Assembly: GCA_001938485.1 (NCBI GenBank)
Contig: MQRK01238124.1
Coordinates: 5,376-69,375 of the forward strand
Length of the DNA stretch: 64,000 nucleotides
Direction: 5' to 3'
From: Girardia tigrina
Taxonomy: Eukaryota
Below the pieces are notes generated by a model. That model had not been told where the DNA came from. It ran no database searches and saw nothing but the letters and a program-made list of their open reading frames with translations. Both the position numbers and the translations under genes were made by a program. How positions within the stretch are numbered: position 1 is the first letter of the stretch; each line of letters starts with the position of its first letter. Below, in pieces: positions 1 to 64,000 of the stretch.

Positions 1-114
1 AGTCGCCCGCGGTAAAGTCGTCCGCGGTAAAGTCGCCCGCGGTAAAGTCGTCCGCGGTAAAGTCGCCGCGGTAAAGTCGTCCGCGGTAAAGTCGCCGCGG
101 TAATGTCGCCTCAC
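1..114. repeat. GC-rich tandem array of 14-15 bp unit AGTCG(C/T)CCGCGGTAA, probably the subterminal repeats of a DNA transposon end
   Basis: Seven copies visible, ending TGTCGCCTCACC; abuts the LINE relic. Confidence 0.85.
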
Positions 115-117
115 CAT

Positions 118-1400
118 ATCCATGGTATGTTGGAGTCTAATGTCCAGGATATCCATACGGATCTTTTCAATCTTGTGTTTCTTCCTAACTATGCGCGTGC
201 ATAGGTTATGAAGGGCATGCACTTTCTTAATGTTCTTGTCCGCAGTTCTCCAGCTTTCACAGCCGTAGTAGACTATGGAGAATATGCATGCGTTGATTAC
301 TTTCTTCTTATTCCTCATACTTAGTTTGGAGCTCTTCAGTACTGGTCTTAGATCCCGGATCTTCTGGGTTCATTTCTTAATTTTTTCTTTCACTTCCGCG
401 TCCACATTTCCTGCTGAAGAGATCGTGGATCCTAGGTAACAAAAGCTAGAGACCAACTCGATACCGGCCTCAAGCTGGCGCCCTGCAAATAGGATCCGAG
501 TATCTCAGTTTAGGTTCAAAACTTTGGTTTTACCGATGTTAATTTTGAGACCTAAATCTAAAAGGATGCATTTTAAATTTTCAAATTATTTATCAGGTTG
601 TTCTAGTCCATGTCGATGGGGCAGAGTTCGTCAGCATAGGCTAGTCTGTTGATCTCAAGGAAGCTTCCATCATCATGTTTTATCATCACTCCTCCAGAGA
701 GACCATTCAATATTGCTCTCTTCACAACCGTGTCGAATAAAATATTGAAAGGCCCTAAAACACAACCTTGACGTACTCCTTTATCCATGTTGAAGGTTTT
801 ATCACTTTTAGAACCTTCGAATCCCTTATGGAAAGCTTTGATGATCTCTAACATTCTCCCCTTATCCCTAATCTCTTCAAAACCGCTCCAGAGAGAATCC
901 CGGGGATACTGTCGAATGTTTTCTCCAAGTCGATAAAGTTGACATACATATTAATATGTCCTTGTATCGCGCTTCCTCCTGCAATTTCCTCAAGATACTT
1001 ATAGCCATCTGAGTTCCTCTTCCCGGCCGGAATCCATACTGCTACTGGTCCAGTATCGCTTCGGTGATCGGAGTGATTCGGTTCGTAATGATTCTGGCTG
1101 AAATCTTTCCTCCTACATCTAAAAAATACCTTGGTAGTTATTTGGATCTTTTCGAGAGACTTTCCCTTTGAAAAGAACTTTGGTCCCTCTCCAACCAGGT
1201 GAGAATGCCTCTAATCCATTCCATATGTTTCTAAAGCACTCCTCCAGTAGGATTAGTATTTTCATACCCCCCACTTATAGATTTCAGGGATCAATCCATC
1301 AGATCCCGCGACTCTCCCACTCTTCAAACGCTTCACTGCCTCTGCTATTTCTTCTCTCGTCGGGAGAGAATCCAAATCATCGAGATTTAGAATGTCTCCA
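118..1400 (-). mobile_element. Decayed non-LTR retrotransposon (RTE-like) reverse transcriptase
   Basis: Minus-strand motifs QYGFRPGRGT, FIDLEKTFDS, GVRQGCVLGP, LAYADE, LVSSFCYLGSTI, YGCESW; frameshifts and stops. Confidence 0.9.
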
Positions 1401-1559
1401 GCGATATCAATCCGTGTTAAGAATTGATGAAGAAAAAATATATATATATTTAATTTTTATTAAAATTAATTAAAAAGGTAAAAAAAAATTATATATATTG
1501 ATAAAAATTTACTAATTGTAATTAAAAATTAATTAAAAGGAAATCCAGTAATTATTCTG

Positions 1560-2120
1560 TTGTTTAAATGTATCAATTTAATCGCTTGCGTTGCTTTTTA
1601 TTTGAATCAATAAATATTATTTGCCGACACGATTTTGAGTTTTTTGTTTGAGTGTCTGATGAGGATTGATAACGATTTATTGAACATTACAGCCCCTCGG
1701 CAATTGAGTGTCGATGAGTGCAGGCGAATTTTCATATTCCTCTCGAATGCTTCTCGCAATTGCATCATTGATTTGCTGTCACCGATGGACACCATCAAAT
1801 TTTTGTCTTTTCTGAATTTCTACGATGAAACATTGTATGAAATATCTCGAGATCTCGCTCGAGTTTTATTGAAATATTTCCCGGATGAATTCGTCAATAA
1901 TTCATCGACATTGTTGAAGTCATTGATTAGCGCCGACAACAACGTTCTGATGATGATGATCTTCAATGAACTGACCCATCACATTGATACGAACAAAGAC
2001 AATTGTGAAGTCAAGAAATTTACAACGGAATTTATCGAGGCCATCTTCGATTTGATTGTGCATAGAAATTTGCCGTATGACTTTCACGAATATCGACCGT
2101 CGACTGGCAATCCGAAACAA
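1560..2120 (+). pseudogene. Unidentified helical-looking coding fragment (includes ORF 1635-2195)
   Basis: About 160 open codons with protein-like composition; in-frame TAA just upstream; the C-terminus runs into an antisense gag relic. Confidence 0.4.
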
Positions 2121-2575
2121 GAGGGATCATCCATATGGGCACAGATGCTCCCTTCAGTCGGACATTTCATAAACAATCCGTTCCTTCTGCTCTAATGGAG
2201 CCCTAAAAAAGATTATTGAAGTGGTTGGTCAGCTCCTTGTTCCCAATAGGATTCGAGGGAGTACACAGAGTGTTCTCCTTTGATTGTCATTTACAGAGGA
2301 TACGTAGTTACGTAGTGAGCTCCTTCAGTTTTCCTTCTCCATCATTCTTGACTATCTTCAAGATTTGTTCGTCTAGATCTTCGACTCTTTCACATTTCCA
2401 TCTTTTGATATTCTTCTGGAGAAGTATTCTGCTGGATTCCCACCTAGAAAAAGTGTCGTTGTTTCTATTCCTCACAAACTCAGTGTGTCTCGCCCATTTT
2501 TGTCCAATAAGTATCTTTAACTCCTCTAGGTGACCATGAATTTGTGATTTCCTTTTACCGACAATGGTCATATTA
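2120..2575 (-). mobile_element. Gag-like relic of an LTR retrotransposon
   Basis: ORF 2308-2571 plus a degenerate zinc-knuckle-like RRNGLFMKC..G.IC. Confidence 0.4.
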
Positions 2576-3053
2576 TCTCTAAATATACTGTCTCCATTTT
2601 ATCACTTTCTTGAAATACTATTTTTTTAATTTAGGATGTTTGGTTATTCTGTTAAGGTAACATGTTGTACAGCTTTTCACTCCACTTTTAACGTATTTTC
2701 TCATTCTGGCACAACATACTTAAAGATGCATCATCTCATACATGTTTTGATTCCGTAATAGCTAGTGTCGTTTATCTTTTTAAATTACTTTCTTCGCAGT
2801 TCATCCGGTATTATTAGTTTTTCATTGTTTCCCGTACTTATATCAAACCAAATTCCGCTATATTCAATTATTTCTAGTGTTTTTGTTATTAAAGCTTCCG
2901 TTAAAATTTATTCTTGTTTATCCTTAATTTCATTTTAGATCAACAACTGGTAAAAATGTTATTTTCTTAACTTTTGTTCTTGAAAACAAATCCGCGACGT
3001 TTGACTTTAATTAATTATTGCAATCGAATAGCGAGTTCAAATTTATTTGTCGT

Positions 3054-3582
3054 TGTGAGGAATATTTTAAATTTGGTATGTTGAAATTGGTTTGTTGAAT
3101 TTTGTATGTTGAGTTTAGTATTTGGAAATGTGTTTCTCCATCCAGATGGAAAATTGATATTTTGGATGTTCACGATAGATAATTATTCGAATATAATTTA
3201 CATTTTAAAGTACAGCATAAGATATTTAAAAACATTAAAAATATTAAATCATTTCAAATTTTCATATTAAAATTTAAATAAAATAAATAGTTTTAACTAA
3301 GTTTTGAATTTAATAAATGTTCCTTCTTTCAATAAAATATTTTTTAAATAAAATTAATATGTAAATAAAATTAATACTAAAATTACCAAATTTGAACTGT
3401 AAAAATAAAATCTGAAAATAATGAAATATTTGTTGGAATAATTGTTTATTACCAAACATTAACAAAAAATTATCAATTTAGAACGATGTCGAATGACGAG
3501 AGTTTTGCTGATAGTTGTCCAAAAGACAATTCTGATTTTAATGAAAATAAAAGTTTGAAAACCCATGTTGGTGTTCTTAATA
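3054..3582 (+). mobile_element. Solo LTR (family A, TG...TA termini)
   Basis: 5-bp TSD GTCGT on both sides; homologous to 39457-39940 and 43523-43943; splits the RNase H reading frame. Confidence 0.8.
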
Positions 3583-3672
3583 GTCGTACTTGTTTTGGGC
3601 TGGCATATTTTAATCGGTAATTATCTCAAAGCTTCGGCTCTCTACCAAATCTCTAAAATTTTTAAAACCGTC

Positions 3673-4239
3673 TGTCATGTTCGTTAAAATTTCAACCGAA
3701 AATTTAACTGACAAAAAATTGAAAAATAATAAAAGCTAATTATCATTGTTTGAATAATATAAAAAAATTACACAATATTAAAAACTGTGGAATTCATGAT
3801 GAAATCGGATTTGAAAGTCATTAAATGTTAATTCGGTGTTAATTACTTTATTTTCTTGCTTAAACTTGATTTTATGTCCCAATGAGTGGCGAATTGAATG
3901 TCATTGCTCGACGACGAGCCCAACCGGATCACTTGCGCCATTGACCCATACAATTCAGCGCCGCCCCGCAGATTTCCGCGACCACGTCAACTGCACACTC
4001 GGATCTTGAGTCAACTAATCAAGACGATCATCCACTACATTGAGCGTTATCGGCGGTTACAGCAAAGGGGACGCGGTACAGGATGCTGCGGCGATTCGGA
4101 CGAGGGACCGTTATTTAGTGGTACACCGATCGGCGTCAGCCAGGTTCAGTCGAATTCTGGTCGGCACTAGACCGGCTGATACGTACCGCCGAGCAACAAT
4201 TTCCTGCACTAGTAAGAGGTGTCTGTCTTCAACACTTCC
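3673..4239 (+). other. Insertion in Gypsy RNase H carrying a GC-rich coding-like fragment (3880-4239)
   Basis: Flanked by CCGTC direct repeats (3668-3672, 4240-4244); removing it restores LLAVVDG-FKNFR. Confidence 0.65.
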
Positions 4240-4438
4240 CCGTCCACTACGGCCAACAATTCTCGATAAAATGTAGAGTATCTACTTCCTTATACCTTTC
4301 ATTTTCATGAATGGAATCCGATTTGGATATATTCATTTTAATGATTTGATCAGGAACCACCACCACTGCTATTTCTGAGGCATTCGTGTTCAATCCGAAT
4401 TGCAAATTTTGTTGTAACATTGAAATTTTTATTATTTA

Positions 4439-5470
4439 TGTGAAGGACGGGCTCATTTTATAAATTTTTGAATAATTAATTTTTGTAAATAATCTCTATT
4501 AAATAATAATAATTTAAATATTGCTAATATTTTTGTATTTCTAAAATAAGACTAATNNNNNNNNNNNNNNNNNNNNNNNNNNNNNTTCTGAAATAAAATA
4601 ATATTCTGTATTTCAAATTTGAAAATTGTATTTCTAAAATAAAAATAATATTTTGTATTTTAAAATTTCGTAATTGTGATTCTAAAATAGAATAATATTT
4701 TGTATTTCAAATTTAAAAATTATATTTCTAAAAAATAAGATTAATATTTTGTATTTTAAATTTGAGAATTGTAATTCTGAAATAAAATAATATTTTGTAT
4801 TTTAAAATTTCGGAATTGTAATTCTGAAATAAAATAATATTTTGTATTTTAAAATTTCTTAATTGTAATTCTAAAATAAAATAATATTTTGTATTTCAAA
4901 TTTGAAAATTGTATTTCTAAAAATAAGAATAATATTTTGTAATTTAAAATTTCAGAATTGTAATTCTGAAATAGAATAATATTTTGTGTTTTAAAATTTA
5001 GAATTGTAATTCTAAAATAAAATGATATTTTGTATTTTAAATTTGAGAATTGTAATTCTGAAATAAAATAATATTTTGTGTTTTAAAATTCAGAATTGTA
5101 ATTCTAAAATAAAATGATATTTTGTATTTTAAATTTCAGAATTGTAATTCTGAAATAGAATAATATTTTTTATTTCAAATTCAAAAATTGTATTTCTAAA
5201 ATAAGAATAAGATTTTGTATTTTAATTTTGAGAATTGTAATTCTAAAATAAAAAAATAATAGTTATAAATAATAAAAATAATAATTTCTAAAATTTCATT
5301 TTAATAAATGGCTTATCATTATTTATAAATCCATATTTTTATGTATAAGAAATCTGGTCAGAAAAAAAGAAAACGAAAGTTCCTCAAGAAAAATTGTTTA
5401 AATAATTGTTGTTTGTGTTATTAATAAATTTTTGGTGTTATGAATTCTAATATTGATCAAGAACCCAACA
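4439..5470 (+). mobile_element. Solo LTR-like insertion (TG...CA) containing a minisatellite
   Basis: TGTGAAGG...CCCAACA with 5-bp TSD ATTTA; lies between RT and RNase H of the host Gypsy. Confidence 0.75.
4520..5255. repeat. AT-rich minisatellite, ~46-47 bp unit, ~15 copies
   Basis: Unit like AATTGTAATTCTGAAATAAAATAATATTTTGTATTTTAAAATTTCAG; period 47 measured at 4771/4818/4865. Confidence 0.95.
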
Positions 5471-8312
5471 ATTTAATTTAGATGATTTTTCAGATTTTCG
5501 AAAGTTTTGGTAGAGACATCATTTTTTTCTGTTTTTTATTAGATCTGTCAAAAAATCAATACCTTAGAACATCCAGTGTTCATTCTGAATAAAAATTTAG
5601 CATGCCTATTAATCTTCAGTGCAATTTAATCGTGTCGGGTCTTTGTAATTTTATGATTGTTTTTATTTTCTTGTTCATCGATTTTAATTGATTTCGCCTG
5701 ATAGTAGAAAGGAATTTCTTCATTATTAAATTCACATTTTTGAATTGATTCTTAAGTAATTTTCTTTTAGTTTTTCCAATACTGATTCTATATCTTTTAA
5801 ATGCCCCTCTTTATTTTCTCTTTCTATAAATATATCATCTAAGTATTCTAAAATATTCATATAATCTCTGAAGATATTGTCCATCACTCTTTGAAAGATT
5901 ATCATGGCGTTCTTTAGCCCGAAAGATATCTTATTAAACTGAAAAATCCGAAAGGAATAATTATTGCCATTTTTCAATGTCTTCCTTTTTCAAAGGAATT
6001 TGATAATAAGCCTTCTCTAAATCTATCTTTGAAAAAATGGCTTTATTCAATCTCGTTGTTAAATCTTGAAGTAGCGGCACCGAGTATACTTCTTTTGTCG
6101 TTAATGCAGTTAAATTGCGGTATTCCTCCAAACATCTTTACTCTACGTAACTTTTCTTCGTCATCATAAGTGGTGGCGCCCACTCAGATTTTCACGTATT
6201 GACTATTTCCGATTCCAATAATTCTTGGATGATTTCTTTCAGTGTTTCTAATTTTTCGGTAGAAGCGGTAGGACCTTTGCTTGTGTAGGACGTCCTATTG
6301 TGCACATTCGATGTTTTGTTTTTATTCCACTCTTTTTGGTTGATCCTTTTTCCTTTTCTGTTAGATAATCCATTAAAATTTCTTTCAATTTATGATTTTA
6401 ATCTTCTCAATATCATATTTTAATTGTATTGTCTCTTGCTCTTTCTTATTATCTTTTACCTTAGTAATGTTATTAACTGTTTATGTGTTTTGCTTAGATT
6501 TTTTGAAAGTTTTGTAGAATAATAATTTCGGCTTGATTGGTATTGACGTCTTCCTGCTGTTATTGTAAAAATCTCTATGCGTTTTTGTTTGTCAATTTTG
6601 TACTGTTCCAATCCTTTCATTCATTGTTAATGTTAGATATGCGACGGTCTTTACATCAGGGTTGCACGTAGCTTTGTTTTTGCAACCTACTAGTAGACTA
6701 TAAAAACTTTGGAAATCGGCTCCTACAATTTGTTTTGATAGGTCTGGGATTGTGAAAATCCAATAGTATTTAATTCCACGTAAAGGAGGTCTGAATTTCT
6801 TGTACCAAAACTTTGATTGGTGCACCGTTTGCTGTGTAAAATGGTTTGTTTTGGACATCATTGCATTTTTAATTAAACAAATTAACAGGTACAACCGAAA
6901 CTATCAACTAAAAAACTATGACTAAAATTTTGTGGCTGCACCTTGAATATTGTCTAGATGCCATCTATCTTGGTCTGCGGATGGTGACCGTCTGGGTTTA
7001 AAGTCTTTTAGTGGCAAGGGTCTTCACAACAATATGCGTGTTTGCTGCAATTTTGGGGTTATTAGCAGATTTTTTGTCGCTATCAGTTGATTTGGTTTTG
7101 TTGTTTATTTTGGATTGATATGTAATGTATTTTGGGCTGTTCTTTCTCTTTGATGTTTCTAGGTTTGAAATTCTGTCTTCGAGTTTTTGAAATTATTTGT
7201 TGCATTTTTCGAATTGGTAGTTTAGTTTTGATAGAATGTTTGTTAATTTCTTTGTGTTATTCATTTTTCAGTGTTTGTAGGTTGTTGATTTCTGTATTCT
7301 GCATAAATTTTGTCCGCTTCGATTGCTAGTTCTTCTTCGGTTTCAGCATGTGAGTTTGTTAAGAGGGATCTTATGTTCACGGGTAGAGCTTGGAGAAAAC
7401 ATATTTTCGTGAATTCTGTATTTTCTTCAATTAAATTTAGTTTCCCTTTAAGGATGTTATAGAGTTCAGATGGTGCGCGGTCGCCTAGATTTATGTAGTT
7501 GACGCAAGCAACGAGTGAGTTCCTGTTATTAGTTTGATATTTTCTGTAGATAGCGTTTTAGAGCCGGTATAGAGGTTGGTTACTCTCAGTGATTTGATGT
7601 GATTTTAGATTCGTTTCAGTAGTTTAACAGGAATTTTTATTATGATGACGCTATAAATTTAAAGTTCATTTTTAAAGTTCTCTAAGTGCGCCATGTTAAT
7701 TGCAATTTTAAATCAAGTTTTTGGTGAATTATTGTCATCACTAAAATATCCTAAATATATAGGGTTTTGTTTGCATTGAGAATGTTTGATTATATTATTT
7801 ATTTAATCTATTATTTAATGTAGATACATATATTCAAGCATTACAATGAAAAAGGGTGTTACAAATACAAAATACCAGACCCTCGGATCATTTGATACCT
7901 TTCAAGAAACAAGGTCGTCACTTATTTGACACTGAATAAAAAAGCCTCTGGTGGTTTTCTTTTTCTTATCATAGTAATTTTTTATTAGATATAATCTTTT
8001 ATTTAAGTAAAGTAATAAAATATAAACTATTATTATATTTAATAACAAAATAATAAATTATTATGTTTTTCATCCATTTATTTTGTCATAATTCTCATTC
8101 ATCATCTAAAAGAAAAATGATTAAGTAGGTTCAAAATATTTTTAAAATTTAATTTCAATAATAAATTGAAAGTTTAGAAAATTAAATTCTGAAATCAACT
8201 TTTCCTTGGAAAAAGAAATGTCTCTCCATTCCATTGAGCTGAACAATAAAAATATTACTTTTGTTTTTGTATCTAAGTTTTTTAAAAGACAAATAACATA
8301 CATCAGATTCTA

Positions 8313-8353
8313 TTGTAATCAAATTCGACGGATTAACGGTCATCTTCAGACAA
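8313..8353 (-). ncRNA. Degenerate minimal hammerhead ribozyme (Penelope type)
   Basis: TTGT-CTGAAGA-T-GACCG TTAAT CCGTC-GAAT-TTGATT-ACAA; GAAA mutated to GAAT, one stem II mismatch. Confidence 0.55.
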
Positions 8354-9589
8354 AAATAACAATAACAAATTACCATTTATAAACTGAAAAATGTTCATGT
8401 AATAATCGTATAATAAACTTGATTAAAATTGATTATCAGATCAAAAGATTTTATCAATGTTACTTACAGAAGCCGCTCTCAGTAAATAATAAAGTATGAA
8501 TGTAACTTTAACTAGCAAATCAAAAAATTAATTTTTTTTCATCTACTCTACTATACCAACAAAGTTTGAATAAAGAAAATAATTTAAAGAACACAATTAA
8601 AAATTAAAAAATTAATATAAACTACTTATAATTTATAAGTAAGTCTTTTTCAATTAATATTGTTCAGGAACTCTGATGGGACCGTTTTTTCCCAATTCTG
8701 AGACCTTAAAAAGTTTTTTCACGTTATTATTTATTGTCATCGAGAATGAGTAAGTGTGCAAAGTTTGAAAAAAAATGATTAAATAAAAATCCTTCAAAAA
8801 TAGGTTTTGTTTGAGGAATTTTTAAATGCAAAAATATTTTAAATTAAAAGTAAAAAGGAACTCGAAAATTAAAAAGAGAAAATCCAGGCTTTTGGTTTTC
8901 TAACGAAGCAAACTTGTATGAACTGGTCTTCCTCGTTGGTTTGTCTTGGGTTGCTAAGTTCAACCTGACCCTTAGACCTTTCAAACCCCATGGATTTGCG
9001 TCTAGGGTCGTGAGACCTTCCCAAACAACTCGGGATTTATGTCTCTGACAACCACATTTAGAACCGTTCCTGTAGGTGAACCTTTGTGGAATATCGTATA
9101 AAGGTGTTGGAAGTCGAAGGACGATTTTGCTCGCACATGAGGTTTATCCGATGCGGCTTAGGGATCCTGGGCTCAATGGACTCTCTAGTCCGAGCTTGAC
9201 GCTTTGTATAAAACTCATGGCCTTGCCATTTTGTTCCCCCTTCTGAAAAATGGAAAAATTGACCGTTCAAAAATCAAATTGAATTTTGATTTTCCATATT
9301 AAAAATCCAAAATTGATGAACATTTATTTTTATTACACAATTGCATAATGCGCGTCTAAATCTGATTGCGTCTGATACGCGTCTAAATTGATTGATTTAA
9401 ACAATCTCTGTAGTTTTTATAAAATCAGGATCCTTTGTTATAATTTGATATTGTTATAAATAATTATATGTATTTTAATTTATAATTCTATAGTTATTAA
9501 TTATTCTTACTCTTTATGTGAACAGAACTCTACTTGGACAACAGAATTTTTTAATCTTTTGTATTAGGCAAAATTACTATTACATTTTT

Positions 9590-9970
9590 TAATAAATGTA
9601 TTATGTTATTAGTAACTATTTAAATCTTTTTTAGAAGGGAAAATTTTATACCAAAAATTTTAAATACTCCATTTTGCAATTAAATAGTTACTAATAACAT
9701 AAGAAATTTATTATAAAGCATGGAAGAAAAAAAAACCAAAAAATTTCTATTTAATACAGTTTAAACATTTGTGGATAATCGTAAAACGTGTTTTGCAAAA
9801 AAAAATTTCGATTTACTAGTTTGATCAAATTTTCACATTATCATTTATTGTCGTCGAGAATGAGTAAGTGTGCAAAGTTTGAAGAAAATCGATTGAGTAA
9901 AAAGCCTTCAAAAATAGGTTTCTAAATTGCATGGATACACATATTAAAAGCAAGCTAATATAAAGAATGG
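9590..9970 (+). repeat. Dispersed repeat (non-autonomous TE); further copies at ~8715-8810 (+) and ~50560-50825 (-)
   Basis: Shared GAGAATGAGTAAGTGTGCAAAGTTTG...CTTCAAAAATAGGTT block. Confidence 0.75.
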
Positions 9971-11157
9971 GAAAAGGCGACAATAATTTTGGATTTGGTT
10001 TTTCCTTGGCCTACTTAATAATTAATTTTACCATCAAACTTTTTTTAAATTACAGCAACTGAATGTGAAATCATAATAATCCTCACAATTTATTGTTGTA
10101 ATACTTTTATAGCTTTGTCAGTCAGGAAAAAATCTGTCAGTTTCCAAATCCTCGGTACTCTACAGTCACCTTATAAAGTAAACTGAAATACAGGATCCTC
10201 GGCTTCCGGTGATAATTATTTATTAATTATTACCATTGTCGGTATGATTGGAATGTAGATCAAAATTAGTTATTATTTCTAATTAATTGCAATGTAATTT
10301 GATGGAGCTGTTCTACAGTTTTTAGCAAATAGTTTTTAACGATAACTAAAGAGTCGGTAAGAAATTTTGGGTAGGGTATTCTTTCAGTCTTAGAGCTTTA
10401 AATTGCTATTGATCCCTCAACTATTAATGAATTCCCAAACAAGTAAAGTGGATCTTGATTCCGTTGTGTATGACTTTTCAATCTGTTTTTTATTAAAATA
10501 ATTTATTACCAGTTTTAAGAGAACTCCCACATTTGGCAGAACATTTTTACATTCACAATTTTTATCATCTTTATGATGATCAACAGTAATGCTTTCACTT
10601 AGATCCATCAATCAATTTTCAATATCTCCCATTATAATCTGAACTAACTTGATAAAATTATTTTANNNNNNNNNNNNNNNNNNNNNNNNNNNNNNNNNNN
10701 NNNNNNNNNNNNNNNNNNNNNNNNNNNNNNNNNNNNNNNNNNNNNNNNNNNNNNNNNNNNNNNNNNNNNNNNNNNNNNNNNNNNNNNNNNNNNNNNNNNN
10801 NNNNNNNNNNNNNNNNNNNNNNNNNNNNNNNNNNNNNAAATTAGTTTCAGATTATAAAATATTAAATATTGATAATCCATCTGGTTAGGAGAGGCACAAT
10901 CCCAAATCAACATACAACATAATTCATAAACATACACACACCAAATATTCCTCACAACCATTGTCGGTATGATTGGAATGTAGATAAAAATTAGTTATTA
11001 TTTCTATTTAATTGATTAAAATTTTAATTTATTAAAATAGTTTTAAAAAAAATTAAATTTATAATTTATAAAGTTTATTATTTCCCTATAATTACATAAT
11101 TGATTACAAAAATTATTCGACAGATTGAAAAGTCATATACAACGGAATCAATTTAAT

Positions 11158-11763
11158 TTGATCATGGACAAAACGTGTTGAGCCTACCAAAACGATCCCA
11201 AAAGCAGAAATTCACCAACAGAAGGTTATGCTTTCCGTCTGGTGAGATTTTAAAGGAATTGTGTTTTTTGAACTCCTTCCGAGGAATGAAACCATCAATT
11301 CAGACAGATATTGTGGTCAGTTGGAGAAATTGGCTCATTCAATTCAACAGGAACGTACTGAATTGGCAAACCGAAAAGGAGTTGTAATTCAGTATAACGC
11401 AAGACCGCATACAAATTTGACCACTCGCCAGAAACTCTTATCACTGGGTTGGGATGTTTTGCCACACCCACCGTATTCTCCAGACTTTTTCCCATCGTAT
11501 TTTTACTTATTTAGATCACTGCAGAATTCCTTAAACAGAAAAACATTCCCCAGTGATGATGACATCAAATCGTTCCTAGACGGCTTTTTTGCTGACAAAG
11601 GCAAAGGTTTTTATGAATCAGAAATAATGAAGCTACCGGAAAGGTAGAAGAAAGTGATTGAAAATAATGGACAGTATATCGTGTAAAAATATTTGTGTAT
11701 CCATGTCATTTTTTGATAATAAATATTTTAGTAAAAAACGCAATGACCTTTTGGCCTACCCAA
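11158..11763 (+). mobile_element. Mariner 3' half with right TIR (same family as 36795-38018)
   Basis: YNARPH, HPPYSPDF, TIR ...GCAATGACCTTTTGGCCTACCCAA-TA. Confidence 0.92.
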
Positions 11764-12899
11764 TATTTTTGTGTGACTTACTGAATTTCTCAGATTCGAT
11801 AGTTTTGGTTACTAATTTTTGCTCATGCGTGGTACTATGTAAACTCATTTAGCCATTAGAATGTCATGTGACGTACGTATACGGGCCATAAGGCGTAAGC
11901 AAAGAGAAATAGCTATTCATGCACCTTATGATGTACGTTATAGTGACAAAAAGTTTCAATTAAACAGTTTGAGGTTAAGTTTATTTTTCCCATTTCGAGT
12001 TAAACCTTTGTGTCAAATTACATGCGGTACATGGAATTACATGACAACAAAAAAATCCTATATGAAATGGATTATATTATAAAAGAACTTTTATGAAAGT
12101 AAGCGTTATAGACATGTTCCCTCTTCATAAAAAGTGTTTTATCTTAGAAAAGATTTTAAAATTTCATTAGTGTTTTCGGTTCTCATTACCCTGCGACATT
12201 GGCATAATGCAAACAAATTTTTGGCTGAAGTTGTTTAAGTGTTTTATAATATTTTCCAACCTATTCCAATCTAATGTTAATGCCATAACTTAAAAAAGAA
12301 GTATCATTTTGGGAGTGTCTTTATTCTAAAAAACTTTCCTATTTTATTCGTAGTACCACTGTAGGCGGCTTTCCAATAATTGTAGGATTTCAAAGGATAA
12401 CAATATCAAGTAATTATATTTGAATTCCACCCATTATTTTCCATCAAAATGTGATGTAGGATCATGAAAGATATGTTGGGACATAATTTGAAACATAGGA
12501 ATACCTATATAAGTTATTTTTGTATTACGTTTGATCCATTGTGTAACCTTTCAATATTGTACTTGTGTCATTCCAATGCAAATTATCTAATCAGAAAACT
12601 TCATACGACTTTCTTTCGTAAAATCATTTAATATATGAATTAAGAATTGACGTTATTCATAATTTTCTGAACAGAATTTCATTACATTTGTTAATTATTC
12701 CATGGAAATCTCTAAATAAATCAAAAAAAGATACGCCTTACCGGAATAACTGTTACTATATAAACTTAGAATTGATGCTAAAATGAATTTGTCATGAGGA
12801 AAATCAATGCTTAAAAAATAATATAAAAAAACGTTCTGTCCAATTTTAATACTATTTATTTAACCAATAGAGAAAATATGTAAATTGAGAAATATAAAC

Positions 12900-13950
12900 T
12901 AAACATCATTCGTCAGTGAATCTCAAATGTGGAAAATAATCACCTTTTAAAGTATACAAACCTTTTCAAGCATTCTGGAAATTGTTTTATGCCATTTTCA
13001 AAGAATTATTCAAGTTTTAAAGAGAATCACTTTTATAAAAATACCGTTAACCTCTTCAGCTGAGTGATGTGTTTTCCACCGAAACGAGATTTTCAGTGGA
13101 GTAAACAAGTTAAAGTCTGAATGGGCAAGGTCTGGGGAATATGGTGGATGCGTTATTAGTGTGAAACCGATCTAAGCTAGCTTATACGTGCTATATGCAG
13201 TCGAACATTATTGTGAAGGAAATTAAACTTTTAAAAACTGTTTCCACACAACCGCGCCTGCTGCATCGAATTGCATTTACGATTTCGTTCAACTGAGTTT
13301 TTGTAAAAGTCTAATGTTTTGTTTTCTCCTGAGGAAGTACATCACACATCAGAATTCCTTTCCCATCCTAAAAGAAATAGTTGAAAAATGCTTTTCTGCT
13401 GTCAAGCATCGATGAATTGATATTTTTAATTGATCACATGCACCGTACCAAGACCGTTCGTGCTAATATAGATTAGCATTGTTCCATTATACCCACACCT
13501 AATCCACCGTTATGAATTTGTATAGAAAGTCGTTCCGTTGGTGCAGGACCAAAACTTCGCCACATACCTTCATTGATGGCTTTATTTTCAACGGAGATAA
13601 AATGAGGTAGCATAAGTCCGCCACGAACTACTTTCACATTTTGTGGAAGTGTTGAAGTAATGTTATGTGAGACAACGACAGTTCTTTTGCCATATTATAA
13701 GATGTAGCAATTTTTTCATGTCAGGAACTCTTTGATTTGATCTTCTACATCTTCTTCAATCAATATTCACGTACGTTTCTCTTCATCATCAACGACGAAA
13801 TTATCAACAATGAATTTTGCAATTACTCACTATCAGTTTCTCACAGACAAAGTACCGGTACAAAGCATGGAGTCAATCTTCATCTCAATTGCTGGAGCAT
13901 GTAAAAGAGCTAACTGAAAACGTGTTTCAGTGAACTCTTTTAACGTAACA
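12900..13950 (-). mobile_element. Highly decayed mariner transposase
   Basis: FITVD*VWV, HNNVRLH, HPPYSPDLAHSDF on the minus strand. Confidence 0.8.
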
Positions 13951-15494
13951 AAAAAATAAAGATAAATATATATATATATAGAACTTTTATTTTTATACAA
14001 TATAAATAAACATATATATATATATATATATATATATAACAAAAAATCACATACGAGAGAGAGAATGGCACGGGTAAATTTCGGTTTCGATTAGTGTTTA
14101 TTGTTCTAAGGTTTCAAAGGAACGATAAAAAAACAAATGTATGTGCCATGTCACAACGACAAAGTGCATCACACACACACTAAAATCATATTACTATTAA
14201 ACGTAATTAAAGATAAAATAATGTTTACATAAAGAAAAATAAAAGCAAATATACACACAAAAAAAATTAAATTAAATATATGAAATAAGTAGGGCACTAC
14301 AGAGCACTCATTCCATCTTTCCACAAAAAATACGTCAGCTTTTTCAAGTTTTCACTTCACTTCTTTTTTTTCTTTTTCAGTTTTATTTATATTTAGAATT
14401 TATATATTACCTTTGTTGGTTAAATAAATATTATTTTCTATCGGACAAGACATTCGTTTGATCCTATATTTTATTAGGTCAAATTCATTTAATTAATTAT
14501 TTCAAATGATTTTAAATCTTTCAACTAAATTAAAATTCGTTCATTATAATGAATAACATCCTGGTTTTGTAAACGTTTCAAGGCACTTTTTATATTAAAA
14601 TTATGTCAATTAAATTAATTATACATTATCCAAATATGTAAATTGTTAATTTAATTATGTAAAAATATTTAAAAATATGAAAAATAGTTAAAAATATTTT
14701 TTAAAATTTTAAGAAAATTTTTTAAAAATCAGTAAAATTGTAAGAAAAATCATTTAATTAATAATCCATAAAAACTTTAATAATAATTTTCTGTCAATAT
14801 TTATATCCTTTTTAAATTTAACAGCAGTTATTAATTGATAATTAATTTAATTCATAATTCACTGAATTAATTATTTAGAAAATTTTAGATAATTAATTTT
14901 CCTTAATTAATAAGTATAAAATTAACATAATTCAAAAGTTTTGAGATTTATAGTTACTGCTACAATGTAGTAAAAATGCCAATACCAAACACGGAGGGTT
15001 CTTCAAATTATTTACAAATCTCATTTTCGTTATTTTTCTTGTGTCTAATTTGTTAACTAGTTTAGGTTTCGATACCCCTTTCCTTTATGTGAGAAATAAA
15101 GCTTAAGAACTCGGTACCCCGGTAACACAAGCAACGGCATTGTTGGTTAAATAAATAAAGCTTCTCCACCCAGCTTCTCCACCGTATTTCCCCATGGTAT
15201 TTGCATTAAAACCATTGTTTAAGGCGTTTGAATTTACGTCTTTCGGACTTAATTGATTGTTCATGTTTTCCAAATTATTGAAACTTGACTTTTGCACATC
15301 ATTATTGTATTGTCCATTTAAGTCATTATTGAATAGGCTCTTTCCATATAGTCCGCCACTATTTATGAGGATATTCATTGATCTTTTCAATGTTTTCAAT
15401 AAATTCTTTCGCCGCTTTGATTGCTCCAGTTTTTAAAGAACCAAGCTCTTGATCTGTATACACGATCAATCCACATTTATCTGAACAATAATCC

Positions 15495-15901
15495 GCTGCC
15501 CCAAACATGTGTAACATGTCATAAACGTAATTGGCGATTTATTTCAATTGATTTGGGTTTGATTTTCTAATGCCGAATTTTTTATGATAATTGATGATTG
15601 TACTAATCAGATTCCTCAAGACAAACATAGACTCTCGGGTGTTGATTGAGTCGGAAAGAGCCTGGTGGACCTTGTCGCGAGTACTGTCAAAGGAGTTCTT
15701 TAAATCGACATCTTCTATCAGTTCTCGGTTATCGTTGTGATCATGATACCGGATCGTATGGGAAATAGTGTAGAAGAAGTCAATCACCAGCTTCTCATAT
15801 CCAAGAGCCTCAGTCATGGTTTCATCACTATAATGGAGTGTATCTTTCCAGGATTGTAACAAGAACAAAAGACGCAATTGACGTGCCGAATGATTTTGTA
15901 G
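15495..15901 (-). pseudogene. CARS1: Cysteinyl-tRNA synthetase internal fragment
   Basis: HSARQLRLLFLLQSWKDTLHYS..TM..ALGYEK...FF; HQALSDSINTR; *IANYVYDMLHMFGA resemble eukaryotic cytosolic CysRS just after KMSKS; in-frame stop 15539-15541; no flanking exons seen. Confidence 0.85.
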
Positions 15902-16696
15902 ATGTACTTATAAATTTAGCATTTATAATTTTAAAAATTTGACTGTTTTGAGAAATGTTATTTTGGGAATAGCTGTTTTGTGGTATAGGCGTATGAAGTG
16001 GGAGTTTCCGTGGCGGTTCCCATTTGCAAAATAAACAAGGAAAAGACAGAATCGGATACAAAATTTATTGATCACAAAATAAATTTTACACGATTTTTCG
16101 GCAGTTCGCTCAAGGTTAAAAAATGTCTAAATTGGTTTGAATTTGTGATACTCGAATTATCTCCGTTGAAACATTAAAACAATTGTTTTCGTTTTTTATA
16201 TTTACATATTTAATTTCATGTGAAAAAATTCTAGGGTCGATTGATCCCGATATTCTTTGTGAAAAAAAACTTCTGGGAATTTTAATTTTGTAATTATTAA
16301 ATAGTTTTGCGACAACAAAAAAATAAAAGAAATTTAAATTACATTTGTAATAATATTTAAATTTGTGAAAATTTTAGCGTGGTTTGATTTTTTCTTGGAA
16401 ATGTTCACTACAGTGTAAAAATTCAATATATGAAACGGTGTTATTTACGACGCACGAAATTTTATCTGAACTATTTAATCTGTTTTAATATATGATTGCT
16501 CAGTAAAAAATATGAGGTTTTTTTCGACTCAGCTTGAAATGTCAAAAAAATATTAATGTCCTTGGAATGAAGAATATAATTGATACATTTAAACAAAATT
16601 AAAACATTTCAAGAAAACCATAAAATTTAAAAAATATATTTCTTATTTGTAAGTTCCCAGAAACCTTTACAACACCTTAATATCGGTGTTATGATA

Positions 16697-16946
16697 TTAG
16701 GTTGAGGAATAAGTTCCTGCCGTTTTTTGAATTTTTAATCAATTTTTAATCAATTGGTTGACTGAATTCTTCGAGTCAAGACCGGGTGATTTCTAACAAA
16801 GAGGCATTGAAAAACTCGTTGAACATTGGGAAGAAGTCGTGAACAATGGCGGAGATTATATTTGTGATTAATTTGTAGTAACTTTTTTGTTAAAAAATAA
16901 AATTTTAATTTTTCAAAAAACGGCGAGAACTTATTCCTCAACCCAA
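16697..16946 (+). mobile_element. Internally deleted mariner (250-bp MITE)
   Basis: ~35-bp TIRs TTAGGTTGAGGAATAAGTTC.../...GAACTTATTCCTCAACCCAA, TA TSD, transposase tail RGIEKLVEHWEEVVNNGGDY. Confidence 0.93.
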
Positions 16947-17152
16947 TATATTTAGCCATAATATATTTCGAAACTTCATCACTTTTGTCAGTTTACTAAT
17001 TAATTTTTTGATTTAGTTGTTAATAAAAGTCTTACATTTCGAACAGGTTAACCAAAGATTTAGCCACTGACCGGCTGATGAAGGTTGTCGTTAAAATATA
17101 TTATCGATAAATATATTAAGTCTCAAAGGATTTTAATTGAGAACAAATGTAC

Positions 17153-17223
17153 CTGTTGTAAGAGCGTTCTCCATTTCAAATTTCTACTGTTGAGATCTGA
17201 TGACGCTCTCTTATGACCAGAAG
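17153..17223 (-). CDS. Candidate internal exon of the secreted-protein gene starting at 22433
   Basis: AG/GT-bounded 71 nt, phase 1 to 0, (A)SGHKRASSDLNSRNLKWRTLLQQ. Confidence 0.35.
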
Positions 17224-19273
17224 CTATTATAAATATAACATTACAGATGATTATTAAAACAATATACAGTAAAAAAACATAAAGAACTTTATAAATAAGC
17301 TTTAATGGATTTGACTTCCAATCTTCAACATTTTCGAAGAATGTTTGAAACTGATAGACATATTTTGTTTTGGACGCTGTTTTCTTATCATTATGTTATT
17401 ATTATTAAGTCTTTCTATTAAGTCTTATTATTAAGTCTTACTCCATAATGAGGCGGAGTTCCATCATTTCGCCTTAAGCATTCTTGCTCTTTCTAACTAA
17501 TGATCAAAATTGACTTAAAAGTTTGTGAACATAATTGGCTCCTACAACTGTACTATCACAGCGCTATGGTCTAAAGATTTATTCAGACAACCTTTCCTAC
17601 AGTAACGAATAATTTACTTTTTTAATCATTTTTTTTAAGTTTTCAGATTTACATTCTCTTGTACCGATCTATTAATATGTGTAATAACCTCTCAATTTCG
17701 TTGTTAACAGTTGATTTTATTTATTTTTTGTGTGACCTTTTTCCTTTTATGTGTGTATACGTGAGTTGTACATACTCTGCAAACATGTGATGTGTAATTT
17801 ATTTAAATTTTATTTTTTGTTCATATTTTTATTTTTATTATTTTATTTCCAATTCTGGTGGAAGAAGCAGAAGAAAAGATAAAGAAGAAGGTCGAGAAAG
17901 AAAGAAATTATTAAAATTATTATTGCATGATTTCAATTTGAATTTTCAAATACAAATTGAAATCAATACAGCAATAATAATTTTAATCACAATGACGACA
18001 AAAATATTAACTGATCATTTCTCAGTTTTGGCTGATTATTAAATGGTGTGACGTCTCAGCTTTGATTTTGTATCAATTATCAACTCCTTACGTAACGTTT
18101 GAACAGACTTTTAATTAATCACTGAAATATTTAATCTGTATTGGCTGTTTCAGTTCAAATCTATCGAGAAATTAATTATTTGACAAATCATCGAGATTTT
18201 AGTATCCGTCTGTATATACATGTACGATTTCGTGAGTATCTGTTGGTGCAATTAAACCGTTAAGAGTTGAATTCAAAATTTTATTTTTTTGTTTATTTGT
18301 TGATTTATTTTTTTTTAAATTTACTCTAAACAGGTTCGTCAAACAAAACTTAGTTTGACTAACCTGGTTAGTCTCATCTTGTATTATAATAAAAAAAAGT
18401 AAGAGATTCACTCCTCTGAAGATACGTTATTCGAATTAGTTATTTATTTTTTACAATATGTATTAACTGTATTATGATAAATTTTTGTAAATTATTTTGT
18501 ACGCGATCAGAGAGTGTTTGAGTAATTTTCTTTGTGTATACTCGAAATAAAGTTTGTTAAAATTTTGTGTTTGACTTGGAAAGTGAAATTGTAAGGCTGA
18601 TTAAAGTAAAAACATCAATTTGCGAAGAAATCGAGATCGATATTGAACTAAATGATTAGATGGAGAAAGAATATACTCCACCTCAAGTGCAGCGACAGAG
18701 TAGTATCGGTAGATAACAGATACTACTAAGAACACCAATATGGGTTTTCACACATTTATTTTTATCGCAGTTTGAATTTTCTTTTGAACAATTCTCAGTC
18801 AGGCTTTCATAATTTGACACCTAGCTAAATTGATAATTTTAACAAGCAATTATTCAAACAATTTTTTTTGAAATTATTTTCAGATTTTATTTTCAAAATT
18901 CTACTTTTATAATTTGATTAATAACTTTATCTAAAAATTAATCTAATTTGCAAATGATTTTTTTAATCAAAAATATTTATTTAATAAATTTAAAATTATT
19001 TACTTTATCCAAAAATTTTTAATATTCATATTTTAACAGTTTTTACATATCTTATGTTCTAATTTAAAATGCAGATTATGCTCGAATGTTTGCATGCTAT
19101 ATGATGATTTAAGTATGTTGAGTTTAGAATGGTGATTCTCCCACCCAGATGGAAATTGGTATTTTTTTATAGGATTCTTCAAAACGTATGTAAATATAAA
19201 CTTACTAATAAAGTAATTTTATTTTTTTTCGAAATTCAAAACCCAATTTTATTAACTTTTTATGTGAGTTATA

Positions 19274-20609
19274 TGTTACATGTTAAATTTATTTCTTAAA
19301 TGAAATATTTAACATGCAAAAATATAGATAATTATTTGTTTAAATAATATCTATTTTCAAAGTATTGTTAGTGAAAAATAAATTTTATAGATTTGTGATT
19401 CGTTGTTACAAGCTATCCGGGCAATGATAAGCGATTTAAAAATTATACTCGATCATTTGGAGAAATTTAATGGAAACGGCAGTTTTGAAATTTGGAAGAA
19501 AAAGTTCAAGATGATTATGAAAATCCAGGGGATTTTGGATCCGGCCCCATATCTTCCATTTTTGTTGACTGATGTTCCTTTAAATATATACATGGAATTG
19601 GATGAAAAGAAACAGAGCAACTGTGATGAAGTACTGCAAATCTTGGACAATTCATTCGGATTAACCAGACGATCTGCGTACAGCCAACTGATTAATTTGA
19701 AATATTACGAAGGACAAGACTTGCAGCGGATGTCACAAAATTTGATCAACAAAAATTCTTAAGTATCATTGATTGTGGACCCTCTCGATTTGCAATATGG
19801 AAACTAATCAAAGCTGAGGATGACAAGTCGATTGTTACAGAGTTTTCAAATTTGTTCTGCGAGCGTGGATCTCCAAAGGAGTTGATTATTGACAATTATA
19901 CGACATTTCATTCAACCGAATTCAGCAAGTTGATGGAAAAGTGGAATGTACATGTCCTATACCGCGCTATTAATCGACCAAATTGCATCGAAATAATAGA
20001 GAGAAATCATAAGACAATCAAGAGAATTGCGTCTCGATCGAATATCAGTATCATGGAAGCATTATGGTGGTATAACAATACACCATCCGACGGAAAGAAT
20101 ACACCTCGTTCAGTACTNNNNNNNNNNNNNNNNNNNNNNNNNNNNNNNNNNNNNNNNNNNNNNNNNNNNNNNNNNNNNNNNNNNNNNNNNNNNNNNNNNN
20201 NNNNNNNNNNNNNNNNNNNNNNNNNNNNNNNNNNNNNNNNNNNNNNNNNNNNNNNNNNNNNNNNNNNNNNNNNNNNNNNNNNNNNNNNNNNNNNNNNNNN
20301 NNNNNNNNNNNNNNNNNNNNNNNNNNNNNNNNNNNNNNNNNNNNNNNNNNNNNNNNNNNNNNNNNNNNNNNNNNNNNNNNNNNNNNNNNNNNNNNNNNNN
20401 NNNNNNNNNNNNNNNNNNNNNNNNNNNNNNNNNNNNNNNNNNNNNNNNNNNNNNNNNNNNNNNNNNNNNNNNNNNNNNNNNNNNNNNNNATTTCTTAAAT
20501 GAAATATTTAACATGAAAAAATATAGATAATTATTTGTTTAAATAATATCTATTTTCAAAGTATTGTTAGTGAAAAATAAATTTTATAGATTTGTGATTC
20601 GTTGTTACG
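19274..20609 (+). mobile_element. Internally deleted short-LTR retrotransposon (gag N-terminus joined to integrase core)
   Basis: 137-bp 5' LTR 19274-19410, repeated at 20490-20609; gag ATG 19424; integrase LAADVT..DCGPSRF..DNY..ERNHKTIKR from ~19717. Confidence 0.9.
19411..19422 (+). promoter_or_regulatory. Non-canonical primer-binding site complementary to tRNA-Lys(UUU) nt 1-12
   Basis: AGCTATCCGGGC immediately after the LTR terminal CA; reverse complement GCCCGGATAGCT. Confidence 0.7.
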
Positions 20610-21248
20610 AATTATGTGAGTTATATTATCTTTATTAAAAAAACTAAATAAAAAAATTAGTTTTAGTAAAGTAATAACAAACGAGATAATTAGAAAATCA
20701 TTTTAAGAAATATAAATCAATTTTAATAAACAAAAAATATATTTTATTTATTATTTGTAATAAATATTTTGTTATTATTAATGTGATAAATCAAAGGAAC
20801 ATTGACAGACATTCATTATTTAGACAAACCAACCAAATGTTGTTCAATTTAAAATTTAAAATGACAGGTCTTCCAAAAATCGATAGTCTGAGAAGCAAAA
20901 GAATGTATGGATCAATGGGATCACAGAATCGATAACGTCTCGGGAAAATATTTAAATCATACCAGTTAAATATACAAACACATTTAATGTCTCAAAATAA
21001 TAAAATAATTAAATAAAACATAATTTTTCATAGGATTTTTTTCGATATTTTCATCATCATCTGAAACTCAGAAATATATAATTTTATAAAATAATGTTAA
21101 ACTAAAGGTAAATTTATATTTGATTATTTTGTGACTGTAACTATATGTTTCTTAATCAGAAACGATCATATGTTTTCATGAAAATAATTATAAATAATAT
21201 TAAATGATTATTCTCATGACTTAATTATATTATTCATTTTAAACATAC

Positions 21249-21568
21249 TTAATATTGACGCTGCCGAACTCACCCCATTTTGGATGTTAGTCATTGGTTA
21301 TAGTGTCTCATTAATAATGATTCACAACAAAACATTCCATAATGTGAATCGAAGTAATTTATACGATTAGAAAACTCATCATTTTAAATTGATGAGTTTT
21401 TATCCTTACAAAAACTGAAATGAATGTTCACAGATGAGTCGATCGAGTGAGATTATAAATCATTACAGTTTTTTCAAGGAGTGAACCTTATCCATTTCAC
21501 ATGATGACTTTTCTCATATTCATTAATCAACATCCAAAATGGGAAGAGTAAAGCAGCGTCAATATTAA
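21249..21568. mobile_element. MITE with ~40-bp imperfect TIRs
   Basis: TTAATATTGACGCTGC..ACTC..CCCATTTTGGATGTT / AACATCCAAAATGGG..GAGT..GCAGCGTCAATATTAA. Confidence 0.8.
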
Positions 21569-21664
21569 ATATCTTTAATTTTTTTTCAGAAAAAAATCAA
21601 ATCGAAACATTGTAATTTATATCTTTTCTACTATTTGCCGATAAATTATTTACAATATTATAAT

Positions 21665-22120
21665 TATGAGGGGTTAGTTTAAATTTAAGTTTCGCAAAAA
21701 TAGTTTATTATTTTTTTTAATTTGAAAATTTAAAAGAAATAAATTAAAAAATTAAAATGTAGAGTAAAAATATGATAAACAAAATACTTATTTAAAATAT
21801 ACTTACAGTAATAACAATTGATGTATTTTAATAAAAGTTATGAAATAAGTTTAAATAAATTTTAAAATAAATTGATATTTTATTGATATTTTAAGAAACA
21901 TTTTTTTTAATAAAATGGTTTATTGTAAATTTAAATTAATTAGTTTTTTTATGATAAAGTTTCGTAAAAAATGTAAAATTATTTTAAGGTATAAATTACG
22001 CAAATTTTGAAAATTTAATCGAAAAAATTTAATGGTGAAATTTTGGGTGAAATAATTTAATTAATAAGAAATTTGTTTAAATGTGTGAATTGTTGATATT
22101 AATAAATTCTGTGGCATAAA
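21665..22120 (+). repeat. Dispersed ~450-bp repeat (possible LTR); second copy ~43949-44410
   Basis: Colinear similarity from ATGAG.GGTTAGTTTAAA to AATAAATT.TGTGG. Confidence 0.8.
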
Positions 22121-22269
22121 CGCTACTTACATCAATTTTGTACATCATTTTTTAAATTTAACTAATTTTAAGGGAAAATGTTTGAACTCATTTTTATTAT
22201 TCTTATTTTAAATAAAATATTATTTCGAATTTTAAATTGTTACTAGAAATAATAAAAGAATCTCCTTAC

Positions 22270-22433
22270 CTTGCAAACATGTATAAAGGTTTGAGTAACC
22301 ATCGCAAATAATTGAATCGGCTAAACAAAAAATAATTAAACAAAAAATATTATTTTATTTTTTTACCTTGAACCGTACTCAAATCAATTGTAAAACAAAT
22401 AAAAATCAAATGAAACAGTAAATTTTCGTACAT
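22270..22433 (-). CDS. First two exons of an unannotated secreted-protein gene
   Basis: Exon 22433-22367 MYENLLFHLIFICFTIDLSTVQ(A), signal-peptide-like; 46-nt GT-AG intron; 51-nt exon 22320-22270 DSIICDGYSNLYTCLQ followed by GTAAGG donor; both introns phase 1. Confidence 0.65.
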
Positions 22434-23089
22434 CTTTAATAAATAATGCAATTTTTCCACATTTATATATCACTTTACCATTTTTGCTAATATTCCATTG
22501 TTTGCTTTCCCATTTGCCATCAGATATTTTTCACGGGGCAGCCAATGGCAGTCAATGGAAAAATAAAATTTAATAAATCAAATAATTTTCTAAATTAAAA
22601 TACAATTTTTTTGAAGCTTGTAAATTATTTAAGATTTAATTTGGCTGTGAAACTTTAAATAAAACGAGAAATTATAAATAAATTGTTTGTAATACAACTG
22701 AAAAATGAGTCAAAGTGGTTGAAACAATTTATTGTAATTCAAGAAATTACCAATTATTTAATATTTCAACAATTTAATTTTCCTTATTTTGAACTTCACT
22801 CTATTAATATTTTATTGGCAAATATAACCTATCAACCATTCAATACTCTGAGACTTTCGGTGACTTGGATATTTCAAAACTGTTTGGTGTGATGTAAGGA
22901 ATCAAATATGTTGTTCAGCCTTTTTGAAGACTCTTTTTGTGACTCTATTAGATTGTTTCAAAAGTAATGCAGGTTTTTGAACCTAAACTGTAAAAAATGC
23001 AACTCTGCACAGAATAAACTTTAATAATCGAAATAAAAACCATCAGAATCAATACATTTTTGCCAATGAGAAACAAGTTTATTGATGCT

Positions 23090-23285
23090 CCTAGTTTTGG
23101 ATGCAATGAAAGCGTTAAAGGCGTCTTTGGCGTCGTCTTGGTTTTTGAACATTTTTCCTGGAGGAAGTTGTCCAGATGCTTGAAAAAATGTTAGTCGGTG
23201 GGCGAGAGGTCCGGTGAGTAGGGTGGATGAGGCAGAGTTTGGTAGCCAAATTCGTTTAGCTTCTGTAAGGTCGGTTTTGGATTAG
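23090..23285 (-). mobile_element. Mariner C-terminal fragment
   Basis: TLPHPPYSPDLSPTD*HFFKHLDNFL. Confidence 0.88.
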
Positions 23286-23694
23286 CTTTCAATACACAAA
23301 CTGTTTTCGATTTATCTGAGAGGAAACTTTGAACTTTAGATGTGACAGAGACTACTTTATAGAACAATAAGTAGTAAGTTTCTATTTTCCTCAATCGTGT
23401 TTTACCAATCTTTTGTTTAATATCTTATATTATCCAGCTCATAGTAAACAGAACCATCTAATGTTATACACTTCTACAATATCATTTCTGCTGGGTTAAA
23501 TCCAATGGTAATTCTAGATAATTACATCATGCTATATAAAAATTCAATATTCCTTTCGACTAACCTTATCTACACACTACGCTCTATCATTATATGCAAA
23601 AATTAGCATTTGCGTACCCTGTGAGACACTTTGTATTTGTATATGTGTACTATGTCTTTAAATATTAAGTAATAGAAATTAATATTGATTTTTA

Positions 23695-25519
23695 TAGGGT
23701 TTCCAGAACTTATGTCAACTATTCGCAAGCATTAGTCAACTGTTTTAGATCTTTAGTCAACTGGTAAAATTGATTATTTATTCGAATTTTTAGCATTTAT
23801 ATTTTAGATATATCCATATAAATCAATTAAAGAAAAATATTTCAATTCGTACATGTCTTCCACCAAGCTGAATGGAAATTACTGTTCTAAAAATACATGA
23901 AGATTAATTTCGGTTGAAATAAAAGAAATACTCATTCTGCAGGTCTTGGAAGGAATCAGCATAATTAACCTATTTCTTTGGTCTTCCAGTATCAGTTGTT
24001 AGCAAGAGAGTTAAAAAAAGGAGTTCAACAGGAGATTTTTAAATCAAAGAGGTGGTGATTTCAGGTCAAAATTTTGCAATTCACATGAGCAGAAAATTTG
24101 TGAATGGGTTTATACGGATTCTCTTTTAACATTAAATGCACTAAAAGATAAAGTTTTCAGTGAATTATGGATGGATACAAGGGTCATTACCATGGGTATA
24201 TATATTATAGTGTATATCTTATTTCAAAACACATATCTTATAAAAGTACAGGTATGAGCAGTGCTCGAAGTGGGAAAAAATAAATGCCGGTATGTGGAAA
24301 CCGGCCATACAGTGATTTTGTTCCTCCGCTGCTCAATGCCAACACCCTGACATCAACTCCCACGCCCCCTCTGCTTACATTATGCTGTGCTTGTGTGTGC
24401 GTTTGTTTGTGTGAGGCATCATATACAGCAGTTGAGGTGAGACGGAAGCGTAGCCATATAATTCATTCCTTAATAAATGCTTTCCAATTTTTAAGCCTTA
24501 GGAAAAACAAGTACCGGCATGAGCCGGTATTCCCCTTAAAAATCATACTGCCTTAAAATCAAATAAGTGCCGGTATGTCATACCGCCTCGAAAACAAGTG
24601 GCGGTATGGCATCCCGGCTCACTACGAGCCCTGGGTATGAGTAATGTTTTGAATTGTTTTTTGTTTTATATTTTGCATGTTGTATGTTTATACAGATTGT
24701 GTCTCTATAGCCCAGATGACTGATTGGTGTTTTCTGTGATTCTTACTAATTTAAAAAAATTAATTTAATTTATAAGTAAAAAGATTTTAAATATTTTTCA
24801 AATATAATATTTAAATTTTTTATTTTCAGAAGGCTATTTTATTTAATATTTTCTATTATCCAGCTCATAGTAAACAGAACCATCTAATGTTATACGCTTC
24901 CCCAATATCATGTTATTTAAAATTTTAATATATTAATTTAATTGGTACTTTTTTGAAAATGTTTAGATTTAATTTTAACCAATTAAAATCTAGATAATTA
25001 ATTAATATTAATAAATAATTTTTATTTATTTTAAAAATTAGAATGAAACTCAGCAATATATTAATCAAGAAATATATCGAATAACGAAAGTGGGTTGAAT
25101 AATTATTGTAATGACAATTCTGCATGTGATATTAATAAATTTTCAAAAAATCCTATTGCCATTGTTAATAACAGGTTTTATTCATAAGCATTAGGTTGAC
25201 CAAATTATATTATCTGTATAACTTAATGAACAATTATAAATTTAATAAAATAAGTTAATATATAAAATTAGATCTCGAAAAAAACGATACTCAATAAAAG
25301 TTGACTAATAAAATTTAAAAAATATTTTTATTGCATTTAAACTAGATAGAAAGATCTGTAAGAATTTTGATTTTTCTGTTGAATTTAATTTTTAATTTAA
25401 AACATTTTAAATTTTCTGATTTTTTGTGCTATTTTATACATCAATTTTAAATATAACATTTGTTATATTTACTGTTGACTAATGATTGAAAACAGTTGGC
25501 TCAAGTCCAGGGAAAACTA
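23695..25519 (+). mobile_element. Decayed Tc1/IS630-like element
   Basis: Imperfect TIRs TAGGGTTTCCAGAACTTATGTCAACT / AGTTGGCTCAAGTCCAGGGAAAACTA; HTH remnant RGGDFRSK..ICEWV..D.LLTL..LK.KV at ~24050-24190. Confidence 0.5.
24259..24633. mobile_element. hAT-type MITE
   Basis: TIR CAGTGCTCGAAGTG/CACTACGAGCCCTG, 8-bp TSD GGTATGAG, subterminal (G)CCGGTATG repeats. Confidence 0.92.
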
Positions 25520-25660
25520 TAATTAAATATTGAGCATGTAGATAAAATTAAATACATTATGACTATATGATGACGGGAACTGAAAAAATTCTGAAAACTG
25601 CGACATATTTTGTGAAAAACAATCAAAAATAGGTTTAAAAGTCGAAAGCCAATTGAAAAT

Positions 25661-25700
25661 GTTTATTAATTTCGACGGATTAACCGTCATCGTTAGAACA
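25661..25700 (-). ncRNA. Minimal hammerhead ribozyme (Penelope type)
   Basis: TGTT-CTAACGA-T-GACGG TTAAT CCGTC-GAAA-TTAATA-AACA; one core substitution. Confidence 0.65.
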
Positions 25701-25935
25701 ACTAATTTTTTAAAAAGAAATAGGCTTATATACTGCCAGTAATGATTATGTAATCAATACGTCATCAATAAATCATTTAAAAACTCTCAATAAAGTTGTT
25801 GAGAGTGCATTTAGAACGTTAATTTTAGGATCCAAAGATCTAATATATAACACTTCACATGTCACTCACACTCAATAATTCTTAAATTGAGTGCACAGAA
25901 TTTTAAAGTTATGGGTATTTATGTTTCCTATACCC
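25661..25935 (-). mobile_element. Penelope-like element 3' end
   Basis: NFKILC...CEVLYIRSLDPKINV (GIY-YIG C-terminus) followed by a hammerhead motif; homologous to 31612-31880. Confidence 0.85.
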
Positions 25936-26808
25936 AATATTTAATTTTTCCAAATTTAATTCTTTAAATATTTTAATAATGTATAAACAAAGAAGAAATA
26001 ATATTAAAATATTTATTACAACAAAACAAGTTATTTTAATATTTGAATTCTAATTATTTTATATTTAAAATTTTAAAAATAAATAAATAATCACAAAATT
26101 ATAATTTTTCCACAGATTATTTATTATTATTGGCGTGACAGATTTATCGAAGAGACTGCAAAATGTTTAGCAAATATAATGTTTAATAACAAGGAAATTT
26201 AATTAGGAATTGAAAATGCCGGGATCCGATAATAAATTTAAGGAAAACGTTAGAAATATTTATTTTCTGTTTATAATTTTTTAATAAATATAAGAAATAC
26301 TAATATAAATACGACTTTACGGACAATCAGTAAAAATAAATAATTGTTAATATTTTAATCATAATAAAATTTATAATTATTATTTTTATTTTTTTTATTT
26401 TTAAAAAAATACAATATTTATATAAATAAAGAAGCACAATCTTTTTAATGATATTTATTATTATACATTTGTCAACATTGTTATCTATTTAAAAACATCA
26501 TCGATGCATTAAAAAATCTTCTGTTAAGATATTTATTAAATAAAATTGAAAATTAATTAAGGTTCTTAAATTTCAGGAAAAATAAATAAATAACGTTTTC
26601 TTTTTAAAATATCATGAAGAAGTTACTACTATTAATTTCAGTAATAAAATATAATAGAAAGGTAAAAGTGAAAGGGTTCTCAGTTTGTTCAAACCTTATA
26701 AGTTCATACCTGGTCTATTCATGCCCGAGGGACAGCCTTCTTCAATTGGAATTACAATTATTAAAGCTATAATTATCAAAGCTTTTATTTATTTATTATT
26801 TCCAATAA

Positions 26809-29800
26809 TTAGTATTTATTAGGTTTCACCCAGACTAATTGATAGTCACAATACATTTTACCCTTTGTACTGCCCTCTATCTCATTGTCACTTTTATGGT
26901 TTACGGGTTTCATACATTTATAACTGTATATCATCCAACTCGGTGATTCTTTGTTCTCCGACGGCGTATTGTTGTACCACCATTCTGCTTCTGCAATTGC
27001 AATGTCTGATCTCGCTGCAATTCTTTTGATCGTCCTATGGTTTCTTTCAACAATCCCGTTCCCACCAGGTCGATTGCTCGCTAGATAAATTAACTCTACT
27101 CCCCATCGATTGCAAACCTCAACAAACTCCTTTGAGTAAAAAGTGGTGTAATTGTCTACTAACAACTTTCGTCACCAATTTCTTTCCAAATTGCAAGTCT
27201 GGATGATCCACAATTGATTAAGCTTAAATACTTCCTGTCATTGTATTTTGTCACATCGATTGCCAATCTATACAAATTCTCCCTTACTGACACGCAACCG
27301 TGATTCAATTTTACCGGTGCGGGATCAATTGACTGGCATTTTTGAAATTTTAAAATCATGTTCGTGATATCTTTATCCGTTACTTGATTTTTTTCAATCC
27401 TACAGAGAAATTTCATTCGTTTCGCTCTCAAATTGCATTTCTTATGAAGGTTATCTAATCTCTCAATTTCACTTGTCGTGGCCCCGCAGCATACGTTTTT
27501 AGTTAATGCCTTCGATATCATTGTTGTAGTGTACCCACTACTTCAAACACTATAGTGTCGCATATTGTGTTTGTGTATATTGAAATTGTTATATTTATGT
27601 ATTTGTCATGTTATTGCTTTGTTGTTTGTGCTTTGATTGTTGACGCCACTGTTCGGGGGCAGTGTGAGTGTGTGGCCGCGACACATTTTTGGTGCAGAGC
27701 GAATCACCTTGTGTTTTTGTTTTCTGTTTTCCCAATGATTAGAATGATTGGTTGATTTGAGGTGGATATTTTGTAATTCTCTTCGAAAATTGCGACAGAG
27801 CAAGACGTTTGACTTTGATTTTTGTTGTGCAATTTGTCAGTAAAAGTAAAAATGTAAAAGTACATTATTATTTTTGTTAACAATAATTTAATAATAAAAT
27901 CAATAATGGATATAAATTGCAATTGGATTTATTATTAAATACAACTCAAGCGATCGGCTGCAACCAAAAAACTCACCGACCACAACTGTATCGACATTCT
28001 CAATCATCTCTCAACAACACCAAACAGCTCTCTCTCACCACCGACTCTATTTCACCACCGACGGCAAATCGTTCCTCACGTCACAAGAACTCGAAAAAGA
28101 AATTCTCTAAGAATTGAAGTTCTCTATCTTTTTCGTTATTAAAAGAATTGCCTTGTGCAATAACACTCCCAAGAAGACAACTCAGACAATCTCAATAAAC
28201 GACAAATTATATTATTCAAGTCCAATCGTCATTTTTCAAGTTAAAAGACCAAAAATTATTATCCGGTTACTGACTTGTATGCGTTATTCGTTATAATTTT
28301 TTTTGTAATTAAATATTATTTCCATTCCCGGATTTGTTATTTCGCTTATTCTATCATATAAAAGTAGCCTCAGGTTCACCTTATCAGAACTTTAGGTTAC
28401 TTTTATACTCGTCACCTCATCCACTTTATTCAAACTGCTCGCTACAAACTCTATCTTTATCATTATGTTAAAATCATCATAAATTTACTTAATGATTGAT
28501 AACCACCGTCTGATAAGCAATTCTGACAAGGCGCTCGGGTTAAACCTAGATTTACTACTGATTTAATGTCAAACTTTATCGTGATGTCCGTCATTCCCTA
28601 TTTCGCGCACAAATTAAGCCCTTTCAGGACCACCTCCAGCTTAGCAATATTTATATGCCTTGAATCGTCTTTTTTCCTCAACCATGACTCGTTTTCGATA
28701 ATTTTACCATTAACTTCAAGTAATACACCCATAGCTATTGAGCTTGCATCACACCACAAAGTGCCCAATTTACAATCGCCGATGCTCCACGTGCCACGAC
28801 ATGTGTCATTTTCTTCTACGTTTTCCAAAATCCATTTTACCTTCTCAACCACAGATTTGTCCACCGACGAATCCCAATCCCCCACCTAAGTTCGTTTGAG
28901 GAATGAAAACGCCAACCGTAACCATAACGCAATGGGGTAAATGCCAGTGAGTTGCCCACACAGAGAATAAAGCTCTCACCGCAAAATCGATTGGGATAAG
29001 TCTTTGACCCGTATTCGGTTCGATCGGTTCCAGAGGATGCTCCCGTCAATGTTTTTTAAATCCACTCCGAGAACTCTTACTTTTCTGACATTGTTTACGC
29101 GCTCGGGCTGTTTACATTCTAACCCAAATTTCTTGAACAAACATCTCACTTCATCCGCATTAACCTTGGACTCATCTACAAAAATATCATCAACGTAGGA
29201 ACCAGTGGCAGCATTAATCGTTTGATCGGACGACAAGACTTTTATCACAATTTCCTTCATGATGGTAGGGGCTGTATTTAGACCGAATCCCATCCGTGTT
29301 AATGCGAACTTTTTCCGTTGATAATACATGACTGAAACCGCCACTTGGCGGGATCAACATGGATTTGTATGTATGCATCAGATAAGTCCAAAATTGCAAA
29401 ACTGTCACTCTTCCTTTTCCACTCACGTAACTTTCAACACAAACGTCCGAAGAACCACTGTAAACATCCATATATTTGTTCAATTCCATGAAATCGAACA
29501 CGGGTCTTATCATATCCTTAATAAACTGGGCTATACCATAAACTAGGATCAACCCCACTGCCGCGCCCATTTTCTTGTCGTCATACTCTATTAAGTACCC
29601 TATTTTCATCCATTTATTTAAAATATCAATCGTTGATTTGTCTTTTGGTTTTGACTCCTTCAATACGGATTTTCTCCACGGTAACTGATCGGAGACATCC
29701 AATTTCCAAACCCAAGAAACTGTCCACACTTTGTCGAAACGAATCCTGAAATTATGTTTCTTCGTGCCTCCCTCTTCAGTAATTCTAGTCCCAGACAACT

Positions 29801-29915
29801 CGACACTTGGACCCGAACTACAAACATTTACTAGATCGGAACTGACCCCAAACTTTACATTTCCATTATGGAACACCATTCCTCTTAATTTCGCAATCAC
29901 ATCAACACCTAAGTT
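26809..29915 (-). mobile_element. Decayed LTR retrotransposon pol (PR-RT-RH-IN), same lineage as the elements at 19274 and 40004
   Basis: IRPVFDF.ELN, FALTRMGFGLNTAP, YVDD, WCDASS..HINIAKLE, LAIDVT, DNY, NGIVERNHRTIKR; foreign insert at ~27522-28400. Confidence 0.92.
27939..28120 (+). pseudogene. UFL1: UFL1 (E3 UFM1 ligase) N-terminal fragment
   Basis: KKLTDHNCIDILNHL and, after frameshift, LYFTTDGKSFLTSQELEKEIL*EL resemble UFL1 RLSERNCIEIVNKL...[22 protein letters not shown]. Confidence 0.7.
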
Positions 29916-30029
29916 TAACCAAAATTTGTATTGGTAACATTTTAAGATAGTAACAAAGTTAGTGGAGATTACGCATCATATTGCTCAGCATTTGATAACT
30001 GTAATATTAGCTCCCTAATCTCGAGGAAT

Positions 30030-30354
30030 TGGTTATACAGATTCATATAAAATTGACTTTGAAAAGAATGATTTTACTGAAGTATACTACAAGTCTATAA
30101 TATTGAACATGGTACTTGTGAATAAAAATATGAATAATGGAATCACTATGGATGATTTCAAAACAAAATACCCTTACTTTTTATTTGTCTTGGTACCTGA
30201 TTTTGATGTTAATCAAATACAAATGCCACGAACAGGCAATTTAAAATTTGATATAAGATTCCATAAGGTATTAGATAAAGCAATTACAATGTATGTATAT
30301 TGAGTATTTGATAATGAGAAACAAATACGAAAAGATGGAACAGTTATTGTATAA
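30030..30354 (+). pseudogene. Polinton/adintovirus major capsid protein C-terminus
   Basis: NGITMDDFK..YPYFLFVLVPD...GNLKFDIRF...TMYVY*VFDN; premature stop at 30301. Confidence 0.7.
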
Positions 30355-30429
30355 ACACTGTATCATAACTGTAAACTGCAATTACGAACAGAAATAATAT
30401 ATGAAGTAAGTTGTATCTAAAACTTTTAT

Positions 30430-30807
30430 ATTTACATATATAGTACATATCAGATTGAAAAAGCACTGAAAAGATATCCTCAATTCCGTGGAGTATATTT
30501 GTTGGATAAAGTTCCAGATTATCTACTCGATGGAGGATATGTAATTAATACTCAGACTGCTAATTTACCAGGAGAACACTAGATTGCTGTACATGTGACT
30601 TTAGATCTTATTCGAGTATTCGATCCACTTGGGATGTATTACTCATCAACGTTGGTGACAAAATTGAAACGAATGCAACAGCCAGTCATATATAATGATG
30701 TAATGTATCAAAATCCACAAACATTTCTCTGTGGAAATTATTCTATAGACTGGCTTAAACGTCATGTTATAAACAAAGTTGCTATGTTAATAAATTGTTA
30801 TTGTTGA
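30430..30807 (+). pseudogene. Adenain-type cysteine protease (Polinton/adintovirus)
   Basis: FRGVY..D..P, VINT...PGEH*IAV (W to stop, 30580), FDPLG, YQ.....CGNY. Confidence 0.85.
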
Positions 30808-30809
30808 AA

Positions 30810-31325
30810 AATATCTATCTTCTTTATTTATTTTGAGAGATTTGTTGATAATAATAATGAGTACATGATTAAAGAGTTGCGTATAATGTCTGTGGACAAT
30901 ATGTTTAATCCATTACATTATGTATTTCAGTAAGTTAAAATAGTGTTCCAAATATAATATAATGTGTGCGTGCAATTTCTAGACCTAAAATGCATTACTG
31001 TTCAAACAAATGCTTATTTAACATTACATCATCATAAATTGACGTAGGAAGAACACAATACCAAGTTTTGTCAGGATAGTTTATTGCAAGATATTCGATC
31101 ACGATGTAATTTAGCTGAAGCATTGTTCTATGTCAAGGATAATGATAATGGATGAAAGGAAAAGTTGATAAAGTCTTTATTTCCTGATCTGAGAATATGC
31201 GCATATAAATGTGACAAACTAAAAACGATACCAAAAAAGATTACTTGTATATATCGTGAACATGATTCACATTGTTCTTATAAAATGTGTTTAGTATTGT
31301 GTCAAAATTATGTTTCAATGAAATA
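30810..31325 (+). pseudogene. Polinton/adintovirus-like accessory ORF relic
   Basis: FERF.D.NNEYMIKEL, FYVK, Cys/His-rich tail CIYREHDSHCSYKMC; colinear with the protease. Confidence 0.45.
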
Positions 31326-31564
31326 AATGCTTATTAAATTTAGAATTTATTGTTTGTTTTAATGTATCACTTTAAATAAATAAAAAATTGTGGTCCAGAA
31401 AGCTCATGTATGTTATAGATATTCCATAGGTTTTTATGTATATAATATTAAAAAGTTATGTATTTTGGTTACGGTAACCAAGTTACTTGTGATTGTTGAT
31501 AGGGTACATTAGACGATTCATGAAGTATTTTTTGATGGTAAATAAGATACATATATCATAGGGG

Positions 31565-31568
<4 letters not shown>

Positions 31569-31609
<41 letters not shown>
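31569..31609. repeat. (TA)n microsatellite
   Basis: Direct observation. Confidence 0.95.
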
Positions 31610-31611
<2 letters not shown>

Positions 31612-31613
<2 letters not shown>

Positions 31614-31652
31614 ACAATTAATTTCGACGGTATAACCGTCATCGTCAAGTCT
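31612..31652 (-). ncRNA. Minimal hammerhead ribozyme (Penelope type)
   Basis: GAC-TTGACGA-T-GACGG TTATA CCGTC-GAAA-TTAATT-GTT. Confidence 0.65.
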
Positions 31653-32225
31653 CATGAAAAAATGAATTTTAAATCTGCTTATATAGGCAAGCAGTGATTA
31701 TATCATCAATGGATTATTGTGTCATCTAAACACGCTCAATAGGGTTTTCGAGAGACCCGTTTGCACATTAATCTTAGGATTTAAAGATCTGATATAAAGT
31801 GCTTCACAGGCCACCCTCTTCCAATAGTTTTTAAAATGAGAACACAGAATTTTAAAATCATTTATGTTTATGTTTTCATTCGACTTACAACCCTTTCTGT
31901 GTTCTGCAATATTACTCCCACCTACATTCCGACCATGTTCTTGGATTCTCCTACAGAGATGACGGGACGTCTCTCCAATGTATGAGGCATTACACCATTA
32001 CATGTAAATTTATATACGAGATCCGAACATAATCCAAATGGGATTTGAGATTTATTACAAAACACATTTTGGATTTTATATGTTTGTGATATTATTTTTA
32101 AATTAAAGGCATTATTAACGCATTTTAAAATTGAACGTTTAAATTGACCAAATCCCTCTGAATATGGAATGCTTAAAACGTATTTTAAAGTTGTTGAGTC
32201 TTCTTTATCATTTATAATCGGTTTT
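31612..32225 (-). mobile_element. Penelope-like element GIY-YIG endonuclease and 3' end
   Basis: VYKFTC..SYIGETSRHL.RRIQEH..IAEH..FKIL..CEALYI..LNPKINVQ. Confidence 0.92.
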
Positions 32226-32706
32226 TTAATTAATGTTTAAAACCGTTTTTTGGTCGATCTTCAGCTCCTGTGCGATGCTACGACTACTAACATGCCGGTC
32301 AAATTCGATCATTGCCGAGACTTTATCGACATTTTCAACGATAGGCCTGCCTGTGCGAGGTGCATCTTTAACATCAAAAATGCCTCCATGGAATCGACGA
32401 AACCAAAATTGCGTGTAATTAGCTGTTACAGTATTGGCACCATAAACACCATTCACAATAACAGCCGCCTGGCTTGCATTTTCCCCTTTATCGAATAAAA
32501 ACTGTAAAATGTAACGAATTTTTTCTTTGTTGACTTCCATTTTTAAAACCCTGTAACTCAGAACTGAATAGGAAAAAGCAAATTTTTTTTGTGAAATTAC
32601 TGTGAAATGTTACCTTGACAAAGAGCATAAATTTGAAATTGTTTGATCAATAAATAATGAATTAAAATAATGGATTAAAATAATGGATTACTTTTTCCCC
32701 AACCTA
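32226..32706 (-). mobile_element. Mariner 5' end with TIR and HTH domains
   Basis: MEVNKEKIRYILQF..WFRRF..D.PRTGRP..IAQEL; TIR TA-TTAGGTTGGGGAAAAAGTAATCC. Confidence 0.93.
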
Positions 32707-33199
32707 ATATTTGGGAGTAAATAATGAGATAAAACTGAAAAATACAGGGTAAGATTCAAGCTTTTCATAATAACTGTCCAAATTGTACTAAGACGTTTCA
32801 CTAACAACAATTTGAATAAGGATCTAAACATTGCGCTGAATATAACATGTACCATATTAGCAAAGCGCATATGAATATCGTAGCAGGAAAGGAGTCGATT
32901 CTGTTAAAATAGAAATATTTGTACCTTTGAAAAAATATTAAAAAAACAGTTGCTGTAAATAACAACTTATGCGAAAAAAACAGATATACAGAAAGTGAGA
33001 ACATTTAAGAGAATTTTGAATGATACAAAATTTGCTTGTGATGATTAGGAATTCATCAACCTGTTGAGAGATTCAATTCGAGAAAAGAGTTGAAGGAACA
33101 AAATACGAGATGCGTTTTATAAGTACTCTGCTTGACAAAGAAAACAAATTACCAAAAGGGTTATTTTTATAACACAACAATCTTAAACTTCTCCCAACA

Positions 33200-33420
33200 A
33201 ATAATCAACTTGTAAAATGCCTTTTTGAAAAGTTCTAAAAAAATCATCCACGAAAACCTTCAAATCATCTTTGGATCCAAACTAGACAACTCTTAAATAG
33301 GTGAAAATCGATCGATACCAAATCTGGGCTATACGGTGACTCACCCACAAGCACTAGTCCAGCACCTTCAATTGTGTCCCGATTAATGCCCGCTGTGTGC
33401 ACTGGTACATGTCGTGGAGA
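33200..33420 (-). mobile_element. Mariner C-terminal relic (related piece at ~34210-34390)
   Basis: PVHTA...SPYSPDLVSIDFHLF. Confidence 0.7.
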
Positions 33421-36151
33421 AACCATAGTGTTATGTTCTTCTGCTTTCGTGTATTCTTATATATTATTTTCTGTTCTTTAATTATTTTCATGAATTTCTA
33501 TACTCTAGAGGACCAAGTATGTTTTTTTCTTTAGTGTGTTTATTAGTTTAATCACTAATATAAGAAAAATCGATAAAATCAATGGTTTTCTCATTATGGA
33601 TACCTTCATTCATAACGAAAATTCTTGTTTATTATGGAAACGTGGAAAAAAACTCTTGAAAATAGTTTATTGTTCTCATTTATATTTATTGTTGAAAGAA
33701 TCTTCTGATAATCTGAAAGTTGGATGAACAGTACAATTAAATAATATTAATAAAACGAATAACCAACAAACATAAAATTCCACCTTTAGTTGGATGCGTC
33801 CAAAATTTATCTTTTCATCAATTAATAATAATAATAATGTTTTAAAACTATTTTACAGGAATCATACACTAATTTGTGAACAGAATTTAATCGAAAATCT
33901 TTTATTTTATGAACTTAAATTTTTATTTGATAATTTTTGGTTTTAATTTCAAGGATATTTCTGGCAGAACTTCGCTTAGATTTTCCCATTCCTCCGCATA
34001 TATTTCCGAATTCAACATTTGGTTTTCTAAATTATTTTTATGTCAAACATAACATTTTATATATTATAATTATTTTAAAAACAAAATTAAATTATTATCT
34101 TAAGACAAATTAATGTACGTGGTGCGATCAATAATTACCCTTTCTCTCAAATAAACTAATTTCAACAACGGTCATTATTATAACACAAGCTTAACGTATG
34201 TAGGCATCATTTTTCAACATCTAGTGCCTGTTAGGCTCCACACGCTTCCGTCTACGAATAAGAAACTCAATTTTTTTAATATTCTTGGTTGCATGTTGTA
34301 AAGAAATCCTCCACAGCAACCTTCAAATCTTCTTTGGATCAAAACTTGATGCATCCCAATTCCTTTTTTAGATGTCTGAAAAAAATTAGTAGCATTGACA
34401 TTGTCTTCGATAATGTTGGATTCTAGATTAGATTTCATCTATGGTAACTAATCATTGGTTAGGATCTTAGTTGCTTAAATATTCTTTCTCTCTTCCGCTG
34501 AATCCACTAAACGTTCTACAACTTCAACTCCGAATACTTCTCTTTTTACAAATCTTTGAACTTTATCATTCGTATCAAATTCTACCTCTTTAACGTTTTT
34601 AATATTATCTTTCACTATACCTATAATATCTGTTACTCTACTTTAACTATAGATACCTATATTTTTGGAGTCTTATGTATTATTTAATTTATTTCCCAGA
34701 CTAGCTCTGCTTTTGTCTATTCTGTTATATTCTTATATATTCTTTTCTGGTTTTTAATTATTTCAATTAATTTAAATAATCTAGAGGACACACTTTTTAG
34801 AATGTGGAGGCTCTGTCATTTGGGTGCTCTTTCTCCATTACCGATTCTTCATATTCTTCATCAGTTTTCCCTAGAAATTTTCTATTATCTCCTCTTCTCC
34901 TGCCTTTTCTATCTCTATATTGCCGTTGACTGTAACCCCCTCCTCGGTAATTGTTATTCGTTGATCTTTGTTGGTTTCTTCTTTCGTATAATCTTGTCTA
35001 ACATTTTGTAATGTCTCTTGTATTTTGTACAGTAAAAAACGCAACTGAGTAACAAACACAATAATCAGTTAAATTTTGCATAATATAGTAAGTACATAGA
35101 TGAATCTCAATTTCAACGAAAAATTGCAAAGGATAAAATCTAAAGACAACATATGTAAGTTAATAAGAAATAATTATTTCCATAATAGGTCAATAAGAAA
35201 TATATTTGCAACAATCAACTTTTAGCTTTTTCACCAGGTAAGATTTTAGTTTTCAGATTTATGTAGACCTTCTTGATCAATTTATCATAATTCAACACCT
35301 TCAACTAGACAGTAATCAAATATTGGTTGGAGGACAGTGCTTTTCAGCAATTTACTAAACTTTTTATTAATATTTTTTATTACCATTTTTGATATACTCG
35401 CCGTGTTGTTGTCTGTTCGGGTGAAAATTTGCCATTGATTTTCAAATATCTTCCATTTTAGCTAGAGCTTTGAAATTTTGAACACAACTCAGAAAAACAT
35501 GACAATACATCCGATAACTAAGCCGAATTACTGGTTCAGTTTCGATTAATGTTTGTTTTTTTTACAAACCAATGAAACTACTTTTTATTTGTGGGTAGAT
35601 AATTCTTTTTGATAAATTTTATATTATTTACATATAATTTCCAGTTTTTTTTGCATTTAGTATTTTTAAAATATTTATTATGGAAAAAAAATTTTGTAAA
35701 ATTTTACTGATTAAATTGGTTTGAGAAAAATAAAATATTTAAAAGTCAAAATAAAAATTTTTTTTGAGAAAAAAGAAAAATAGTTAGTTCGAGAAAAAAT
35801 AATTTTGTATTTGGTAATATTTGTGACAGTTATTAACAATAATATTATTCGAATTCCAATCAACTCTGTCAATATTCAGAAATAAATAATCGATTGCGAA
35901 ATTTCACCCATAAAAAGACAGTAATAATATAGTAATCAGTAAACGATATAAACGTGGTAATATAAAATGATCTTTTTATACACGTTATTATTTATAGATT
36001 TTTTATGAAAGTTTAATTTAATATACAGGTTAGCCAGTAATCCACACCTCATTTTTGATTTGTTTCAGAGGAAACTTCATTTAGGATGTGATTGAAACTA
36101 TGATGAGTTAGTTAAAAATTTTGATTCGCTAAATTATGTATAATCTTTTTA

Positions 36152-36736
36152 ATTATAAATTTTATCAAAAAATTCACATATTATATCAAACAAAAATCAG
36201 AGTTTAAAATTTAAAAAAGCTTACGTTAAATAAAGCCGATATATTTTAATAGATAAATAATCAGTAAAAGTTTTTAAAATAAGAAATTTAAAATAAATAA
36301 TAAACAACATTAAATTTATAATAAAAGTCTACTACAAAATTATTTTTAAAGAAAATAAAATTAGGTTAAATAGTTTTACAAAATAATTTGAAAGAAATTA
36401 GAGCTTAGCCAAATTAAATTTAATAATTTTATTTGTAATTATAACATATTTTATCTATAAATTTTAATAATAAAAGGTTGAATGGAATAAAAATATCAAA
36501 AAATGATTTGTGTACATGCTGATAATGAAAACTGATAATGAAAAATTTATAAATTATAAATTTGCATTATAAATTTAATGTTGTTTATTATTTATTTTAA
36601 ATTTCTTATTTTAAAAACTTTTACTGATTATTTATCTATTAAAATATATCGGCTTTATTTAACGTAAGCTTTTTTAAATTTTAAACTCTGATTTTTGTTT
36701 GATATAATATGTGAATTTTTTGATAAAATTTATAAT
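36152..36736. repeat. Long inverted repeat, 171-bp arms with 243-bp spacer
   Basis: 36152-36322 is the reverse complement of 36566-36736, apparently without mismatch. Confidence 0.9.
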
Positions 36737-36794
36737 AAAATTTATCACATAAATAATAATTTCTATTTGTCATTTCCTAATTTTGTCGGATATA

Positions 36795-38018
36795 TTGGAT
36801 TGGCCAAAACGTCATTGCGTTTTTGAGTACGTCCTAATAAAAAGCTTGAAAATATAAAACGATGTGATAAAATTTAAATTCAATTATATATTCGGAAACC
36901 TTAATTTTCAGACTATGTTTATACAAAATATTAATTGATTTTGTTTTAATTTATTACTTTACCGTCAATTCGAAATGGAAAATCGAAATGTGCATATTCG
37001 TCATGTTTTGTTGCATTATTTTCGCAAAGGTTAAACCGCTGTGCAAGCTCATAAGAAGATATGCTTTGTATATGGTAGTGACTTCGACAGTGTCAATATT
37101 GGTTTTCTAAATTTCGTTCTGAAAAATTTCATCTGAAAGATGCACCACGCTCCGGTCGACCAGTTGAAGTTGATGGCGACAAAATAACAGCACTGATCAN
37201 NNNNNNNNNNNNNNNNNNNNNNNNNNNNNNNNNNNNNNNNNNNNNNNNNNNNNNNNNNNNNNNNNNNNNNNNNNNNNNNNNNNNNNNNNNNNNNNNNNNN
37301 NNNNNNNNNNNNNNNNNATTTGGTGAAACGTATAGACATTTGCGATTCCCTTTTGAAGCGAGAACAAAGTGATCCATTTTTGAAGCGCTTGATTACGGGT
37401 GACGAAAAATAGATTGTTTACAACAATGTGGAACGCGACGATCATGGTCAAAACGTGGTGAGCCTGCCAAAACGATCCCAAAAGCAGAAATTCACCAAAA
37501 GAAGGTTATGCTTTCCGTCTGATGGGATTTTAAGGGAATTGTGTGTTTTGAACTCCTTCCGAGGAATAAAACCATCAATTCAGACAGATATTGTGGTCAG
37601 CTGGAGAAATTGGCTCATTCAATTCAACAGGAACGTCCTGAATTGGCAAATCGAAAAGGAGTTGTAATTCATCATGATAACGGAAGACCGCATACAAGTT
37701 TGACCACTCGCCAGAAACTCTTATCACTGGGTTGGGAGGTTTGGCCGCACCCATCGGATTTTCACTTATTTACATCACTACAGAATTCCTTAAACAGAAA
37801 ACCATTCGCCAGTGGTGATGAAATCGTTCCTAGGCGGCTTTTTTTGCAGACAAAGGCAAAGGTTTTTATGAATCAGGAATAATGAAGCTACCGAAAAGGT
37901 GGAAGAAAGTGATTGAAAATAATGGACAGTATATCGTGTAAAAATATTTGTGCATCCATGTTATTTTTTGATAATAAATATTTTAGTAAAAAATGCAATG
38001 AATTTTTGGACAACCCAA
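36795..38018 (+). mobile_element. Full-length but inactivated mariner
   Basis: Both TIRs with TA TSD; MEN..HIRHV, ITGDEK*, HHDNGRPH; frameshifts; internal N gap. Confidence 0.95.
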
Positions 38019-38020
38019 TA

Positions 38021-38024
38021 CACA

Positions 38025-38092
<68 letters not shown>
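38021..38092. repeat. (CA)n(TA)n microsatellite
   Basis: Direct observation. Confidence 0.95.
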
Positions 38093-38095
<3 letters not shown>

Positions 38096-38166
38096 CTGTA
38101 GAATTTAGTTTCAACTACAAAATGGAATCACAGGCATGAAACAAAATAAAAGTAGACCCTTCTTAA

Positions 38167-38842
38167 CCTATATGGCGCCACTTTTACCTGATTGGGTACA
38201 GTGAAACAATTGAAGGTAGTTGTAATTTTTTTACTTATTGCCGCTGTTACTGATCGTTGTAGTAATTAATTGTAACAGTGTTTCGAAATAATTATAGTTT
38301 ATGCTGATACATTTTTGAAATCTGTATCTGTGAGGATTTTAACATCGTACATAGAGGTAAGTACTCAATAAAATTATTTTAAAGTTTGGTGTAAAATGTT
38401 ATATTTTATATATTGCTTTTATAGTGCAAAGACTTATTTTCAAATGAAATACTAAATAACTATTTTTTCATATATTTACATTGTAATTGAGCATGGAATT
38501 GTACTGTACCTAATTTTGTACAGCGGCCGAATTCATATAACGATTATTCGTCTTTTGTTTCAGATTTGTGTGATAATGAGTTCGAAGCGATTTAACGTTT
38601 CTGATCATTACAGTGGGTTAGAGGAAGCAGTCAACGCTGTTTTAGAACATAGTGATATTGATTGCGAATACGACTTTGCTGTTATCCCGCCAGCACCCAG
38701 CGTTGTCACAGATGAGGAAGAAGGTGCTGAAGAAGATATGGTTTATGTGATCTTACCACAAGAAGTGCCTGGTAATATTGAAGTATTTAGACCTGCTGAA
38801 GACATTGTTGAAAATGATGAATATACTGTAAATATACAGTAA
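38167..38842 (+). mobile_element. piggyBac 5' fragment (acidic N-terminus)
   Basis: TTAA-CC start; VIPP..VTDEEEG.E..LP.EVPGNIEV resembles PGBD2/3-like transposase N-termini. Confidence 0.6.
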
Positions 38843-39456
38843 TTATACAGCAGTAATTATATTAAATAGCAATTAGTCTACAAAGGATTCCCATATAATT
38901 CACTTGACAATTTAACACTCCGGAGGCTAGGGGATGAAAATATTACTAAATATTAACAAAATATTACTAAAATATTACTTGGAAGGGCTTATATAAATCA
39001 TTTATTTCATAAAAAGAAAAATTAGTTCATTCAATGTATTTAAAATGTATTTAAAATAAAGAACTAACTGTTTGCAAATTTTTTATCGGAAAGATATCTC
39101 ATTAATACATATTGAGGAGCAGAAATTGAGATATATTGTAAATTTGAAAGAGCTATAACTGAATAGTTGGATCTGACTTTAAATTTTTCTAACATTTTCT
39201 TTGCATCTGTCATAATCATATTGTTATCTCTGACCTTTTCCATATACGCATTGACATCTAACAAACGGACACTCAAAATGAAATGCACTTAAAAAACAAT
39301 CTAAAATGGATATTTTATGAAACAAAAATGTTAATACAAGCTTTTCAAACATTAAATTAAAAATTACTTCCGTTTCACTAAATAATTTATAAGACAAAAA
39401 TTGTTAGTCTTGGTGTTAAATTTACTACGAATATTCAAGATGATGGACTTTAAGGT

Positions 39457-39940
39457 TGTGGGGAATATTTTCAATTAAGCATGTTGAAATTAGTATGTTA
39501 AGTTTAGTATTTGGAAATGCCCTTCTCTCACCCAGGCGGAAAATTGATATTCATTGATGTTCGTGATGATTAATTGTACTAGCATGATTTACATTTTAAA
39601 TTACAATATAAGATATTTAAAAATTTAATTTATTAAAATATTAAATCATTAAATATTTGGAATATTAAAAAATTTTGATAAAATAAATAATATTAAACTG
39701 AATTTTAAACCATTTTTCGATAAAGTTATTGTTAAGTAACATTTTAAAAGTAAAATCTGAAAATAATTTAAATGTTTAAAATTAAAATTTGCTCGAATAT
39801 TTTTTTAAAACTATTTATTATCGAAAATTTTATCAATTTAGCTGCATATCGAATTACAAAAGTTTTACTGAGAATTTCCCCAAAAACAATTTAAACTGTG
39901 ATAAAAATAATTGTGGCAAATCATATTGGTGCTCTTAATA
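39457..39940 (+). mobile_element. Solo LTR (family A)
   Basis: TGTGGGGAATA...CTCTTAATA; TSD AAGGT/AAGCT. Confidence 0.75.
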
Positions 39941-40003
39941 AAGCTTAAATTTTAAATAATTTTTAAAAAGTAAAAGAAAAAACCCTAATTTTCTAATTAT
40001 ATA

Positions 40004-41905
40004 TGTTGTGACGATCAATGAAGAAAAAGAATAATAACTCTAAAAATCTTTTGTTATTTGAAAATCACCCACAAATGGATTTCAGATTTAGAACAGTAAA
40101 ACAACTGTTATTTTTAATAATAAATGCGGATAAATATTCGTCAATTGCCCGCACAGAGAATATAACTCCCGCCGAGACATGAATTCCGATAAATCTTTAA
40201 TTCTGATTTGGTTTGCTCGTTTCCAGGTGATCTCCCCCTCAAAATATTTTACTTCTAAACCAAGAACCCTCACACTGTTGTTATAGTTTACTCTCTCTGG
40301 TGGTTTACATTCTAGTCCAAATTTACCAAACATCTGTCGCACGTCTTCTGCTTTAACTTTAGGTTCATCCACGAAAATGTCATCAATATACAAACCCGTG
40401 GTGGCATTAATATTCTGATCTGATGACAAAACCTTTCTCACGAGTTCTGCCAAAAGCCGAATCCCATACGAGTTAGAGCAAGCTTTTTACCGTTAATGAT
40501 GCATAACTGGAAGCGCCACAAAGCTGGATCAACACAAATTTGCATATATGCTTTTGAAAAATCCATTATTGCGAATTCGTTACTTTTTCTCCTCTACTCG
40601 CGTAATTTTCACGGGCATACATCAAAGATCTGCTGTAAATGTCAATGTATTTGTTTACTTCTCTGAAATCAAAAATTGGTCTGATTTTTTCTTTGTTCAC
40701 CTGAACGATACCGTAAATAGGAATTGCTCCCACTGATTTACCCATCTGCCTCTCATTGTACTCGAACAAATAACCCCGTTTCACCCACTCTTCCAAAATA
40801 TCCATTGTTAGTCTATCTTTTGATTTTGAATCTTTCAATCGCATCTGTCTGTTCGATAAATATTCCGGTGCGTTGGACTTCCAATCTCAGTAGACTGCCC
40901 ACTCTCTGTCGAACTGGATCCTGAAGTTATGTTTTTCGATAACCACCTCCTCGAAACCCGCTTTTGCTGAATTATAACTCGTGCTGACACTGCAGAAATT
41001 TGATAATTCTGAATTAACTCCAAACTTTACGTACCTGTTACGAAGCACGATTCTCCTCAACTTCTCAATTGCTTCCATTCCCAACAACAAATCCAAACTC
41101 TCTAGCAATTCATTCATAACTATACAATCCAATCTTAACTCTTTTTAATCACAGATCATATCGATAATACAGGACCCCACCGAAATTTCTGTTCCATTGG
41201 CCAACATGAACTTGTCATCGCCCCATCTTATAGTAGATTCTTCCACTTTGCTCCTCCTGACGACCGATCGGGAGCAGCCAGTGTCCACCAGAGCCTGATC
41301 CATTTTCCCTTAACCATGCACTGAACCAATGGAAGTGCCTTTACTTCTGTCGAGAAGCCTCTGGCACTGACGACTTCTCGCTGGTGTTTTTTGCCCAACA
41401 GTTTCTGGCGATATGACCATTTTTATTGCATCTAAAACAAGTAATATCATTATTTCGAACTATAGGACTTTTACTGCGGTCGGTAACCCCGCTAAAAACG
41501 CCGCAATTTCTAAATTTTCAACCTTTCATCTAATAGATGAAATACTTTCGAAGGACTTCTCTGCTGTTCGTCTGAAAGCTTCATTAATATACTCAGGGCC
41601 GACCCACTTTAAACGAACGGAAATAGCACTGAAACGTCCTTCATTTGTTGCATCGAAGTCATCACTGTGAATTGTTTCTTCCATATTTCCCACGAATTGT
41701 CTCCGTTGAATTTATCGATACATTCGAGAATCAACTTGATGCTTGCCATTGCCAAGATAGCTTGTTGGGACGATTAATGAAGAAAAAGAATAATAACTCT
41801 AAAAATCTTTTATTATTTGAAAATCACTCACAAATGGATTTCAGATTTAGAACAGTAAAACAACTGTTACTTTTAATAATTAATAAATACGCTATACATA
41901 TTACA
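40004..41905 (-). mobile_element. Internally deleted short-LTR retrotransposon (gag-PR-RT)
   Basis: 143-bp 5' LTR 41763-41905, partial 3' LTR 40004-~40125, TSD ATATA; gag MASIKLILECIDKFNG; ALVDTGCSRS; IRPIFDFREVN; YIDD. Confidence 0.93.
41751..41762 (-). promoter_or_regulatory. Non-canonical primer-binding site complementary to a tRNA 5' end
   Basis: AGCTATCTTGGC right after the LTR CA; complement GCCAAGATAGCT has the tRNA nt 1-12 pattern N7-TAGCT. Confidence 0.65.
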
Positions 41906-42479
41906 ATATAAAAATACTGTAGAGAATATTTATTTTGTTTCTCAATTTTTTTTATTAGTTATGGCTTCCGCATTTAGCAATATTGGTGTTCGTAATTGTA
42001 GGGAACCCTAGATATAATGATTTACAAGTAATTCTCTTCTAACAATTAATAAAGCTAGTAAAAATAATTTGGAAATCATTTCTGTTTATCCAAATCTAGA
42101 AATAATAATATACTATATCTGCTTCAGTTGTAAATTTAACACATTGTTGATTGCCAATTTTACGCTGAGACTTTTATATAACCGGCTTTTATTTCGTAAT
42201 TCAATATGGAAGTGAAACAATATAAATAACCTTCAATAATCTTTTTTATAATAAAAGGGACACGTTTAAATACTATGAACAAAGCTTTTGCAGTATTCTT
42301 TGTTTACCTGGGTTTCATAAATTGAAATAGCTAATGCGAGTACAAACATGAGTTAACTTGTGATTGGTCAACAATGTTTAATTGTGAAAATCATGTAAAA
42401 TAAATAAGACAAATGAATTTTAGATCATACTATTATTTTGTTATTTTATTGTATCTTTTTATTTATAATAAAATTTTAC

Positions 42480-45400
42480 TTTCTAAAATAGATTCACCAA
42501 ATAAAATAAATGGTCCTCCTTCTAGATTAAGACCATCGGTACTTATTTCTACAGAAACTTTTCCTTGAAGAATTAGAATCGCTTTAGTCATAAATTTTCC
42601 TTTCTCAATTATTTTGTTGAGTTTAACGTTTTCTAGTCTAAAGAATATTGATAGAAGTCATAAATTATAGTTAACATTACTTATAGATGTAGTTGGAAAC
42701 AATTTTCGATTTCAGTAAACTGGTTAAGACAGATTCCGTTACGTATGTTTCACTAAATGATGAAATACCTATGGAAAAGTAAATCATCTTATTAATTCAA
42801 TTTAAATATTTAATTATTCTATCAAAGAAGAACTTACCCAAACGTTTCCAAAACTTAATACAATAAAGACAAAACAAAAAAAGAAAAATAGGGTATTATG
42901 AGAATTGATGGTTCAAATATTTCTATGGTAATATTTAAAAATACTTAAAAATAAATATAAAATTTTCTTATTTAAAACTATTAGACTATTCGCCAGACTC
43001 AGCAATATATTGCTCTAATACAGGAAGTAAATCTTCTTCATCAAAATTTTCGGAATCTGTATCTCAGAATCCCTTCCTTTATGATCTTTATTTGTTTGAC
43101 TAACACTTTTATAACTATAAGCGTCACAATCTTAAAGTCATTTTATTTGGTGTATAATATAATGTATTATTTTTTTACTTTTTTCTTTTAATTTTATTAT
43201 ATTATTTTTAACATTTTCATGCCGATGCAATGTCGAGAAATTCCTGCGAAATGTGTGTACAATGTCAGACGATGCACGAAGAAGCTAAGAAAGGAAAATT
43301 AAAACAAGAATATTAGCCCTTGACGATGAATCACAAGATATCAGATGGCAAAAAGATAATGATGAGATAAACCAAATTAGAGAAGATCTTAGAACTGGGA
43401 AAACAAAGAAATTGATACTGAAAGATAATATCGTGACGACAATGGATAACAAATACTGGAGTTAGATGGTAGAACTTTGATAAGGAATGTAGAATGGCTA
43501 AAGCCATTTAAATCGAGGGTGATGTGAAGAATATTTTTGAATGGTGCTTATTGTATGTTGTTTGGTATGTTGTTTTAGGATCATGTTTCTCCCACCCAAA
43601 TGGAAGATTGATATTTTAAATATTTTAAAACGTCGGGTTATTTAATAAATTATTAAATTTTAAACAACCAATTTTAAAGTAAATTAATATTTCATAAATA
43701 ATATTTTAACAATAATTTTCTTAAAATAAATAAAATTTATTTTAATTTAAAGTATAAATTATTTTGTAAAAATTAAATTGTAATTTAAATTTGTTCGAAT
43801 AATAAGACGTTAAAGAATATTATTAAAAATATTATCAATCAAGAACGATATCGAGTTACGCAAGTTTTACGGAGAATTGTTCTAGTAACAATTCAAATTG
43901 TGATGCAAATAAATGTATGAAAATTCAATTAATGTTCCTAATAGTTACTATGAGTGGTTAGTTTAAATTTTACATTTCGCCAAAATAGTTTATTATTTTT
44001 TTAATTTGAAAATTAAAAAATGTAAATTAAAAAAAAAATAAAATGTAAAGTCAAATATAATAAAAATTAAATACTTATTTAAAATATGCTTGCAATCATA
44101 AAAATTGATAAATTTTAATAAAAGTTATGAAATAAGTTTAAATAAATTTTAAAATAGATAATTAACGGATTAATATTTTAATAAATAATTTTTTAATAAA
44201 AGGCTTACTATAGTAAATTTAAATAAATTAGTTTTTATGATAAAGTTTTTTAAAAATGTAAAAATTATTTTAAAGTTTAAAATTTAGCAAATTTTCAAAA
44301 TTTAATCGAAAAAATTTAATAGATTAATTTTGGGCGAAATAATTGAAATAACAAGAAATTTGTTTAAATATGTGAATTGTTGATGTTAATAAATTTTGTG
44401 GTGTTAAATTATGATTTCGGAATTTGATAATAATGAAAGTTGCATTTGTTATTGTTACAATTTTACAAGTCGTTGGGTGCTTTTGTCGGGGTGCTATTAT
44501 TTATAATAAAAGCCCAAGTCACTCACTGCCTGCCTCACTGCCTCACTAACGCTGTAAGGTAAATTTTTGAAATGATTTTATAATCAATAAAGAAATGATT
44601 GTATATTAATAAATAAATATTAGAATGAATGCGATTTTTGTAACCGTAATTTCTTAAATATCATTTTGTCTCGAGATATGATTTTCAAATTTGCATTAAA
44701 CAGAAATAAAAACTTTTTCTATACGATTTTTTATACTCGAAACACTGAAATTTTCAATAAAAATGCTTTCAGAAAAAAGTCGCGTGATCTAATAACATTG
44801 AACCCCCGGTAAGAGAGGGCCGCGAAGCGGGCCGAGCGCGCTAGTTATTTATACTATCATAATATTTTTTTAAATCACAAATAATATAAGATTTACAAAT
44901 TTTTGTTTTATAAAAATTCAAAACGTCCTTTAATATTTGGGATTTAAACAATATATTAATAGTAGAAATAATTATACTTTCTGTTAAGAATTTAAACAAA
45001 AATTTCAAAAAGTCGGCTCTTTTGTCATGTGATGATTTTGTCGGGGCGATTTTATCAGTGGGCGCTTTTGTCGGTTCACCGTTTCGATGATGTATCGTGA
45101 CGAAAATCGAGATTCACAAACACAACATAGCCGTCTAATCGAAAATTTCAAATAATAATTGCATTATTTTGACATAGAAGAATGATTAAAGCAAATTGCA
45201 TGTGATTACAGTGGTAAATCGAGCAATTAGTGACAAGATTTTTAAATTCTTGTATGGAAGATCGACTGAGCTAGATGGTTTTGAAAACCCCACAGACCAG
45301 GAACACTCCACGAATGTGGCAGAGTTGCTGTGACACAACTGCAACAACCATGTTATTATAAATTGATATAAAATGTCTATAAACCGTTAAACAAAAGAAA

Positions 45401-48400
45401 TTAACAGTTTTCATGTAGCAAAGGTAAGTAAAGATGTTTCACCTTAAATGAATAGGCAGAGGAACGTGTTTTATGTTACGAAATTTCAAAATATATTTCT
45501 AACTTTTACTCATATATTCCAGAGTTGCTCTGTATAAATAAGGTGATAGATTTTGGCTCGTGGAGCCCGATCCAAAATTACCAATGTTGTTGCTCCTCCA
45601 GTCTTTCTTTCTTTCTCGCAGTGTATTGTTGTCTATTTTAAATTACCTTAAATTCATTAATAAAATATTGTTTAAATTTTACAAAAAATATCAGTTTCAT
45701 CAACTATTTCGTCTTGAATAATTTCTTCAATGACATCCTCTAAAGTAATTAAACCGATCATTTGTCGATAGGGATCGCCGTCTTCTGTTGTTATTACAGT
45801 TTCTATAAAAGCTATATGAGCTTTTCCTGAAAAGTTACATGAAATAAAGTAATATAAACTTAATTATATATTAAAACAAAATGTATTATAAGCCTCATCC
45901 GTCTGGACGGATGACTGAGTATCGTGGAGACTACAATACCAGTATTGCAGTGCAGGGTAGTTATTCATAGACTCTGTATAGGGTAGAAACAATAAATAAA
46001 CAATAGAGCTTACTGACTTTCTAGCACGACTTTAGATGCAAGAATGCGAGCTTTCAGTGCACGTACACACTTCGATTTCCCAGTCAGAAAGGAACAGTCA
46101 TGATATTTCATACAGTGATTCTGTTGAGCTTTGGCTATGTAAACACATTTCGTTCAATAAGTAAAAGGACATCTAAATATACCCAGATCATTTGTATTAC
46201 CACAAAATGTATTAATCTTTTAACAACCGGTCTCGAATATAATTCTGACACAGATCAATTCTACTCTTACACCCTTCATAATCTCTCAAACATTAGATAT
46301 ACGAGTATGATTCCTTCTAATAAATATGTATAGATTGCTAATCAGAAAAAATGTAATTCAAAAATTAGCCTCCGTATTTGTTCTTTTGTTTCTTTCAAAA
46401 GAAATATGAGAATATCACTGTGAATAAATTGTCCCTATCTTAATACTTTTTCATTATAGTGAAAATTATATGGTGAAAGCTGTTTCAGGAAAATGCAATC
46501 TTAATATTAAAAATATCAATGTTCCCATTTTTCTAAGGCAAAGGTTGAGTTATCTTCACTTGTTGAAAAAGATATTCCTTCTTCATGTAGGGTATATTGA
46601 CATCAACGATTTAAGAATATATCTCCTCGTCAATATCTATTAATTTATCGATAGATGTTAAAAATCTTTTTTTTATCTAGTAAATGATTATGCAACCACT
46701 TTAGGGGCAGCTTCTTCCTCTTTTGGTATTATGTGTCTCCCCGACGAGAAAGTCAATAAAATCGGTGAGCGGATCAAACATGACAAGATAAAACAGAACA
46801 ATGACACAACAGAACATTTATTTATTTGTTCTTTATCTACTACACATATTAAGATTTATTAATTGATGTGAAAGAAACAAAGCTTCGACAAAGTCAATCT
46901 AAATCTTTTATCTATTTTTATTATATTTTTTTTGCCATACTTTCTTCCACTTTTGATTATCGAATGGAGCTGAAATTTCGCAATCTTATTAATTTCCGAT
47001 TACATTTTATATTTATGTAAGTTGTAACGAAAGTCAAAAACAATTTTTTTCCTAATGTCAGTAAAGTGCTTAAGATTAAAATAGTTTAAATGATTTGAAT
47101 GGCGGTTAAAATATTTGGTGCTGAAAAGTAAGTAATGCATGAATTGAAAGCAAGAAATGAAAATGTAACAGTCAACCTTTATGTACATAATGTTGTAAGG
47201 GTAGTGTTGATTACTCGACTCGGTAAGTTGAAGAAAGACATGTTGGAGGCTTGTGAACGTCTCACCTTGAATGACTGCATACAACCATTTGGGTCGTTCT
47301 TTATAGAGGCGGCAACTGTCTCTGTCGATATCTGTCCTAATCGTTGGATTGATTTTTTTAGAAATATGTTTTGGTCACGTTGATATTCATTAAATTGGAT
47401 TAAACATGTGAAAATTTGATGTCGATTTCTGCGGGACAAATTAATTAAATTAGTGAGCACCAAAGTTTACATAATTGAAAATGTTGGATCTTTAATGTAC
47501 TGTTTACGAACAGATATTTGATTCATTAATATGACCAACACCCCCCCTTTATATACTTCTGTTTTGTTTTTATTAATATTTTATATATCTTCAAATTCAT
47601 GAATTTAATGGTTAAATCAATTGTCAGTTCTCTTCCTGATGGAATTTTTTTATTATTTTGATGACTTTTTCACATTTTAATATTATAAAGTTCTTTGGTG
47701 AATAAAGATTTTCTATTTCCTATCCAACATTACAGAATTTACAATTAACGACATCAAAATACAAAAAGCTCCACCTTGTTTGAATTCGTTTAGTATTTCT
47801 GGTAATTTTACATCGTCGGGTACAATGAGAATTGGGTGATTGTAAAATTTACAGATGGTGGACACAGGTGTATTATCTTGGGGGTCTATAAATAGTAAAT
47901 CTTTTATATTTAAAAGACCCTTAATATTATTTTTGTCTGTCTCGTAAATTGGTATTCTTGTAAATCCATTACATACAATTTCCTTCATTAAGTTATAATC
48001 TAACACGGCATTATTACTGATCATATATGCATGACTGATGGGGGTCATTACGTCTACTACCGTTTTATCTGTTAAGGTTAACGCACTCGATATTATTTCC
48101 ATCTCGTCTTTCTGGACCATACCAAACTTTTCCTAAAATAATGTCAAAATAATAACCATGTATAAATTATATTATTATTGATAATATTGTTTACATAATA
48201 TTAATATAATGAAAATTGAAATATATGTATATATATATATACATATATACAGGGAACCTCTAATAGACGGATACATTCGGGATGTCTATTAATGTCCAGT
48301 TTATAAAGGTGGCCGGATTTCTGAATTTCATGCCTACTTTTCAAAACATTGTATGTACATATTTTATAAAATATAAAAGTGCTCTATAATATAGAGTGAG

Positions 48401-51400
48401 ACTTCTGCTTTTTTTAATTACTTTTTTATACTTTAATTGCATACTTTATTTTAAATATTAGAAAATTAATATGCATTTCCCAAAAAAGGAAAAAAGTTAA
48501 TTTTTGCTAATACACATTCAATTAAAATTCAAATAGACAGTTTGTATATTTAAAACACATGACACGTACATAAAAATGATTAAGAACATACATTCTTAAT
48601 CAGTTATAAAAGTTAAACATCACACATTACTTAAGGTGGTATGAAGAAATCTTTTGTTCTCTTTTGCTTTTTAGAATTAGCGCTGTATTCAATAATCTGG
48701 TCTTTCCAAACAATCAAATATTCTACAGCAATATTCAATTCATGGTCTACGAAAAAATGCTTTAAGTCATTTAAATAGGTTGAAGCCTCGGCAATGGTTT
48801 TAATTGTAACTTGTCGTATGTCTTGCTTATCAGAAAGTTGATCTGAAAGCTCCGATGTTTGCCAAGTAACTTCTTCAATTAGCCTTGACTGCCAGTCATC
48901 ACTCAGCATTTCTATCTCTGCAACTTTACCATCTACTGTTCCGTAGGATAACACCAAAGAATCTTCATTGTTTTGATGAACACCTGAACACTGGAAAAAC
49001 ATTACGTTGATGTCATCATTTGAATCTTGAACGATTTCATTTGCATTTGAGTTTCAGGCTGTTTTTGTGAAACCACAAGTAATAAAACATTTTGTAACAG
49101 TCAATGTTTTAACATCTTTGGTTGAAGCTGCTATCCAATAAATTGCGTTCAACAGACTCACTGATTTACTTGTAGCTGATACGTTGTTTGTTGAATCAAA
49201 TTTGATAAGTACTGTAGCTAGCAACCGTTTTCTGTAATGAGATTTAAAAGTTTGTATCACACCATTGATCGAGCGATTACAATACAGATGTGCAGTTTAG
49301 AGTTAAATTCCTTCAATCAGGTAATATAAATTTCTGACGTCATCCAGGCCTTTCGATTAAATTTCCAGATGATTGAAAGCTGACCAATATTAAGGTTTTT
49401 AAAACAGTGCGGTTTTGAGCAGTTCCCAATTACAAGAGACTTTTCAAATTCCAAAATCATATTTACATACAAGAGAACAGTTACACGACTCGTACTTTGC
49501 TTTCTGCCTACTCGATCATCACCAGTAGAAACTAATGATCTATCCGGAAGAGCTTGAAAACATAAACCCGTTTCATCCATATTAAACAAATTTTCTGGAC
49601 TATATCTTTCAAGAATCTCTGGAAGTCGTTTTTTTCCAATCATCAACAGTATTCGGATTAACACTTACTCTTTCACTATATAAGACAGCTTCGCTTATTT
49701 GATGGCGCTATTTGAAGTTTTGTAGCCATGCGTTTGACGCTTCGAAGTCATCATTTTGCAGTTTTTTGACTACTTGTAAAGCTGTTTCCTAGATTAGAGG
49801 TCAACTAATAGGAAGATTATGACAACGCGCTCTGGAACACCATTTGTATAAAACTACATTTAACTGCTCATGCAAACTACTTCTAAACATGCAAATGCGT
49901 TTTCTGTCTTTGTTTTGGTTTTCCTCATATGCGGCTAAAAACTCAGCTATTCGCTTCAAAATGTTGCTTGCTTGCCTTTTTCCTTTATTAAATTCTTTAG
50001 CCACTTTTCGACAGCTTGTCCCACCTGTTTCATAACATTTTATCAATTTAAATTTTTCAGCTAAGGTTAATTCTCTTCTATCGGTTTTTGGAACCTTTGA
50101 GTTTGACTTATATGTATTATTATTATCATTGTTTGACGTTGAGTTCATTATGAGAAAAACATTAAAAATAAATTACCAGCAGATTGTTTCCTATTTATTA
50201 ATCTAATTTGTATAAAATTTATTACATATTCTTAACATTCAATGTGTAATAGTTATGTCATCCAATCTAGAACAGCATAAAATTCAACATGCATGCAATA
50301 TGTTTTGTGTGCAAACCTCATTTATGTGAAATTCATATCAAATATCAACAATTATGCTGTCTGCTGTTAGAGGTCATTTCGCATGTAGTGTAATAAACTT
50401 TGAAAACTTTTTTGTCCGTTGTCCGGAGTGAAGAGTGTCCGTATCCAAGAGCTGATTCAATACACATTAAATCACAGGCATTAATGTTGCCTGTAACTTT
50501 TTCCGTTCTTGAGAGGTGTCTGACTACAAGAGGTTTCCGGATAGAGAAGTTCAAATGTATATATGTACCCATGGAATTTAGATACCTATTTTTGAAGTCT
50601 TTTTACTCAATCAATTTTCTGCAAACTTTGCACACTTACTCATTTTCAGGGACAATAAATGATAATGTGAAAATTTGATCAAATTAGTAAATCAAAAAAC
50701 CTTTTTTGCAAAAAACATTTTGCAATTAACCATAAATGTTTAAACAGTATTAAATAGAAATGTTTTGCATTTTTTCATCATATGTTATTAGTAATTATTA
50801 AATTGCAAAATGGAGTTGTAAAAATTTTTTTGATGATAGCAGACATTTGAATGTTCGTGCAATTTTATTGCAATTAGACATCCATAAATATCTGTGCCAA
50901 TAATTTTTCATGTTGATTTATAAATGAAAAAAACTTGGTAAATGGATCCCACATAACCTGACAGAAGCATAGAAAGAACATCGTGGTTTTGTTTGTAGAT
51001 TAAATTATGATCAATATACACAAGGTAATTCACTCCTAGAGCAAGCTCATACTATTAATGAGTGCAGAGTTTCTTTTTACATAGCAGCAGCTAAGTCACA
51101 ACAAAGAGTTTGACTGGTCCCTAACAGATCAGGTCTTTCTGTGCCTCAAAGACACTTATTTAAATAATGTCAATAGATTTTATGGAATTTATTTCTGGCA
51201 ACTTTTACTTGAGAGAACAACAGTCTAAGCTGACGTGTACAAAAATGTTTTGAACATAAAAATTACATCTTAGCTGCATTGAAATGTATCTTCTTCTTAA
51301 TCAAAGAAAATTTGTTTGAGAGCATCTTTGTATTACAAAAATTAGATCAAATGGAACATAGGAAGTGAAATAAATGTTTGTAAGCAAAGAAAATTAGAGC

Positions 51401-51886
51401 TCAGTGACTCTCTGGTTTTAAAAATAAAACTGTAACACTAATTATTCCTAAATATAATGTTTGATACCATATGACAAATTACTTGTTGATATTATAATGA
51501 GAATCCATTAATTATAATCTCACATATGAACCATTAGTAAAAATTCTATCCTCTTTTCCTCTTTTTTATTTTCCCCGAACAAACGCTAAGTAGCTCTGCT
51601 AATTTTTAATAAACATAGTATAGTATACACCAGTTTACATTTAATAATGGTTTCTAACATTAATAATGGGGCTCTATTGTAATATTGATGTTTTTATGTC
51701 AGATAATATTATATTGTCACAATGGGATATTTTATTTGATTCAAGAAGTTTAATATTTTTCAGTTTAACCACTTAACGTACGTGCCCGAACCCAGATCGA
51801 GCATTCATATTTTTAATGTTCCGCATTAATTTTGCCCTAATGGAATTCGTTGTTTGAACTAAACTGTATATGTTTACTATTGTTGT

Positions 51887-51939
<53 letters not shown>

Positions 51940-51989
51940 NNNNNNNNNNNNNNNNNNNNNNNNNNNNNNNNNNNNNNNNNNNNNNNNNN

Positions 51990-52043
<54 letters not shown>

Positions 52044-55000
52044 CATTATCTTATTATCATATCAATATTATATCAATTTTTAGCCTTTGTCAATGAGTGA
52101 TGTTGATGAAGACTAAGTAAATTTGTCAGAAAGTAGTTCGGTAGAAACCGAATCAGATGAAGATGTATCGGATACTAGCGAAGAGGAACAAGTTATGGAA
52201 GTGGAAGGCAAAGATTGCAATGTGGGATTGTGCCCTATCCCTTGTTTTGAGTTATATCACACAAGAAAATATTATTAGGATACGTTTTTCATCTATTTGT
52301 AAATTACTTTAATTTAATACCATAGTTGTAATAATTTATAGGTAAATTTGTAATAAAAAGTAAACTATATAAAAAAATTAAGTTTTTGATTTGTTTTACC
52401 TAATTCTTATGACTTTCTAATTATAAAACAATAATAAAAAATACGATTTTTTTACCATTAAATTCTAAAATTTAGGTGCTTTAAGTGGTTAAATAAAATT
52501 CATTTTTTTCTCGTCCAATAAAAAAATAATAATGTAAACATTTGATATAATTATTCTTCACAATAATGATACAATAAAAATTAATATATATTCATTTCAT
52601 TTTACATAATAACCAGCAAAAAATTTTTATACTACAATAATAAAATCAGAGATCAGAATAATCACCATTTGATACTGTGGTTGTTGTGACATGAGTTGTC
52701 TTAAGATCAGAAAAACAACAAATTGAGTAACTTCCGATACGCTAATGGTATCTGAATGTCGGATGAGTTATTTTTGAAATTATTTATTGTTTTTCTTTGA
52801 AAAATTGTTGAATTTTAAATAATAAATTGCCTTATTAGAATGATAAATGTCATTTTTAAAAATAAAAAAGGTTATTAGCGGAGGTATATTATTTGGCGTG
52901 TGTATGTACTTCTGGGTATGTTCATTTCTATACCCTTTCCAAAATATACTGGCTTTCCAAAATTTAGTGAACCCAACTATAATATATACACTCGATTTTG
53001 TTTCGTTGTGCTTGTATGTTTGTAATTATTATTTTATAATATAAATTCTCTAATTAAATGTTAAGTTGCCCTGTAAAAATGAAAATTGGTTTAGTACGAA
53101 ATATAGGGTACTTACGATATGTATATTAGGGGACGCTTATTTTTCACGGGACACCCACTCATTTAGTTACATCTGTCACAGAAGCTATTCCAAGAAAAAT
53201 TTATCTTAGTTTCACAACATTTAAAGGTCAATTCCAGCTTCACACCATATTCTGAAATGCCTTTGTTTTTATACTATTAACCTCAAGTAAATTAACTAGT
53301 AATTTAAACACAGAAAATTACATCAGAATACATAAATTTCGTAATAGGAGTGATACGCTTCTACATTACCAACTCTTTTAACACTAGTCTTTAATGTAGT
53401 GTGTATTGATGCGGACGCGTAACTTTTGTATGCATATTTAACAGTTGAAAGGTCAAAGGGAAAAGAGATTGACTAATATTTATTATTTTTAGCAAAGTAA
53501 ATTCTAATTTTCCCTTCTGTTGTCTCCCATCGAGACAGGTCCTATACATTTACATGTGTTTAAATCTTCATATGAGCTAATGGGTGAATATCCAAAGAAA
53601 TCAAGGTAGTTAATCCATTACAGGCCTGTCCAGAAAGTCTTGGCCGATTTATAGACAAGTGAAAGATAAGCATTTATTGTTATTTTCATCATCATCTTTA
53701 ATATATTCAAAGTATTGTCCATTGTGAGCTACGCACTCCTCCCACCGTTCTGGGAGTTTTCTAATTCTTTTGGTGACGAAACTTCGAGGTTTCTCTTCAA
53801 TCCAACGTTCCAACACTACTTGAACTTCCTCCGAGGACGAAAGTTATAATTTCGTCCTCGGAGGGCGGTTTTCATTGTGGAGAATATATAAAAATAGGAG
53901 GGAGCGAGGTCAGGTGAGTATAGTGTATGGGGCAATACACTGAACCCGATATCCTGCAGCTTATTTACCGTTTTGTTGGCTGTGTGGGGTCTGGCGTTAT
54001 CGTGAAGGTAAGTAATTTGTTGAGTTCCTCATCCAATAAGCCGCTTCCGCTTTTGTTGTATTGCAACAACAAGACGATTCAGCTGTTGACAGTAGGTATC
54101 CACAGTAATTGTCTGTCCATGAGGGAGAACTTCCATTAGCAATACAGCTTTGCAGTCCCAAAAAACTGAAATCATGTACTTTCTGAGTGTAAGCACACGA
54201 CGAACTTCAACGCCAAGAACGATGATGTTGCGAGTCTCCATTGTCCCAATATATCCAGGATTTATCCAAGGTTACCAGTTGTTCAAAAAAATCAAAAGCC
54301 GATTGCTTTACTAACAGCTCGTTGCATATTCTTTCTCTACTAGCCATTTGTTCAGGGGACAGTAGATGTTGGATCCATCGATTACACAGGTACCTATTCT
54401 CCATCTGAATGAGATGATCCCGAACTGTCTCCGGGGAAATTGCCAACTCAAGTGCTATCGAGCGACATGTGCCGTATTTGTAAAAATCCAGCTATAGCAA
54501 TATAGCGTCATCAATGTTCATTAACGGCCTTCCAGAGCGCTGTAGGTCTTCCACATTAAAATCGCCGTTTTTAAACGGTTTTACCCATCGACGGCAAGTG
54601 CTCTCACTAACAGGACCACTTCCAAGTGCTGCATTCATGAATATGATAAAAAAAGCTGATGATTTAAAGAAAAGAATATGATAATTTCTTTTTTCCCTTT
54701 GATTTGCTTTAATGGGGAAAAAATAATTTCAATAAAATATGTTCAATTTTCGTCAGAATATAATAATTTCTTTCTCCAAATTTTTAATTTTCGTTAACCC
54801 TTTCGCAGCTGCTGGGACACATATGTCCCAGTGAATGTTTCAAAAGGCTGTTGGGACATATATGACCCATCATAAAAGACGAATGGGATATATTTGTCCC
54901 AACCTCCCCAGCCCNCCCCCTGAATAAATTTCCAAAAAAAACTTTTAAATAATAAATTTCAGACCGGAATAAACATTATATATTTAACAAAAATTATCTA

Positions 55001-57144
55001 TAACTTAAAACGGAAAGCCGCTGCGAAAGGGTTAAACAGATTTCAATACAATACAATTCGAACACGAATTCCTATATTAAAATTTGTCTGGCGATAACTT
55101 GGCATAATACTAATGAATTTGAAATTGTGATTGATTTATTGATCACAATTTCAAATTCATAATATTGCTTATGGCAATATTGCAGAATTTATTGTTGCCA
55201 AATTATCGTTACAGGCATCAAACTAATTAAATAAAAGATAAAAATAAATCATAAAAAATAAATAATGATTGTTACAATAAAAGGAACAATGTTATTAACA
55301 AAAAAAATGTTGGGACTGACAACAAAAAAATATACATATGTACAATACACGAATATGTAGGACATCTGTAATACTCACTTAAAAAAATATACAAACTAAC
55401 GATCAATTCCAACTCCAGTAAAGTATACCAATGGGCTATACAAATTTGTTAACTGATATTTTGAAATTAGTTTCCTACAATAGGAAAAATTGATTATTTT
55501 TTAATTATATTTAACAAAATCATTCACATATGTATATGTTATGTATACTAGATACTTATAGAAAACCATCGGTCAAAACTTTCTCGACAGACCTGTATTT
55601 ATGTATGAGTAGGAAATTACTATGGAATCTTCGCACACTAGAAATTAACCGGAAATATGGCTTGTTTGACAACTATCATAATCACTATCCCTAACCAAAC
55701 TTCCATCGAAACTTAAGTAATGGCTTTCTTCTTTCACTACAAGCTAAGCTTACTGAAAAGTAAAATTTTAGAGGAGCAAGTTATTCTACTGCTGGAGTTG
55801 TCATGTATAGACAAATGCTGGTATGTCCACATGTCTGAAAAAACACGTCACAACAAGGACTGAGACCAATATTCAAGAATAAATATGGAAATCTAGAAAA
55901 AATAAATCAAGCGTTATCTGAAATCGTAGCAGAAAGAACGTCATCGTAAAAAGGTCCGAAACATCTCCTTGAGGAGTTTCTTATGTCTCAGTGGTAAAAA
56001 GAGCGTCAAAGAATAATTATGAATGGTTAACAAAGTTTTGATAAATAGACAAGAAAAGTTAGAAACAAAAGAAGAAAACGAGAGGATGTGATTTTAGAGA
56101 ACGCGCTCACACATAACAATGTAATTGTAATAAACTTTCTTTTTGTTTTATTTTGAGCTCTTAATTGAAAGAGTAATTGTTATTAAACAAAAAAACAATA
56201 TTATTAAAAATTCAATAGACGTACTTTACCTGTTGCTTGATTATTTGTTTCAATTGTTCTTTATTATACGGTTGATTAATTTCCTTTCCGACTAGAAAAT
56301 CTAAAATTTTCCCCAATGGATATGATAGAATAAACGTCAAACAGACACAAGTAATCGTTATCCCTATCGTATAATAACTGAAGACCAACCCATATCTGGC
56401 TCCGAAAGCTTGAGGTATAAGTTCTCCGAAAATAACAATTCCCACAGTGGCGATACTGATGACAACGATAGGATTGTCGAAGACGAATTTCAAGAGTATT
56501 GTCAGAGTGCTGTTTGCCAATACATTAGTAAACAATATCGAACACAACAAAATGTTTCCATGTTTTCGTATCGGGTAAATCCGTTTTGAATATTTCTTTT
56601 CAATTGCATTACCAGCCTCAATAAAAAATTTAAGCATTCCTGGCTGGAGGGTCAATAAACCAATATTCGTTGCACTACAAAACGCGGATAAAAAAGAAAA
56701 GAAAACGCAAGCTATTATAATCAGCCAAATATGTGTCACATATGAATCGTACGCTACTACACTGGTCAATACACTTGTACCTTGATGATGCCAATGACCG
56801 GCACAAAATAAACAGAAATACAACATCGATGTGCTATTGATTTCGTTGATCGTAAATTCCGACTTAAATGATAAAATTGGTCGTAATTGTATGACGCTTG
56901 TAGCTTTGGTAAAATTGTCCAGACATAGATCATTGGTCAGTGGTGTATTCAGGGTAAGGAACCCTTCGGAACAAGTATCGATCTCATTGCCGAATAACGT
57001 TAATGTCGTTTCTTTACCATTCGGTAAAAGTAAAATGTCGTTTTCTCGGTTTACAGTGTCCGTGTTAACATTTATCCCAATTAAAATTGCCGATTCATAA
57101 CTCGCTAATAAACTCCAAATCATTAATGCCAATAATAAATTCAT
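42480..57144 (-). CDS. CNNM: CNNM/cyclin M family metal (Mg2+) transporter, multi-exon
   Basis: Exons 57144-56230, 48132-47775, 45826-45683, 45632-45504 (or 45510), 42768-42681, 42637-42480, all GT-AG and phase-compatible. Domains: signal peptide, DUF21 (GNILLCSIL, IFGELIPQA), CBS pair (VMTP, GFTRIPIY, ITLEDVIEEII), CNBH (LILQGKV.V). Terminal exons (~42000-42330) unresolved. Confidence 0.93.
43300..43943 (+). mobile_element. Gypsy 3' end with purine tract and family-A LTR (43523-43943)
   Basis: DGRTLIRNVEWLKPFK pol tail, GAGGGTGA, then TGTGAAGAATA...TTCCTAATA. Confidence 0.65.
44494..44844 (+). mobile_element. Non-autonomous Helitron
   Basis: 3' GC hairpin GGCCGCGAAGCGGGCC then CTAG|T; 5' CTATTATTTATAATAAAAG followed by CACT/CTGC short repeats. 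Confidence 0.75.
45683..45826 (-). CDS. CNNM: CNNM exon 3
   Basis: GKAHIAF..GDPY..IGLITLEDVIEEIIQDEIVDETD; not in the ORF track. Confidence 0.92.
47775..48132 (-). CDS. CNNM: CNNM exon 2 (CBS domains)
   Basis: TTTTAG|GAAAAG acceptor; EMEIISSALTL..VMTP..LNEFKQG. Confidence 0.93.
48250..50557 (-). mobile_element. Tigger/pogo element (decayed) in CNNM intron 1
   Basis: RRELTLAEK HTH, LYKW..R..NLPI, FNMDETGL, AWMT, IQTFKSHYRK; imperfect CAG..GAAC(C/T)TCT TIRs, TA TSD. Confidence 0.93.
51769..52488 (+). mobile_element. Internally deleted piggyBac
   Basis: TTAA-CCACTTAA...TTAAGTGG-TTAA; acidic N-terminus joined to cysteine-rich tail DCNVGLCPIPCFELYH; internal (TA)n. Confidence 0.88.
53621..55595 (-). 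mobile_element. Decayed mariner with nested MITE
   Basis: ~30-bp TIRs CAGGCCTGTCCAGAAAGT/ACTTTCTCGACAGACCTG, TA TSD; LVTLDKSW, HDNARPH, YSPDLAPS. Confidence 0.92.
54798..55031. mobile_element. piggyBac-type MITE
   Basis: Perfect TIR CCCTTTCGCAGC, TTAA TSD, three GGGAC..ATGTCCC-like palindromic subterminal repeats. Confidence 0.93.
56230..57144 (-). CDS. CNNM: CNNM exon 1 (signal peptide, extracellular and DUF21 domains)
   Basis: 305 codons, donor CAG|GTAAAG. Confidence 0.93.
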
Positions 57145-57699
57145 AAAAAAAATAATTCGATAAAAATTGATTATATCTATATGCAAATATATACACACCT
57201 GTTTAAATTATACAGTGCTTTTCATTTAACAACAGCAGAATACGAAATTCTAACCTTAATAAAATGGATTGAATTTAATTATCCAAGTAAATAATAGTTG
57301 AAGGTCTTTTAACAATTGCATTTATAGTGTCATTCCCGATGATTTAGAGAATAGTCTCATTAATTAAAAGAATGTATATTAATTGAATCCACCTCACAAA
57401 AGTATAGCTAATCACAGATAGGAATAATCAAAATAATTTCATTTAATAAAAGAATGTCCAATGATTAAAAGAATTTTATATAGAAGCATATATACTGCAT
57501 GAAGAAATAACTTTACACACTAACAAATTAACGAATCATGTAGAACTTCGTGTTGAAATGTTTAAAAGCAATTTCATTTAATAAAAGAATAATTAAGATT
57601 AATTAATTAAAAAAATAATGAGTTATACACAAAATTTCTCCGATATCTCCAGTGCAGATGAAAATGTAGCACCAAATATTGAAGAAAGGTAAGGGTCTA

Positions 57700-58510
57700 T
57701 TTTTACTGACACTCATAACCACAGTCGTATTTTACCCTATTTTTTAAGAACTATTTCGAAAATTCTTTGTCCCTTCTGAGATTGAAAGTAATGTTTTCTA
57801 TTCCGAACATTAAATCCTGTTTCATCGATAAATATATACATTCTTGAACGCTAATTTTCCTTTATGAGCCGTTGAACATATTGCCTGCGGATCTCCTTTA
57901 TCATGGCACTGTTGCATTCTTGTACACAGTATCAGATTTTCTTGACAAAAATAAAATTTCAATTTAACCCTAATGAGGCCGAAACTATTTCCTTGAGAAA
58001 AAATGAATTTTTATATTAATTCTGTAATGAACGTGTGTAAACAGAGTAAAGATAAACATAATAAACTGATGAGTTCAAACTCATGACTCATATATACAAA
58101 GACTATTGCACCAAATGCCGCCTGTTGCTGAGTCGTCAAATTGATGTAAAAAAATATTTGAGCAGTGTTCTTTTAAAAGGACGGTGGCCCCATTCGGGTT
58201 AAATAACTGCCCATAGAGGATATTGAAACTGATATTCCAGAAAAGTTAGCATTTCTGATAATGTTGCTTCTGTACACTGTTAGAGAAAATTTAAAATTTC
58301 ATTATATATGTATATTCTTTCGTGGCTTCCGATTTTTCAAACTGACATGTGGTCATCTTTATCGGAAAATAATTCATTTCATTGTGCAAAGGCCAATTCT
58401 CATCTGGTAGACTAAACTATTATAGTCTTCATCCTTTTCCTTGGCCTGAATAATTCTCTTTTTGTCGGTGGCAGAAATTATATATGATTTGGTAATTATA
58501 AGTATTGACT
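57700..58510 (-). mobile_element. Tc1/IS630-like (DDE_3) transposase relic
   Basis: YIFIDETGFN..R....S.KGQR; HTH NATLSEM; split by a piggyBac MITE. Confidence 0.7.
57968..58198. mobile_element. piggyBac-type MITE
   Basis: CCCTAATGAGGCC/GGCCCCATTCGGG TIRs, TTAA TSD. Confidence 0.85.
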
Positions 58511-58939
58511 TAAAATATCTACTTATTACGACGATTTCGACAGGGTTTATGTATTCAGAATCGTTTGAACTACTTTTATGAATAAAAACTGATAATTTTA
58601 ATGAAAATAAATTATTTAAGTGTAGGATTCCACATCTATAGGGGTGTTTGTAAAATGGGTTTTGAAAATTTTTGAAATTAATTTTGATTGAATTTTTTGA
58701 TTTAACAAAACAAAGTTTTAAATAGTTAAAAAATTATGATTTAGAAGAAAATTGAGTACAGAAAGATTTTTATTAAATTGTAAATTCGAAATTACCTGAA
58801 AAATAAATTTTGTTTGTTGACGATAATTTTCGTTAGAATATGATTTATAATTGTAAAATCAGAAGAAATAATCATTACAAAAATATATTTAGAAAGACAT
58901 AATAACTAATAATTATTTAAACAACCATTTATTTTCTAA

Positions 58940-60530
58940 ATTTCCACTCCTCGTCGTTGTGCGAATGGACAAATTCTTGTAGCCATTCAATTCGTCGTGG
59001 CTTTAAAGTGTTTCCCATTTTCAACATCGCTTGGTGAGGAGTAAGAAACTTTACAATCCGGGCCTTCGTATCTAATTCCTTCTTTCTGACATTTGTATGG
59101 ATCTTCCTTCATGAGTATTTCCTCCCCCACATTGAAAACTCAACGACTCCGCTTTTTTTCATCTTGTATTTGATAACTTTTAAATGTAATCATAGTTCCC
59201 CAGTTTCTTTCCAAAAAGTATTTCATATGGACTTATACCAACTACGCTCTGCTAAGTCATATTCAAAAAAAATTACACCTTTGGAAGTAAATCTTCCCAA
59301 TACAATTACGATTTCTGACGTTTTAAAATAATTGCCAACATATCTAAAACCGAAAGAATAGTACGCTCAGCTAATCCATTAGATTGATGCTGGTATGGAG
59401 AAGAAAATTATTTCTGAATGCCAAATTTTTGACACATATGTCTCAATTTGGTTCCTTCAAATGTTTTATCCCTGTCCGACAAGAAGGATATTGGTTTCCC
59501 ATACCGATATATCCAACCACTCAGAATTGCTCTAGTTATTGTCTTCTCTGCTTGACTTTTTAAGGCTATCAGGACGATGACTTTACTGAACCTGTCAATT
59601 AATATTAACTTGTATTTTTTGAATTCCATTTTATTTTCACCTTACATTTTTCGATACACATTTCATCTGTTGGTGAAAAAAACATCCATTAATCTCACAT
59701 TCGATGACAACAGTTTTGGAGACTCAATCTTCTTCAGAAATGCAACAGCCATTACTAATACTGATGCCCCCGAATCCCACAACATTTCTACTTCAATATA
59801 ATTACATCTCAATATACTCCACTATCTTCTGTCTAACTTCTGATATATCTTCTGTTTCATCTTCTTATTTCTATCTCTAGAGTTTATATCCTTAACTGAC
59901 GCAACCCAACCGAGGAGATAAGTACAATGGACTGCCTTGCATTTTTATACTTTATTCTTCATGACATTTTCATAATCTTTAACTTCAAAAGAAATCTTAC
60001 CGTCTTCAAAGTCTTCTGAATTTCCTTCTTCCTCTTAGATACATAACACTGGTTTGGCTGTTCGTTTGTGTCCATTTACTGATGGACACTCACGGAATCT
60101 GTGACCTTCTTTACCATAAATCAAGCTGCAGCAGTTCAATGGACAATCTTTTCTTCGATGTTTCTCCACAGAAAAAACATTGTCTTGGTTAGAGAGTTCA
60201 AATTCAATTGGCGGTTTACCCCACAACTTTTAACAAAATCTTTTTGCTTTTGTTTTCATCGATTAAGTTGCAAATTTCCGCTCTTCATTTAACTTTTCAA
60301 ATTGACCGCTTTGTATTCTTTTCTTCATATCTCTCTTAACTTAGGATGCATTATAATTTTGATAACCGTGATTCAGTATAGGCCTGGGTCATCTTTGAAA
60401 TGGTTTTTTTCTACGGTCGCATATATTGGATGACGTTGTTTTATTGAGTCAACCAGTTTGTTTTGGTGTTAAACTTTCCAAAGCTGTTACCGATTCTCGA
60501 CTTCTTTCATTTGGCATTTTTGGCTCCAAG
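58940..60530 (-). mobile_element. Deleted Ty3/Gypsy relic (gag zinc knuckles, protease, integrase; no RT seen)
   Basis: HRRKDCP/GHRFRECP, LWDSGA, LIDRFSK..SD..SPYQHQSNGLAERT. Confidence 0.85.
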
Positions 60531-60541
60531 ATAAGAATTAA

Positions 60542-60772
60542 CCCCTTGTCGGTGTATTTTTTTTATTGATCGGTCAAAAATTGACTACTTTTTAAACATG
60601 TCTATTTTACTTCTTGGAATTTAAATAGATGCACGCATTCATTTATTTTAATCGCTGACAATCATATTAGATAAATAATCGTTGAAATATGATACCCTGT
60701 GAATACACGGGATTTGTGTGCCGTGGTCCTTCTAGTGAACCCCGTGTATACATGGGATAAACCGGTAAGGGG
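60542..60772. mobile_element. piggyBac-type MITE
   Basis: CCCCTTGTCGGT/ACCGGTAAGGGG TIRs, TTAA TSD. Confidence 0.85.
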
Positions 60773-61255
60773 TTAACTGAATTCTGTTGAAAATACCATA
60801 TTTAATGAATAATTGCAAAATTAATTTGAAATTAGAAAGGTATATTTTTCTGCATTACAAATTATATATTATATACCAAATATAACACATTATATTTAAA
60901 ATAATTTTTATTTGATTGAAAGATGATTACAACTGCTCATCAAGCAAAAAAAACATAAACACCTATTTTCTTTTTAACAGAATTTCATTCAACGTATTCT
61001 CACTGTAACTTTCAACAGAAATATTTGTTGTTCACTACAGTAATTTTTCTATCAAAAGATTTGTTCTTATTAGTCGTAAATATTCAAAGAAAGTACAACA
61101 ACAATTCTTGTACACAATAAAATGAATCGATAAATTAGCTTTTAATACACACGACTTTCATTCAAACAATTGGCAGCAAGTATGTCTGACTTCTGATTTG
61201 ATAAACCTCTTCTATACTCTCCATTGTTAATTAATTTAGAATAAGAAAATTGCAG

Positions 61256-63302
61256 ATGTCGGGCTTGAAGCTTTTGGTGTTTTTATCGTCGGTCCGGGAG
61301 AACAGAAATGCCGATCGAGTTTCCAAACTGATTTCGCGATTGGCGAGTGAAAAGGGATTCGTGGTTGATATTATGGGTAAAGATTTGGTTCTTAATTTAA
61401 ACAATAATTATTTTATGTTTATATTATATTTTAAAATATTTAAATATCATTTTTATATCTTATAGTATAACATTTTCATATTTATATTTATTTTGAACAA
61501 AATAAATCACAATTCGTACAAGCACTTTTCAAAACTGAGGTTTTTATTTTATATGATTGTATTAATGAGATCACTAAAATGATTTCCAATATTTTTATTG
61601 ACATCACGACTCGAATAGACTAAAATGACAATTCTCCACAAAACTTTCGTAGTTAGACTTCGTTTTGATTGATTAATTATTAATTCTATTTATAAACTTC
61701 TAATTATTCAAACAAATTTAAATTACGATTCCTTTCTAAATTATTTTAAAATTATTTCAATTCATTTTAAATACAATATTTATGAATAAATAAATCTTTA
61801 CGTTTTAATCCACTATTAAAATATTTTAAATAATTTTTAAATAGATTAAAAATGTATTGATTAAAATAATTTTATATTTTTATTGATTTAAATATATTAA
61901 TTTAATTTTAAAGTTGCTATCTCCTCAAATTATTAATTCTGACTTATTATTAATTCTTATTTATTTATTTCAGACTTAGTATTGCATAGCAAAACTAAAA
62001 GATCAATTTTTAAAATTTTTAAATTCATATTTATTATTATTTATCCACATTATAATGACGACTTGGGGAAATTTTGATTCCATTTTTAACTGTTTTTCCT
62101 TTTTATTATTTTCATTTTTTTTCTTTCTACTGTACTTCTTTTAAATAACCCGTAAAAAATAATAAATAGCATAAAAACACATAAAAATTGGTAGTACAAA
62201 TAAAATCAAAAAGCGACTAAAAAATAAATGATTGACGGTAAAATAGAAGTAATACAAAAGTTAAATAACTTCGCATGGGTACAGAGCCGTAGTAAGGAAA
62301 AATTGCGCCCTGTGCGAAGTTCAAATCTGGCGCCCCCAGCGCGAAAAAGATTCATTACTACAAATTATGCCTTACAAGAATTAAATTGACTTTGGACATT
62401 TCTATTCACATGCTCTATGACGCAGCATTGATGCTTAAGCCTTGCATCGCCTAGCTATAAGAAAACATCAATTTATTCGGATAAATTCATGGATGCTTTG
62501 CCATTAAACAAAAAAGACTACTATAATTATTATTATAAAGTGATTAGCCTACAGAGATCTGATCAGTCAAAATTGGTCATTTTGCGATTTTGGCGCCCAT
62601 GCCACACCGCTCGCACCGCCCTCACTACGGCTCTGCATGGGTACAAACCACGATATAAATACTAATAAAAAATTAATGGTGATATATTTATACATTATTT
62701 GCGACTGTGTATGTTGAGTAAATCTTTTACATGATGATGAAGTGTTGCTACATTAACAATAATAATAATAATAATTATCATATACTTTTTGTAATGATGT
62801 AATTTATTTTCTAGATCCATTAAAAGAAAACTTACCATTATTGAAAACCCCGTTGCATTTCTATCCCGATCAAAGTAAAGCACCGCAACAGTTACATGTG
62901 TTAAATCAGAAAATAATATTTTCCGACGCATATTTGTTTATCACCGCAGAGTATAATGCCGGTGTTCCGCCAGCCTTACTGAATTTACTGGACCATTTCC
63001 CGCCGACAAGTTTTTCGTTCAAACCATCAGGAATCGTTACGTATTCGGCTGGCCATGGTGGTATTTTCGCGAGTTCTCATCTTGAGAATACGCTTACTTA
63101 TCTCGGCTGCATGGTTCAGCCGTTTGTTGTCAATATCGCAACGGTCCAAAATGCAATAAGTGCGGAAGGTGATCCCATCGGTACTCACCTCGAGGAGAAT
63201 ATTAAAATCCTACTCGATCAAATAGAGTTCACGGGAGTTGCTCTGAAAAACCAAAAACAGTCAGGAAAACTAAAGCAACCGAGACTGAACAGTATGTTTT
63301 GA
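61256..63302 (+). CDS. NADPH-dependent FMN reductase / quinone-azoreductase family flavoprotein, 2 coding exons, ~202 aa
   Basis: Exons 61256-61376 and 62815-63302, phase-1 GT-AG intron giving IMDPLK; motifs SSVRENRNA, TAEYN..PPAL.N.LD, KPSGIVTYS.G.GG. Confidence 0.92.
62282..62635 (+). mobile_element. hAT-type MITE in the FMN reductase intron
   Basis: Perfect TIR CAGAGCCGTAGT, 8-bp TSD CATGGGTA. Confidence 0.93.
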
Positions 63303-63955
63303 AAACATCAAAAGTTCACACTTACATCTTGTTATTTGTGACAATTTTATGAATTGCAATTTTGTTCATTTATAATATTAATCTGTTAGTACAAATATCA
63401 ATAGCACTTAATTATTAAAGTTTATTTTTCTTTTCAAAAAAATATACTTCTCTTATACAAAATTAGTGAATCTTTTTTGAGCATGATGATATACGGTATA
63501 TTGAGTATTTAAACATGTGTATCGCACTTGGGATTGTAAGTTGTCACACTCGAATGAGATCTTTTCTCGTGCTATTTTAGTAAAATACAATAAATATAAA
63601 AAAAGATTTTTGAAAATCACGTTTATGTTGGAAATAAAAAGACGAAAATAATTTTTTCCAATATAAGAAAACAACAGGAATTTATTTGCTTATAACTAAA
63701 AATGTAGGGCAAATCTCACTGACTTATTTATAGGGACATCCTTAGGAAGATTGTTATATGCAATAAGCCACTCCAATGTTTGGTATAAATCTGCGTTGTT
63801 CATCTGATAATCACTGGATGTGTCGGATTTGGAACTTAAATTAAGCTTGCAGATACTTTTAAAACTTGTAAATTTTAAAAAAAAACAATGAACTAGTTAA
63901 CAGCGTCGTGAATCTGAAAGTTATTTTTATTTCGTTTTGTTGGAATTTTATCATA

Positions 63956-64000
63956 TCGGGTTGGACAAAAATGTCATTGCGTTTTTGAGTACGTTCTAAT
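63956..64000 (+). mobile_element. Left TIR of a third copy of the 36795 mariner family
   Basis: TA-TCGGGTTGGACAAAAATGTCATTGCGTTTTTGAGTACG. Confidence 0.85.

What the first reader, a model, noticed from the sequence alone, without database searches (positions are those of the whole stretch)
19400..19426. LTR retrotransposon whose primer-binding site matches the 5' END of a tRNA
Seen: the 137-bp LTR ends ...TGTTACA and is followed with no spacer by AGCTATCCGGGC-A-ATG(gag). There is no TGG, and no complement of this 12-mer in the LTR. Established: canonical PBSs pair with the tRNA 3' CCA end, Drosophila copia uses a cleaved 5' tRNA-iMet half, and Tf1 self-primes with an 11-nt RNA cut by its own RNase H. 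The 12-mer is the exact reverse complement of GCCCGGATAGCT, nt 1-12 of conserved metazoan tRNA-Lys(UUU), and the match stops exactly at tRNA position 1. Inference: minus-strand synthesis is primed by a 10-12-nt 5' tRNA fragment cut in the D-stem, possibly by the element's RNase H (a trans version of Tf1 priming). I do not know whether this has been described.
Basis: partly seen in the sequence, partly recalled or inferred. Interest (0 to 1): 0.9.

Follow-up and report, generated by a model that had tools for sequence, protein, structure and literature searches.

The report
Retroelement primer site matching tRNA 5' end
Two decayed copies of a small, widespread animal LTR retroelement carry, right after the left repeat, a 12-base site that pairs with the first 12 bases of a tRNA rather than its tail, which implies an apparently undescribed way of starting reverse transcription.

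Summary
A 137-bp LTR ends at 19410. AGCTATCCGGGC (19411-19422) follows with no spacer, then A, then the gag ATG. This copy is a dead remnant: a gag front part, an integrase piece, an N gap and a 3' LTR.

A second, diverged copy lies on the minus strand (40004-41905). It has AGCTATCTTGGC at the same place.

In relatives from metagenomes and from Trichuris, a barnacle and a cephalopod, 65 of 69 loci carry AGCTA plus 7 bases just upstream of gag, in 56 distinct contexts. In 48 of those 56 it follows an LTR ending in ACA. Conservation starts at the LTR end and stops after base 12.

Three of the discrete 12-mer classes are exact reverse complements of nt 1-12 of tRNAs printed in papers: Lys(UUU), Lys(CUU) and Phe(GAA). 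Elements with 21% gag identity share a class, and elements with 73% identity differ. No complement lies in the LTRs, so self-priming is excluded. In six elements the ATG follows the 12-mer directly, so no other primer site fits.

Best reading: minus-strand synthesis starts from tRNA nt 1-12, cut in the D stem. What makes the cut, and which host tRNA is used, are untested. I found no prior description in the open-access library.

The parts
19274..19410 (+). Element 1, 5' LTR (137 bp; starts TGTTAC, ends TGTTACA)
   Evidence: Repeat pair 19291-19416 / 20490-20615. The start is inferred from the TG end and from homology with the LTR of L001, which follows a polypurine tract.
19411..19422 (+). Element 1, putative primer-binding site AGCTATCCGGGC, complementary to tRNA nt 1-12
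   Evidence: tRNA sequences are printed in PMC8715211 and PMC4688932. The same site occurs in relatives.
19424..19762 (+). Element 1, gag remnant (front part only; broken gene)
   Evidence: Matches positions 1-101 of a 244-position gag profile in one piece and then ends. Closest relative is P0001 at 68% identity.
19765..20117 (+). Element 1, integrase core remnant; runs into the N gap
   Evidence: Pfam rve. Covers pol profile positions 672-800 of 932. Protease, RT and RNase H are absent.
20118..20489 (.). N gap inside element 1 (left as it is)
20490..20609 (+). Element 1, visible part of the 3' LTR (ends TGTTACG)
   Evidence: 97% identical to the 5' LTR.
41763..41905 (-). Element 2, 5' LTR (143 bp; starts TGTAAT, ends CCAACA)
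   Evidence: A 5-bp target duplication TATAT lies at 41906-41910 and 39999-40003.
41751..41762 (-). Element 2, putative primer-binding site AGCTATCTTGGC, followed by A and the ATG
   Evidence: It has the same position and frame of conservation as in element 1.
41359..41749 (-). Element 2, gag remnant (broken gene)
   Evidence: The gag profile is matched in 2 pieces, with at least 1 frame change and 1 internal stop. About half of the profile positions are missing.
40127..41330 (-). Element 2, pol remnant (protease and RT only; broken gene)
   Evidence: Pol profile positions 11-400 of 932 are matched in 3 pieces, with at least 2 frame changes and 6 internal stops. RNase H and integrase are deleted.
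40004..40125 (-). Element 2, 3' LTR (its first bases are lost with the pol deletion)
   Evidence: 95% identical to the 5' LTR.

Best explanation
The 12 bases after the 5' LTR are the element's primer-binding site. In the genomic RNA they pair with nt 1-12 of a host tRNA: the 5' strand of the acceptor stem, U8, A9 and the first three bases of the D stem. The candidate tRNAs are of the Lys or Phe type. The tRNA must be cut after nt 12. That cut leaves a 12-nt RNA whose 3' OH sits opposite the first base after the LTR, and reverse transcriptase extends it into U5.

Later, plus-strand strong-stop synthesis copies the primer to its physical 5' end, which is tRNA nt 1. This explains why the site is exactly 12 nt long. 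It also explains why the site is reset to the tRNA's sequence in every cycle.

Shown: the position, the sharp bounds, the conservation, the discrete classes equal to real tRNA 5' ends, the absence of a self-primer, and the lack of room for another site.

Inferred: that priming happens this way. Also inferred is my preferred agent of the cut, the element's own RNase H acting on the annealed RNA-RNA duplex at its end, as in Tf1. That last step I rate at about 0.35 on its own.
For: Four independent LTR pairs show that identity ends just before the 12-mer: el1, el2, Trichuris suis L014 and barnacle L015. The cephalopod locus L096 shows the same.

Of 69 loci with a gag N-terminal hit, 65 have AGCTA plus 7 bases within 160 nt upstream of gag. 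About 17% would be expected by chance.

Across 57 distinct contexts, the top-base share is 0.93-0.98 at LTR positions -3 to -1. It is 0.93-0.98 at sites +6 and +10 to +12. It falls to 0.58 at +13 and to 0.72 at -4.

Counts of distinct contexts by class, written in tRNA sense: GCCGAAATAGCT 15, GCCGCGATAGCT 11, GCCTAGATAGCT 11, GCCGTGATAGCT 6, GCCCGGATAGCT 4, and singles.

Exact matches to printed tRNA 5' ends:
- Lys-UUU, human and zebrafish.
- Phe-GAA, human and Drosophila.
- Lys-CUU, human.

The same class occurs at 21% gag-domain identity, and different classes occur at 73%.

The ATG follows the 12-mer with offset 0 in L009, L024, L034, L069, L083 and L085.

There is no LTR complement of the 12-mer.

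The predicted 12-bp duplexes have energies of -18.7 to -23.5 kcal/mol.

Relatives have identical LTRs, 5-bp target duplications and polypurine tracts, so the lineage is or recently was active with this site.
Against: No host tRNA gene could be examined. ARAGORN found none in the window or in 478 kb of fetched loci, and Rfam found none in the window.

The classes GCG, TAG, GTG, TCG and el2's AAG match no tRNA printed in the searched papers.

No nuclease is known to cut tRNA after nt 12, and there is no expression or cDNA data.

The anchoring on AGCTA fixes columns +1 to +5 of the conservation table by construction.

The literature check covers only the held open-access library, and one candidate paper could not be opened.
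Confidence: 0.75

Rival explanations
1. The primer and site are as above, but the 12-nt primer is made by a host nuclease before annealing (a short 5' tRNA fragment), not by the element's RNase H.
For: 5' tRNA fragments of Lys and other tRNAs are abundant natural small RNAs (papers found). From established knowledge, not tested here, the copia primer is a host-cut 5' tRNA fragment.
Against: The fragments printed in the papers found are 19 nt or longer, not 12. A cut placed exactly at the end of the duplex is what Tf1's RNase H does on an RNA-RNA duplex (references listed).
Confidence: 0.3
2. The 12-mer is a conserved cis signal with another role, such as packaging, translation start context, or a target or decoy for tRNA fragments. 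Priming then happens elsewhere or by another RNA.
For: There is no direct evidence of priming. The site lies 0-31 nt from the gag ATG, so a role in translation cannot be excluded from position alone.
Against: It abuts the LTR end, as primer sites do. Its bounds coincide with tRNA nt 1 and nt 12. Its variants reproduce the differences between real tRNAs. In six elements no other non-coding base lies between the LTR and gag.
Confidence: 0.1
3. Tf1-type self-priming: the first bases of the element's own transcript fold back onto the site.
For: The site length (12 against 11 nt) and its position resemble Tf1.
Against: No complement lies in the LTR of el1. Across 53 elements the best upstream match averages 7.4 of 12, against 7.5 for shuffled controls. 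The one 11-of-12 case lies in a TATA-like stretch about 330 nt upstream.
Confidence: 0.03
4. Canonical priming by a tRNA 3' end at a cryptic site further downstream.
For: None found.
Against: No TGG follows the LTR. Gag coding starts 0-31 nt after the 12-mer. Conservation is at background level from +13 on.
Confidence: 0.02

Closest known systems
Tf1/Tj1/sushi-group self-primed LTR retrotransposons
   Same: A short primer site of 11 against 12 nt directly after the LTR, with no TGG. The primer must be released by a cut at the end of an RNA-RNA duplex. In Tf1 that cut is made by its RNase H.
   Different: There the primer is the first 11 nt of the element's own transcript. Here no complement exists in the LTR, and the site equals host tRNA 5' ends, so the partner acts in trans.
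Half-tRNA priming in copia, Ty5 and other hemiviruses (established knowledge; not retrieved here)
   Same: The primer is a 5' piece of a tRNA that has to be cut out of the mature molecule.
   Different: Those sites pair with an internal stretch (the anticodon-stem region) of initiator tRNA-Met, and the primer is about half a tRNA. Here the site pairs with nt 1-12 of Lys- or Phe-type tRNAs, and the primer would be 12 nt.
Canonical tRNA 3'-end priming (retroviruses, Ty3, most Ty3/gypsy and BEL/Pao elements)
   Same: A host tRNA is the partner. The site abuts U5, and it is regenerated from the primer.
   Different: The opposite end of the tRNA is used. There is no TGG, and the site is 12 nt, bounded by the tRNA's 5' end rather than by a modified base. 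Standard pipelines search tRNA 3' ends only (for example the method quoted).
Retrovirus-like LTR lineages (Odin, lokiretroviruses, Troyka/Kuafuorterviruses)
   Same: Pol order is protease-RT-RNase H-integrase. The pol profile hits retroviral integrase (MMTV) and HIV and foamy-virus RT better than Ty3 in the PDB sequence search.
   Different: Troyka/Kuafu have CG..CG ends, 3-bp duplications and xADD in RT. Here the ends are TG..CA, the duplications are 5 bp, and RT has YIDD. Odin is reported only from sea anemones and has a dual RNase H. No phylogeny was made here, so placement is open.

Membership tests
LTR retrotransposon (general) | [quoted passage not shown] | tested here: met
   The window copies have LTR pairs, and el2 has a 5-bp duplication. 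Full relatives are 4.6-4.7 kb with 5-bp duplications and a polypurine tract. All 29 pol proteins show RVT_1, DUF7047, RVT_3/RNase_H and rve. Gag has Retrotrans_gag and a CCHC knuckle.
Canonical tRNA 3'-end primed elements | Site starting with TGG, complementary to the 3' CCA end of a tRNA | tested here: not met
   The site starts with AGCTA in 65 of 69 loci. No TGG is present.
Tf1/sushi self-primed elements | The first bases of the transcript, within the LTR, are complementary to the site | tested here: not met
   no enrichment over shuffled controls.
Tf1/sushi self-primed elements | The primer is released by the element's RNase H cutting an RNA-RNA duplex | not testable with these tools
   An RNase H domain is present. 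Its activity on a tRNA-site duplex is unknown.
Half-tRNA primed elements (copia type) | The site is complementary to the anticodon-stem region of initiator tRNA-Met | tested here: not met
   The site complements nt 1-12 of Lys or Phe tRNAs.
Troyka / Kuafuorterviruses | CG..CG termini, 3-bp duplications, and xADD in RT | tested here: not met
   Here the ends are TG..CA, the duplications are 5 bp and RT has YIDD, against the descriptions.
BEL/Pao | Pfam Peptidase_A17, DUF1758/DUF1759 and DUF5641 (as I recall the family's usual Pfam set) | tested here: not met
   None of these is among the Pfam hits of 29 pol proteins or of gag.
Ty3/gypsy (Metaviridae) | RT clusters with Ty3/gypsy; RT_RNaseH-type RNase H | tested here: inconclusive
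   The gag and protease domains are gypsy-like, but there is no RT_RNaseH hit. The RNase H matches RVT_3/RNase_H. PDB sequence hits favour retroviral RT. No tree was made.
tRNA-Lys(UUU) as the partner of the window's element 1 | The host tRNA-Lys(UUU) begins with the complement of 19411-19422 | not testable with these tools
   True for human and zebrafish. The host is unidentified and no host tRNA was available.

The most novel reading that the evidence does not exclude
A metazoan-wide, so far unnamed retrovirus-like LTR lineage (about 4-4.7 kb, with pol carrying DUF7047) primes reverse transcription with the 5'-terminal 12 nt of host tRNA-Lys or tRNA-Phe. Its own RNase H cuts that piece out in trans. 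This would be a mechanistic bridge between tRNA priming and Tf1-type self-priming.
Probability: 0.3. Interest if true: 0.9.

Novelty: new variant of a known kind. Interest (0 to 1): 0.8.

Why it matters
Textbook accounts give three ways to start minus-strand synthesis in LTR elements: a tRNA 3' end, an internal tRNA stretch (half-tRNA), and self-priming. A site that pairs with the extreme 5' end of a tRNA would be a fourth, and it is used by a whole lineage found in nematodes, crustaceans, cephalopods and many metagenomes.

The finding makes concrete, checkable predictions, namely a 12-nt primer and a cut inside the D stem.

It also gives 5' tRNA fragments a possible role in retroelement replication or control.

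Finally, it explains why such elements look as if they lack a primer site to annotation tools, which search tRNA 3' ends only.

Tried and rejected
- **tRNA genes.** I searched the window (ARAGORN, Rfam) and all fetched loci and found none, so the host-tRNA test could not be done.
- **Viral contig scan.** A scan with the pol alignment found no relatives.
- **Host identification.** A flavin-reductase-like ORF gave a best hit at 73% identity without organism or name, and the best organism-named hit was a nemertean at 48%. The host remains unknown.
- **Variant 12-mers in papers.** The AAG, GCG, TAG, TCG and GTG classes gave only chance hits.
- **Site sequences in papers.** A search for the site sequences themselves returned only tRNA probes and primers, and no retroelement paper.
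- **Sample accessions.** None is mentioned in the papers.
- **Named lineages.** Odin, Troyka and Kuafu were read and do not fit.
- **Petrolisthes locus L097.** It has pol but no gag or LTR, so it was not usable.
- **Not attempted.** Structure prediction of pol and an RT tree were not attempted.

Full report
**Observation.**
The window has 30% G+C and six N runs. At 19274-19410 lies a 137-bp AT-rich repeat that ends TGTTACA. Its copy at 20490-20609 is 97% identical, and identity stops at 19410/20609. AGCTATCCGGGC (19411-19422) follows directly, then one A, then an ATG that opens a 112-codon frame. The junction 19-mer is unique in the window. The complement of the 12-mer occurs nowhere in the LTR, even with 2 mismatches.

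The left end of the LTR cannot be read from the 3' copy, because that part lies in the N gap 20118-20489, which I left as it is. The start at 19274 rests on the TG end and on homology with a relative whose LTR begins right after its polypurine tract.

**What the copy is.**
Element 1 is a remnant:
- Gag matches only positions 1-101 of a 244-position profile and then ends.
- The next readable piece is part of the integrase core (pol profile positions 672-800 of 932).
- Protease, RT and RNase H are absent.
- The rest is the N gap and the 3' LTR.

In counts, element 1 has one large internal deletion, a premature end of gag, and no frame change or internal stop inside the two retained pieces.

**A second copy.**
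One search also hit GCCAAGATAGCT at 41751-41762, next to another LTR pair. On the minus strand this is element 2. It has a 143-bp 5' LTR (41905-41763) ending CCAACA, then AGCTATCTTGGC, A and ATG. It is flanked by a 5-bp duplication TATAT.

Its genes are broken as follows:
- Gag is in 2 matched pieces, with at least 1 frame change and 1 stop, and about half of the profile is missing.
- Pol (protease and RT only) is in 3 pieces, with at least 2 frame changes and 6 stops.
- RNase H, integrase and the start of the 3' LTR are deleted.

The two elements' LTRs do not align with each other, but both LTRs end in ACA. Downstream, the 12-mer (10 of 12 bases), the A and the ATG are shared.

**Relatives.**
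A search of 1.8 billion representatives with the gag remnant gave 67 relatives, mostly 200-300 aa. Their contigs show the same anatomy:
- A 68%-identical relative sits on 3808-bp, circularly permuted contigs (L001-L004).
- A 43% relative (L009) and a 34% relative (L010) were also recovered.
- All of these carry the identical 12-mer after an LTR ending in ACA.

Pol has protease, RVT_1, DUF7047, an RVT_3/RNase_H-type RNase H, an H2C2 finger and rve in all 29 proteins tested. Gag has Retrotrans_gag and a CCHC knuckle. A pol search found 230 proteins with E-values up to 1e-10, most on contigs of 3.5-4.7 kb. Named hosts are Trichuris suis and T. muris, Amphibalanus amphitrite, Petrolisthes manimaculis and Argonauta hians.

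Complete copies were read in three named hosts:
- T. suis: 4700 bp, 330-bp LTRs differing only at a few sites near their 3' ends, duplication CAGAA.
- The barnacle: 4610 bp, identical 398-bp LTRs, duplication GTATT.
- Both have a polypurine tract and TG..CA ends.
- The Argonauta copy has identical LTRs and duplication TCAGT.

**Catalogue of the site.**
I located gag with a profile, each frame translated on its own with X at stops, and read the bases upstream.

- Of 69 loci with a gag N-terminal hit, 65 have AGCTA plus 7 bases within 160 nt. About 17% would be expected by chance.
- There are 56 distinct contexts, and 48 are preceded by ACA.
- In tRNA sense the classes are GCCGAAATAGCT (15 contexts), GCCGCGATAGCT (11), GCCTAGATAGCT (11), GCCGTGATAGCT (6) and GCCCGGATAGCT (4). 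There are also singles, including GCCTCGATAGCT (T. suis) and GCCCGGCTAGCT.
- With the two window copies added (57 contexts), the share of the commonest base is 0.93-0.98 at LTR positions -3 to -1 and at site positions +6 and +10 to +12.
- The share is 0.47-0.70 at +7 to +9, then drops to 0.58 at +13 and to 0.72 at -4.
- Columns +1 to +5 are fixed by the way I anchored the search.
- The ATG follows with offset 0 in six elements. There, the 12-mer is the only base stretch between the LTR and gag.

**Link to tRNAs.**
All tRNA sequences used here come from papers:
- Human tRNA-Lys3(UUU) begins with the complement of element 1's site, and its nt 13 is C.
- A human 'Lys19' 5' fragment and a zebrafish Lys(TTT) probe agree with this.
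- The commonest class, also found in the barnacle and the cephalopod, equals the start of tRNA-Phe(GAA). This is shown by a human primer and a Drosophila 5' probe.
- The class of L054 equals the start of human tRNA-Lys(CUU).
- E. coli tRNA-Phe shares element 1's 12-mer, so the 12-mer alone does not name the tRNA.
- The remaining classes differ only at tRNA positions 4-7, the middle of the acceptor stem. They keep G1, C2, C3 and U8 to U12. No printed tRNA matched them.

**The classes are not simply inherited with the element.**
Pairs with the same 12-mer go down to 21% gag-domain identity. Pairs with 68-73% identity carry different classes (Phe-type against GCG) in different samples. This fits a site that is rewritten from the host's tRNA. 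It does not prove it.

**Self-priming and other sites.**
Across 53 elements, the best match of the site's complement in up to 450 nt upstream averages 7.4 of 12, against 7.5 for shuffled 12-mers. The single 11-of-12 case lies in a TATA-like stretch about 330 nt upstream. No TGG site exists, and conservation after +12 is at background level.

**Mechanism.**
I take the 12-mer to be the primer-binding site. It would pair with tRNA nt 1-12, with predicted duplex energies of -18.7 to -23.5 kcal/mol. Because nt 13 (C) faces the LTR's last A, the duplex ends at nt 12, inside the D stem. A 3' OH must be made there.

Copying the primer to its 5' end during plus-strand strong-stop synthesis would set the other bound at nt 1. 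This is the standard replication scheme applied to a 12-nt primer; it is inference. Who cuts is open. Tf1's RNase H cuts at the end of an 11-bp RNA-RNA duplex (references), which makes the element's own RNase H the economical candidate. A host-made fragment is the alternative.

**Comparison and novelty.**
The element works like Tf1 in primer length and in needing a cut. It works like copia-type elements in using a 5' tRNA piece. It works like all tRNA-primed elements in using a host tRNA. It fails the defining feature of each (see the membership rows).

The lineage itself fits neither Troyka/Kuafu nor BEL/Pao. Its relation to Ty3/gypsy, Odin and retroviruses is open; the PDB sequence hits favour retroviral integrase and RT.

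Searches of the held library for the site sequences, and for 'complementary to the 5' with primer-site terms, found no description. One hit could not be opened. Older and subscription literature is not covered.

- Several times in my reasoning I recalled tRNA sequences from memory.
I should have avoided that.
- I built search profiles (HMMs) of gag and pol in /scratch for locating genes. For broken genes only counts and outer bounds were printed.
- No contig looked human.

Noticed in passing
window 19260-19273 and 20612-20625: Element 1 lacks the family's 5-bp target duplication. Instead, the 14 nt before its 5' LTR recur 2 nt after its 3' LTR, which ends ..ACG rather than ..ACA. Aberrant insertion, later rearrangement or an assembly effect were not distinguished. 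An earlier count gave the second copy one base off.
   Followed up: partly
L001-L004 (ENA assemblies ERZ2227286, ERZ2271649, ERZ2272740, ERZ2272456): The closest relative appears as 3808-bp contigs at about 20x coverage that are circular permutations of one another. This could be collapse of the two LTRs in assembly, or circular DNA forms.
   Followed up: no
window 11160-11765 and 37440-38020: Two copies of a mariner-type transposase remnant (Pfam Transposase_1) lie 26.3 kb apart with 89-95% identity. Both lie next to N runs.
   Followed up: partly
window 47716-48120 and 56215-57198 (-): Exons of a CNNM-type metal transporter gene (CNNM and CBS domains). A pogo-like transposase remnant (CENP-B_N, DDE_1) at 49320-50148 (-) lies between them.
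   Followed up: partly
window 62841-63299 (+): An NADPH-dependent FMN reductase-like ORF. The best hit is 73% identical and carries no organism or name, and the best organism-named hit is a nemertean (Lineus longissimus) at 48%. The window's host stays unidentified.
   Followed up: partly
window 4586-5258: An AT-rich tandem array of a 46-nt unit, about 14 copies, with a higher-order period of 189 nt, just after an N run.
   Followed up: no
window 21766-22114 vs 44053-44401; 25773-25926 vs 31722-31875; 23411-23485 vs 24837-24911; 8716-8807 vs 9830-9921: Further dispersed repeats at 74-92% identity, of unknown nature.
   Followed up: no
L014 13495-13575 and 13604-13684: Behind the 3' LTR of the Trichuris suis element, the last about 80 nt of the LTR plus flank occur twice in tandem.
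   Followed up: no
L096 4624-4975: The Argonauta hians element's LTR ends ..TCAAG, not ..ACA. The Phe-type 12-mer still follows directly, and the 5-bp duplication TCAGT is intact.
   Followed up: partly
L097: The Petrolisthes manimaculis pol gene (928 aa, intact frame) has no gag and no LTR within 6 kb on either side. It may be a truncated or captured copy.
   Followed up: no

Follow-up and report, generated by a model that had tools for sequence, protein, structure and literature searches.

A putative primer-binding site for the 5' end of host tRNAs in a lineage of LTR retrotransposons, pointed to by a decayed copy in Girardia tigrina

Which primer would start reverse transcription in an LTR retrotransposon whose LTR is followed by 12 bases that look like the complement of a tRNA 5' end? 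This question is raised by a decayed element in a 64,000 bp stretch of Girardia tigrina DNA (contig MQRK01238124.1), which was analyzed at its full length and is called the window below. Rich in AT and eukaryote-like in character, the window is interrupted by assembly gaps and harbours remnants of transposons. These include the element in question, E2, and two further remnants of the same lineage, E1 and E3 (Table 1).

E2 is the remnant of an LTR retrotransposon located on the minus strand at 41905–40004. It has direct terminal repeats with TG...CA ends and a short flanking duplication, its 3' LTR being truncated. The two LTRs differ at 5 of 117 aligned columns. The left end of the 5' LTR was set by its TG and the TATAT flank, the corresponding part being absent from the 3' LTR. 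The opposite end is fixed, with zero spacer before the 12-mer, because the 3' LTR copy stops with ...CACAACA at 40004, where unrelated sequence begins. Read along the minus strand, the junction is ...TCCCAACA/AGCTATCTTGGC/A/ATG, and this order of LTR, 12-mer, a single A and the gag start is the one originally predicted. The gag remnant terminates in a zinc-knuckle-like stretch, and the element lacks RNase H, integrase and a polypurine tract. In total, the aligned gag and pol sequences fall into six frame pieces with 6 stops, and 5 of 37 pol residues invariant across 32 relatives are altered, which corresponds to about 6% decay per site. E2 is a dead copy.

Table 1. Coordinates of the retrotransposon features in the window
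Feature	Position	Strand	Remarks
E2 5' LTR	41763..41905	-	143 bp, TG...CA; right end set by LTR pair
E2 putative primer-binding site AGCTATCTTGGC	41751..41762	-	adjoins LTR; complements tRNA nt 1-12 type sequence
E2 spacer A (41750) and gag ATG (from 41749)	41747..41750	-	
E2 gag, broken	41347..41749	-	3 frame pieces, 2 stops, internal loss; blastx against P0005
E2 protease and reverse transcriptase, broken	40127..41288	-	3 frame pieces, 4 stops
E2 3' LTR	40004..40125	-	first ~22 bases gone; fused directly to reverse transcriptase sequence
Target-site duplication TATAT, upstream copy	41906..41910	-	AT-rich context weakens evidence
Target-site duplication TATAT, downstream copy	39999..40003	-	
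E1 5' LTR	19274..19410	+	137 bp
E1 putative primer-binding site AGCTATCCGGGC	19411..19422	+	exact complement of tRNA-Lys(UUU) nt 1-12
E1 gag N-terminal part fused to integrase remnant	19424..20112	+	protease, reverse transcriptase, RNase H absent
E1 3' LTR	20490..20609	+	beyond assembly gap
E3, third remnant of the lineage	26821..29918	-	reverse transcriptase, DUF7047, RNase H, integrase

The junction of E1 (...TGTTACA/AGCTATCCGGGC/A/ATG) has the same layout. As predicted, the LTRs of the two elements are not alignable (of 1000 shuffles, 88 score as high in global and 83 in local alignment) and their gag proteins are only moderately similar (18 of the first 46 residues identical), while the 13-nt leaders are equal in length and the 12-mers agree at 10 of 12 positions, differing at +8 and +9. 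The junction pattern CAAGCTATCYKGGC has exactly two matches without mismatch in the window, each at an LTR end. With up to three mismatches nine matches were found, compared with a chance mean of 4.45, and 5 of 100 shuffles reach nine. A 10/12 match is expected by chance 0.6 times per window and with a probability of 5e-6 at one given position. The match alone being expected this often, the significance of the site therefore comes from its placement at the LTR end. The other 10/12 matches in the window, at 6963 (+), 43990 (-) and 59345 (-), were taken as chance; none of them lies at an LTR end, the one at 6963 being judged by its short context only.

E1 has atypical flanks: a 14-nt duplication (19260–19273 and 20612–20625) is found instead of a 5-bp one, with two extra bases at the right, and its 3' LTR ends with CG. 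Possible causes are an assembly effect near the gap, an atypical insertion event or a local duplication of older date. The gag of E1 runs straight into integrase, and the database protein P0055 is a gag-protease-integrase without reverse transcriptase; it is possible that E1-like and P0055-like forms are non-autonomous. In a single predicted fold of 19351–19470, made without shuffles, the LTR end of E1 pairs around the gag start and the site lies mostly in a loop; the predicted fold of E2 differs from this arrangement. In E3, gag, LTR and primer site were looked for and none was found.

To place the site in a wider context, genome_contigs was scanned with an alignment of pol proteins, and nine loci (L001–L009) were revealed. 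A gag start is present in seven of them, and in each of the seven the LTR end is followed by a 12-mer of the AGCTA type; in L002 and L003 the 5' region is absent. The seven loci represent five distinct elements, L006–L008 being tandem copies of one. When these five are taken together with E1 and E2, positions +1 to +5 are identical in all seven elements, in agreement with the prediction that the stretch complementary to U8-A9-G10-C11-U12 of the tRNA 5' end is unchanged. Positions +10 to +12 are shared by six to seven elements, +7 to +9 are variable (3–5 of 7), and beyond the site (+13 to +21) conservation drops to 2–5 of 7. In the sequences compared, conservation stops at the position predicted to face tRNA nucleotide 1. 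No spacer separates LTR and 12-mer in all three elements with LTR pairs (E1, E2 and L007); for L007 this is confirmed because its 3' LTR ends with ...GACAACA and passes into unrelated sequence. In L001, L004, L005 and L009 the LTR end was deduced from a single LTR, that of L004 reading AA. The equal leader length, which is real for E1 and E2, does not extend to the lineage as a rule: in the five outside elements the first ATG follows the LTR end after 11, 16, 17, 23 and 56 nt.

Of note, the contigs of L001–L009 sit within five bacterial genome bins of genome_contigs, which looks like eukaryotic contamination. No relatives were found in plasmids. The copies L006–L008 lie in a tandemly repeated unit of 8159 bp that also carries tRNA-Ser(TGA) genes. 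In L007 (1164–1245, 2602–2624 and 7269–7350) the LTR starts directly after a flank that is found elsewhere 25 nt upstream of tRNA-Ser, hinting, in one contig only, at insertion upstream of tRNA genes.

The site was also traced in gag proteins. In many cases it lies directly next to gag and is therefore translated in those predicted proteins whose start is placed early. We examined 73 gag proteins, excluding P0007, P0014 and P0045 (off-family) and P0077 (unrelated gag). A peptide compatible with read-through of the site was found in 9 of 22 long N-termini, compared with 0.42 expected; given codon degeneracy, this is a statement about compatibility, not about sequence. The proteins with read-through are scattered over the gag tree. 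Among the 13 of 22 long N-termini lacking the motif there are one near miss and two of another type, and the rest may start past the site. P0073 and P0075, which belong to a long-branch gag clade with P0028 and P0070–P0074, read LTFGAF before the start. This could be the trace of a canonical TGG-type site, as judged from the peptide, and if real it would help to polarise the change of primer end.

In the gag tree (a quick tree in which E2 occupies only 42% of columns; P0004, P0031, P0076 and the off-family proteins were left out and L009 was not included) E2 is the sister of P0005, and E2 and E1 fall in one gag subclade with SH-aLRT support of 99. Because of this common placement the site was inherited in both. 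The claim that E2 keeps it independently must therefore be abandoned: the site is an inherited trait of the lineage.

Which tRNAs do these sites correspond to? Comparisons were made with human and zebrafish tRNAs, used in place of those of the elements' own hosts, and complementarity was found in four elements. The sites of E1 and L004 are exact complements of nucleotides 1–12 of tRNA-Lys(UUU) (available parts of PMC12217144 for human and PMC4688932 for zebrafish), and the L006 site complements the start of human tRNA-Phe(GAA) without mismatch (as given in the accessible part of PMC10505166). The L005 site matches a Lys(CUU) probe (excerpt of PMC11417395) over 10 consecutive bases only. For L001, L009 and E2 (3 of 7) no matching start was found among the verified ones. 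Given AGCTA, the chance that the other seven bases match one named tRNA is 6e-5. Variation of the site among elements falls where tRNAs vary. These matches bear out the prediction of complementarity to a tRNA 5' end. An anticodon stem-loop site of the half-tRNA type known from copia and Ty5 was ruled out, the matches being to nucleotides 1–12 of Lys and Phe tRNAs.

Based on these data, we propose that the lineage has its primer-binding site in the 12 bases that follow the 5' LTR, and that this site would pair with nucleotides 1–12 of host tRNA-Lys or tRNA-Phe, not with the 3' CCA. As a reading of sequence comparisons we give this a probability of about 0.78. One might suppose instead that the 12-mer is an auxiliary contact for the 5' strand of an uncut tRNA, which primes elsewhere from its freed 3' CCA in the bipartite manner of Ty3, the LTR end being set later. 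Bipartite sites with D-arm contacts are described for Ty3 and Ty1 in the available text of PMC5371799, and pairing to nucleotides 1–7 would release the tRNA 3' end. However, as had been predicted for E2, the canonical TGG site is absent from it, and it is likewise absent from the other six elements: in all seven the first TGG appears at +9 at the earliest or is missing within 30 nt. In addition, wherever an LTR pair exists (three elements), the site adjoins the LTR spacer-free, and it is U12 that lands there. We therefore hold this explanation to be improbable.

The length (12) and position of the site also resemble those of self-primed elements of the Tf1 type (accessible part of PMC4600332), in which case the site would pair with the 5' end of the transcript made from the element itself. 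This explanation is largely refuted, and we give it hardly any weight, since the best complement is no better than 8/12 in the E1 and E2 LTRs, even with G:U pairs allowed, and 8–9/12 anywhere in the loci, the complete elements L001 and L004 included in the search, while the sites match tRNA starts exactly. The proximity of the motif to the end of the LTR, and to the gag start in several elements, could in principle be that of a captured tRNA, a relic of a Pol III A-box or another cis signal (for integration, packaging or translation) with only an incidental match to tRNA. Such an origin is very unlikely: the match stops at nucleotide 12, an antisense A-box across the junction was found in none of the seven elements, ARAGORN and Rfam found no tRNA gene in the window, and the exact matches are to different tRNAs in different elements, whose sites vary only at positions that are variable between tRNAs.

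If the site does bind the tRNA 5' end, the element RNA would displace the acceptor and D stems of the tRNA and pair with nucleotides 1–12. The tRNA would then be cut or trimmed after U12, leaving a 12-nt 5' fragment as the primer of reverse transcription. The cut is placed after U12 because this nucleotide would face the first base after the LTR, and only a 3'-OH there would start DNA at the LTR end. As regards the enzyme, our first choice, by analogy with Tf1 and at a little under even odds, is that the RNA duplex is cleaved by the RNase H that the element itself encodes. Tf1 self-primer cleavage reportedly requires RNase H. Four acidic RNase H positions, which we take to be catalytic, are invariant in the 32 pol proteins. 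It is also conceivable, at about one chance in three, that an existing 5' tRNA fragment is trimmed, while a cut by another host nuclease seems unlikely; the tRNA cut of Ty5 is credited to RNase P in the available part of PMC5371799. During plus-strand synthesis the primer would be copied as far as its first base. Copying of the tRNA primer into the plus strand is part of established retroelement replication. It would be due to this copying that the match stops exactly at nucleotide 1 and that the sites follow tRNA sequences.

Besides the general mechanism, the two deviating bases of E2 need an explanation. E2 descends from an ancestor of the Lys(UUU) type. Its 12-mer matches both the Lys(UUU) and the human Phe(GAA) complement at 10 of 12 positions. 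The predicted pairing with tRNA-Lys(UUU), with one G:U and one mismatch, holds. The label "Phe-like", on the other hand, cannot be kept, the 12-mer being two bases off from either tRNA and pairing better with Lys (-15.4 compared with -12.9 kcal/mol for Phe, and -19.6 kcal/mol for a perfect partner).

In our judgement, which is not a computed posterior, the odds are slightly better than even that the two changes represent a switch to another host tRNA, one beginning with GCCAAGATAGCT; if this is true, a host tRNA gene beginning with GCCAAGATAGCTCA is expected. Both changes fall within +7 to +9, the positions that are also variable in the other six elements and between tRNAs, and the chance that two decay hits both land there is 0.7–1.4%. 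Moreover, Lys–Phe type switches occur elsewhere in the lineage. The alternative, to which we would assign somewhat less than an even chance, again by judgement, is that the E2 family is primed by tRNA-Lys(UUU), as its neighbours are, and that both differences are mutations acquired after insertion, which would leave the lineage mechanism unaffected. The gag of the sister P0005 reads TSYPG, which is compatible with a Lys site, and all four leaders visible in the subclade besides that of E2 (E1, P0003, P0005 and P0008) are Lys-compatible. E2 itself is visibly decayed, with a long branch (0.65 compared with 0.15) in addition to its 6 stops and ~6% decay, so that at 6–8% decay the probability of at least two changes in 12 bases is 0.13–0.16; both changes are from G/C to T in an AT-rich genome. 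Against this, the divergence between the LTRs (5/117) gives a probability of only 0.025 for at least two of 12, and CpG depletion is absent from the window (observed/expected 1.02).

To establish the identity of the lineage, the E3 stretch was used as a query, which retrieved 43 long relatives, and 32 pol proteins were aligned. The elements are ~3.8–4.2 kb long and encode a zinc-knuckle gag followed by protease, reverse transcriptase, DUF7047, RNase H and integrase. DUF7047, an RVT_3-type RNase H and the integrase core were detected by Pfam in all 32 pol proteins; in E3, DUF7047 is located at 28535–29314 (-). The RT_RNaseH models PF17917 and PF17919, which are a Pfam marker and not a formal criterion, matched none of the 32 at E ≤ 0.01. 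The order protease–reverse transcriptase–RNase H–integrase follows from the Pfam positions in the intact relative P0079, and the pieces in E2 and E3 agree with it. The reverse transcriptase is remote from solved ones (best E 2e-9). Among the Atlas clusters, the closest ones with DUF7047 are eukaryotic, and their members with a record are mostly from Arthropoda. The lineage may represent an unnamed deep lineage of LTR retrotransposons.

In its domain order the lineage resembles Ty3/gypsy (Metaviridae), with TG...CA LTRs, a gag zinc knuckle and protease–reverse transcriptase–RNase H–integrase, and it also shares the 5-bp duplication, seen in E2, and the polypurine tract, present in L001 and L007. 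It differs from Ty3/gypsy by lacking an RT_RNaseH match and having DUF7047 and the RVT_3-type RNase H instead. Assignment to Troyka/Kuafuorterviruses (Kuafuorterviridae), which are likewise divergent animal LTR retrotransposons formerly filed under Gypsy, was rejected. These have xADD, CG...CG ends, 3-bp duplications and a length of 5–6 kb, whereas E2 has TG...CA ends and a 5-bp duplication, YIDD/YVDD is found in translations of the window and the elements described here are ~4 kb long.

The proposed priming can be compared with known systems. In half-tRNA priming, described for Drosophila copia, yeast Ty5 and plant Osser, Bryco, Gymco-II and Bianca in the accessible parts of PMC5371799 and PMC6317226, the primer is, as proposed here, the 5' part of a host tRNA that has gained a new 3' end through internal cleavage, the cleavage being suggested here by geometry. 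According to these parts of the sources, the cut falls in the anticodon stem-loop of tRNA-Met or tRNA-Ile, and the cases of the plant survey are all Ty1/copia. In contrast, the 3' end would here be nucleotide 12 in the D stem, with the primer paired throughout from nucleotide 1, and the lineage has matches to Lys and Phe tRNAs and a Ty3/gypsy-like domain order. Tf1/Sushi and Tj1 are similar in that their primer comes from a short segment at the 5' terminus of the RNA, which pairs beside the LTR end and needs cutting (available part of PMC4600332), but the partner here would be a host tRNA in trans, the element having no complement. With canonical priming by tRNA 3' ends (retroviruses, most Ty3/gypsy and Lys-primed Osvaldo) the lineage shares a site lying directly downstream from the 5' LTR, and tRNA-Lys primes some canonical elements (accessible part of PMC3286476); it differs by having no TGG start and in that the opposite tRNA end would be bound. 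Three primer types are listed in the available part of PMC6317226: a whole tRNA, a half tRNA cleaved within the anticodon stem and a self-primer. In kind, the priming proposed for the lineage comes closest to half-tRNA priming, and in geometry to Tf1; it fits none of the three exactly.

The rest of the window contains host genes encoding a CNNM domain (56212–57207, -), a CBS domain (47713–48132, -) and an NADPH-dependent FMN reductase (62775–63302, +). A remnant of another, conventional-looking retrotransposon with RVT_1 is located at 5735–5986 (-), and integrase-like text at 59408–59641 (-) is presumably also a conventional-looking retrotransposon remnant. Judging by translated motifs, we take 11160–11765, 37440–38020, 23021–23424, 32226–32609 and 53816–54728 to be mariner-like transposase remnants. 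A tandem array with a unit of ~47 bp (4586–5272) and two inverted arms of 184 bp with 97% complementarity (36148–36740) were also revealed.

Among the matches listed in a literature search, from which subscription journals and Repbase Reports were largely outside, no site against tRNA nucleotides 1–12 was described, no paper named DUF7047 and no retrotransposon paper printed these sites. The string AGCTATCTTGGC occurred, among the matches listed, in two papers, both on other subjects, and four site strings are absent from 7 supplement files of PMC13524379. Annotation pipelines look for tRNA 3' ends only, as for example in the accessible methods of PMC13524379, and because of this the lineage would be scored as lacking a primer site.

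E2 itself is minor, a single decayed instance; its value is that of a pointer to a lineage-wide site against tRNA nucleotides 1–12. We tentatively suggest that the lineage represents a fourth primer type and repeatedly switches its tRNA by means of three bases, E2 recording one such switch inside a Lys-primed clade. The model predicts a sharp RNA-DNA junction at tRNA nucleotide 12, which is directly sequenceable. If true, priming by a 5' fragment of 12 nt would assign a definite function to very short 5' pieces of tRNA and would link tRNA-fragment priming with duplex cleavage of the Tf1 type. Since 3' tRNA fragments block canonical primer sites (available part of PMC7515703), the primer site of the lineage would then also lie beyond the reach of these fragments, an escape that would follow from the tRNA end it binds.
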